From NCBI GenBank assembly GCA_050084985.1, contig JBITNC010000001.1:58714001-58778000 (forward strand): DNA of 64,000 nt. The letters are read 5' to 3'. Shown here piece after piece: positions 1-64,000 of this stretch. Position numbers and translations under genes: made by a program. The stretch comes from Nageia nagi. Taxonomy: Eukaryota; Plantae; Pinophyta. The notes below the pieces were generated by a model. It ran no database searches. It worked only from the letters and a program-made list of their open reading frames with translations, and was not told the origin of the DNA. How positions within the stretch are numbered: the stretch's first letter is position 1; each line of letters opens with the position of its first letter.

Positions 1-455
1 ATAGATTAGCAGGGAACTTGATATATTTTTATGAAATCCTTAGTTTTAGAGTTGTCAGGGATGTCCACTTTTTGAATAAGCCACAGTTTAACCACCATAG
101 GAATGCATATCACAACTTACCACCTAGTGGAAAATTGCTAAGGAGTAATGCCAAATCCAAATATGATCCTGCCAAATATGCTAGGGTAAGGTGTGATATA
201 AATAAGGTACTTCAAAGCAATACTAATAATATATATTTTAGAGAGATACATAAAGTGCTAACCAAATACGGGGAAAAGGACTATCATGAACTACCACAAG
301 AAGCAAAGGATCATATTGAAAAAGAAATAGAAATGTATAACCTACCAAAAAAAAGGAAGATGAGGAATAAAAATGTAATAAATGCATATATATCAAAATT
401 CATAGTGTTCATACTCTTAGTGCACTCATTATTGTAGACATAGAATCCTAGGTGA

Positions 456-1140
456 ACATAATTTTTGTTTCCTCTTTATTAATAATATTGCTTAAATGAT
501 TGTTTTTTATGTTTTATGTTGCATTTTTGATTGCTATCTTCCATTTTTCCAATGCAAGAACAAGAGGGAAAAAATCAACAAAATAATGAGGAGCAAACCT
601 TGGAACAAAACCAAGTTGATCAAAGTGATGAAAATATGAAAACTTCACATGAAGATATGCAAATTCCAGATGAAGATATGTAGGACTCGTACCAGTTTTC
701 TTTGAGTTAGTTTGTGCAATAATAGGTTGATGTTTTAACAAATTGGTTTTTTTATGTTATAATTGATAATTAGCAAATTGTGATCATAATGTTGTGTTAC
801 CTCTTTATCAATAATGTTGCTTAAATGATTTTTTTTTTTGCATTTTTTTATGTTTTTCTTCACTTTATCCAATGCAAGAACAAGAGAAACTAAATCAACA
901 AAACAACAATATGCAAATTCCAGACAAATATATGCAAGGTTATTACTAGTTTGCTTTGACTTAGCCTATGCAACAATAGATTGATGTTTTAATGAATTGG
1001 TTTTTTTATGTTATAATTGCTAATTAGAAACTATGACCATAATATTTTGTTTCCTCTTTATTAATAATGTTGCTTAAATGATTATTTTTTATTTTTTTGC
1101 ATTTTTTATGCTTGTCTTCCCTTTCTCCAATGCAGGAACA
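456..1140 (+). repeat. Three degenerate direct copies (starting about 456, 786, 1038) of a 250-330 bp unit
   Basis: Recurrent CATAAT...TTTCCTCTTTATTAATAATRTTGCTTAAATGATT...TCCAATGCARGAACAA; third copy truncated and followed by CAA-rich repeats. Confidence 0.8.
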
Positions 1141-2265
1141 ACTCCATAACAACCAACAACAACCAACAATAGTAGCAAACAACTCCATAACAACCAACAA
1201 CAACCATGTTTCAAGTAATGATTATATATATGTAATAAGGATTTAGAATGAACATTCCTCCATTAAAGGATCAACATGTTTTCACAAGAGACACAACATA
1301 AATGAGTTACTTATAAATTTATGCCTCATTGAAATGTAGGAAAAAGAGGCATCAAATGAAGAGGTATCAGATGAAGAGACATCATATGAAGAAGAACACA
1401 AATAAGAAGATGATGATGTTGGGTCCTTCTAGCTAAAATATTGTGCTAGCAAAGATAGAATTCTAAAACTATATGTAGAGGTTATTCTAGGTTCATTCAA
1501 ATAGTGAAATAAAAAAAATGGTTCGATAAATCCTTGTAGTTGTATAGCAATAGTTATTGTTGATTGGCTACTTAAAAACCCATCCATTGTGCCATAAAAA
1601 ATGCACTTGATAACTTGGTATTAGCTGGAGTAAAAGAGTGGAAAAAATTCTTAGAGAATGAATACCTTAAAAAAAATTATTTTTTGATGGTTGTTTTGAT
1701 CTAAAAATAGTATTATATGCTTGGATACATCCCCTCATTATGAATTAAGAGAATTCCTGTACTGGTATGATTAAGATAAAGGTTGTCAAAGAAAAAATGA
1801 AGCATATTGACTTTATGCAATCACTTGACAATATATGGGAATCAATCAGGAATGGTGATAATGATGTTGTTTACATTATTTGGTGGAACCATCATTTTTT
1901 TTATTCTAAAGGTTTGAAATGATGCATTTTATGTTATTGATACCTTGGGGGATATATTGCATGAATGAGGGGGAAAATCATACATACTGAAATTTGACAA
2001 AGACACAAAAATTTATGAAATGGTACAACCAAAGAAAAGAAATACTAAGAAAGAGGATGTGCTTATTCTTGCAGGAAAGGATTGTTGCAAGGAGTTCATC
2101 ATAGGTTTTTTAGCAACAATCATTTAATAGAAGTGAATGAAGAGATTGCAAAGGGGGGTGAGATAGATGATGTAATGATAGGAAAGTTGAAAACCGAATT
2201 CACTAGGATATACACCATGCCTTCTCAAAATAGGTGGAGGAAAATTTTGCAATCAACTAGCATAA

Positions 2266-2870
2266 TGATCCGAATTTATGTAGGAACACAATAGAATAAA
2301 CATATAACCATAAATATAGAGATGCAGCAGAAATAACACTTCATTTCATTAATGTCAAAGAATGAAATTTGCTTACAGATAGAATGGAAATAAAACTAGC
2401 TAGGGCATTGGTATCTATCTCTGAGAAGAGATGTTGCAGCTACAGGCCTCTGAACTGAGTTACAATGAGGCTCGAGGGCCTATTTATTATTGAGAAACAA
2501 TGGAGAACCCTAAACATCCCAAAAACCTAACCCTAGGAGATGAAGCGCCAAAACTATGGGCCCCGTTTGGGTAAATTGGTGTTTCAACTTCCTAGGGACA
2601 TAACTTTGGTATACTATCTCCGTTTGACGCACGTGATACATCATTAGAAAGTTCTATCCAAGGACTACAACTTTCAGGATAAATTTCATCTTATGAAATA
2701 AAATGATGCCCAAAAAACATCATTTAGGGCCTCAAAACGGCTCCAGAAGTTTAGGACCCAAAAACAAAATGCTAAAAATAGTAAGTTATGCCAAAACTGA
2801 CAAACTAAAAGAGACAATGGTGGGGGCCCAAGTGGAATAGGCGAGTGGCCACCAATATCCACCTGGATCA
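2266..2870 (-). repeat. LTR (3' LTR of the tandem element)
   Basis: TGATCC...GGATCA termini, adjacent PPT, homologous to 5900-6502 and 9570-10173. Confidence 0.95.
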
Positions 2871-2883
2871 TTCCTCCCCCCTT
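2871..2883 (-). other. Polypurine tract
   Basis: AAGGGGGGAGGAA on the minus strand immediately before the LTR; repeated at 6503-6515. Confidence 0.9.
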
Positions 2884-5858
2884 AGAAAGTAATGGTCCCC
2901 ATTATGTTAAGTTCCTCCATGAGATGAGGAAATTTCTGCTAAACTTGGTCCCTGGTGAACCACTTTCCTTAGTGCAAGAGTTGGCCAGCTTTGACAACTC
3001 GATATAGTTGGATCCTCTATTGGCAAGTGTTCTTGATTTGTATGTCCATGATACAATCTATGGTGGCCTATTCCATGCAGTCTAGGTTTAAATCTATTGG
3101 TGTGAGTTATTTTGCAATGTCTGAAGTGTCCAGTAGAGGTGGGAAGTAAGGACAAAGGTGATCCACATTGAAGACTGGGTGTAGTCCAAGGAATGGTGGA
3201 ATCCCAAGGTCGAAAGCATTATTCCCTATAGCCTTGGTGATGGTGTATAGCCCATATCAAAGCGGGCAAAGCTTACGATGGGGTCTAGTGAGGTGCTCCT
3301 TCTGCAAATGTAGCCATACTTTATCTCCCACCTAGGAGTTGTGTGGCACCCAGTGTTGATCATGGTGTCTGCATGTACTTCCTCTATCCAATATATCATG
3401 AACTTGTTGGTGGATGTGTTGAATGCACTCGATGAAGCTATTTGCTTTGTCAACTTTAGACTAGACGTGAGCTGAATCAGCCTGAGCAGCTATAAATGGC
3501 ATGGCTATGTCAATGGGACATAGTGGCTAGAATCCCAAGCCCACTTGAAAGGGGCTATGGCCAATTGAGCTGTGGAGAGCCCTGTCATAACTATGTTGTA
3601 ATAAGGGAGGTTCTCATCCCATGTGGCATGGATGCTTTGAATTGTACATATGCAAAATGTGTACAATCATTCTATTGATGACCTTTATCTAGCCATCTAT
3701 TTAGGGATGGAAAGCTTGGACTTGGTGAGCTTTGTGTCCAACATTGGCCAAAGGTTGGACCAAAATGTGCTAAGGAACCTGCTATCTCGATTTGATATGA
3801 TAGACTGTGGGATCCCAAAGTGCACCCATACTCATTCAAAGAAGAGTTTAGTAGTGGCTTCTGTTATGATATTCTTCTTACAGGCTACCATAATGGCCAT
3901 CTTTGAGAATCTATCAACAACCATAAAAACACAGTCATTGCCATTCTTAGTAGAAGGCAGGCCCGACATGTAATCCATGGAGATGGATTCCCAAGGTCGA
4001 TTAGGGGTAGGTAGTGGAGTATATAGGCCTTGCTTCTTGATTTCATTATTTTCCATAATAGAGCATCGATAGATCAGTCCATTGGGTAGCAGCGCACCTG
4101 GGGTCAGATCAATCGGGTGCTTGACCTGATAATGCAGAGGAACCCTTGGGTGAGGTGAAGATTTCCTCATACTCCTCCATAACCTTATCCATTTGTTGTG
4201 TCATGCAGAGGGGCCCTATCTGGAGGTCATGGCCATAGTCTTCTTCTTACCCTGGGGGTGAATCATTAGGAAAATGAATTTGTTGGTTTGGGAAATGAGC
4301 TTACTGCATTATTTTGCAGTAACCAAAGAGATAACCGTAGGAGGTGGTACCTCTGGTATCCTATATAACTTATTTCCCAAAGTAATAATAAAGCATGAGG
4401 TCAAGAATCATACATAGCATGATGCTTCCATAAGTATGGTTTTCCTAATAATACATTAGAAACATCAATAGGAGCAACATCACATAATACCTAATCCGTA
4501 AAGGGCTTGATGCTGTAGGGAAGGTGACACTATTAGCTGATGCAAAGATCTCATCCTTGGTGAAGCCACCCGATGGTGTATGGATGTGGGTGAGTTTGGT
4601 CAGTAAGCCCAACCACTTCATGGTGTCTACTAAAATGAGGTTCTTTTGGCTCCTATTATCGATAATGAACTATATAGGGGAGCCCTTTACCCACATCTGG
4701 GAGTGGTAGAGACGTTCCTCCTCCTCTGGATCTTCTAGTTCCCCTTTGGACCTTTGTAGTGGCAATAGTGGCATTGGGCTCTGATCAATAATCTATATCC
4801 CTTTTTCATTCCCTTTTTAGGTTTGATTCAGAGTCAGAGCATGCATCTAAATTTAGAAGCCCTCATCTCGGCCACTAGTAACTCTTGGCCCAACACTCAC
4901 TTGTGTTGTGAGTGGAGCTCTTATGGAACTCACACCACTTTCCTTTGTCCTTCTTTGGCTTTATGGTGTTGTTCTTTTCTTATGGCTTTGATGGGTTGTC
5001 TTTGGCTACCATGCCTTGGCTCTATCCTTTATTCTGTGGTTTGGAAGCACCTTTCCCTTGCTTTTTGATTCGTAGATCCAAAGTCTTTGCTTCTTCTATT
5101 TGAATTTTTGCTCAATCTTGGCAGCATGCTGGTATGCGTACCAAGCAAGGAGATGTCAAGGAACTCCATTTTACTCCTGAATGTATCTCTAAATGTTTCT
5201 CTGAATATTTGATACCCAACTTTATGCATAGGGTATGAAATAGATTCATCAGCTCATGCACATCTTGATCCCTTTGTTGTCATAGCATGGTCCATTGTAT
5301 GTATTTGTCCTCATAGCTCCCCATGGGATAGTACTATTCCTTGATAGCATCTAGAAAGAATTCCAAGTTGGTACAATTGAGAACAGAGAGGGTTCTATCT
5401 AGTCCTTGTTCTCATAGTAGGTTTCCCACCAGTCCTTAACATGGGGGGTAGCTTTGACGAGTGCAAAAATAATCTTCTCTCGGTTTGAAAAGTCATGCAC
5501 AGAGAAATATCCTTCTAATAGATTCAACCATCTATCTACAGCATCAGCATATATTTGACCCTCAAATATGGGAATGTCAAAATTTACTTGTACCTTAAAA
5601 GGAGTCGCAACTCCAGAGTGGCTACTGGATGTAGATGCCCACTAGTGGGTAGTCGTTGAAGGATCTGAGCAAAGTTATCCATCATCATGTTCCTTTGTTT
5701 TTTGAGGGCCTCCTTGAGCAATATTTTGATAGGATATCCTAATCCCTCATCTTTCTTTTCATCCCCAATGGGAATCCATTGAGGCTTGCAAGGCTGATCT
5801 TGCAAGGTTCCACCAGATCAAGCCCTAGCTCTTTATACCTCGACCTCGTTGGGGACAT
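2884..5858 (-). pseudogene. gag-protease-integrase(-chromodomain-like) polyprotein pseudogene lacking RT/RNase H, copy 1
   Basis: ORF fragments PIKILLKEAL..FAQILQRLP (gag), PIDLTPGALLPNG fused to GLYTPLPTPNRPWESISMDYMSGLP..VVDRFSKMA (integrase core); many stops and frameshifts. Confidence 0.9.
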
Positions 5859-5887
5859 GCAAAGAAGGATCGAGAAAAAATAGCCCA

Positions 5888-5898
5888 CTCTGATACCA
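5888..5898 (-). other. Primer binding site, initiator tRNA-Met
   Basis: TGGTATCAGAG on the minus strand 1 bp from the middle LTR. Confidence 0.9.
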
Positions 5899-5899
5899 C

Positions 5900-6502
5900 T
5901 AATCTAGATTTATGTAGGAATGGAATAGAATAAACATATAACCATAAATATAGAGATGTAATAGAAATAACACTTCATTTCATTAATGTCAAAGAATGAA
6001 ATTTGCTTACAGATAGAATGGAAATAAAACTAGCTAGGGCACTGGTAGCTATCTCTGAGAAGAGATGTTGCGGCTAAGGCCTCTAAACTGAGTTACAATG
6101 AGGATTGAGGGCCTATTTATTATTGAGAAATAATGGAGAACCCTAAACATCCCAAAAACCTTACCCTAGGAGATGAAGCACCAAAACTATGGGTCCCGTT
6201 TGGGTAAATTGGTGTTTTAACTTCCCAGGGATGTAACTTTGGCATACTATCTCCATTTGATGCACATGATACATCATTAGAAAGCTCTATCCAAGGACTA
6301 CAACTTTCAAGACAAATTTTAGTTCATGAAATAAAATGAAGCTTAAAAAACATCATTTAGGGCCTCAAAATGGCTCCAAAAGTTTAGGACCCAAAAAAAA
6401 CTGCTAAAAATAGTAAGTTATGCTGAAATTGATAAACTGAAAGAGACAATGGTGGGGGCCTAAATGGAATAGGTGGGTGGCCACCAATATCCACCTGGAT
6501 CA
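5900..6502 (-). repeat. Shared middle LTR
   Basis: Flanked by a PBS on one side and a PPT on the other. Confidence 0.95.
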
Positions 6503-6515
6503 TTCCTCCCCCCTT

Positions 6516-9500
6516 AGAAAGTAATGGTCCCCATTGCATTAAGTTCCTCCATGAGATGAGGAAATTTTTGCTGAACTTGGTCCCTAGGAACCACTTTCCT
6601 TGGTGCAGGAGTTGGCTAGCTTTGACAACCTAATACAGTTGGATCCTTTGTTGGTGAGTGTTCTTAATTTGCATGTCCATGATACAATCTGTGGTGGCCT
6701 GTTCCATGCAGTTTGGGTTTAACTCTATTGGTGTGAGTTATTCTGCAATGTCTGAAGTGTCCAATAGAGGTGGGAAGTAAGGATGAAGGTGATCCACATT
6801 GAAGACTGGGTGCAGTCCAAGGAATGGTGGAATCCTAAGCTCAAAATCATTATTCCCTACAGCCTTGGTGATGGTGTACGACCTGTATTGGAGTGGGCAA
6901 AGCTTGTGGTGGGGTCTAGTGAGGTGCTCCTTCTGCAAATGTAGCCATACTTTATCTCCCACCTGGGAGTTATGTGGCACCTGGTGTTGATCATGGTGCT
7001 GCTTGTACTTTGCATTGGATGTATCCAATATATCATGAACCTATTAGCAGATGTGTTGAATGCGCTCAATGAAGCTACTTGCTTTGTCAACTTCAAATTG
7101 GATGTGAGCTGAATCACCTGAGCAGCTACAAATGGCATGGCTATGTCAATGGGACATAGTGGCTAGAATCCCAAGCCCACCTAAAAGGGGCTATGGCCAA
7201 TTGAACTGTGGAGAGCCCTATTATAACTATGTTGTACATAGGGGAGGTTCTTGTCCCATGTGCATGGATGCTTTGAATTGTACATGCATAGAATGTGTAC
7301 AATCATTTTGTTGATGACCTCTATCTGGCCATCTATTTGGGGATGGAAAGCTATGGACTTGGTGAGCTTTGTGTCCAACATTGGCCAGAGGTTGGACCAA
7401 AATGTGCTAAGGAACGTGCTATCTCAATCTGATATGATAGACTATGGGATCCTAAAGTGCACCCATACTCATTCAAGAAGAGTTTACAGTGCTTCTACTA
7501 TGATATTCTTCTTACAGGTCACCATAATGGCCATCTTCGAGAATCTATCAACGACCATAAAAACATAGTCATTGCCATTCTTAGTAGAAGGCAGGCCCAA
7601 CATGTAATCCATGGAGATGGATTCCCAAGGTTGACTAGGGGTAGGTAGTGGAGTATATAGGCCTTGCTTCTTGATTTCATTATTTTCCATAATAGAGCAC
7701 TGATAGATTAGTCCATTAGGTAGCAGTGCACTTGGGGTCAGATCAATCGGGTGCTTGACTTGATAGTGCAGAGGAACCCCTGTGGGTGAGGTGAAGATGT
7801 CCCTGTACTCCTCCATAACCTTATCCATTTATTGCTATCATGTAGAGGGGCCCTATCTGGAGGTCGTGGCCATAGTCTTCTTCTTTCCCTGGGGTAGATC
7901 ATCAAGAAAATGAATTTCCTAGTTTGGGAAATGAGCTTACTGCATTATTTTGTAGTAACCAAAGAGATAGTCGTAGGAGGTGGTACCTTTGGTATCCTGT
8001 ATAACTTATTTCCCAAAGTAATAATAATAGCACGAGGTCGAGACTCATACATAGCATGATGCTTCCACAAGTATGGTTGTCCTAATAATACATCAAAAAC
8101 ATCAATAGGAGCAACATCACATAATACCTCATCCGTGAAGGGCTTGATGCTGTAGGGAAGGTGGCCATGTTGGCTGATGCAGAGATCTCATCCTTGGTGA
8201 AGCCACCCGATGGTGTATGGATGTGGGTGAGCTATGGTTGGTAAGCCCAACCGCTTCACAATGTCTATTGAAATGAGGTTCTTTTGGCTCCCATTATCGA
8301 TAATGAATTGTACAGGGGATCCCTTTACCCACATCTAGAAGTGGTAGAGATGTTCCTCCTCCTCTGGATCTTTCGGTTCCTCCTTTTGGACCTTTGTAGT
8401 GGTAATAGTGGCATTGGGATCTGCATTAATAATCTATTTCCCTTTTTCATTCCCCTTTTTAGGTTTTGATTCGAAGTTAGAGCATGCATCTAACTCAGAA
8501 GCCCTCATCTCAGCCACTAGCGACTGCTTGGCCCAACACTCACTTATGTTGTGGGTGGAGCTCTTATGGAACTCACACCACTTTCCCATGTACTTCTTTG
8601 GCTTTGCGATGTTGTTCTTTTCTTGTGGCTTTGACAGGTTGTCTTTGGTCGCCATGCCTTGGCTCTATCCTTTGTTCTACTATTTGGAAGCACCTTTCCC
8701 TTGCTTTTGATTCATAGATCCAAAGTCTCGCTTCTTCTATTTGAATTTCTGCTCAATCTTGGCAGCATACCGATATGCCGTACCAAGTGAGGAGATGTTG
8801 AGGAACTCCATTTCCTCCTAAATGTATCTATGCAGATAGCTATGATACTTTAGCACCAAATGTTTCTTTGAATCTTTGATACCCAACTTTATGTGCAGGG
8901 TATGGAACATATTCATCAACTCATGCACATCTTGATCCCTTTGTTATCGCAATGTGGTCCATTATATGTATTTGTCCTCATACCTCCCCACAAGATAGTA
9001 CTATTCCTTGATGGCATCTTAGAAAGAATTCCAAGTTGGTACGACCAAGAATAGAGAGGGTTCTATCTGGTCCTTATTCTCACAGTAGGTTTCCCACCAG
9101 TCCTTAACATGAGGGGTAGCTTTAAGGAGTGCAAAAATAATCTTCTCTCGGTCTGAAAAGTCATGCACAGAGAAATATCCTTCTAATAGATTCAACCATC
9201 TATCTACAACATTGGCATCTATTTGACCCTCAAATATGGGAATGTCAAAATTTACTTGTACCTTAAAAGGAGTCGCAACTCCAAAGTGGCTACTAGATGC
9301 AGATGCACCACCGGTGGGTAGCTGTTGAAGGATCTGAGCAAAGTTATCCATCATCATGTTCCTTTGTTTTTCGAGGGCCTCCTTGAGCAATATTTTGATA
9401 GGATCTCTTTCTCCCTCATCTTTCTTTTCATCCCCCATGGGCATCCATCGAGGGTTGCGAGGCTAATCTTGCAAAGGTTCCACCAGATCAAGCCCTAGTT

Positions 9501-9528
9501 CCTTATACCCTAACCTCGTCGGGGACAT
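6516..9528 (-). pseudogene. gag-protease-integrase(-chromodomain-like) polyprotein pseudogene lacking RT/RNase H, copy 2
   Basis: FKVQVNFDIPIFEGQID..WLNLLEGYF (gag); IIDNGSQKNLIS protease site near 8270-8305; integrase HPQIDGQIEVINK; FELRIPPFLGLHPVFNV; C-terminal GKW..Q...KFPHL. Confidence 0.9.
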
Positions 9529-9556
9529 GCAAAGAAGGATTGAGAAAAAATAGCCC

Positions 9557-9568
9557 GCTCTGATACCA
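9557..9568 (-). other. Primer binding site, initiator tRNA-Met
   Basis: TGGTATCAGAGC on the minus strand next to the 5' LTR. Confidence 0.92.
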
Positions 9569-9569
9569 C

Positions 9570-10173
9570 TGATCTAGATTTATGTAGGAATGTAATAGAA
9601 TAAACATATAACCATAAATATAGAGATGCATCGGAAATAACACTTCATTTCATTAATGTCAAAGAATGAAATTTGCTTACAGATAGAATGAAAATAAAAC
9701 TAGCTAGGGCACTGGTAGCTATCTTTGAGAAGAGATGTTGCAGCTATAGGCCTCTGAACTGAGTTACAATGAGGCTTGAGGGCCTATTTATTATTGAGAA
9801 ATAATGGATAACCCTAAACGTCCCAAAAACCTAACCCTAGGAGATGAAGCGCCAAAACTATGGGCCCTGTTTGGGTAAATTGGTGTTTCAACTTCCTAGG
9901 GACGTAACTTTGGCATACTATCTCCTTTTGACACACATGATACATCATTAGAAAGCTCTATCTGAGGACTACAACTTTCAAGACAAATTTCATGTCATGA
10001 AATAAAATGGTGCCCAAAAAATGTCATTTAGGGCCTCAAAATGGCTCCAAAAGTTTAGGACCCAAAAAAAATTGCTAAAAATAGTAAGTTATGCTGAAAC
10101 TGACAAACTGAAAGAGACAATGGTGGGGGCCCAAGTGGAATAGGCGGGTGGCCACCAATATCCACCTGGATCA
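9570..10173 (-). repeat. LTR (5' LTR of the tandem element)
   Basis: TGATCT...GGATCA followed by TSD CATAA. Confidence 0.95.
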
Positions 10174-10394
10174 CATAATTCCAACACCAATCAAATGGAA
10201 TCAAAAAATGATAATGGAGCATAGGAAAAAATTGAAATCTCTTACTTATAATCAACTAAGAAGTAAGTATTGTACATCCTTTACTTCTATATAGAGGGCA
10301 AAGTTTATTAATCCTCTTTAATGGAGAGTAATTGTTAATCCTCTTTCATTCCATAGGAAAATGATCAAAGAAGGGAGTAACTATGTCTTAAGCT

Positions 10395-10690
10395 ATGTTT
10401 TTTGAGGTAAACATTGGTCCTCCACTCTTATTGCTTGAAATGATCAATATTACTAATGTTGTAAATATGAATACTTACAATAGTTTGATGCATGGTTGTA
10501 TTTTATTTTTCCATTCTCAAGTTGAATTTAATGATCTTGTCAGGTTTTGGTATTTGAACTTTGTTGAAGGGTCACTTTCTTTATGCTAGAGGGTCACTTT
10601 CTTTGCATGAGATGAATTTAGAAGATAGCAATGGTGGTTGTTTGCCAAAAAGCAAGGAATACAAAGATTGTGGTTGCATAATACGTCATA
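10395..10690 (+). pseudogene. Possible Ulp1/C48-like protease remnant of the element interrupted by the gypsy insertion
   Basis: KHWS, TYNSL and KDCG occur in the expected order but in different frames. Confidence 0.3.
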
Positions 10691-11407
10691 CCATTTTTCC
10701 ATTTTGAAACATATATTGTTAATATTTTGAAATCCTTTGTAGACTTGTATGATAACATAATGTAAAACATATTTTATGCATATCCAAGTCTTTATATCAA
10801 ATTGAAATTAACATGGTTTCTAAAAATGCATTTTGCATTACATACCACCATTTCAGGAATCTTCCTTTCTTTTATTTTGTATAAAGAGGGAATGACCCTT
10901 TGTACTTGTATAGTGTGAAACTGTAAAGTTATTTGAGATTAGCAAAATCTTGTAGTTTCCATTACCCCATGGTTTTACCTTCACACAACAGCTTTTCATG
11001 TAATTTTCTTATGTTATTTATGTTTCTATTTTTGCTTGCATGCTCTCAATTTCTTATTACTACAAGGTATCATAGATTATTTTACACAATTCTTATTTGT
11101 AAAGTGTGAAAAAGGTGCATAAAATTATCAATAGATTTGTCTAAATTAACAAAATATCTTTGGTAAATGCACCAAAGGATTGTCCCTAATTTGAAAGGAT
11201 TTTTTTGTATATTTTGACCTGTATTCTCTAAAACTTGTCATATCTCTATTTGGCACTTTACTCTAGAACTTCAAAAATTTCATAGTTTCATGAGCAATTT
11301 TTATTTTTGGTATTAGTCATGGAGGTTTTAAGTTCCTTAAACCTTTTACATTTAAATTTTTCTTGTACCCTATGCATGAAAAGTGGGACATGTATTTCCA
11401 TCTGTAA

Positions 11408-11470
11408 GGGGTGAGAATTGAACCTAGGTCTCACAACCAAGACCCACCAACTCCCCTAACCAATGGAGAT
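11408..11470 (-). mobile_element. Possible tRNA-derived SINE remnant
   Basis: Minus strand has A-box-like CTCCATTGGTTAG and B-box-like GGTTCAATTC at tRNA-like spacing; no cloverleaf. Confidence 0.3.
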
Positions 11471-13108
11471 AGTTTCATTGGTAACTTACAGAACCATCCT
11501 ATTGATAATATTTCTCAAAGTAGATATTGTAGCTTTCATCATATATTTCATCAAACATATGTAATTGTGACTCTTGACTTATTCAATGGTTTTGTTTTAA
11601 GTAAAGAGTGAATCTATGTCCTTCATTTTCTCTAGTACATGAAACTTGTGGTCATATAGATGGATTGAAATATAATGTATAACATGGGACTTATATTTTC
11701 TTCTATTTTGAAAAACTCTCAAATTATTGGCATGATATGTAACATTGCTTTCCAGAATTGTACCAGATAAAAGTTAAAAAAGTAACACCCACATCATATT
11801 CCCATTTTTCATTATTTTAAGGTACACATGAACCTTGATGGACATGGTTGCAAACGTTTTGAGGATACAATGTATTTTCTAGAAAAATAATCGATTTTAA
11901 TTTGTTCAATGATAAGTGCAAGATTTCCATAATCTATACCAAATATGTTTTCTTCCTTAAAATCCTAGATTCAAGAAAAATATGAAATAAGGAAACCACA
12001 TTTGGACCATTAGGATATTTTTAGAGTATACATTATCATTAATGTAGAGATGACAATACATCATCAGTACAAACTTCATGTGAAGTTCAAGTGGATGATG
12101 TCAAAATATAATTCCTAACATGGGTATTCGAGCACACATTTATGAAGTAGATTTTATAAACATCCTTGAATATATTTTAATATACAAATGTTTAGAATAA
12201 ATCATAATTCATAACTATTAACATTGTGGATGATTGACATCAGTTATAGAAGTATTGAGTAGATATTAAAAAATAGATAGTTTCACTCTCTACCACAAAA
12301 ATGCAAGGGTGGTTTATTGTTACCCATTGGCAGTATTAGATGTTATACAGTTTATGACAACATAACATCTTACCAACAAGGAATATATAGAAACTTAACC
12401 TTGATAAAAACAATATCATGAATAAGTTGGATTGTGTAGCAAGTAATTACTAATGAAAACAATGTACCAAAATTAAAATACAGGCTTAAATTTACATAAT
12501 CATTAAGATATGAGTACATGATCCTTATTCTTATTCATGTTTTTTCCAAGGTTATAAGAGATATGACTAATTCATAAGAGATATAATATTTATTTTACAT
12601 AATAAGATACACAAAAGTATATAATTTATATTTAACAAAAAAAGTATTATATATTATAATTCATGAATATACTTCACATTACAAATACTCATTTTCACAC
12701 ATCAACAATTTTACAATCAAATGTTGAAACTCACACATGCATAAATGATATTTATCACATCTCTTGAAGAATAAACAATACATAAGGATAAAATTCCTTA
12801 TATTATACCAAAATAGATTTACAATTGTTATATTTGTGCTTAGAATATAACCTTTAGACTACTAAAACATAATGATTGATTTATTTCTTGTCTATATAGT
12901 TCCTTACACAAACTTATAAATTATGCAAGCTTTAGTGTTATAAGTGTTTGTAGATATCCATATCCATGGATAGGATATTTTATTGTAGTTATCCCAAATA
13001 CTCTATGATAGAAAATCCAATTAACATCGTTAACACATAGTAAGTGGCCCCACATTTCATGTGAAATACCCATTAGGATGAGATTAGCTACAAAGGAGCC
13101 TTGTGCAT

Positions 13109-13510
13109 TGGACTCCACCTAAAAGGAAAGATCAAAATCAATAATGATGGTGCCTCTAAAGGAAACTAAATATGCATATGAAATGGTAGGATTTGTTAAT
13201 AGCACATAGCAAGATGCCTATTTACCTACTCGATGCAACTCACAAAGGACACTTTTAACTATGGAAAGGCAATGGCTATTGTTACTAGTCCAAATAACCA
13301 TTGAAAAAAAATATCATTTACATTGTGGTGGAGAGGGATTCTTAGGTCATAATCAATGGGTTCAAATTAGATTCAATTCATAATTAATGCTTAATTCAAT
13401 TTCCCATTTATGAACTTAAGGACTTTCCCAATAAAATAATGATCCATCATATTCAACATACATTACATGACAACAATAGAGTAGCATAGTAGCTAGCCAA
13501 TAGAGAGGTC
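13109..13510 (+). pseudogene. Degraded RNase H-like domain of a plant LINE (L1-type)
   Basis: WTPP..KIKINNDGASKGN, VERDS.VIING and HIQH...NNRVA..LAN match the WxPP/NxDG/EGDS/NxxADxLA pattern. Confidence 0.7.
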
Positions 13511-14049
13511 AAAGTTCTAAACAATTTGTGATTTAGAATTTATCTAAATGTATCAATATATGTTGCATCATAATAGGTTAACATCATAAATATAACAAGT
13601 AATTTATCTAAAAGTACACTCTTTGTGCAATATATTTCATCAATACTGTATAAATATAATAGCCAATTCCATTTGATATTGGAATGCAAGTGATCCTCCT
13701 TTGAGTTTTTTACAACTTAATACAAATATGAGGGAAATAGTATTGTAAGCTCAAATGGATAAATTCATTACTACAAGAATTACTTTCACTTATTCAAGAA
13801 ATTATAAACTATTGAAGTTTGATTTTAAATGCAACAAATTATATCCCAGTAGATATCTCCCTTGAAAATGATAGCCTACACTTACATTGTGTGGCCTCAT
13901 CTTCAACGTAAAAAAAGTACAAATGTCAATGTAAACATTAACATAAACATAAACATATACATAGGTGTAATTCATAACTTACCATTTTGAACATGTAAAG
14001 GACATAACTTGTGGGATCTAGGGCCACATTTTTCAACTTAGGAAGATGA

Positions 14050-17000
14050 CCTGCTTCATACTCACTAATAGGAACATTAAGATCAACAACTATAGATCAT
14101 TTCTTCTTAGTCTTATTGCATGGAGAAAAGCAACTCTTACACCTTTTCAAAGATTAGTCATGTCACATGTAAATTGATGACTAGTAGACCTTTCATTCAT
14201 TTGTTCATGTACTTTTTCAACCATCGATATGAGTGTTCAATATATTATTGGTGTTTGGGGGGAATTTTTTCTTAAGAACTAAATACATTCACTGAATTTA
14301 TGTCCAATTTGGAGAATGGACAACCTAGTTATTAGGAAGTGGGGAGCTTTGAGGAACCACATTATCTTTAGCAAGAACAAAGTCTTGTTTAATAGGAGGA
14401 AACAAATTCAAATTAGGTGCAAATAGATGTTTAATCTTCCATACATGTTTGCAAATGTTTCCTCATAAGTCCCACATGCATTCACATGAAGTTGAACTAA
14501 ATTCTAGCCCAAACATAGTAACAAGGTATTTGGTGGATTCTTTTGTTTGACTTCATACCCAATATGCATTTTTTATAAAATCATGGTGATAACAATATTC
14601 ATGAGGAATACTATAGGATTTATTTAGAGAAAATTCAAGAGACTTCTCTTTCTTGAAGTTATTCCAAAAACCCATACACATTAGCACATATTTGTTCTTG
14701 TAATATGGCTCCCCATGCTCGAGAAGTGTGTAAATTAGCTAGTCTAACCTCCTTCCAGACTTCTTATTCTTTTCATTAAGAAATATAAGATTAAAAATTG
14801 AATGGTAAGACTCAATGGATGCATTAGTATCTTGGTTTTTATATCGAAAATTTTGAAGTTGTTTGGGCCACATGGATGACAAACACATACAACAAGTATA
14901 ATTAGGAAACTTGTAAACTTTAAGAAAATAAATTGCTAACAAACACATACAAAAGAGATATATTCCTTATAAGGGGAATAAAATGGTACTCAAAACAAAA
15001 ATTAAAGAATATTTTGTCAACATAGATACAAAAATTATTTTATCAACATACCTTAAAGTGATACAAAGTCAATCACTTAAAATTCCAAGTTCAATACCTT
15101 TCATTTTTTATTTGGAATTAATGCCTCCATAAAATAAAAAATAAAACTATGATAGCATGCATGCTACTCTTAATATATACCTAAAATAACTCTCCACTCT
15201 ATCTTATTTATAGATCGAGTTCCTTAGTGCCAAAATGGACTACTCCACCATTAAGATTCATAATCATAAAATGGGCTATTTTAGTATACTTTCTAGTTGG
15301 GACTCTTAACCTCCTTATTTATCAAAAATCAAAATTTGGAATAATAATGAGAGAATTATACTTCATTGACAAAAAATTGTAGAAACAATTTTGCTTGTGA
15401 AGTAGTTAAAATACTTATGGAATAAAAACAAAAACAACCTTAGGTAATTGAAATGTTTATAACTCCAAAAAAAATTAAAGATTGAAATTAATGCATATTG
15501 ATCTTATGACCATTCACCCATGTGTGATTGAATTAATCTATGAATGTATTTTGTTCCTTAAATTCATTGTAGAAATCATTCATGGGTGTTGTTACTGGAA
15601 TTGTATCATCTGTGGTATGCATAATTTGACCTAACCTAGAGAACATCCTTCTTGCCACATCATTGGAAGATGCATACTTAAAAATATTTTTAATCCACAC
15701 ACTATGTACATGCCATAAGCAAACAAATTGTTGTGGACATTTTAAAACCCTCCTATTTCATTCATCCAAAGAAAATGTAAGAAACTATGACATCAAAGTT
15801 GATTAAAATAGTATATTACATAAAGTAATAATTGAACAAGATATTTTGTACCTTATAGCTTCTATTTCATGTTGATCATCATTTATCATGAATTCATGCA
15901 CATTCCAAACAAATTGATATTATTTTCCTTAATCATGTAATAGAGTAACCATTCTTGTATATCCACTACCCAATTACGTTCAGCAATAACCCAAGCAACA
16001 AACACACCACTGTCTTGATTATAAAAAAATAAGCAATGTGTATAATTGGTACTGTAGTTGAAAACAACAAATAACTTACAAATGCTAGAACCTATTCAAT
16101 GGTACATACAAAATAAAATAATACATTAAACATACCTCGTATGTATTAATGATAAATGTTGAATCCATTGCAATTATACAATTATGAGATAATGTTACCA
16201 TATTGTGTAGCATCCATGGAGTTTGAATGCCAAAAATAAACCCTTGAAGTTTGTCTACATGTGGATAATAAATGAAACAATTTTCTTTCTAAACTTCATA
16301 CCAATATTTAACACTCTTTAGATCTTCATCTTGTTTTTGCATATCCATTTTTTGAAGTGCATTGCATATGTTATAGACATATTTTCTCAATATAAAATTA
16401 TCTCTAATTGATGGTAGTTCACCAAAAACCTCATTCAAATATGTTACATTAGTAATGGTGTCAATGGACACACCTATAGCTAACAACCCCTCAATCACTG
16501 ACACTACCTCAAGTGATAAACATGGTGCAACCAAATACATCCCATCTTTTGTTAGGTCATACACACCATGGTAAGGAACACCATTTAAATACACATGCTT
16601 GAAAGAATTATATTGTATAAATGCAATATTAGGATTATTTTTGTAAACCTTTACCAAGAAATGACATTGACATCCTCTCCTTTGGATAGCATTCATCCTT
16701 TGTTTTGGAGGGGGTAGAGCATTCCTCTTATCTTTGGGACCATATGAGCACCAATACCTATAATTCCATGATATATTTTTAGTTAATATATTTACTATAA
16801 TTTACACGCTAAGAAAGTAAAGGTTCATCTTAAACTACACTTACTTAGAATGTGTTCTTATTGTAGATCCCTTTGGTGAATACTCAGTTTCATTATATGT
16901 CTTGTTCACAAAATGCTTCCTCACAAATGTGCATTATCCTTCTACATTATTTTTCTTACCTCTCTTGAAGTTATCCAATCTAATAACATGTATAGCTACC

Positions 17001-17050
17001 ACCAAATATTTCTAACTATTTCATGGGAAACAAAATTCACTCCATGATAG
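14050..17050 (-). pseudogene. Intron-containing Mutator-like (MULE) transposase pseudogene with SWIM zinc finger
   Basis: RRGCQCHF (FAR1-like), FMINDD near 15880, DTNASIESYH at 14800-14832, SWIM CECMWDL*GNICKH at 14444-14487; GT..AG introns; boundaries approximate, no TIRs found. Confidence 0.8.
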
Positions 17051-18545
17051 GTCATTTCGAGAAAAACACATTTTTCTCAAGCATTTTTTGGACAAGTATA
17101 TCAAATAACTAATGCCATTTCTTAACATTAACCATTTTAACTATTTTTTGTATTATTTTTGCCCAAACGCAAAGTACTACAAAATAAAAAGGACAAAACA
17201 CAAGTGAATAAGGAATCCACTCAAACATCAAGCTACAAAAATAGAATAATATATGCAAACAATTACATCTTAATGTTTTGCAAATGATATTGAACATAAT
17301 CTCATAAGCATTAGTTGTGTTATGATAATGATTGCAGGTTCAATCATGAAGAGAGATGAGTATCATAAATACACAAATATAAGGAACACCCTAGTTATGA
17401 TATTTATAATGAGGAGATGAAATTGAAATAAAATATATAAAACACACTAATTCTTCAACTTGCCAAGTATTAGATAAGTTTCCCCTCATTTGAACTACCA
17501 CAAATTTCTTTTTTGGAATAGTTGAATTATTAGAGCTTACATATCTCTCATATAATAAGTACACTTGCAAAATTCTTTATTTTCCTTGTACAAATATTTT
17601 AGAGAATTTGATTGCTTTTTTTTATTCCACTTAGAAGAGTTTGTTAGAAATGATCTCCACTTGATATTGACAAACAATTCAAAATACAAAATCTAATGTG
17701 GATGTTTTTGTATAAAGTATGATTTTATTTCCAATAAAAACTATCATTGGAAGAAACATATGACCTTGAATTTGATAAAAGTTACATTAATGTGGAATCA
17801 TTATTGCTCAAGTTAATTTCTTGCCAAATACATACGTGACTGTCACACTTAGAAAATTGCCTTAATATTGATATCAAGCTTTGCATCGATGTGAAGCTTA
17901 TTCATGGAGGGGTAGAGGCTAATAATGAAGGATTTTATTATGGGGAGGAAGCATTGATTTTTAGGTGCTATGGTAATTCCAATGTTGTTGTTGAAATTGC
18001 AATGATATTAATTTGGATGGTTGGTTTCAGATACTATTCGGTTATGTAATTGGTGATTCCAATGTTATCATTGAAATTGTAATGAGGTTAGTTTGGATGG
18101 TTGGTTTCAAGGTTATGTTACATATTTTATTTACTGATATCAAATTGGGATAACCTTTTGCATTACAGGAGTGGAAGTTTTATTTTATGTTGTGGTGTTT
18201 TTTAGATTCTTTCTAGAATACTAAAAGAATGTGAAGATGAAACTAAACATGAATGCTCTGCAATCCTATATTTGATTATTTGATAACTATGAATGTTGTT
18301 TCATACATAAACATATAGAAAATACATAAATGAAGTGTATAGTTTCATGGACTATTTGATCCTTAACTACATGGAGGTAGCTCCAATGGTCCAATGGAGG
18401 TAGTTTCAAGGTGCTAGGGTTTGATCTTTCACCCACTCAAAATGTTATTAAAAAAAAATTAATCCAGTATGGAAGAGAGTTGCTTGCATTAATTTAGGTT
18501 GGTTGATGACATATAGGGTAGTGAATATTGGAATGCATGTACGTA

Positions 18546-19130
18546 CATTCATTCAATCAATATACTGAAATAATTTGAAACATTTGCTGATTTGCCAATA
18601 GGGGGAATTCGTTCAATCAATACCTATAGGGGCATTCTTTCAATCAATTCCCTTTGTGACTTTAGCCAATGTCTCTAAGGTATATTCATTCAATCAATAT
18701 TTGGGTATTCATTCAATCATACCCCTATGGAATTCATTCAATCAATGCGTACAAGGTAATTCTTTCAATCAATACCTTAGGAGACTTCATTCAATCCAAT
18801 GCCACTAGGGTATATTCATTTAATCAATATCCTAGGGCATTCATTCAATTAATACCCTTGGGTAATTTGTCCAATCAATTCCTATAGGGGCATTCATTCA
18901 ATCAATACCTATAATGGCATTCATTCAATCATTGCCTATAGGGCCATTTGTTCAATCAATACCTACAAGGGCATTTGTTCAATCAATACCTACAAGGGCA
19001 TTCATTCAATCAATGCCTATAGGGGCATTTGTTCAATCAATGCTATAAGGGCACATTCATTTAATCAATGCCTATAAGGGCATTCATTCAATCAATGCTT
19101 AGTGGAGGCATTCATTAAATCAATATCCTA
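18546..19130. repeat. Minisatellite, ~27-bp unit GGCATTCATTCAATCAATRCCTATAGG, about 20 copies
   Basis: Exact 27-bp period at 18891/18918/18945; more degenerate toward the left. Confidence 0.9.
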
Positions 19131-19649
19131 TCAAAAAATAATCCATCATTGAAGCACCAACACAGAGAGCTTTGATAGAAACATAAATTTTGAGAGGTGT
19201 TTAGATGGTTGAATAGATAACACCTTATATGATGACTCTATACCATATGATATTATGTGATAAGGTAGGAAGAGGGAATTTTGAATGGTTAGCACCTCTT
19301 GGGATGATTAGCCCAAGGGATATGTTACCAAAATGGATGACTAGCCCAAGAACAATGGCACCCAAACGCATAACCATGATATGGGGGACAACTAGCCATG
19401 ATAGAAGATACAATAGCCCAAGGAGATAACCTATGAGATGGAATACAATAGGTATGACTAGTATTGATAAAAGTGATAACCTATGATATGGGATACGATA
19501 AGTATAATTAGTCATGATAACTGGAGAGACACCAAATATAGGATGAGATGGGGATTATTCCCCTAAATATTCTCATGCAATGTTGGGGTATCGACATACC
19601 TTATTGATTCATAGTAGGGTGAACTATTGGGCCATAGAATTAAGACTGA

Positions 19650-21902
19650 GTATGTTCATATAACTCTCATGATTATTTGTTAATAAGAAACAAATAAGGA
19701 GTTAAAAATTTTAACATATAAATAAGTTATCTCTATAATGAAATAATACTATAATATTTAAAATTTTCACATGGTATCAGAGTGTATTTAAAGAAGAACC
19801 ATGGGTTGGGAAGTTTAATCTCCAACTTGATTACATGGAAAAATTCAAGTATATTCCTCTATTATAACAAAATGTACATATGTAAATAAATAGATAGGGT
19901 TATAGTGTAACTTACCATATATCTTTTTTTCTTATGTGTACTTCTATAATCCATAATTCTCTATAAGAATATGTTACATTTTGAGGTTTGTAATTCATCC
20001 TTGCTTGTGCATCTAGGGTCCCTGTAGGTAAACAAATTTAAGATTGCTAGAATTATAGTAGATGTGAGCCATAATGTAGCTGAAGATGTAGTACAGTTAA
20101 TATTGGATCTAAATATCATTATTGGAGATGATTTCCCTAGCATCCATACCCCTCTTGCTGATAGGATTTTGATAATATACGACATGTATGAGGATAAAGG
20201 AAGTCCATAACGGTAAAAACTCTCCAAATGAAGGAAGAAGCTATAGATTCATAGAGCTTTTCAATGTAGGTGATAGGATCTTGGAGACATAACAAAGGTA
20301 CAAAAACTTCGATCAATGGGATCTCCGAATGGATACAATTCTACATGAATATATTGCTTATGTACAACACATAAGAGAATCTAGTGAAGTATTAATGATG
20401 ATGTTAGCTAGTGGAATTCTTCAATGTATTTGACCAACAACAACCAAGTGGGGTGAAGATTATTGATTCTTGAGGATGAAAATGATTGAGTGGGTCTTTC
20501 TAGTGATAGTATTGATGAGCTTCATAACTCATCATCTATAATACAAGATCAAATTTGGTGATGAATTTGATAAACTATAGATCCACGACTATCATGATGA
20601 CTTCATGATTGTTACGATAAACAATGAGGAGTGTACCACAAACTTGTATGGGTAGAATCCACACCATATTGAGATATGTGGAGATTATTATATGGAGAGG
20701 TCACCACATATATTGTTATTTGATAATTATTTAATAGTTTATATAGGGTGTTAATTATTTATATTGTATAATATATTTTTGTTATTATATGAGAATATAT
20801 ATATATATATACATATACATACATACACACATTCAAATATAATGATAGTAATATTTAATAACTATTGTAATAATAGACTATTTCAAAAGTAAGAATAAAA
20901 TAAAATAAAATATTTTAATAGGAAGAATATATTTATTTAAAAAAATATGGAATGCATGTTATGATGTACCTAATACTCCTTAAATTGTAAGAAGTTAATA
21001 TTAAGAGGGGAATGATATATTCTTCTAGCATATAATGTGCACTTGATTTGAATGCTTTGAGTTTTCACAAGTGATAAAAAAATAGAGATTTAACCTAGAA
21101 CCAATATAGCGAACCTTGTAAGTAGCGATCTACTTTACTACACTTAGTCATTGTAATGATTGGTGATCCATTTAGTCTGGTAGGATGAGAAGCTTTCATA
21201 AGGATGTTATTGGAAAAAAAAAGGAAAAATCAAGGATTTGTATATGTAAAAGTAGGTCCATACTGCATTTAACTTTAATGGATGTGTTTGTCCTCATTCA
21301 CAAGATGAATGAATATATTTATCCCCAATCATAGATGGTGATATGATTGGTTGTATGTGTCCCTAATAATAATATTATAAAAAGATGTGTGTGTCCCTAT
21401 TCATAAAGTTGATGTTATATAGATACATTTTTCCCTATCCATATTTATTGTATAACTCAGGATGGAAGTATTTATCCCTATCCTAGTTCCATGGATAGTG
21501 TATATATCCCTATCTAGTTGCATAAGTGAATCATGGATGATAGAGTGTATCCTTATCTATGGTCACATGAAGAAGCATAGCGAGGTGAGTTACACTATTA
21601 CTTATCATGAGTAGATGTGTATGTCTCTACTCATACCTTATACTTTGATGAATTGTTATATGTGTTTATCAAGTAGTTATTAGTACACTATACCCATTTT
21701 ATAAATTGATGTAATAAGGGGGGTGATAGTAATAATTTTAAATCATAGGTAAAATGGTTAAGATAGTTATTGTTGTCTCTATTTGTTCATAAAATTCTCA
21801 TGATTATTTATTGATAATAAATAAATAAGAAGCTGGTTATGTTTGAATGCATAAATAAATTCTCTATAATTAAACAATAATACAATATTCAAAATTCTCA
21901 CA
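19650..21902 (+). mobile_element. Old, short non-autonomous LTR element (left boundary uncertain)
   Basis: LTR end ..TTCACA at 19771 followed by Met PBS TGGTATCAGAG (19772-19782); PPT AAGAGGGGAA at 21003-21012 then TG; 21790-21902 is homologous to 19660-19771. Confidence 0.65.
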
Positions 21903-22519
21903 TATATCCCCCAACGTATAGCTCAAAATTTGATAGTACATTCCTAGAAATATTATAACATCTTTATCTCGAGTAAATGAGAAATTAAAAAAAGAGAAAC
22001 TCTTAAAATTGTTGGCCCACTAAATCATTTTGAGTTCATCTAGTTTTAATAAACATCATCTAACACAAATATTAAATACAACTAACACTTCATTTGACTT
22101 ACCTAAATATGAAAATAATTAAAATAATGAGATAAACCCACTATGAATATGATATGACCATGCTCCAAAATATGAGAAAAGAAATATGAATGTGAGGATT
22201 AAAGAGAGAAAAAAATACGAAGAACATATTACAGGACTCAACTATATTCACCAATAATAATGTTAATCCATAAAATGCTTATAAAACATTTAGATAGGTG
22301 ACTCGTATATATAGATAAGAAATCAACTCTAATATTGATACATTATGAATTTTCCAATTCTTCTTTTATTTAATGACATTTAATAATCTTTAATAATAAA
22401 TACCTTATGATACATTATTTATAAAGACCTTTGATACAATCCTTAATAAATAAAAACTTGTATTAATATTAAGTTAGATATCTAGACTACTTATACATCT
22501 TACCAAGAGTATTACATCC

Positions 22520-24720
22520 TAGAATCTCCCTTACAAGTTTGCTTGGGGATATTGAAGTAATGTTCTCATGATGCATGGAAAATATTATGCTTTCCTTTGG
22601 ATACTCCAAGCTAATGATACAATCTCATAAACTTTACCTCATCCAAGCCTTAGACAAAATATCAGTAAGATTATTATTGATATGTATGTACTCTAATTCT
22701 ATCCTCTTGTTTGTAAGAAGTTCCCTAATAACATACATATAAATATCTATAATTTTTATCTATTGATATTGTATTGGGTTCATAAAAGCTACAACATTTT
22801 GATTGCTCATATGAATATTGGTGGGTGAAACTTGGTCATATCCCAACGCAAGTGAAAATTATCATACCTACATAGGCTCTTGACTTTGATATGCCATTAC
22901 TATATATTCTACTTTCATAGATGATATAGAAATAATATTTCTTTTTACTTAACCAATGATAGGTCCACTCTCAATTGAGAATACAAAATTAAAGGTTGAA
23001 TTTATTCTATTTGTAGCCCTTGCAAAATTTGCATCTACATTATTGAATAAATTTGATGTGTTATCCTTCTTATAGGAAATATATTTAAGTAAAGAGCTCT
23101 TTACATATTCCAATACTTTCTTAGCTACCTTCGAATGATAATCATGAGTGTGCAATTAAAATTTTGATAATTTTGAGATGATATAAGATATTGAATCTAG
23201 TGTGGGAGTGAAGACTCCCAAAAATAAACCTACACATTGTTTCAACTACCTTAGGGTCATTTAAACCATTTTCTCTTATCACAAGATTAGTTTTGGATGA
23301 TATAATAACAATAGAAAGTTTGCAATCTTCCATGCTAAACTCCTCGAGGATATGAAAGACACAATTAGATAAATTTATATATATCCTATGATCCCATTTC
23401 CATGCTTACAAACTAAGTATAGCATGAAAAGCATAAGTCCATAATCTTGAACTTCTTCTTCAAGCCTTATTTCACTATCTTGATAATCCTCGTGATACAT
23501 ACATCATCAACATACAACACAATTATCAATACATGCTCACTATATCTCCTAATCTACGCATTATTTTTTAAGATGTATTTTTTATATCCTAAGTCAATGA
23601 GAAATACATCAATATTATTATACCATGCTTTAGGTACTTATTTGAGACCATAAAAATATCTCTTTAACTTTCACATATACTTGATGTATCCTTTTTTTTC
23701 AAATTATTTTTGTTGGCACAAATACATCTCTTATTACAAATTTCCATTGAGACAAGTTCTTTTGACATCCATTTGATAGCCTCCCATACTTGGCTTACTT
23801 TAATAAAAAAATACCTATATCATGGAATTCATATATACCACAAGAGAAAAAGTTTCATGGTAATCCACCCTTTCAAGTTATCAAAAGCCTTTAGCCATCA
23901 AGCATGCCTTATGTTTCTAAACATCATCTTTAGAATTGAATTTTTTATTGTAAACCCACTCACAACCTATATTATTCTTTTCATAAGACCTTAAGGCCCA
24001 ATTCCTAACTTTCATTCTTCATTAATTCATCATAGTCATTTTTTATGGTTGATTCCCATTTGGGTACATTGTAATCTTTTTCATATATAGGTGGGATCTC
24101 ATATTTCATGATCTTTCCCATTAGTGTGAAACCTATTCTCTATTTTTTCCCATGATAGTTTTCCTTCAATATTCGTAGGATGTTAAACTTTAAAAGGGTT
24201 TCTTTAATATGCCCTTTCATCCTTTTAGGCACTTTAAGCTCAACATTAGAATCATGTGAAACAAAATCAACCATATATTCTTGACACATATCCCCTTGAA
24301 CAACAAAGCAACTTTTATGTCAAATTGTATTATGATCATCACCTTGATTTGTATCATTTTATAAATAAACTCTTTTCATCATCAAGTAGCCTTGGAAGAT
24401 TGAATCAAATATTAAAATCAAATCCCTCATCAATTTACACATATCTCCTACGAATAATATCCCTAATGTATGAATCATATAATTTTTTTAACTCCTCTAC
24501 ATAACCCACAAAGATACACTTCTTGCTTTTAGGTTCTAACTTCATCCTCTTCTCCTTTGGGATATGGACCTAAGCATCACAATGAAAAACTTGAAGTAAT
24601 TCAAATTTGGCTTTCTCCCAATTCACTTCTCTTTCAAAGTAGCTCTCTGAACGACTCTTGCAAGATTATGACAATTAATGTAAAAAGCACATTGTTCCAC
24701 TTCAACTCACAACTTGATGT
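22520..24720 (-). pseudogene. Ty1/copia pol remnant (integrase end, RT, RNase H)
   Basis: KLEPKSKKC (~24530), YQMDVK (~23770), YGLK*VPKAWY (~23640), LYVDD (23503-23517), SSMKVEY (~22910), LTDILSKA (~22655). Confidence 0.88.
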
Positions 24721-25346
24721 TAATACTACTTACATGAAACATGTATCTTGCTATCTTAAAAAACACTTTATTTTTTTATTTTGTAATTTTATTTTACTAA
24801 AAAATATATAAAATAGTAAATTAATATACAATATATACTAAAAAAAAAAAAAAATTCCAACTCTTTAATTTACGTATTCATTTCCATTATCCATTCTCAA
24901 AATCCAGAGATTTATTTTATTGCTATTCAACAAAAACCTTAAACCCAATGAAACGATATAAGCTCTGTTAATATAAAAAAAATTAAATATCTATAAACTC
25001 TATCAATATTTTTATTAAATCAAGTTATATCACATGAAATGATTTAACTTTATTAAAATAAAAAAAACTTATACTCACAAATAATATATGTCCACATTCC
25101 ACTTATTTACAGAGACCAATAACTTCAACTTCCAATTTACAGAGTTCCATAGCTTTAATTTCCAAATATCTTGACTCAATCCCAATACATAGTTCTTCGT
25201 CTTGATGATACCCATTGATTGCAATTCAAGTTTGAATGATTACTTACACTGATCGGCATTCATTTCATCAGATACGATATGTATCATGAAAACAAGAGCT
25301 CATAGAACTGGATCCAGGGCTTCTGTGCATTAAAAGTTTATCAGTC

Positions 25347-25611
25347 ATGCTCAATAAGGCTGGCCTGTCTTCATATCGTGATAGGACCGCAGAATTTCAC
25401 AATGTAGCTCAAAGGTTAAAGAAATCCTCTTTATATGATGCTACTTCTTCCAATTCTTCTTCTTCAGCCAGTTTTGGGAATGGGAATGGAGACCTCGATC
25501 ATCGGAAAGGGCTTCATGGGGCATCGCTGCAATCAGAGTTTAACAAGAAGGCCTCAAGAATCGGGTTGGGTATTCATCAGGCTTCGCAAAAACTTGCAAG
25601 ATTGGCGCAAT
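25347..25611 (+). CDS. SYP32: Coding exon 1 of a Golgi Qa-SNARE, SYP3 (syntaxin-5/Sed5) family
   Basis: YRDRTAEF N-terminal motif and SEFNKKASRIGLGIHQASQKLARLAQ; ends at consensus donor T|GTAAGT (phase 1). SYP31 versus SYP32 cannot be settled from one exon. Confidence 0.9.
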
Positions 25612-27954
25612 GTAAGTTAAACAGGCCATTTTCGTTTATTTTTAAAACTTATTTCTTTGGTCGTTGTGTGGATCTCTATATCTAAAATATAGGTAGGGAT
25701 CTCATTTTTCATGTGTTAAATTTAAGCGGGGATTTCAATTTTATGCATCTGTATAGGTTTTCCTGATATTCCATGAAGAATTTCTTTGATATTTTTGTAG
25801 TATAAAACTCTCAATATTTGGTTTCTTTGATAATTTTGTAATATAAAACTCTCAATCTTTGTTTTGATTTCCTGTCAGAGATGTCACTGTTATGATCCAG
25901 TACCACTAAGCCTCAATATCACCACAATTGTTACTATTGCGCTCTGGCAGCTTCATCGTTACGCTCCATCTAAAATATCTCTGTCATTCAACCAAGGCCC
26001 AGTTGGTGTGTTCTAGACCTGATATGTAGGTGGTCTAAGTGAGGATTCCATTTTTCTAATGCAGATTTATTCTAATTGTGAAGAATTCAACATAAGACTA
26101 TATGTTGGTTTCCTGTGACTCTCTCAGGCCTTAATGCTATTAACTACATACTGGAATATATCCCATAACTTTCTGAAGATCAAATGTATTAATAAGGCCC
26201 GTAATAACCATTGTTCCCTGCATGGTATCTTCCCATCAATGGTAGAACATTCATGAACTGCACAGAAACATAATGAATCTAACCCCACGTACAGATAGAA
26301 GATTTATAGTGGGGAAAACATAATAGAAAATACTCACTTTCAAATTATGCAGGGTGTATTCACTGACACCTAACAATCTAGTACAAGGCAGTCAAGAGTA
26401 AAGGAAAATGATCTGCAATTCCAACATAGCAAGAACATCCAAGCACCTTCCATAGGGCTACCATCCTACTTCTAACTCCTAACACAACTTTCTAGTACCC
26501 CTTCTTTAGTCCGGTACTTGCACCTCTGTAGCAATGCTTTATAATAATAAAGTCTTAATATGGGTATATAGGATACAAACAACAGCAGCAAAAAACGTCT
26601 GGGTATGAATTCGAGTATAGGGAAGTTCAATGTTGGGTGCTTACTGTCAAGCATACACACTCCCATAGTGATGAATAATACCCCTAGCCAATGTGCGCAC
26701 CAGACTTGTATTCCCATAGTCATGACTCACAACGACAAAAACCCTCTTGAACACAATACACTTACCTTTAGAAAGACAGAAGCTATATATGTTTAGATAA
26801 ACATTTCCCAAGCATCAACATGGCTCCTGACAATTTTCAGGGGACACATCTTCCCTAAAAAAAAATTACCATCCCTGGAAACTTAGGGATGCCATGGGGG
26901 ACATTCTTTACTGTTCATCAATAATGTAGAATGTATTTAACCATTTTACTAGTTTTTGCATCATGACTTTGCTAGTTTTTGCATAACAGATATTACAAAT
27001 GATTATGTTTCATTTATTTTCATTGTTCTTACAGTTATACTTGCCATCCCCCAGCCGTTTCCTAAAATCAGGTCACCATCCATGAAAAGCTGTCTTCCTT
27101 TTCCTCAGTTACCCCGTCCCCCACTCCATTAGAACCTTGCTCCTATTATACTCCAATAAGCATGAGCATACTTATTTTACTGTACACCAAAAATTATGTA
27201 TGCAAAAAGTCCCTTCAATATAGTGCAAATATAGCTTAAAAGTTTAAAACATCTAAAATGATTCCTTTCCTTCCAAGGAGGAGTTACACTTGTGTGGTTT
27301 TTTTCCATGTCTTCTTGGTCTATCTTTCACCCCACACGTTTATGATGACGAATTGAGCTTCTAAAAAGGAAAAAAATGAGAAAATCTAGGATATATTCGG
27401 ACACTGCAGGTCCTATTTGACCACTTTAATGATGGAATATTACAATGAAGTGTAATTTATTTTGACATATTTTAGTGAAGAATATGTATATGCAAAGGTT
27501 ATGTTTGGAACACTACATGCCACTCAAACTGACAACTTATATCTTAGCATTTGGTTTCCACATAATGGCCTTGTATATTTTATAAGAAAAGTAGATTCTG
27601 TTTTGAAGTAGAATTCCCTTGCTCTCTCTTTAAAATGAATAAAACTTTGATAAGTTCATGATAAAAGAGATTACATTTACAAGGCTCATTCTACGGTGTT
27701 TGCTAATGTTTCAAACATAAATAATGTAATTAACCTCCTTTGTGTTATAGGATGTGTTGTGCCTTCCACAACACGCCCTAAATTTTTAGTAAATTTGGGG
27801 ACCCTCAAATTTTGATAAGAAGGAGTTGTTTAACAGGAGTGATCAAGTTGGCGGTGTGCTGAGACCAAAAAGACATTAGGGACTAGAATCAATGAAGGGT
27901 GATCAATGTTTGACCTTTGGGGGCAATGGATCGAATTTTGGCTAAGGCATGATT

Positions 27955-28830
27955 GAGTGCATGTCCGAGAGGAGACAATACCCACGTTCCCTCTTGGACT
28001 TGTGTTGGGTCTTTATAGGGTTCGGATGACTGTTCTGAGCAGCAAGAAGCAAATTTGACTAAGTCCAGAACGTCCCTTGCCTTGGTGCAAGTCAGAAGGA
28101 AGACAGACTCCTTGTCTCATTCGGGATGTGCACTCAACCCATACATGCTTTCCTGTGGCCCAAGACATCTCCCATGACTCACCTCGGACTTGCGCCAGCT
28201 TCTTAGGGGTTCCAAAAGATGTTTTTGAGCAACAATGATGAAATTCAACTAAGTCTGGAACATGTCTTCCTTGGGCATACGATCGGATGAGGATGACCTT
28301 CATGTCTCTCGGGGGACTTGCGCCGAACTAAAGAGCATATTTCGGGCACATGTCCAAGGCAGGACACCAGCCTTGTCCTCCCTAGGACTTGCGCTGGGCA
28401 CACCTGGCTAGTATCCTGGCACCGATGGACTTCAAAACACACCATGTGACCCCTAGGAGACCTGCGCCAAGCTTGTATGTCCTCTTCCAGTGCAAGTGCA
28501 CATGAAGAAAGGGGTGGTGACCTCTTTCAGACCTGCGCTAGCCTTCTAGGAGCATCAAGGGAGTATTTCGGGCAACAAAGGACGAAATTGGCTAAGTGTT
28601 GAGCATCATCCCTTTGGGCGCAAGTCGGGAAGGGCGCAGGTCGGGAAGAGGACAAACACCATGACCCCTTCCACATCTGCGCAAGGTTCACATCTCTCAT
28701 CCCTGGTGCAAGTGCAGCAGGAGACAACATGCTTGTCTCCCCTCACGCATACGCTATCCTTGTCTGCCCTCATCCCTAGTGCAAATTCGGACCAAGACAC
28801 CTCTTTTGGCCCTTAGAACACTTGTGCCAG
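27955..28830. repeat. Array of ~10 palindromic sites GCGCA-N39-TGCGC in LTR M1
   Basis: Left arms at 27957, 28085, 28275, 28346, 28419, 28490, 28634, 28706, 28779; spacer 39 bp; inner AAGACA-N7-TGTCTY. Confidence 0.85.
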
Positions 28831-29099
28831 CCTCCCAGGAGCCAACCGACTTAGAGTTGTGTACTCGAATGCATAGAAAACCACACAATCCCCAGGCACT
28901 TGAAGGCTTTTCCCTAGAAAACCCTAGAAATATCTAGAAAAGGGGGTAAACCAGCCTTCATTTCTACACACAACATTTCTCCCTCCTTGTGAACTCACAT
29001 GAGCATTGAAACTAAGACCCCTTGAAACCCTTCCAGAAGACAAGCCGAGGAATTCCTTATCTCCCTTCGCTAAGACACTCGAGGCACCACTTACGTCCA

Positions 29100-29599
29100 A
29101 TGGTAGAGATGAATTCTAAGACATAGGGGGAAGAGATCAAGTTGGAGGGGGCAGGACCATTGATGAGGCCCCGCCAAAGACAAAGCTCACCTTTGATCCC
29201 TCTTCTTCAATGAGCGCACTGGATGAGGATCCTAGCCAGAGGGTGAAGGATGAGTCCACAAAGAATCACCATGTGAGTCGGTTTGTCTTCAAGGTTAGCA
29301 ACATGTTGTTTGTGACTAGAGTCTTCGTAGACAAGGATCCGATGAAATCCCAAGACTTGGAGACTCAGACATTGAAGGCAAACATTGGTGAAGTCAAGAC
29401 CACTGGGCGAGCCAAGGAGCTAGAGGGGAGCCAGAAGAAGATGAGCCTTGAAGAGGAGATCATACTCCTTAAGCCACGACGTCCACAAGAGGGGAAGACC
29501 ACTCAAGAACAAGTGTGTCTGGAACTAGCAGGTGGAGATGACTCCAAGATAGATGCCACGGATGAAGAAGTAGCTGTTGGACTCATGAATGCCAGTTGA
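29100..29599 (+). pseudogene. Internally deleted version of the LTR-borne ORF (central part)
   Basis: FVTRVFVDKDP.KSQDLE..IGEVKTTG..EEEIILLKP aligns by eye with HIKTIIADKENPQCPQDLR..TGPIGLAG..IEELRKIKP of ORF 40392-40916; duplicate at 56827-57353. Confidence 0.6.
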
Positions 29600-29799
29600 T
29601 GGAAGCCGTTGCATCTTGGATGCAATATTTTAATTTTTATTTCATTTTTGCTTAAATCAGTATTTTGGATCTCAAACTTTATATATTTTGTTAAAGCCTT
29701 GTGATGGATGAGGAATTTGGTCCTACAAGTGTTGGACTTAATTTGGTGGTGCCATGTGGCACATTTTTTATTGGATCGACAATATTTTAATAATTTTAC

Positions 29800-29855
29800 A
29801 TTAGTTAGGGTTAGGGCAACACTTAGGGTTGCCTTGCAAACTATAAATAGCCCTA
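29800..29855 (+). promoter_or_regulatory. LTR promoter: TAGGGTT (telo-box-like) motifs plus TATA box
   Basis: TAGGGTTAGGGCAACACTTAGGGTTGCC..CTATAAATAGCCC (TATA 29842-29849); equivalents at 35926, 41724, 50353, 57595 and 58571 (minus strand). Confidence 0.7.
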
Positions 29856-30806
29856 GAGGGTTCATTTGTGCGAGAGAAGGAATTTTGAGAATGGAACTTT
29901 GAACATTTTGCAACTAGATGAGTAGAGTAATTCTTTCTATCTGGTACTCGTCTATTGTGAATGTGGCATGATCCTTGAAATGAAAATTGCACAACTCCAT
30001 TTCTTTGGTATTATGAACTTGGACATGTTATTTTAGTCATTGATATGTGTTACTTGAGATACTTGAAGCATTTCACAAACCTCTTGAGGGGTGGGTGAAA
30101 GAGTAGTTGAATATCTTTTGAAGTGTTGAATGTGATGCATAGTTGATGATTGTTCATAATATGCGACTAGACTTGTATGACTCTGAAAGTGGGTTCCTTT
30201 ATGAGGTCTAGCATGTGAACTTCATCCACATTGGAAGTGCCATCCTTGTCCCCTTAGACGCATGCTCCCTTTGGTAGACTATTCTTGTGGTTAGCTACTG
30301 CAAGTGGATGAATCCTTCTTCTAGACCCTTTGTGTAGTTTGCTAGAATGAAAGGATGTGTGGACGCATGGAACTCACAAGAAACCTGTAGGAACTTGACC
30401 TTTTAGACACTGTATTCATTGGTGGAGTCTGATGCAAAAGAGCTGAACTCATGTGCCTTAAGCTATCTCAATCTCCCCTCTTGTTTACTCTTATTTTACA
30501 CTTTTTTCTGTGGCTTTCGCACCCCCAATTTTATTTACTCTGTTTGAGAAACAACCCTTGTCTTGATACAAAGACAATCTCAGTCCTTGATTGACAAATT
30601 TTATTTGAGTTGTTACCAGCTTCAAACATCTTAACCAGTCTCCTGAGTCAATTCTTGCACACCCATTTCACGAGACCTTTGAGGTTGGAGTCCTCATAGT
30701 GGGTAGGGTTCACACCCTTCCACCTAGGTGTTGGTGTTTTCCGCAAACCCTGCAAGCCAATTTGCCTATACATCAGGGTAGGAAAGAAAAACAACCCAAC
30801 CTAAAT

Positions 30807-30823
30807 TGGCGTTAGAAGGAGGG
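30807..30823 (+). other. Primer binding site, tRNA-Asn
   Basis: TGGCGTTAGAAGGAGGG, one mismatch to the complement of the plant tRNA-Asn(GTT) 3' end CCCTCCTTCTAGCGCCA as recalled. Confidence 0.8.
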
Positions 30824-32229
30824 CCCAAATTGTATTTGTGTTTAGTTAGAGTTGTTTCTCTTTTGTTTTCCTTTTCACTTGGGTCCTTAAGCATATGCAT
30901 ACATCAAACAAGAGTCCAAGCCTTTCTCACCAAGATACCCCAAGCACACACTCTGAGTCTTGGAGATATATCCTTTGATGGTTTCTACAACCGTCATATT
31001 GTACAGTCATGGCGGCAACGACATGCTGGTTGGCAAGTATACCATAGAACTCTCAAGGACAACCATATGCTTTGCCTACATATGTACCACCTCATATAAG
31101 TTACTAGGCATATCTGAATTCAACCCCACCGCAACCACAAATAGGATCAATCACCAATTTGAATTAAGCTATACAATAACTACTGGTCCAAAGCTTGAAT
31201 ACCAACCATCAAATGTGATCAACACAACCGATGTTGCAAGTCCAACCTAACACATGGAGTCTCATGAACAGTCAAGTTGCACCAATACAAGCGGCTCACT
31301 CCATCCCCGAATATTCCAAAGGCCCTTCAAGCTCACCAAGTAGTCCTAGATCTGATACTTTCGAATGCTCTATTGAAAGAGTATGGAGAATGTGTTACGA
31401 CATAGGGAAGCATAGGTAGGACGAAGAATTGGATCAACTAAAAGATGCCTTGGAGAGATGAAGGTATGATCTAGAGCAAATGATGGACAAAAGATCTCAA
31501 CAAGGTTTCCATATACCTCCTCCATGGCCTACTCCAAACCAAGCAGCATGTAAAAGGGATCAGTCCCTAAGAGACAAAGCAACCCTTCCAATGTCATGTA
31601 CTACACGGTTCGACACAGGAACATCCAGGCCGTCATGAAGAAGAAGTTGCTCAAGAGTAGAAGAAAGAGCACTAGATATACAAGTTGTCTCTACACCTTC
31701 AAGGAAAAGTGTTTCGAGATTGCATAATAGATACCCGCCTTGATGGCAATGTGATAATGAGTATGGCTTGTCATGAGGCAGGATTCACTCCTTCGATCGA
31801 AGATTAGAATGAAGATGATGAGTCAATCATAGTGAGCTGTCTAAAGGGTGTTTGCATGCAAATTGTTGGATCAGAAGAGCAGTACTCCTTAGACTTCACC
31901 TTAATCAACCTGCTCGAGCATACAAGTCTGTTGTGCCCACACAACACACCCCAAGATGCAGCATTTTGGGGACCCAATTTTTGCAACAGAAATGAGTGAC
32001 ATTGCCTGGGCATGATCAACCTACAGCTAGTATGGAGACCCAGGGCAGCCAGATGATCAAAACAATGCACGAGTATGCCCTGAAATCATGAAGAGAGTTC
32101 AGCACAGCCAGTGGCCAAGTTAGGACCCGGTTTCAAGCGACATCTCATAGGATGGAGTTTTGGGTCATGATAGCGACTAGACAGTGGAGTTTTGAACGAA
32201 TGGCCATCAGGGTGAAAAAGGCGTTTTTT

Positions 32230-32885
32230 TTGCAAGTTTGAGCAACAAAGGTGCCAAGGTGATAAAATGACCGCTTTTTGTCAAGCATTGAGTCTAGGAG
32301 CAGTGAATAGAGTCAAGATGTTGAAAATATGTGTTTTTACACAATTTGAGCTCGGAAAAGGCAACTATGGCCAAAAGGAGCATTTTTATCAAGATTGAGC
32401 CTAGAGAATTAGAAAATGGTTAGTAGTGCGGAAAAACGCGTTTTGGTCTATTTTGAGCTTGGAATTGGTGAGTATGGTTAAAATGTGCATTTTTGCATGA
32501 TTTGATCTCGGAATGCTTGAAAATGACCAAAAATGCAAAGTTGAGCTCAAAGTGCTCGGAAATACCGAAAATGATCGTTTTTGCACATCTTGAGTTCAGA
32601 AAGGTTGAAAATGTAGACTTTGAACTCGAATTGCCGGAAATGTTGGAAATGATCATTTTTTCATTGCTTGAGCTCGAAATGGTCAAAATGCATACTTTTG
32701 AGCCCAAAAATGCTGGAAATGGCTAGAAATGCACCGTTTGGGCTCGTAAAAGAAGAGAAAAGCCGGGAATGAATAGTATAGCCCGGAATGGATCAGGAAA
32801 GCAAGTTTGAGCACGCCTTGGGGGGTAAAATAAAAAAATAAGTGTTTTGGCTGCCAAGAAGCTTTGGGTTGAGCTCGAAAAAATG
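32230..32885 (+). repeat. Cluster of ~14 degenerate TTGAGCTCG motifs in M2
   Basis: Examples at 32346, 32453, 32542, 32668, 32869, spaced 30-60 bp. Confidence 0.65.
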
Positions 32886-32939
32886 AGTTTTTTCAAAATG
32901 CTTAGAATGAAAACCCGAGAGAGAGGTGTGGTGCTAAAT

Positions 32940-34300
32940 GACAAATCAAGGCCACTTTGCTCTTGGAAATGTCGAAAAAATTCGAATTTTGACCCCTGAA
33001 AATCTAGGGGGAGTTTTGCAAGTTTTCCCTCACTTCACCAAATCTTGAAAATGGCCTATTGTCTTGAAAACTTGTGCCTACCTTTTGGGAGGCCTAGATT
33101 GATCTGAAAGTGGAATTTTTGAGCATGGGAGCGTGGACATCACAATTCTACATCAAATTGGTATTTCAAGTTTGCGATTTCAACAAGTTTTGCTCCCTCA
33201 AAAGTTGAAAATGAGCAAAAAAGAACAGCCAATAGGAATGCTTCAAATTTTCCAAAATTTAAAAAATGTCAAAATGAAAGTCCAAGAAGAGGTAGGGTGC
33301 CAAATCCAATTTTAGGCATCTTCCCTCTTGAAATTTTCAAAAAAAGTCAAAAAATACCCCTCAAAAAGTTAGGTGCTGGTTTTGCCTCTTTTCCTTCATT
33401 TGGCCAAATTTAGAAAATGGCCTATTCCTCCTAAAACCTGCGCCTATCCTTCTTGCACCCGAAAATTACAAAAAATGAGATTTTTGATCTCCATGGGGTA
33501 TAAGATGGAATTTCACACAAGTTTTATGATTTAAGTTTTCCAAAAAAATGAGATCTACTTCCTCAAATCATCAAAATTTGATCAGCCAATGAGAGAGCTC
33601 CAAAATTTTCCAAATTTTTCAAAGTTGGCCAAATCAAGAAAGAATAAAGAGCTAGGGTAGCAAATCCCAATGTGAGCAACATTGCCTTTTGCAATTTTGC
33701 AAAAAAATCAAATTTTGACCCTCAAAAACCTAGGCAGCAGTTTTGGGTGTTTTCCCTCATCTTCTCAAAGTTCCAAACTTGCTCAAATGTCCTAAAATTT
33801 GCGCCTAGCTTGGGAGTGCCTATTTTTTCTCAAAATCGAAATTTTTGACCCTAGGAGCATGGGAAATCCAATTTTGAACAATTTTCATGTTTTAAGTTTT
33901 TAGAAAAAAGTGGATCTACTCCTTCAAAATCACAAAATTTGGATCAGCCAATGGGAGAGCTTGAAATTTTTTCAAAATTGTCAAAATCAAAATTGGAGAG
34001 AAAGGTAGGGCGGAAAATCAAATTCTAAGCATCTTTGCCTCTTGCAAGATTTCAAAAAAACTTAAGATTTGTCTTCCAAAAAGTTAGGGGGGAGTTTTGG
34101 AAGTCTTGGGCCATTTCACCAAAGTTCCAAACATGCCCAAAACCTCCAAAACCTGCGCCTAGCCTCGTTGGACCCCAAAATTGCTCAAAAGTGACATTTA
34201 ATGCTTCCATGTGATAGGTGGTGTGATTCTACACCACTTTGGTCTCTCACTTGTGCAATTTGATTCATGAATACTCCCAAAAAACACCTTTTTGCTTTCA
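32940..34300. repeat. About four ~360-bp tandem units in M2, each with TAGG(CGC)-N63-GCGCCTA
   Basis: GCGCCT(A) right arms at 33074, 33440, 33801, 34155. Confidence 0.8.
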
Positions 34301-35500
34301 AGAAGAATTAAAGAGCTGAAAACTCAAGAAATTTGGATATTTTCTCAAAAATTCTCAAAATTTGAAATCCAAATTTGAAGTGTGGAGGTTGAAGAGCACC
34401 CTAGACCCATCATCTTTGCTTCCAAGAGCCCCCACGTTGAATCAAATCTGCTCCCTCCATATTTAGGTGAAGGTTTTGCCTTATTTCCCCACTTTGGAGC
34501 ACTTTCCCAATGTTGGGCATGAGAGGGAAAAGCCAAAAATGCAAAATTTTATACTTAGGGTTGATGAGGTGTTGACATGTGGCACCTTTTGACCCCCTAA
34601 GTCTATAAATACACCCATATTCCCTCCATTTCACTCAGTACTCCCATTTTACACCCTTATGTTGCCAAAATTTTTGAGAATTGGAGACTTGAAGTAAGGA
34701 AGAAAGCCCATTTTCACCCTTGGAGCATGATTTGAACACTTAGCATCTTTGTCATTCATCCAAACTTCATTATACTCTAAGATCCAAACATTCTCCATCC
34801 CACATGAACTCCATTTTTCAAGTTTTGAGGATTTTTTATACTAAAAGCCCATTTTCCAAACCCTCAAACATTTGAAAAACTATTTTTCCAGTTTCCAAGT
34901 TTGATCACTTTTTTGGATACCCTTTATCCTTATGATCAACTTTTATTTTCAACAAAAAAAATACATATGATCCAAGATCTAAGTGTGTAAAATCCTCATT
35001 TCTTCACAAAAAATTCAAAAAAATCCAGAAAATTTTCCAAAAACTCCAAAAAGTGTTTTTCAAGTCCGTTTTGACCATTTCAAAGTTTAAAACACCTTCC
35101 CCATTCATTCCCCATCCATCTAAGGTGTTTAAACTTGATTTTGACACCATTTGGCAAGTTTACCAAATTTCACCCTTTTTTTATGTTGGAAAAGTCAACT
35201 TTTTGAGCTAAAATTTGAAAATTCTCCAAAAGTCCCAAATTTTTGAGCTAAAATTTGAAAATTCTCCAAAAGTCCCAAATTTTTGCCAAGGCATTTCCCC
35301 TTGAGTCAATTACCTTTGTGTTAACCCAAACAATTCAAAAGGCCTTGAACCTTGCAAATATTGGCATTTTCTATGATGGCACACTTAGAGTAAACTCCAA
35401 AAATCCAAATTTTTCAAAATCACTCTCTGCTTGCCCAGAAAGTGCCACAAGCTTGCTAGGACTCTTCTAACTCTGTGTTGTCCACCTAAACAAGGACAAG

Positions 35501-35741
35501 ATGGCATTAGTTGCACAGAACATCAAAAACAAGGAAACAAATGAAAGGAGTTAGACTTGCCGCATGGTGCAAGGAAATGGTCAAAACCAATAAGGTCATC
35601 CTAGAGCACTTGCTACCAAATGAAGGAATCCTCCAAACTATCCATCGGGCCATTCGGAATGTAAAAACGTTCATGGGAGATGATTTTGAAACTAAAATCG
35701 TGACAAATGTACAAGCTATCTTCCCACCATCGCTAGAATAG
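35501..35741 (+). pseudogene. Deletion derivative of the LTR-borne ORF (C-terminal ~60 codons)
   Basis: AWCKEM..LLPNEGI...IRNVKTFMGDDFET matches VWCNEM..LLTNEGI...IKNRETFIGANFET at the end of the minus-strand ORF (58779-58950); upstream TATAAATA at 34604. Confidence 0.75.
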
Positions 35742-36885
35742 AAAGAGGTCTATTTTGGCAAATTTTTGATATGTAGGCCAAATTTGGCTAACTTAGTGGA
35801 TTTCCACTAAGTCGAATTGTAATCTCAATTAGCTTGTAAATAGTTGTTAATGTTGCAATTAGAAATTAAGGTTTTGAAGCTCATTTCTAGGGTTTCAAAA
35901 GTCACTCTTAGGGTTTCTAAAAGTCTATAAGTAAGAGACTAAGGGTCTCATTTTTGTAAGGATTTCATTTTGAAGCAAACACTTCATTCTTGAAGAGAGA
36001 ACTTTTGAGAATTGAGAGCATATTGTAAATCTTGGCACCTCTTTTTTCAAATCTAATACAAAGTGTTTATGTAAAGACTTGGAGTTTGATATTATTCATA
36101 TTGGTGTTATAGATTGAATCTTTGAGGACATTCATAGTTGGTTTGTGCACTTTCGTTTTATTCCTTTGAAAACTTTCGAGCTTTAGGGAAGTTATCTCTG
36201 AACTACTTTAAGAAGTGCTTGAAGCTTACCTTTGCTTGTTGCTTGATCCTTAACATACAAGTTGATTGGGTATTCTGTGTCAGTTTCTACTTTCATGACA
36301 TCTTGTTAGGTCGTTCATCCAAAACCGTGATCCTTTCACTTTGAAAATCTTCCATTTCCATTCAGTTGCATCGATCTTATTCATAGAGCACCAACAATTG
36401 GCATTCCTTCCCGCTCCTCTTTGAAGTAATTCGAACGTTGAGTTGTTTGCTTGCAAGGTTGGATGAATTGGATGAAAAGTCCTTAACCGATTCGGAAGAG
36501 ATCAACTCTTAGACACTTTCCCATCAGTGAACCTCAAATTCATATCCGACCAAGTATCCTTTCTTTCTCCAAGGTGTTTTCCTTCACCTTTTTCTATATT
36601 TTCTTTATTCTTTCAAACCCAAATACAATCGTTAAGTCTGTTGTGATTAAAATACAACTCAAACACACTATTTTATATACTTTGTTTTATTGTCATCTCG
36701 GCCTACCCAAGTTGCATCGTCAAGACCCAAATTCATAGATTACTTCTCATAGTTCATAGCCTTTCCCTTCGTTAGAGTTAGTCATAATTAAATAGAAATT
36801 GCAAAATCCTTAAAATGGCCAAGTTTGGAAGGGGTAAAAGTTGAGCCGAAAGCTGATCAAGTCAAATTGGGCATTCCAAAGGGTT

Positions 36886-37850
36886 GGCACATGCTTCAAA
36901 AAGACAAAATCTTGTCTTTTTGAACCATGCGACTAGGCCAAGGGGTGGTCTAGGCAAGAAGGAAGGTTCGAAAATGAAGTTTGGGCATTTACAAGCCTAG
37001 AGCATGCCTCCAAGAGACAAAAATTTGACTTTCCTGGGCATGCACTAGATATAGGAAGCATATTGGAGTAGAAGAAGGCATAAAAATCCTAAGGCAAAGA
37101 CACTAGGAGGCTGGTGCATGCTTTGAAAAGACAAAATCTTGTCTTTTTGAACCATGCGATTTGGCCAGGAGGACAAGTCAAGCAAGTTTGAAGACCGGAA
37201 TTTGAGCCTAAGGCATCCAGGAGGCTGGTGTGTGCCTCAAAAAGGCAAAATCTTGTCTTTTTGAACCATGCGCCAATCTTTGAAGGGCTCCCAGTTCGAC
37301 CCAAAATGAAAATTTGACAAGCCGTAGATCCGGGAAACTCAAGACCAACTCAAGCATACCTAGGGGGGCTGGCGCATGATCTCAAAAGACAAATTCTTGA
37401 CTTTTTGAAGCATGTGCCAAGCCAAGAAGCCTCCAAGATTCGAAGAACATGAAAATCTGGCTAAGGCATGAGCATTCGAAAATCAAATTTCAGAAAATAA
37501 GCCAATTGGAGGTTGGTGCATGCTTCAAAAAGGCAAAATCTTATCTTTTTGAACCATGCAACCAAGCTAGATGGGCAGGCAAGGCTGACGCATGCCTCAA
37601 AAAGTCACCATCTTGACTTTTGGAAACATGCACCAAGCCTACAAGTTGCCCAATTTCGAATGAAGTATCAAAATCACTAAGTCCAGCCGACCAGAAGACC
37701 CAAAATCAGGAAAAATCAGGTTAATGGGTGAGTTGGGTGATCAAAGCAAGCAAGTGCACAGGCAGGAGACCCACCGTTGGGAGCATACTCCTTCCTAGGG
37801 CTGGCGCATGGTTTAAAAAGTCACTTTTTTGTCTTTTTTCCATTGCAACA
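36886..37850. repeat. Array of 8 palindromic sites GGCGCA-N36-TGCGCC in M3
   Basis: Consensus GCATGCTTCAAAAAGACA-AAATCT-TGTCTTTTTGAACCATGC starting about 36889, 37002, 37116, 37230, 37374, 37518, 37590, 37806. Confidence 0.9.
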
Positions 37851-37964
37851 AGCTAAGATGGCTTGCTAGACCCCAACATCTGGGCATAAGAGGCTTTGCA
37901 TGAGTTTTTGGGCCGGCACACATCTCTAGGTTGGCCAGATGGAGGGTCATGATAGGTTTAATAG

Positions 37965-38012
37965 AAACCCTAGCCGACTAGGGCAAGTTGGAAGCCAAAT
38001 CAGCTATAAATA
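37965..38012 (+). promoter_or_regulatory. Putative promoter of the LTR-borne ORF in M3
   Basis: AAACCCTAG at 37965 and TATAAATA at 38005-38012, ~220 bp before ATG 38233. Confidence 0.6.
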
Positions 38013-38232
38013 CAGGCTTGGGGACCTCATTTTCTCAAATTCAAAAATTGCTCCTCTCTACCCTTGCGCCAAGATAGTAGCAAATTATAGATTTTTATGC
38101 CCAAACATCATCACTTATACATTCTAGGGCTTGCGCAAGCATTTAGGAAGCTAGCCATTTCAACGTGGGGGTCATCTTCACTTGGAAACCCACGCAGCAT
38201 TCTTGGAGAGCCAAGTTGCAATTGAAAACACC

Positions 38233-41200
38233 ATGACTTCCTCCAAAGGCAATTCGGCTCTTGACTTTGCTAGAGACCTCAAGCGGCTGAAACAGGTTTG
38301 CATCATCTCCATTCGTGAGAGACAACAAGCCCTTCCCTAAGGGGCTAGATTCTCGAGGAATGGTTTTGCCACCATCGGAGATACAAATTGGCAAAACGTT
38401 GACCCTACACAAATGAGGGAGAACACTCATGGTCTTCTGATTGCTGACTTGAAGCAGGACATCATCCATGGTCTTCTGATTGCTGACTTGAAGCAGGACA
38501 TCATCTTCTTCTCCGGACTCTCCACTTGCACATTAGTCCCATTCATAGCTCTATTTCTGGAATTGTGCATGGAGGTCGGCCACCACTAGCAGAAGGGGGA
38601 GAGAATCCTTCGAGACATTAAGGGGGACATCATTATGGACTTTCGCCCTGAAGCTATCAACGTAGCATTCCACTGGACCTTTGAAGAAGTTGAATATGAT
38701 GAGGCTATGTCATTAGCTTGTTACCAGGAGACCGCTAGGGCAGCCATCGTTATTAAGAGTTGGATGTACGACGAACATCATGGTTGGAAGGGGAATGCGC
38801 TCATCAATGCTCCTCGTGCCAACTTTTACCCAGCAGTCGAGTTGATGATTCTTATGCTTTCCAAAGTTCTCGGGAAAGAAGATGCTTCGAAGTTCAGAAA
38901 GGAGTTCTTTGGGTTCATTCTCGAGATTGCTAGAGGAAGGAGAATCAGGTGGAGCAAGGTGTTGAGTGACTTGATAGCGGATCAATTGTCATCCATTGGT
39001 ACAACTTGCAAATTCTACCTCAACTCACACTTGATGTACTTGTTTTTTCATGGCAAATATAGGGCTATAACGAAGGGTGAGACGGGTTTGATTGAGAAAG
39101 GGACTTACTCCATTTGGAAATGCTACCCAAATGGAAGTTAGAGAGACGGTGGGACAGTTTCATGATGAAAAATGATGGATGGGAGTATGAGATATACAAG
39201 GAGCTTAAGGGAGAAATCACAATTACATGAATCTCCAATTCTACTCAAGATGCTTTGAAGAAGCATGGCGACTTCTTCCTCCATCACCAACACTTCCCCT
39301 GTATTCACATATATGGATCAGCTGTTCAGCCCTACATTTGCCAAGGTTCGTAAGTAACAAAATTCTGTTAATGGAGATGATGAGGCAGTTGGCCTTCCTG
39401 CATGAACAGGTGTGGCAGAAGAAATCGGCTACTTTGAATCTACCAATCGTTGTGGGAGAATATCAGTGTAAATTCAGGTCGGATGTGGAAACCATGGACC
39501 AAGAGTTGGCCAAATTTAAATTCAGGAAGATTCCTGCCACTGACCACTATGATCCGGATCACAGGATACACTTGTTCTTCACAAAGGAAAGGAAGAAGTC
39601 TTATGAACATAAGCCACGTGTAGACGAGGAGCCTTTCCGGAACATCAGTAATGAGGTAGAGATTAAGAGAATAAGAGAAAGGATTCATAGGGACGCGATC
39701 AATGAGCAGCACCGTGTGGAAGCCACAATTAGTAAGAGACTCTCATAGAACAGGGGAAGCAAACCTCAAGAGTCTGCTTCTAGGATCATGCAGTTCCCTC
39801 CAGTCAGTGAGATAGCTATCAGGCAGTATGCGTCTATGCATGGCAACAACCCAGTTGAGCGAGTCGTGCAACAAGTACAAGCCACCATTGATGAACATGA
39901 TGTAAGGGAGCTAGAGCGTGTGGCTACTGATAAGGTAGTAAGGCGTGTGAGAAATAGATGTCAAGATCCCACTCCACCACCTAGACCACCTAGAAACAAC
40001 TTAGCAATAACATCACTTGTTGTTCCACCATTTGGATCGTCAGCCTTCAATCCCTCTTACAGGTCAGACAAAAACCAGGAGGGGGAGATTGGAGTGTCAG
40101 AAGATGACCCAAGAGCAGAATGTAGCCCAAAATGAGGAGATTCCAAACGCACAAGAACAAGATGAATCCGTAGAGATATTGGCACAAGTCCATAAGACAG
40201 TAGTGTCAGAGCCATCTGCAAGAAAAGGTAGGGAGTAGGTATTCGAGACGGTGCAGAAGAGGATTAGACTTAAGAGAACTCCATAATCACGAGCTACAGT
40301 CACCTCAGGAGAAAATGATGAGATTGACCAAGGAGAGGAGAGACCTTTGAAGAGAATGAAGAAGGATGCTGCTACTATTTAGGAGGCCATTGTGGAAACT
40401 TATCAACCATCACCCACGAATGAATGGGGTGTTAACATGGAGGAGTGTCTTGATGTGTTCAATTTGGACGTCGGGGAGGAATTTGGAGGAGGGGAAAATA
40501 ATGACCACGTAGGAGAAAGCTCCACCTGTCCAGGAAAATCCCAGACGTATGTACATCTGACCCATAATGCCATACACATCAAGACCATTATAGCTGATAA
40601 GGAGAATCCACAATGCCCACAAGATCTCAGACAGATTAACCAGATCATTAACACAGGGCCGATCGGTCTGGCTGGTCGGAAGCATGCAATCATTTCCAAT
40701 GCTGAGGCCATCATCAAAGATGGTATGATGAAAGACAAGGAGATTAAGAGCCTTAGGGAGGAGTTAGCTGAACAGAAGAAGCTGACAAGACAGTTAGAAA
40801 CGGCTAAGGTACCCATAGAAGAGCTCCGAAAGATCAAGCCACTTAAGGAGGGTATGATTGCAGTGAAACAAAAGCGTATAGATGAGGTCTTGGTAGCAGT
40901 TCAGCAGTTCATTTGAACACTAGAAAGGGTAGCATTAGAACAGCAAGAGCTCAAGGATATCATTATGGAGAGAACCGCTTTCTCAAGATCTTAGATTCTA
41001 GACGACCCATGATCATGCAGTTCGAGACAACACGGAATCGGAAACTAGAGGATGTGAAATTCTGTGAAGAATATTGGTTTTATCTAGGCCTAGTTAATCA
41101 AATAACCACTCGATTCCAAGAGGTATAGAAGGATGCTCGGAAGCTCAATGACAAGGTAAACACTTCTCTTGAGCAAATGGAGTTCCAGGTGAAGTTCCTC

Positions 41201-41501
41201 GATGATGACGTAGGTATCCGAGACAAAGACCTGGTGGTGGCAGAATTGAGACACTTCCTCCACAGTCTGATTATGACTGAAGATATTAATACCTTTTAGA
41301 CTGGTAAATCACTTGGACCATTTGCTCAAAGCTCATGCATGGGAGAGAGATATGATGAGGATCATGGATAAGGTGGATCGCTACATGGTCACGAACCAGC
41401 CAAAGCTATTGGAGATGCTACATGGACGAGAGCTCATAGCCAAGTTCCTGGATGATGATTTTGAAGGGCGTGTAGAGGCGTTGGGCCCATCAACCGCCTA
41501 G
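38233..41501 (+). pseudogene. LTR-borne ORF (~1,080 codons, disrupted), unknown protein; conserved N-terminal domain, acidic linker, coiled-coil-like C-terminus
   Basis: Consecutive ORF pieces 38635-41501 collinear with two other copies: IGDTNW, FLELCMEVG, FRKEFFGF, IRWSKVLSD..QL, KFYLNS, LPRFVSNKILLME, GRKHAII. Confidence 0.85.
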
Positions 41502-42974
41502 TCAAAATTTTTGCTATCTTTAATTTAATAGGTTTCATAATTATTTTTAGAGATTTTTATTTATTTGTTAATAAATTTCCAAGTTTGTGATGGATGAGGA
41601 TTTGCTCACACAAACTTGGAAGACATCTTGTAATGCCATGTGGTATTTTTTTTATTAGACCACGTTTTATTTTCTCGTAAATTGCAATTAGGGTTAGGGC
41701 AACATTTAGGGTTGCTCTAAAACTATATATAGCCCATTTGGGCTAATTTGAAAGGAGATTAGACATTTGTGCAAATTGGGACACTTATATAAAGTTTTCA
41801 AACTCGCAAGTTTCCCTTTTCTCAAATTGTGATATAAATTTCAAGTAATTTAAGGGAGCATGTTCTTATTTGGACTATGGATGTCATTGTATTTTATTTC
41901 TCCATGCTATCTTAAGTGTTTGGATCAATTTTGTAAATCTTCTAAAAGGTGGACAAAAGAGTGCTTGTAGATCTTTTGAAACATTTTAAGTGGTGTGTGT
42001 GTGGTGTAACATTCTATAGTTTGCACATTGTATTAGTGGCTTCCGAGAGAACTCGCATATGTCGTTTAACTTAGGAACTTCATTCCATGTTTGATGTCTT
42101 ACCCCATCCTATCTTACCTTTCCACCGCTTTAGCTTCAAGCTCCCCTTGTCGAGGTATTCATGTTGTTGCGTCACAATGTCTGATCGGGAATGCGTGGAA
42201 CCTAGATCAAACTCGTGCGAGTCTAGTCTTCGAAATTCACACTAGTTGGTGAGAACATTGCCCTAGAGCCCCATTCACATATCACCATCTCTTCACAAAC
42301 CTTTTCTTTATTTTTCTATTTTTTGCGTGGCTTTCGCAACAAACTCCTTTTATTTTTTCATTTTCGTTGAGAAATAACCTTACCGGGATTAGAGACCCTT
42401 CGAGTCCTTGATTAACAAATTTCATTTGAGTTGGAAATAGCTTTAAACATCTCCACCTAGTCACCTGAGTGAACCCCTGCATCCTTCACTTTTTGGCCTT
42501 TGAGGTAAACAATCCTCATAGCGGGTAGGGGTAACGCCTTACCACTTAGGTGTTGGAGTCTTTCCACTAGGCTTTGCGATACCATTTGCCAATTTGGAAG
42601 GGTAGGAAGGAAAAAGTCCCCAAGAAAGTCCACACACAAAGGTTTTGAATAAACTCTATACATCAAAGAATAAAACAACATTGGTTAACAAACTACTACC
42701 TCTCATTCTATTCCATTGAGGCTGATTCCAAAGAGGGATACCGCACTTTCTTTTATCTATCCCTAGACCAGAAACACGCTTGGCGGACATACCTTAAATG
42801 TCGTAACATTAGGTCGTTGAGTAAGTTGTTTCGACAAGAGCCTTGGAGGTATAAAGTCCTTTTCAAATGGAGGAATTGGTAATGCATTCCCGACTATGTT
42901 GCTTGGGATCTCCTAAGTTCCGCATGCGATTTTCAGAGGGTCTCTGCGGGAAAGAAAAGCATCCCAACAAAGTC

Positions 42975-44358
42975 TATCTCCAATCCAACTTGGCAGAAGG
43001 TTGATAGATGTTGTAATTGGTTCCAACTCTTCAGGCTCCCATATGTATGAGGATGATGAAGGGGAGGATGACAAATGTCCCTGTGAGGGAAACCAAAAGG
43101 CAACAATACCCACACACGAAGACACCTTAGACAAGGATTTTGCCTTTGAATCCTTCTTTGAGGATCAACTAGCTAAGATTGGTCTGGAAAAGGACATGGG
43201 GGATGAAGAATATGACCATGAACCAAGTTCACCCGAAATCTAGTAAGCCCAGTTTCAAAGGTGACTTCCCACCCATGGCACCAGAACCCAAAGAACCACT
43301 TTATCCAGAAGGTGAAGAAGAGATGGCTCTGGAAGCTCCAGAGCATGAATTCACAACATCCATGTGCTTGATGTTCCAGGTGTTGCCTTTGTCATGTTTG
43401 GTAAAGCATGGTTACATGTCTTCAAAGAACATGAAAATCTGACCCCTTTGAGGGATGAAGACAAAGAAGATGGAGGCAAGGAGCTAGAAATACCGTGTGA
43501 TGGTTCTTCCAAGGAGGTGTGGGTAAAGGACGATGTTGAAGATGAACTTAATGAGTTGATTCCGCAAGGGGAGTGTGAAGATGATTATCAACCCTTGGAC
43601 AACCCACGGTTGGAGATGGATGCCGAATCAAGTGGGGAGAACCCACTCTCTGAGCTTTCTGTGGTAGGAGAGCAGAGTGCTAGAACGGATGGATCATCAA
43701 CCTCACATGTGAATGGAGACATGGTGGAAGAAGAACAGGCATCCTCGATGGAATTGTTTCCAAAATTGGGATTCAATGAGCCTAAAGACCCCTTGTTTGG
43801 TGAGCCACTTGATGACTTGAGCCCCGACAACAAACTACGTCAAACTCAGTTGGATGGAGGTGATAGTGATAGCAAACCACATTGGTAGTTGAACTCATAG
43901 CAAGAGTTAGGCCGCACATACTCGGGAGAGGATTTCATATGCCAAGCTGTAATGGGACTTGAGGATGAGGGTATTGTCCATGGTGAAGATCGAGACCCAA
44001 TAAGATCAAAACCTTTCATGACGATAGAGTTTGATGATATAGAAGACTCCTTGTTCATTTAGGCACGAGAACTATCACAACAAGATATAAGGAATGCTAT
44101 CATCAGTGATAGTTGCTCCTTGAATCGTGGGGACGAAGCGAAGGAGATGAGACTTGAACCAGTAGTGAGGCAATCCGAACTGGTAAGGGAACCTAAGCCC
44201 AATTCCAGGTGGTACCAACCTTACATTCCTTGTATGCTTATGCCCAAGCACTCATATTTTCCATCTTTTGGCAATAAGGAGGTTGTAGATGGTGAGAGTC
44301 GAGGCTAGAAGGTGGTCGCTCACGAAATTAGTATACTTGCACAAAAGAAGACAAATGG
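42975..44358 (+). pseudogene. Internal coding remnant of element A: acidic, with aspartic-protease-like fragments
   Basis: YSLDFTLINL..PIQLGRRLI across the M2 insertion and AFVMFGKAWLH resemble the LLGRPWL end of retroviral proteases; frame continues across the M4 insertion. Confidence 0.5.
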
Positions 44359-44704
44359 TGTTGATGCCTCAACACACCCCTTTCTCTTTTCAACAAAAAG
44401 ATGGGGACCCTCAGTCTAGAAAGCACAGTGGAAGCCTTGGGAGATTTGACCCAAGGAGCATTTCGGGAAGCAATGAGAAGAAAGTTGTTCAGAAGAGCCC
44501 GAAGTGCAACTTTAAAATGGAGCCTACTTACAACAAAGCAAAACCCTTTCGAAGCTCTCATCTACATAGACGAAGGTGAAATCCAAATCATGATCAACTA
44601 GGCAGAGTTGCTAAGTAGTCATGGGAATTTGTATTAAATCTTCATCTAGTGCATGGCATCTCGCATCTCAAAAAGTCATAAAAAAATTGGCCAAGTCCAA
44701 GGTT

Positions 44705-46402
44705 GGTCACATGGTTTAGGAAAGACACTCATCCATCTTTGAGGAATGGTGCAACCACCCTTCAAGCAGATTTCAGCCCTTAAAAATGACTAAGTCCTCA
44801 AAATTTTTCATCTTAAGGGTGTTCGCATAATTTCAAAAAGTTGCATTAACATCCTTCAAAAATCATACGACCACCCCCTCTTGAAGAAGCAAAGTTGAAA
44901 ACAAGGAAAATGGGTCATTTGGAAGGTGTTTGCATGGTTTTAAATAGTTACAAATCCATCTTTCTCCAAACATGTGACCACCCCTCTTGAATGGTTCGGG
45001 AGCACAAAATTGGCTAAGTGTTCAAAATTCCTCTTTAAAGGGCATTCGCACAATTCAAAAAAGTTGCAAATCCATCTTTTTATAATCTCCTGACCACCCT
45101 CACTTGAAAGTTGCACTTGCCTTAGCCACATTCGATCTTCACCTTGGCCGAACAGACGAGGACGCCTAGTATATTTGTTCACTTAGTTTGCAGATCCAAG
45201 GGTGTTCCCACGGTTTCAAAAAGTTACCTTTTCATCTTTCAAAAATTATGCGACCACCCTCCTTTTAGGATTTTGGGCTCTAAAATGGCTAAGTGTTGAG
45301 TTAAGGGGCTCCCTAGAGGTGTTCGCATGATTTCCAAATGTTGCAAAATCATCTTTGGCAAAACATGCGACCACCCCTCCAGACGTTGAGCATGCATCAA
45401 GGGAGCTTGTCTCAAGCTCATTCGACCTCCACTCTAACCAGTCTAGTGTAGACACCTATCAAGCAAGAGACTATGAAGCAAGAACAAGCACTTATTTGCA
45501 CCAAGTCAGACTTGGCATCCAAAGTGGTCGCACGGTTCAGGAAAGTTAGGATTGCATCTTTTGCAAAATGCTCGACCACCCCCTTGCACTTCCAAAAATT
45601 GGCTAAGTGTTAGCCCAAAGTACTTATGGAGTGTTCGCATGATTTTGGCAAGTCATAATGGCATCTTTTTGAAGACATGCGACCACCTCTTCTTTGCATC
45701 CAGCTTCAATTCAAGTGATCGCATGGTCTTCAAAAGTCACCTTTGCATCTTTTGCAGGATGTGTGATCACCCTCTTAGTTACATTTTGGGACCAAGTTTG
45801 GCACCTCAACTTGTTCATCCCTGGTCGCACGTTCTCACAAAGTTACAATTGCATCATTTTCAGAGCAAGCGACCACTCTCCTCTTGCATGGAAAAAGACA
45901 CTTGTTGAAAAACTTGTTTTCTCTCCAGACGTTTCCACTTGGCAATTTTGAAGCACTTATAAAAGAAAGAAGAGGGGGTGACTTAGTTGGATTTGGTACT
46001 TCATTACTGGTCGCACGGTTTTGTCAAGTCACATCTCCATCATCCTAAAAGTGTGTGACCACCTTCTTCTTGCATTAACATTGATACCTCATGTTTTGTT
46101 GCACCTACTGCACCTTGCATTAAGTCATCTTTTGCATTTGGTCGCGTGGTCCCTAGAAGATAGATGTCCATCATTCTAAATGGACGCGACCACCCTTTTG
46201 CATTAATCAAGTAAAATTTTGTTGCATGGCCATTTGAGTAGCAGTTGCATTTTGGTCCTAAGTGGGAAAATGCATACATTAAATCTTTTTGTTTTGTCTT
46301 AGTTAGTCAAACCTTCCATTTTGTCATGTCGCATGAAGTCAACTTTTTGTGGTCGCATCATTTGCCCAAGATAGGAAAGCAACATTTCGATTTGGTGTGA
46401 CT
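44705..46402. repeat. Array of 13 palindromic sites GGTCGCA-N38-TGCGACC in M4
   Basis: Left arms near 44705, 44821, 44928, 45044, 45204, 45321, 45526, 45633, 45717, 45823, 46009, 46140, 46351; spacer counted as 38 bp in each. Confidence 0.92.
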
Positions 46403-46662
46403 AGGTCCATGAGCATTTGCATTCAGAAGGGGGGCCCACCAGCTGGCCGACATAGACGCATTCTTACATTAAAATCATATCATAAACAACATTGCATGTG
46501 AGAAAGGCCGACCACCTTGTTGTCACAAACATTCATTGTCCAAGTCCATTGCATCCATACAAAGGCATACAGATTTGCCAGGCATTGCATCCTTCTTGCA
46601 CCATGTCCGACATCTGTCAAAGTCCAGTCGTTACTAACTTGGTCTGTTTGTGCAGATTTTGA

Positions 46663-49600
46663 ATGGAGAAGATTAATTCTAGGTTGGGAAAAACCAGAGA
46701 GCTACAATTGGCTAGGCTGACTGATCGTAGTCAGATAGAGTTTATGAAGGAAAACCCTGAGGATCCCTTGAAACAAGCTAAATTCAAGAATAGTTTCATC
46801 AACATTGGGATACCAACTGGTCACATACTGACCTAATTCTGACACTCCAAGCAATTGGGGAGTTAGATAAGGTTCAGATCCTAAAAGAAGTGGTATGCAT
46901 GTCCAGAATAGCTATTGCCACTCTAATTCTCTTTGCTGTTCCTTTTCCCGAGCTATGCTATGAAGTAGGCAGGCATGCCAACTTCAAAGATCGAGCCCTT
47001 TACGACATCGATGGCAATAAGATCCTCGATTTCTCTCCACAGGGGATTGAGGAAGCCTTCAAATGGGGTAATGAGGGGATTGTTTATACGGAGAAAGATT
47101 CCTTGGAATACTATGAGAAATCTCCATGAGCCGTAGATCTCATCAGAAACTGGTTCAAGAATGAGAGCAAAGGATTTACAGGGAATAAGTTGCTGAATGC
47201 AAAAAGGTAACATTTCTACCCCAAAGTGCCCAGGATCATCAGCATGTTGTCCAGGGTCACTAGCAAAGAGGATGGCTTCAAATTCCAGAGGGAGTTTACC
47301 GGGTTCATTGCTGTGATAGGGAATTAGCAGAAAATCAGGTGGAGTAGAGTGATAAGTGATTCCCTCTTGTCCCAACTGGCCCACATTGGCTCCTCGAAGA
47401 AATTTTATATGAATTCCTATCTAGTTTTTCTCCTCCTCAATGGCAATAACAAAAAATTGGCCCACGTAGACGTTGAGATCTTGAACAATTCGGAGAAACC
47501 TGTATGGAGAGCCAATGGAATATCAAATTTACAAGGGGATAAAGGAGAGCAATGGTGAAGACGATATCCGATTCAGCTGTTGAGGCTATTCGGGGGAATG
47601 CAAATTACTTCCTGGAAGACTCCACACACCTACATTCGGGTCTATGGCTCTGAAGTCAGGCCATATCTCTTGCCCAAGTACGCCAACAATTGCCTCATCC
47701 TCATGGAATTTTGCAGGCAATTATTATTTTTGCATGAGAATGTATGGAAAAAGAAGAATGCTACAATGAATCTCCCCATATCAATGGGGGAATATACTTG
47801 CTCAACTTGGTAGGAGGCCAAGGAGATGGGCAATGAATTGTCTTACTATCATTTCAGTGAGGAGGCAACCTTCCACTACGATCTTGAAGGAAGGATTCAG
47901 TGTTTCTATAAACGGGGATTTAGAAATCTTGTAATCTATGAGCACCAACCTCTTGGAGACAAGGAGAGATATAGGAACAAGAGGGAGGATAAACAGATTC
48001 AGGAGGTTCACTAGATCCTAGTAGCTAGGGGATGAATTGATAGAAGAATTCAAAGCCTGAATGATCCTCGAGCCATCTCAGCTGATAAATCCACTTCCTT
48101 CTTGAGAGTGAGGAAACATAAGGGACGAATAGGAGAGCACGCCACTTTGGATGGGGTTAAGTCTGGGATTCACACCATTGTCAAAGAGATCACCAAAGAT
48201 GTAGCTATCATGAAAGAAACAGGGTATCCATATTTCCTGCTCCAACAACTTTAAGATTCCATCTTGAGGGACATCCCCATGATGCCTCTTGTACCTGTCC
48301 AGATTGAGAATCCTTTGGCTCTCTTGAACCTCTTGACACTCGTCGAGGAACACACAATAAACAAATTCCCAGAGCCCATTGAGGCTAAAACCCAGGAGAA
48401 TGTTCTCATTGCAAACCAACATGCAAACCCTAACCCTCAAGCTCATCTTCCGATTCTGAGACATCCTCTAGTTCGCATGAATCACGTTCAAAAGGAGAGA
48501 CTGAAAAGGAGCACGAGGATGGCGAAGAATCGTACACCAAAATAGAGGATACCCAAATTGTGGACATAGAAGGAGAATTTGAGACAGAGGAGATTGGCGA
48601 GGCTTTGCCTACAGGGTTGACATCTGCGAAGCAGGTTGCTTCTTCAGAATCTGCCACTCCATGAAGGAAGAGAAGGTTGTCCCTCAGGAAGGAGACTTCT
48701 CGAACGACCCCTAGCAAGCCTTCAAAGCTAAGCAAAACTTCTGCAAATAGAGATGGGGGAGATGAGGAAGATAAAGGTGAAAGTGAGGAGCAAAGAAAGA
48801 AAAGAAAGCAACAAGAACATGGTAGTTACAGGTTATCGAGAAGTAAGGAGAAACCAGCTGAAGCAAAGAGCCAACAGTTGAGAATTGAAGAAATCCGTAG
48901 GGAGTCTGTTCCAACAAATATAGACACCACTTTGGCCAATGTTGCAACTAGCTCAGGACCACATAAAGAATATGACTTTGATATCGATGCGATCATCAAA
49001 GACCTTCAGATAAGCTATAAGAGTGATGATGATGAATCAAGCCAAAGGAGGGAAAATATGTCAGCAAACTACCTGATCGAAGAAATAGATACTTTTGTGT
49101 CGATAAAAAATGATAAAGTGATCATTAACAAATGTTATTAATTACAATGTGGATGAGATGGTCCATACCGAGGAGTTCAAAGTAAAGAAGATTGGGTGGG
49201 TTGGACGCAAGCACACTATTAATTACAATGTGGATGAGATGGTCAGATAAGGGATTGTGAGGGAGAACACGGTCAAGGAACTAAAGAAGGATTTGGATCG
49301 GAAGAATAAGTTGGTGAAAGAGATACTGCCAAGATGACCATTGAAGATATTAAAGTGCGTACCTCACCAAACATCGGCATAACTTCAACCAAGGAGACTT
49401 TGATTAACGTAGTAATGAAGGTGGTCAATGAGCTCTCGCTCTGGCTAGTCTTCCTTACAGACGAACAAAAGATAGAGGAGAATACGACAGCGACTATCTC
49501 CCAGCTACTGCATGACTTTCAAAATCATGAGCAGGCTATCTAAAACATCAAAAGATCATCCGAAGGACAGCCTAGTCTAGTGTATACTGTCAGGAATTTA

Positions 49601-50049
49601 CCTATCACCCACATTGTTTAAGGTTCGCTGTAGGGGAATGTGCCAATCTCATGCAGGCAAGGATCGAATTGATGTTCACCTTGACTTTTCAGATGAACTA
49701 GTTCGTGCAGCCAATCAGCTTTATAAATGAAAATGGAAGTGCGAGTTGAGGTGAGCTCATGGCACAAGAAGTTCGAAACGTTATAAGGGAGCTCATCTTC
49801 ATGAAGGATGTGAATTTGCTGAGAGTGCTAACCCACATTGAGAATCAACAAAATTTGGCCATCTTGAAATTTCAAATGGAGGCCACCTCTTAGTTCATCC
49901 TTGACTTCCACAACAAAAAGGATGAGGAGTTGTCGGGTGCGCTCATTGTAGGACTCGCCAAGGCCAAGGCCTTCTTTGATGACAAGTCTCACGGGATTCC
50001 AGAGGACATCTTTGCTGCTGCCCACGCTACCGGTCCTACAGATGAATGA
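46663..50049 (+). pseudogene. LTR-borne ORF (~1,130 codons, disrupted), M4 copy
   Basis: IGDTNWSH, PFPELCYEVGRH, ILDFSPQGIEEAF, KKFYMNSYL, YIRVYGS..PYLLPKY; preceded by branch point CTAAC and acceptor TGCAG (46651-46655). Confidence 0.85.
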
Positions 50050-51964
50050 TTGGATAAATGCATAGTTTTATTTTCTGTTAAATTTTTTTAAAATTTTGCA
50101 TTGTGATGGATGAGTTTTTGCTCCCACAGTTGCGAAAAAGACTTTTAATTTGATAGATAGATAAAATTTGATATGATCGGGTGTGATCAGATACTGATGT
50201 GACATTGATCGATGTTGTTTAACTGCAGTTTCTCTTTTTGTTGATGGTTTTTGTGTGTTTCGATATAGTATTAGGGTTGCATGGTTGTTTAGGGAAACTC
50301 TATAATTAATGTTAGGGCAATGCTTCATTTAATGAAGTTGTTAGACGCATACTATAAGTAGCCCTAATCGGGTCATTTTTGAAATATACGAAGATAGATA
50401 CATGGAGAAGCACATATAGATGGATATGCAGAGATAGAGATATTGTAATCTCCTCCATGAGCTGAATGCAAATCTTCTGAGGATCTTACTTTTTGGAGTT
50501 GAGTTTTCCATAGCATGTATGTATGATTTATCATTTTGGGAAACTTTGTTATTAAAGCAAGTGTGATTGTTTATTTCATGGGATTGTAGATGCGCATATG
50601 GCATGAAATAAGTGTCGTATCATTTATGCATTTACAAGCATTTTCTTTGAAAGTCCAACATTTTAGGGAAAGATGATTGAATTCTTTTCTTAAATGGATG
50701 AATGATTGTTTCTGCAATCTGCATAAAGTCATAATATTTTGGAATTACTATGCTTTTATGATATTTGATTGGTTTTATCTGCTGAAAATGGACAACTGAG
50801 TGATTCACACATTTCACCTTCACATTTTCATATCGACCACTGCCCCATGCTCTCGCTTGGGAAAGATTTGGACCAAGTCATTTCCTCCCTTGCTTGATAA
50901 CTCCAGCAAAAATTCCTAATAAATCCGAAAGTAAAGCCCCAAACCCTTTACGGTGGTAAACAACCATCACTTATCCCACTATCAAATACCAAACCTACTT
51001 CATTCTTTACTTCATATCTCGACACTTCAAATACCATCATCCTTTTGCTTCAAGTACCATCATGTAGGCAACAAAAAATTGTGCAAGAAAGCCCAATAGG
51101 TCTGTAATTACTTTGTAAGTTAATCACCTCGAGCACATTCTTACTTGGGCCACTTCTGTGATAAAAGAACACCAATCACCAGGCCATCCGTTTAAAGTCA
51201 CGCGAAGCCCCTTTGAGCTTTGAAGATGCATAAACCTTGGGGTTAAAGTCCTTTCAAGTGGAGGTAAGTAACACTACCTCACTCATGGTGTTGTTTCCCA
51301 TAGGGGGGGGGGGAACAAAATCACGTCAATAGATGGCATCCTGCACGATGAGATGGCTATCGATAGAAATCCTTTACTCTAACTTGCTAGAAGCTCATAT
51401 AAATTCATGAGAAGGATTTTTGTGAAGTTGAGTCCCTCATATGCACACGGTGTATTCTCGTGGGCATATGTAAGATTCCTGTTACAATCCCCTATCTATC
51501 CTAGAAGCTTGTTACATGGGGATGAAAATACACTCTCTACTCATTTCTGTGAAGACCAAAACAAGATCTTCGACCTTGGAATAAGAGAGATCTCTGTGTG
51601 GTAGTTTAGTGTACAGAGTAGATTAGTGTCAAAAATAAAAGAAAAGAAAAGAAGAGAACATTGAAGCCTATCCATTGGAACTTGTCATGAGAGTGACTGA
51701 GCTCAGGGACTTGTCCTTTTCTCCAAAGATTACACTTGGAACAAACACTTTGGATGAATATAATGTCCCTGGACCTGGATCGATAACGCAGGTGTCCTCA
51801 TTCGAATGACTAGTGAGAATTCACTCATTCTAATGAAACCGATGATGCAGCGTGAGTGACATGTTGACAGAGGCTCATACACTAAGGACGATGCATGTCA
51901 CTATGCATCTGGATTTTGTTTTCTAACTTTGTTTTGTTTTGTTTTTTTTTAGCTATAGTTTGTC

Positions 51965-54900
51965 CAAGGTTGGAAAACTCAGACTTGAGAATTACCCCGC
52001 CAAGAAAAATCTGGAGAGTACTTGGCAACTTGGAGAGTACTTGGCAAAAACTCGGTACGAAAACTCGGCAAAAAAAACACGAACATTTTATGAAAGAAAG
52101 CACAAAAACATATTTAAATATGAAATTAGAGAGCTTCAATGATCATTGATTATTTGTGACCATTAATGATCATCAAAAATAGTGAATACAAAAATGTATA
52201 TTGTATATAGTCATAACTCAAAAGTAAAGTAGTTCTAAACTTCTAAATAGTAAAATCTAAAGATTGCTGGTGCTGGAATAAAAACTGAGTCTAGACTCTA
52301 AGAGTCTAACTCTAAAGTTCTAAACTACTAGTGTTGCAATCAGTGCAATGGCCTCTTTCCCCTTGTTCCGGTCCTCTTATATGTCCCCGGCTCGTTCCTC
52401 ATAGCACGTGGTGGTGAAGGATGTGGCATTGGTACATCCTCGTCCCCAATAGAATGCTCAACCTCAGGTATGTACTCATCCTCGTCCTCATCCTCATACT
52501 CATCCTCATCCTCGGGCTCCACAAATTGTAGCTGCTACACTAGATGTACTTTCACTTGCTCTAGATGTACCTTCACCTGTTCTAGATGCATCTTCATCTG
52601 CTGCTTCCCTTTCAAGTTGCTCGATGTCCTCCTCGGTGAAGATGGGTTCCACATCTTCAGCGACCTAATCTACTAGTGGATCCATAGAATCAAGGTCAAT
52701 GGCATCATAGCAATCTGTACCCTCCACTTGTCTAACATGAAGACAAAGATTGTATTGGACGAACACAAGGTCATTCAGGTGCTGTTGGCTCAACTTGTTG
52801 CATCTCTTTGTGTGAACGCTCTCAAACATGGACCAATTGCGCTCACACCCAGAAGTGCTACAAGGCTAACTCAATATCTTCATCGCCATCCTTTGAAGAT
52901 TCGGACACCAACCACCATTATCTTTCCAACAACAATCTATGAGAAAGGAATTACAATTTCAAAAACTCAATCTAGCTTTTATAAAATACTAAATTACTAA
53001 TAGTAAAAAGAGAACACATTTATAATTTTATTGATTTTAGATTATTAGCTGGTCGCAAGGTGTTCCTTGACATTTTTACAAATAACTGAACAAAGAACCC
53101 TCCCTTCAGCCTTCTTGTAGGCTTGCATCTCTTCTGAAACAAGAGCCCTAAGGTTATCATCAGGGATCATCCTATCAATGCAAGTATAGAGGCCATCCAT
53201 AACCTCATTATCAGCCTCAAAATTATCAGTATAGAAAAACTTAAGGTTCAAGTAGTACCCCGCTGCATGTAGAGGTCGATGGAGATGATGGGCCCATCTC
53301 CTATCAATGATACTCTCAAGGGAATCCAATTTATTTCTGTTTCTTTTATACATACGTTGGACATCCCCATTTGCCCTATCCATGGCCTCATATAGATAGC
53401 CCATTAGCGTCAAATCACCATCTACAAGATGAAGAACCTTGACCCAAGGTTGTGTGACCTAAAGATCATTAAAAAAAACAAATTTAGATTTAGATAAAGA
53501 AAAATACAAACTACAAACTAAAACTTGAAAAATAAAAAAAACATAAAAGAAGACTACAAACTACAAGCTAAACCTTCAAGGCCTCATCAATGCCCTTCCA
53601 AAACAAGTCATCAAACACTAGCTTTTGGACCTTCTCCCCATCATCACTATGACGAAAAGAAGACTCCCTCCATTTATCACTAAGAAACATTTCTTAAGAG
53701 GAGGTTTTGCTTCAAAGAGGCTTTGTAATGCAAGAAAATTGGAGGCAAATCTAGTGATACCTGGATGAATGATCTCCTTGCCACCCGTGCTCTCTCATCA
53801 AACTAAGCACCCAAGTGTGGTTGTAGATGAATTTGGTAATTATTTTTGCTTCATCAACCACATTTTTAATCCATAAGAGCTTGCCCATGTACTCATCACA
53901 TGGGCTGCGCATGGGCTCCAAAATAAGGTTTTATACTTCCTCTCAAACATTTTACCTGCAGAAACATATGTTGAAGTGTTGTCCGTGACAACTTGGACAA
54001 CATTTTCCACATCCACTTCCAACACCACTTCCTCAAGCAATTTGAAAATCAGCGATGCATCTTTTATTTTATCGGATGCATCAATCGACTTCAAGAAGAC
54101 CATTGATCCACTTGATGCCACCATGACGTTGAGTTGTGTATTGTTCTTTGTATCTGTCCATCCATCTGACATAATAGTGTATCCATGTTTGCGCCAATTC
54201 TTTCTTTGCTCATCTACTATGGCACTTGTGGTAAGTATTGCATCCTCAAGCAAAGGACCACTGTAATCCTTTGCGATAGGGGCCTTCATCTCTCTTCCAA
54301 CATTGATAAATGCATTCACCATGGTTGCCCAATAAGGACTACTTGCAACATTAAAAGGAATGTTGCAATAGTACCAAAAATTTGCAGTTGCTTTTCGGGC
54401 TGCTTGGATTTTATCTTTTCCCCATGATGTAGTGTCAAGGCAAGGTTGTGCCTCTGTAGGAGGAACAAAGAAACCTTCCATGGTTTTATGCCTCATTGAA
54501 CTTGGAAGTGTTGAATTTTCATTTGGATCTGAACATGGATTTTGGGCAAAGAAAGAATTTGACACTGAATCTTCAAAGCTCATGTTCCCCCCAATCCCTA
54601 CACCAACTGCCATCTTGGTCTTTTGCTTTTCTACTTTTTGTGAGGATGTAGCAAGTAAAGCTTGCATCTCACGTATAATCTCGGTAGGTGTAGTAGGAAA
54701 AAGTGCTACATCTTTATCTAGTATCCTTGCAAGATGGTATTTTAATCTATTGATACCACCACTATAAGGTCTTTTGCAAAAATTGCAAATCACTTGACTT
54801 GCAAGATTACCCTTTGTGCCATACTTCCAAGCAATATTTGTTCCTGGTGCTTGAGGAGGAGGTGCATTCAAATGGACATCATCTTCATGTTCCAGTGGAA

Positions 54901-55510
54901 AGTGAAAAAACGTAAAATTCTTATAAAAAACTCTATAAACCTTAACCCTAATTTACAAATAAAAATCACAAAATATTCCAAAAATAACAATACCGTTTTG
55001 AAGTATGGGCATTAGCATTAACATACAAAGGAAAAAAAAAATTCCATGGTGAAATTGAAAAAAAAAATTCCATGGTGAAATTAAAAAAAAAAAAAGCCAA
55101 AAACCCTACCTTTTCAAATGCACAATGATAATTAAAAAACACACAACCGGATCACAAGCTCTTGAGAAATCTGCGGTGAAATGCGAAAAATCCATGATGA
55201 AGCTCTTTAGATTGATGTTGAACCTTCGAATCTTCAAAAACTAACCTAAAGAGCAAAAACAATGAGCAAAGTGGAGAAAAAAACCACACTGGGAATGAAA
55301 TAGGCAGATTAGCCTCATTAGAGGGGCTGATTATCTTAAAAAATGCGAAATCCAGCTCTGTTTTAAAGTAGCCGAGTACTCGCCGGATTCTCGCGAGTTT
55401 CCTGGCTGGTTACTCATCGGTTACGTGCCATTACTCGGTAGTCCCGAGTTTCACCCCCCCGTACTTGGCAGGCTTCCGACTTGCGGTTTCTTGCGCATTT
55501 TCCTTCACTG
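51965..55510 (-). mobile_element. hAT DNA transposon
   Basis: Imperfect TIRs CAAGGTTGGAAAA (51965) and TTTTCCTTCACTG (55498-55510); subterminal TACTCGG/TACTTGG motifs at both ends; 8-bp TSD not clean. Confidence 0.85.
52340..54871 (-). pseudogene. hAT transposase (BED zinc finger, DUF659-like core, dimerisation region), frameshifted, with introns
   Basis: AWKY..ICNFC..GGINRLKYHL, IMSDGWTD, VVQVVTDN, WSPCAAH, MGYLYEAM, LHRPLHAAGYYLN; introns near 52940-53050 and 53460-53575. Confidence 0.9.
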
Positions 55511-57651
55511 GTTTTGGCTTCCATAGCATGCCCCAAAGTTTTAGGAAATTTGGGACGCTCAAATTTTGGCAAGGAGTCGTTTAATAGGAGTGATTAAGCC
55601 GGCTATGTGCTGAGACCAAAAAGGCGTTGGGGACCAGAATCAATGAAGGGTGATCAACATTGGACCTTTGGGGGCAATGGATCGAATTTTGGCTAAGGCA
55701 TGATTGAGCGCATATCCGAGAGGATATAACACCCATGTCCCCTCTCGACTTGCGTTGTGTCTCTAGAGGGTTCGGATGACCGTTCCAAGCAGCAACAAGC
55801 AAATTTGACGAAGTCCGAAACATCCCTCACCTTGGCGCAAGTCAAAAGGAAGACAAACTCCTTGTCTCATTCGGGATATGCGCTCAACCCGTACATGCTT
55901 TCCTTGCGCAAGTGTGGCCCAAGACACCTCCCATGACTCACCTCGGACTTGCGCCAACTTCACAGGGTTTCCAGAAGATGCTTTCGAGCAACAATAATGA
56001 AATTCGACTAAGTCTAGAACATGTCTTCCTTGGGCACATGATCGAATGAGGATGACTTTCATATCTCTTGGAGGACTTGTGTCGAACTAAAGAGCATATT
56101 TCGGGCGCATGTCCAAGGCAAGACACCAGCCTTGTCCTCCCTGGGACTTGCGCTCCCGCGCATCGATGAACTTCAAGACACACCATGTGACCCCTAGGAG
56201 ACCTGCGCCAAGCCTGTATGCCCTCTTCCAGCACAAGTGCACATCAAGACAGGGTTGGTGACCTCTCTCAGACTTGTGCTAGCCTTCTAGGAGCATCAAG
56301 GGAGTATTTTGAGCAACAAAGGAAAAAATTGGCTGAGTGTTGAGCATCCTCCCTTTGGGCGCAAGTCAGGAGGAGGACAAACACCATGACCCCTTCCACA
56401 TTTGCACTAGGTTCACATCTCTCATCTTTGGCATAAGTGTAGCAGGAGACAACATGCTGATCTCCCCTCACGCATGCGTTGTCCTTGTCTGCCCTCATCC
56501 CTAGCGCAAATCCGGACCAAGACACCTCTTTTGTCCCTCAGAACACTTGCACCAGCCTCCAAGGAGCCAGCCGACCTCGAGTTGTGTACCCGAATGCCTA
56601 GAAAACCACACAATCCCCAGGCACTTGAAGGCTTTTCCCCAGAAAACCCTAGAAATATCTAGAAAAGGGGGTAAACCAGCCTTCATTTCTACACACCAAC
56701 ATTTCTCCCTCCTTGTGAACTCACATGAGCATTGAAACTAAGACCCCTTGAAACCCTTCTAGAAGACAAGCCAAGGATTTCCTTATCTCCCTTCGCTAAG
56801 ACACTTGAGGCACCACTCTATGTCCAATGGTAGAGATGAATTCTAAGACACAGGGGGAAGAGATCAAGTTGGAGAGGGTAGGGACCATTGATGAGGCCCC
56901 GCCAAAGATAGAGCTCACCTTTGATCTTGCATCTTCAATGAGTGCATTGGATGAGGATCCTAGCCAGAGGGTGAAGGATGAGTCCACAAAGACGCACCAT
57001 GTGAGTTGGTTTGTCTTCAAGGTCAGCAACACGTTGTTTGTGACCAGAGTCTTCCTGGACAAGGATCCGAAGAAATCCCAAGACTTGGAGACTCAGACAT
57101 TGAAGGCAAACATTGGTGAAGTCAAGACCACTGGGGTAGAGCGGATCAGAGACATCACCAGGCTAGTTAAGGAGCTGGAGGAGAACCACAAGAAGACGAT
57201 CCCTGAAGAGGAGATCATACTCCTTAAGCCACGACATCCACAAGAGGGAAGACCACTCAAGAACAAGCATGCCTGGAACTAGCAAGTGTAGATGACTCCA
57301 AGATAGATGCCACGGATGAACGAGCAGCTATTGGACTCATGAATGCTAGTTGATGGAAGCCGTTGCATCCTGGATGCAATATTTTGATTTTTATTTCATT
57401 TTTGCGTAAATCAATATTTTGGATCTCAAACTTTAGAAATTTTGTTAAAGCCTTGTGATGGATGAGGATTTGCTCCCACAAGTGTTGGACTAAATTTGGT
57501 GCTGCCATGTGGCACATTTTTGATTGGATCGACGATATTTTTGTAATTTTATGTTAGTTAGGGTTAGGGCAACACTTAGGGTTGCCTTGCAAACTATAAA
57601 TAGTCCTAGAGGGCTCATTAGTGCGGGAGGAGGAATTTTGAGAATGGAACT
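55511..57651 (+). repeat. Second copy of LTR M1 (probable 3' LTR of element A), truncated by insertion of M5
   Basis: Collinear with 27756-29899, including the N39 array (55707-56554), short ORF and TATA box; similarity stops at GGAACTT. Confidence 0.9.
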
Positions 57652-58778
57652 TGTTGGGATGGAAACCTTTCCTACCGATCTGTAATCACCTTTGCACGAT
57701 CGGGACGGGGAAAACACCCAACTTTTAGGTGAGATAGCGTAACTTACCTTTTGAAAGGACTAAAACCCCAAGGTTTGTTCGTGTTCTTATTGAAGTTACA
57801 CAATTTTATATGGTTCAGGGGAACGAACTCAACTGGTTTGATAGAGGTAAAGGTTGTTAACTCACGTTTTTTTAGGGACAAGGTGTTTTTGCGATGACTG
57901 AAAGTTGCTTTGGTTTTGTAAAAAAAGAATGCAAGAAAGATGAAAATAAGCAAATAAAAGGTGAGAATGATCCAATATTGGTTAGATCACAAGATGATCG
58001 CCACAACAAAACAGTCTAAAATAAGACATTTTCTAATCGATCATGAAGTTTTCATTCATTCAATCTAGTTCAAAGTAAATGACTTTTGTCCAATTAGGTT
58101 TGAATCTAGAGCATAGGGCAGGACCGATTGTCAGTATTCTACGAACGAGACCGATGCAATCAAAAGAACTTAGCGTAGAATTTGTGCTTTTGGAACCAGG
58201 TTTGAATGAAAGCTTCAAATAGGGTATAGAAAAGAAATAGTTTCAGAATACATTTGTTTCAATGTGGAAGAGGCAAATGATGGCAAACTTAAAGCAATTC
58301 GAAATATTTTTAGAAATTTGAACAACTATTTTTTCCTAAAACTCTCAAGTTTTCAAGGAACGAAACAAAAATGTTTGAATCATGAGAGAAGGCCACAAAA
58401 TAAATCCCATTCACCACTCCACCAATGACAAATCACTTGAGAAATTGAGTCACCACTTTGTATTAGCATTTAAAAAAGTTAATAAAACTTTCCACAATTT
58501 TCTTTTTTTACAAAAATTTTGAACTTTTTCTCCAAATTTTCATTCTCCCTAAAAGTGACCCCATAGGGTCTATTTATAGAATTTCTAAGGTTCCCAAGTG
58601 TTGTCCTAATTCTATAAAAAAAATTAAAATATTACATATTTGCCTCCTACGACTAAGTCAACTACTTTTTGATTCTCTACTTGCTAGGCTGACTGATCAT
58701 GAGAGTAGGGTTAGTCGAGTTTTGGTGCTCAACTTTCCTAGCTGGCTGATTTACAAAATTTTTGAAAATGACTACAAA

Positions 58779-61700
58779 CTATGGTGGCTGGTTTGCAGTT
58801 TGCATGTGCAATGCGATGACCGTCTCGAAGTTGGCTCCTATGAAGGTTTCTCTGTTTTTGATTCCAGTGTTAAGAATTTTCGTTATCCCTTCATTCGTTA
58901 ACAGATATGTAGTAATGGTCTTTGAAGTCTTCATTTCGTTGCACCATACTACCTTATCGCTGCCATACTTGATCTGTTTTCCGGTTTTGAGGATGTTGGA
59001 CTTTATTCATCACTGTACTGTAGTCCCTGTTGCACCCATCCTCCTCGATCAATTTCAGATCAAATTGGTATTCTGCTAGCTGCCTTTTCATGTCCTCCTT
59101 GAAATTTGCCCAAACTTGGATGAAATCTTGACATTTCGTGATAGCATAGAACAACCAATCGTACTGGTAAAAGAATTGATGGCAGCACTCTAGTATCATT
59201 GGCTTGCTAGCAGCTTTTCTCCTCAGGTCATGCATCATTGAATTGTTATGGCCCCACCTACCAATCAGTTCATGGATCCTGCCTTGTAAGACGAATGATC
59301 CAGTCTCTTCAATAAAAAATTAGTTATTCCTAAGAATAACTCCTAAATGGCCTCTTTGGTCTCTTTTATCCACTTTCCCTTGATCGCTTGAATCCAGGTA
59401 TTCAAGGATATCTGTTTCCTAATGTCTTCAACTATCATGTTAGCAGCTTGGAAATCTACGATCAACCTCTTTTGCCCGGCCAATTCTCTCTTAAGCTCCC
59501 TAAGCTCTATCTTTTGTGAAGTGTTCTTCTCTGTTAGAGCCATAGCATTTGTGACTATTGCATGTTTTCTGGCCAAAGTTCCTATCTTTTTACATGGCTC
59601 CTCTTTTGTTTCCACCACTAATGCAGATTCCCCACTGGCATTTCTTTTCCTTCCTGTAGCAACGATATCGATGACGATGGAGTTATCCTTCATTGAGATG
59701 TAAGTGGCTATATGTTCAAGTTCTGTATCTGAATCTTGATTGGTTTCAAGGTCGGCACATGCTTCAGATGTGTGTATATGCTCTCAAATTGTTCAAGAGC
59801 GCCTTCATTTCGAAATTGTAACTTGGTTCAAGATCAACATCTATAACCACTTTTCTCTCAAGATACCCTTGGTGTTCATCCTCTTTCCTCTTCTTCCTCT
59901 ACATTTTGTTTTCTCATTCATCCTCCTCATTTCCTCCATCCCCTCCTGATGAGGAAGCTATTCCCTTGGACATTGGAGTCCTTGGATGAATTGGTGGAGG
60001 TTTTCTTTGAGGTGGAGGTGTCTTCTCTGCTTGTCGAGGTGTGGAAGCCCACGTAAAGGTAGGTCTTGTTGCTTGTACGGGTTCTTCCACGATAGGAGGA
60101 TTCATGGCCAGTATCTCCTTGACTGATGATTCTGATTCATCGTCTGAGATGTAAGGTATTTCTGGTATTTGGCCATCTTCTAAGGGCTCTCTGAAGAGGT
60201 CTCCTTCGTCAACTTCATATTCATCCTCGCTGTCACTGGAAGGAGTAGAAGCAGGATAACTAGGGCCAAAATAATATAATTGTTCATCTTTGGGATGGAC
60301 CTCCACCAGCTTCTTGAAGCGTTTGTATGGTGCGAAGTATCACTAGTCTCTTTTGTGCTTTTTATTTCTTGCGATAATCCTTGTATTGTTTGATCAATAG
60401 TCTGTCCTGGTTGGACAATAAGAGTAACATATTAACTAGATTGCCCCTATATCAACCTCACAGAAGATTAGATTGGTGGAGGCACGTATGGAATCGAGGG
60501 ATTCCCCTTAAGGATTATCGAAGGATGTATCCTAGCTACTACGTTCTCCTCTTGCAAACCTCTCTTTTTCTTCTTGGTTACTATCTGCAAAAGCTTCTCT
60601 TCTGCTGCCAAGTCCTTGTTTATTTCCTTGATTTGCTCTGTATCATTTACATTTCTGTACCTTTCGAGCTTTCCTAGGGACTTGGAGGGGTAATCGGTTT
60701 GCCAGGTTTTCTTGAAAAATATATCGATTACACCCTCGGGGTCATAGTACTCTACCGTCTGTTCTATTGTGAAGTTGTAGTATGCCAACTCCTTCTTCAT
60801 TGTTTTGACATGACACTAGGACATGCATTTGTACTCCTATGCAGATGGGTAACTTACAAGTGGTGGCACCTTTCTTACATCAAATTTTTTCATGCAGGTA
60901 CGACAAGCGTCTGCAAAGTTCCATTAGGATGAACCGATCATTTGAGTAACGAGGAAGTCTGTAAGGTGCTTCATTTGACCCATAGACCCTGATATATGTG
61001 GCATCCGTCTTTTCAAGATAGAAATCTGCATGTCCTTGAAGTGTTTCGATTGTCGCTTGTGAAATTCTGGTCATATTGGCAGTCCCCTTTATTTTCTTGT
61101 ATATTCGGCACTCGAATCCGTTATTCATCATTTTGAATTCGTCCCATCATCTTTCTACTTGAAATCTAGGGTAGCTCCACCATATTGGCATTTTTGGGTC
61201 AAATAGGTACTTGGTATCTGCTATGGCAGATCTTCTGTTCTTGCCATGTAGGAGCAAGAATACCATGTAAGAGCTCATTTAGAATCTTTTGGTTTCTACA
61301 AGTTTGGACAACTGTTGGGCCATGCAATTGCTGATCACCTTTCTCCATCTGATCCCTTTGCCTCTGCTGATCTGATGCATGAAGTCTACGAACTCCTTCT
61401 GGAATCTTTGGTCATTCTCTTGCCTTGTTATTCTGCATAGCATGCTGATGATGGTAGAGACGGTTGGATAGAAGTCCATTCTCTTTGGTTGGCTCAAGGC
61501 CTTTGCCTTGAAGTCTTTGCACTTGTCAACCAACCAATCTCTTATTAAGTTCCCCAACTTTGTCATGTTGTTGAAGAATTTCATAGAGTCCACCAAACTG
61601 AATATGATTCCCTCATTGCTCCAGGCAAAGGCACTCTCTATTCCCTCCATTGTGAAGTCTAGTATCTTGGTACCTTCAGTGTCGTTGAGGATTCTCTCCT

Positions 61701-62008
61701 TCATGTTGTAGTGTTTGGCTACCTCAAGGCACAATTCTAGAAATGGAGCTGTATATGGGATCATAGAGGCTTCAACGATCCTGGATTGAGTAAGTGTGTC
61801 GTTGAACAACTGTTCATGTGGGATCCTGGCCGTCTTTTCTAATGACTTGATGGGGTCAATGTGTGCCCAATCTGTGTCTCTGATCTATCCAAGGCTGTCT
61901 ACTAGCATAGCTGTAGGGAAGACAATCTTTCCTCTTTTCTCAAGGGTGATCACATTTTCTTTCATGAGTCTCCATCTGGAGCTCCTTGTTCTTCTTAGCA
62001 ATACTCAT
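58779..62008 (-). pseudogene. LTR-borne ORF (~1,075 codons, disrupted), M5 copy
   Basis: IRDTDWAH, PFLELCLEVAKHY, ILDFTMEGIESAF, IRWRKVIS..QL, YIRVYGS..PYRLPRY, LARKHAIV; upstream TATA at 62742-62749. Confidence 0.85.
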
Positions 62009-62869
62009 TGTTTAGAGCTTGTGGAACACAACAAGGTGTTAGAAGTGATACTGGGTATCCCTAGAGCGATTCTGGAGAAAAAATAAGATTCAATTTTTGG
62101 GATTTTGAGAGGCTAAGTGTGGATTTTCGAGAATTTTGAAGTTCGTTGGAAGTGGGAAACGAGTACATGGGGTGTTGGCAAACAAATCTAGGAGGCTTGG
62201 GTCAAGTCTCAAAGAAAAATATTGAGTTTTTGGTGTCCAAATTAATTCATTTTTTTAGCGCATGTATTCATTTTTGATAGGTTTTTTTGGCAGCTTCGAA
62301 GCTTGGAAAGATGGGGATGCAAAGGGGGTCATCAAGCTTCGTTTGGGTGAAGTGAATGATGGAGGATGCTCTCCTATGTAAGGTCTACCACTTTGGTATT
62401 CACTTCGAACTCCAGATCATTCAAAATTTTGGAGCCTTGAAAAAGTGTTTTTTGTGTTTTTCAGGCTTTTTGACAGGTCTAAAATGGCTGAAAATGGCCA
62501 AAAGATGGGGGAGTTCGAAATTTGGAAAATTTTTAAAAAGTAGATTTGACCTTATGGATGGATGGAGGGTGAGATTCTAAGGTTTTTGAAAATTTTTGAA
62601 AAGGTTTGAGTTTATTTTGGATCTTGTGAGCAAATTTTGGTTTTTGTGCAAGTTTGTGAGGTTTTGCGAGGATTTTGCTAAAAAATGGATGCATGGAGGC
62701 TCAAGGAGAGTGTTGTGGAGCAAATAAGAGGCTTATGGTGGTATTTATAGACTTTTTGCACCTTTTGCATGCTGCTTAGTCCTTAGGGGAATTTTGACCT
62801 AAAAAGTGTTTAGAGGTGCATTTTGCATGTTTCTTAAGGTTTTGGGGCATTTAAACACTCCATAGGATT

Positions 62870-64000
62870 GCAAACCTGTGCCTAGCTTTTGGAGGCACTT
62901 TCTTTGGTCAAAATCAAAAAATTCAAAGTTTAAATGTCCTTATTTTCTCCTTCTCCACCCAATCAAGTGTAAAAATTTGAGTTTTGGTGGGTTTTTGAGC
63001 TTTCCCCTCGGATCTAGGCGCCATTTTCCATTTTTTTAGATATTCCAATGGCTTGCAAACCTGCACCTGGATTTTTGGAACATTTCCCATGGTCAAATTT
63101 GAAATTTTCGAAGTTTAAACATGCTTAGAATGCCTTCTTCCATGCAACCATGTGAAAAAAAATGATTTTTTTGCAAAAAATTTGAATTCTTTTCATGTTA
63201 GGTGCTGATTTTCACCTCATTGGATTTCACAAATCTAGCAAACCTGTGCCTAGGAATTTGGGCCACTTCTCTTGCTCAAAATTGAAAAATTGCAAGTTTA
63301 AATGTGCTTATTTTCATGTTTTTCATGCAATTGACCCTTCAAACTTGGATTTTGAGGCAAAATTTCGAATCTTCATGATGTTAGGCGCTAGATTTCACTC
63401 CATTAGATTTCCAATGGCATGAAAAGCTACGCCTACCTTTTGGGTGCTTTAAAATTGTTTAAAATCCAAATTTTGCAAGTTTAAATGTGCTAGAATTGAG
63501 GTTTTTCATCTAATGAACACCTTGGGATCAATTTTTAATTCATTTTGCACTTATCACTCCAAGTTAGGCTCTAGAAATCACTCCTATGGATTTGGAAACT
63601 TTTGGAAAACTGCGCCTAGCATTTGGAGGTACAAAACTTGATTAGATTTGAAATTTACAAGACCTAAATTTATTCAAAATGCCCTTTTTGACCCAATGGA
63701 CCCCTTAAACTTGAGTTTTGATCAAAATTTATCAATTTTCTTGATTCTAGGCACTAGATTTCACTCCATTGGATTTCCATAGCCTAGAAAACCTACGCCT
63801 AGCCTTTAGGGTGCCCAAATGTGCTCAAAATCGAAAATTTTAATACCTAAATGTGTTTACAGTCATGTTTTCCTTGTCCCCAAGCACTTAAACTTGATTT
63901 TTGGTCAAAAAACATTTCATCTTCTCGATCTAGGAGCCATTTTTCATGCCAATGGATTTGGAAAAGTTTGGAAACTTGTGACTAGCACTTTGGGGGTCTT
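62870..64000. repeat. 183-bp tandem repeat in M5, each unit with TAGGCGC-N40-GCGCCTA
   Basis: Left arms at 63015, 63199, 63382, 63565, 63748, 63931. Confidence 0.9.

Follow-up and report, generated by a model that had tools for sequence, protein, structure and literature searches.

The unit at 36639..42625 on the plus strand (hereafter U) is likely the solo LTR of a giant-LTR plant retrotransposon, and a long ORF, broken in this copy (38233..41501, plus strand), quite probably lies within the LTR itself. The window, i.e. the whole stretch of 64,000 nucleotides from Nageia nagi that was analysed, is rich in nested retrotransposons, and two further units with a homologous ORF were found in it. 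Whether U is a solo LTR whose U3 holds an accessory gene, and whether this gene has a sequence-specific role like that of VANC proteins, form a joint reading to which I give an even chance.

U is 5,987 bp long and runs from TGTTG at 36639 to CAAGA ending at 42625, between exact plus-strand copies of AAGTC at 36634..36638 and 42626..42630; sequence inspection and empty-site contigs both upheld these boundaries, which the sequence-only reading had proposed. Contigs of all four runs examined (out of 23 runs listed) joined 36633/36635 to 42626/42629 and omitted 5,992-5,993 bases: U was skipped exactly and a single AAGTC was retained, the five letters fitting either side (runs X1 and X2). An empty site was thus present in 4/4 runs. 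The contigs that show it trace to further copies of the host repeat and not to the orthologous locus, and they identify U as an insertion with a target duplication. The bounded unit needed one correction, as it is inserted in the 3' part of another solo LTR, B (31929..42969, plus strand; ~5.05 kb without U), which has TG...CA termini, two TATA-like boxes, no ORF of at least 150 aa, and its own AAGTC duplication (31924-31928 and 42970-42974). Position 36397 was rejected as the end of B because B resumes beyond U up to 42969. U and B share the duplication AAGTC, which occurs at ~1.2 per kb, and this is either a ~1-in-800 coincidence or a target preference.

The features of U are those of a solo LTR: TG...CA termini (GA here, CA at 42624-42625 in other copies), a 5-bp duplication and an empty site. 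Other copies of the U family share its 3' end, with pieces that stop at 42623 and four loose ends in run X2 that start with CA. Beyond these 3' ends, where a PBS was looked for, contigs broke at the terminus, and the four loose ends were heterogeneous (agreement 0.59). The earlier claim that U contains no PBS, PPT, gag or pol was confirmed: none of its six frames matched gag or pol Pfam families (the same type of scan returned integrase families in a decayed element at 2900-5899), neither of the two PBS motifs tried had a match, and of six purine runs of at least 13 bases, five were in the ORF, one was at the 3' tip and none was at an LTR boundary. The two ends of U showed no similarity to each other (score 25, against a mean of 24 and a maximum of 31 for shuffled sequence). 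Judged from LTR size and from the PBS-like site of a neighbouring LTR, A, the lineage is likely Ty3/gypsy of the Athila/Tat type (PMC6317226).

From its ATG at 38233 to its stop at 41501, the ORF of U spans 1,089 codons including a perfect in-frame 39-bp duplication (38428..38505, plus strand), which leaves ~1,076 codons net; the duplication is absent from the U-like locus L001 and is skipped by one contig of run X3. The frame encodes an N-terminal globular domain, an acidic low-complexity middle and a coiled-coil-like C-terminal part, and its description as the remnant of a ~1,080-codon ORF was accurate: 10 stops interrupt it in frame, and its frame shifts 5 times. Homologues back the first three of these shifts; the last two were read from the translation. 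This copy is a pseudogene. L001 covers four of the stops and shares none of them, which marks the decay as copy-specific, while the paralogue L002 is open for 758 codons and then has a stop, meaning that no fully intact close copy was observed. Purifying selection on the ORF family was shown by dN/dS, which came to 0.159 over 527 codons between U and L001 and to 0.163 over 728 codons between L002 and N (a paralogue described below), compared with 0.61-0.64 in neutral simulations with local transition bias, the lowest of 180 being 0.48. The suggestion that a solo LTR, once formed, retains an expressible gene is plausible where the copy is young, as the promoter would stay with the ORF, but it is false for U.

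A profile search retrieved 126 relatives of the ORF protein, among them a distant open protein of 1,010 aa, and another distant relative, P0136, lies on a 23.5-kb contig. No relevant Pfam family was found in the 109 members scanned (E 0.05); specifically, PMD (PF10536), DUF1985, Transposase_28, Transposase_32 and ATHILA ORF1 matched neither the U ORF nor these relatives, and the ORF contained no transposase or integrase Pfam family. Word-index searches gave two homologues with the L002 query and three with P0091, the sole name being 'hypothetical protein', and none among longer proteins; viral_contigs and genome_contigs yielded no related loci or patterns. The loci from outside the window measured 5.0 and 5.7 kb. 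In L001 (1-265 and 2425-4952), the U-like segment joins a truncated integrase-like fragment upstream and is interrupted downstream by LINE-like sequence, both judged by eye.

The N-terminal domain, folded from L002, gave a weak VANC21-like match (PDB 9LNK) at 8% identity with one aligner. This single structural match covers the whole domain, and its target is a DNA-binding protein of a transposon. PDB sequence searches, Foldseek against the PDB and viral structures returned nothing at E 0.001; an exportin-like list from the ESM Atlas was rejected for its low recognition score, and the Atlas gave no usable match. The models thus weakly suggest that the core of the ORF product folds like VANC21, a DNA-binding anti-silencing protein, while a shared fold shows no function by itself. 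The protein has basic NLS-like patches and no clear membrane helix: an env-like transmembrane helix was absent from the 758-aa L002 protein (maximum 19-residue hydropathy 1.31), and in the U protein, scanned up to its last ~55 codons, one weak window (2.08) fell within the folded domain.

The sequence-only reading had pointed to a second unit with the arrangement of U, and this was borne out for M4 (44359..51331, plus strand; 6,973 bp), which has ~13 inverted-motif modules, a target duplication matching at four of five positions (AATGG/GATGG) and a broken ORF (46663-50050) homologous to that of U (37% identity over 247 aa, E 5e-44). A third paralogue, N, has to be added on the minus strand (57652..64000): its 3' end is at 57652, its broken ORF runs from 62008 to ~58780 behind 183-bp repeats upstream of the ORF, and its 5' end lies beyond the window. 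The ORFs of U, M4 and N are 34-39% identical in the N-terminal domain. A TGG behind M4 was rejected as a PBS, since it belongs to the target duplication and the host frame continues across the site. M4 may have an intron in its 5' UTR, to judge from branch-point and acceptor-like signals that closely precede its ATG (46627-46655).

Two TATA-like boxes frame the ORF of U. The first (38004..38012, plus strand; promoter function putative) lies 229 bp before the ATG, and a pattern scan found it in U, N, L001, L002 and B, while the pattern used found none ahead of the M4 ORF. The second (41723..41732, plus strand), 903 bp from the 3' end of U, is likely the LTR promoter and recurs in M4, A, N and B at 927-1,047 bp from their 3' ends. 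The ORF had been placed upstream of the LTR TATA box, which holds for the second box, whereas it lies downstream of the first. A block after the stop codon (41585..41600, plus strand) is common to U, M4, LTR A and its twin A'. Upstream of the ORF, U carries a U-family-specific array of eight copies of a ~50-bp self-complementary module with arms of the TGG(T/C)GCATG type (36885..37852, plus strand), and the module cores vary by family: ~13 inverted pairs in M4, and TAGGCGC-type pairs in L002 and N. Inverted pairs at fixed spacing exceeded all 40 shuffles in M4 and in L002, while in U, N, A and B the real count was reached by 12, 7, 4 and 5 of the 40 shuffles, respectively. The L002 motif also occurs in N and in the ORF-less B, and hardly elsewhere. 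B (31929-36633 and 42631-42969) thus combines two TATA-like boxes and the N-family motif with the lack of a long ORF, and could be a candidate non-coding relative that uses an N-type protein in trans.

LTR A (27755..30801, plus strand; 3.05 kb) served as the reference for comparison and is followed by a PBS-like TGGCG at 30807; this call rests on position and on what I take to be a tRNA-Asn-type motif, and the window holds no tRNA gene for comparison. Its twin A' (55510..57651, plus strand) is 87.5% identical, has no PPT ahead of it, adjoins a hAT element with its 5' tip and is cut in its 3' part by N. The last 1.04 kb of U is 60.6% identical to A up to the tip (E 2e-52), a homology that spans the 3' sixth of U and the 3' 1.1 kb of A. 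In the slot before the conserved block, A and A' have short ORF remnants (29120-29599 and 56809-57353), whose dN/dS of 0.49 falls near the lower limit expected under neutrality; this short ORF was rejected as a piece of the long one (hhalign probability 0.1%).

The claim that the ORF lies within the LTR is therefore supported indirectly, by the layout shared among U, M4 and N, by the 3' homology of U to an LTR that is followed by a PBS-like site, by the recurrence of the second TATA-like box and of the block behind the stop codon, and by the lack of an internal LTR-like self-repeat. The unrelated short ORF remnant in the corresponding slot of A and the lack of a PPT ahead of A' speak against it, and the contig collections searched yielded no full element in which two LTRs, each with the long ORF, enclose gag-pol. 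Alternatively, the ORF might be an ordinary internal extra ORF at the 3' side, and U, M4 and N derivatives of deletion or recombination in which the 5' tip of one LTR and the internal ORF were joined to the 3' portion of the second LTR. The plant extra ORFs described in the parts of PMC7264820 and PMC6317226 drawn on here are internal, the long ORF is missing from A and B, two related LTRs of smaller size, and in L001 a U-like promoter adjoins the integrase-like fragment (by eye). However, that fragment ends mid-domain, U has neither a PBS motif nor self-similarity between its ends, and the ORF was skipped by none of the 15 joints listed (138 more lie beyond these). The same double deletion would have to recur in families with ~35% amino-acid identity, and repeated deletion hardly produces one layout in three families so deeply diverged, so that I consider this origin improbable. 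It seems equally hard to credit that the units are LTR-derived and self-moving, either as single-repeat elements mobilised in trans by integrase or as Revolver-like elements, and were never paired around gag-pol. All three large units that lie wholly in the window (U, M4 and B) are indeed unpaired and have their own duplications, and the rye Revolver is an LTR-like unit with an ORF that its authors regard as self-standing (PMC2851119, as far as drawn on here). Against this, the Pfam scans detected no transposase or integrase family in the ORF, terminal inverted repeats are only ~5 bp long, and the related LTR A has both a PBS-like site behind it and a twin. A cypress genome also has 2.8 solo LTRs for each intact element, according to the part of a preprint drawn on here, so unpaired copies are expected.

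With the gene placed in the LTR, the role of its protein can be read in two ways. On a far-reaching version of the VANC-like reading, which is tentative but credible, an old and widespread plant retrotransposon lineage transferred a VANC-like anti-silencing gene into the LTR along with the motifs that it targets. Each family's protein would then evolve jointly with its motif, and relatives that lack the ORF, B among them, would retain the motif and depend on protein supplied in trans. Rather more doubtful is the same architecture with a protein that is not a sequence-specific chromatin factor and acts in RNA chaperoning, particle assembly or integration targeting, the arrays being sites for host transcription factors or products of slippage. 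The weak fold match from one aligner leaves room for such a role, family-specific repeats are described as common and of no known function in Retand elements (PMC11963269, in part), and PMD-type folds also act in host silencing (PMC5418596). Yet the sole structural match is to a transposon DNA-binding protein over the whole domain, the motif arrays, distinct in each family, immediately precede the gene, and the NLS-like patches and the lack of a clear membrane helix point the same way.

If the VANC-like reading is followed, the U3 would hold a complete accessory gene, composed of a family-specific inverted-repeat array, a TATA-like box and the ~1,080-codon ORF. Genomic RNA would start at the second TATA box of the 5' LTR and include a single ORF, that of the 3' U3. 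During reverse transcription U3 would be copied to both ends, which gives each new element two gene copies, and LTR-LTR recombination would leave one copy with its promoter. Protein made from the first TATA box would recognise and bind the inverted motifs that mark its family, with the coiled coil probably joining it into an oligomer, and would keep the LTRs of that family open or transcribed in trans. Transcription, DNA binding and anti-silencing of the U family are predictions from the arrangement described, for which the binding of VANC proteins to short family-specific motifs in tandem repeats (PMC5735166, in part) served as the model.

VANC21 itself (Arabidopsis VANDAL21, PDB 9LNK) comes from Mutator-like DNA transposons of dicots (PMC5735166, in part). 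Unlike these, U has a 5-bp duplication, TG/CA ends and no transposase match, its ORF is only 8% identical and has no DUF1985 Pfam match, the motifs are inverted pairs, and binding and demethylation are predicted only. The extra ORFs of Tat/Ogre elements (PMD and coiled coil) and the TRP28/Athila ORFs resemble that of U in being large accessory ORFs with a globular domain, a coiled coil and tandem repeats nearby, in having their own promoter (Grande gene23) and in host LTRs of up to ~5 kb, but are described as internal, and as antisense at the 3' end in gymnosperm TatIII (PMC4408406, PMC6317226, PMC11963269, PMC7264820; each in part). The U ORF, in contrast, is sense to the LTR promoter, lies within the repeat and has no Pfam match to their families. 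An LTR-borne gene has precedents in the MMTV-type sag and, arguably, in Revolver. The MMTV-type sag protein is much smaller than the product of the U ORF. The betaretroviral sag is a gene in the LTR that survives in solo LTRs, and 490 of 527 sag contigs had no other retroviral genes; it differs in coming from animal retroviruses and in encoding an unrelated immune-active protein, while U is from a plant and its product a predicted nuclear factor (PMC4667437, in part). Revolver and the LARD (Sukkula-type) LTRs of Triticeae are similar in that a multi-kb plant unit with a promoter and an ORF is related to giant LTRs at both ends, whereas the Revolver ORF has 139 aa in three exons and the element was classed as non-LTR by its authors, who stated in 2010 that no LTR encoding a gene had ever been found (PMC2851119, in part). 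No description of a plant LTR-borne long-ORF element was found in open-access main texts on plant LTR ORFs, conifer elements, retrotransposon anti-silencing and VANC; the element tables of PMC6317226 could contain such an element.

LTRs are regarded as non-coding, and the formation of solo LTRs as a clean purge of retrotransposons; a selected 3.3-kb gene in a 6-7-kb LTR would break both rules for this lineage; LTRs of this size also exceed the ~5-kb maximum given for the 13,566 plant elements surveyed (PMC6317226, in part). What the extra ORFs of plant retrotransposons do is a long-standing question, and as each protein family adjoins its own motif array, matched and mismatched binding can be compared. 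Should the gene prove to be an anti-silencing gene, every insertion and every solo LTR would be a self-contained feedback unit, and LTR recombination would purge elements but spare the protection from silencing that they carry. An LTR retrotransposon would then practise sequence-specific anti-silencing, and the persistence of giant LTRs in giga-genomes would have an explanation.

The host nest is centred on element A, into which solo LTR B, M4, the hAT element and N are inserted. Its internal region of ~3.1 kb (30807-31923, 42975-44353 and 51337-51960) had no Pfam match and showed, by eye, a decayed protease-like stretch and an acidic frame; the element is likely non-autonomous. The hAT-type DNA transposon (~51963-55510) has DUF659 and a weak zf-BED in 53840-54952 and no clear 8-bp duplication. 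On the minus strand, 2266-10173 is occupied by a tandem element that has three 605-bp LTRs and a unit of 3.63 kb; it contains remnants of SH3_Tf2-1 and integrase and what is presumably a Met-type PBS, and gave no RT match. An exon at ~25458-25613, which ends in GT and had no Pfam match, presumably resembles a SYP3/Sed5-type syntaxin, and the nest probably sits in a giant intron. A 27-bp tandem array of 20 copies occupies 18602-19131.
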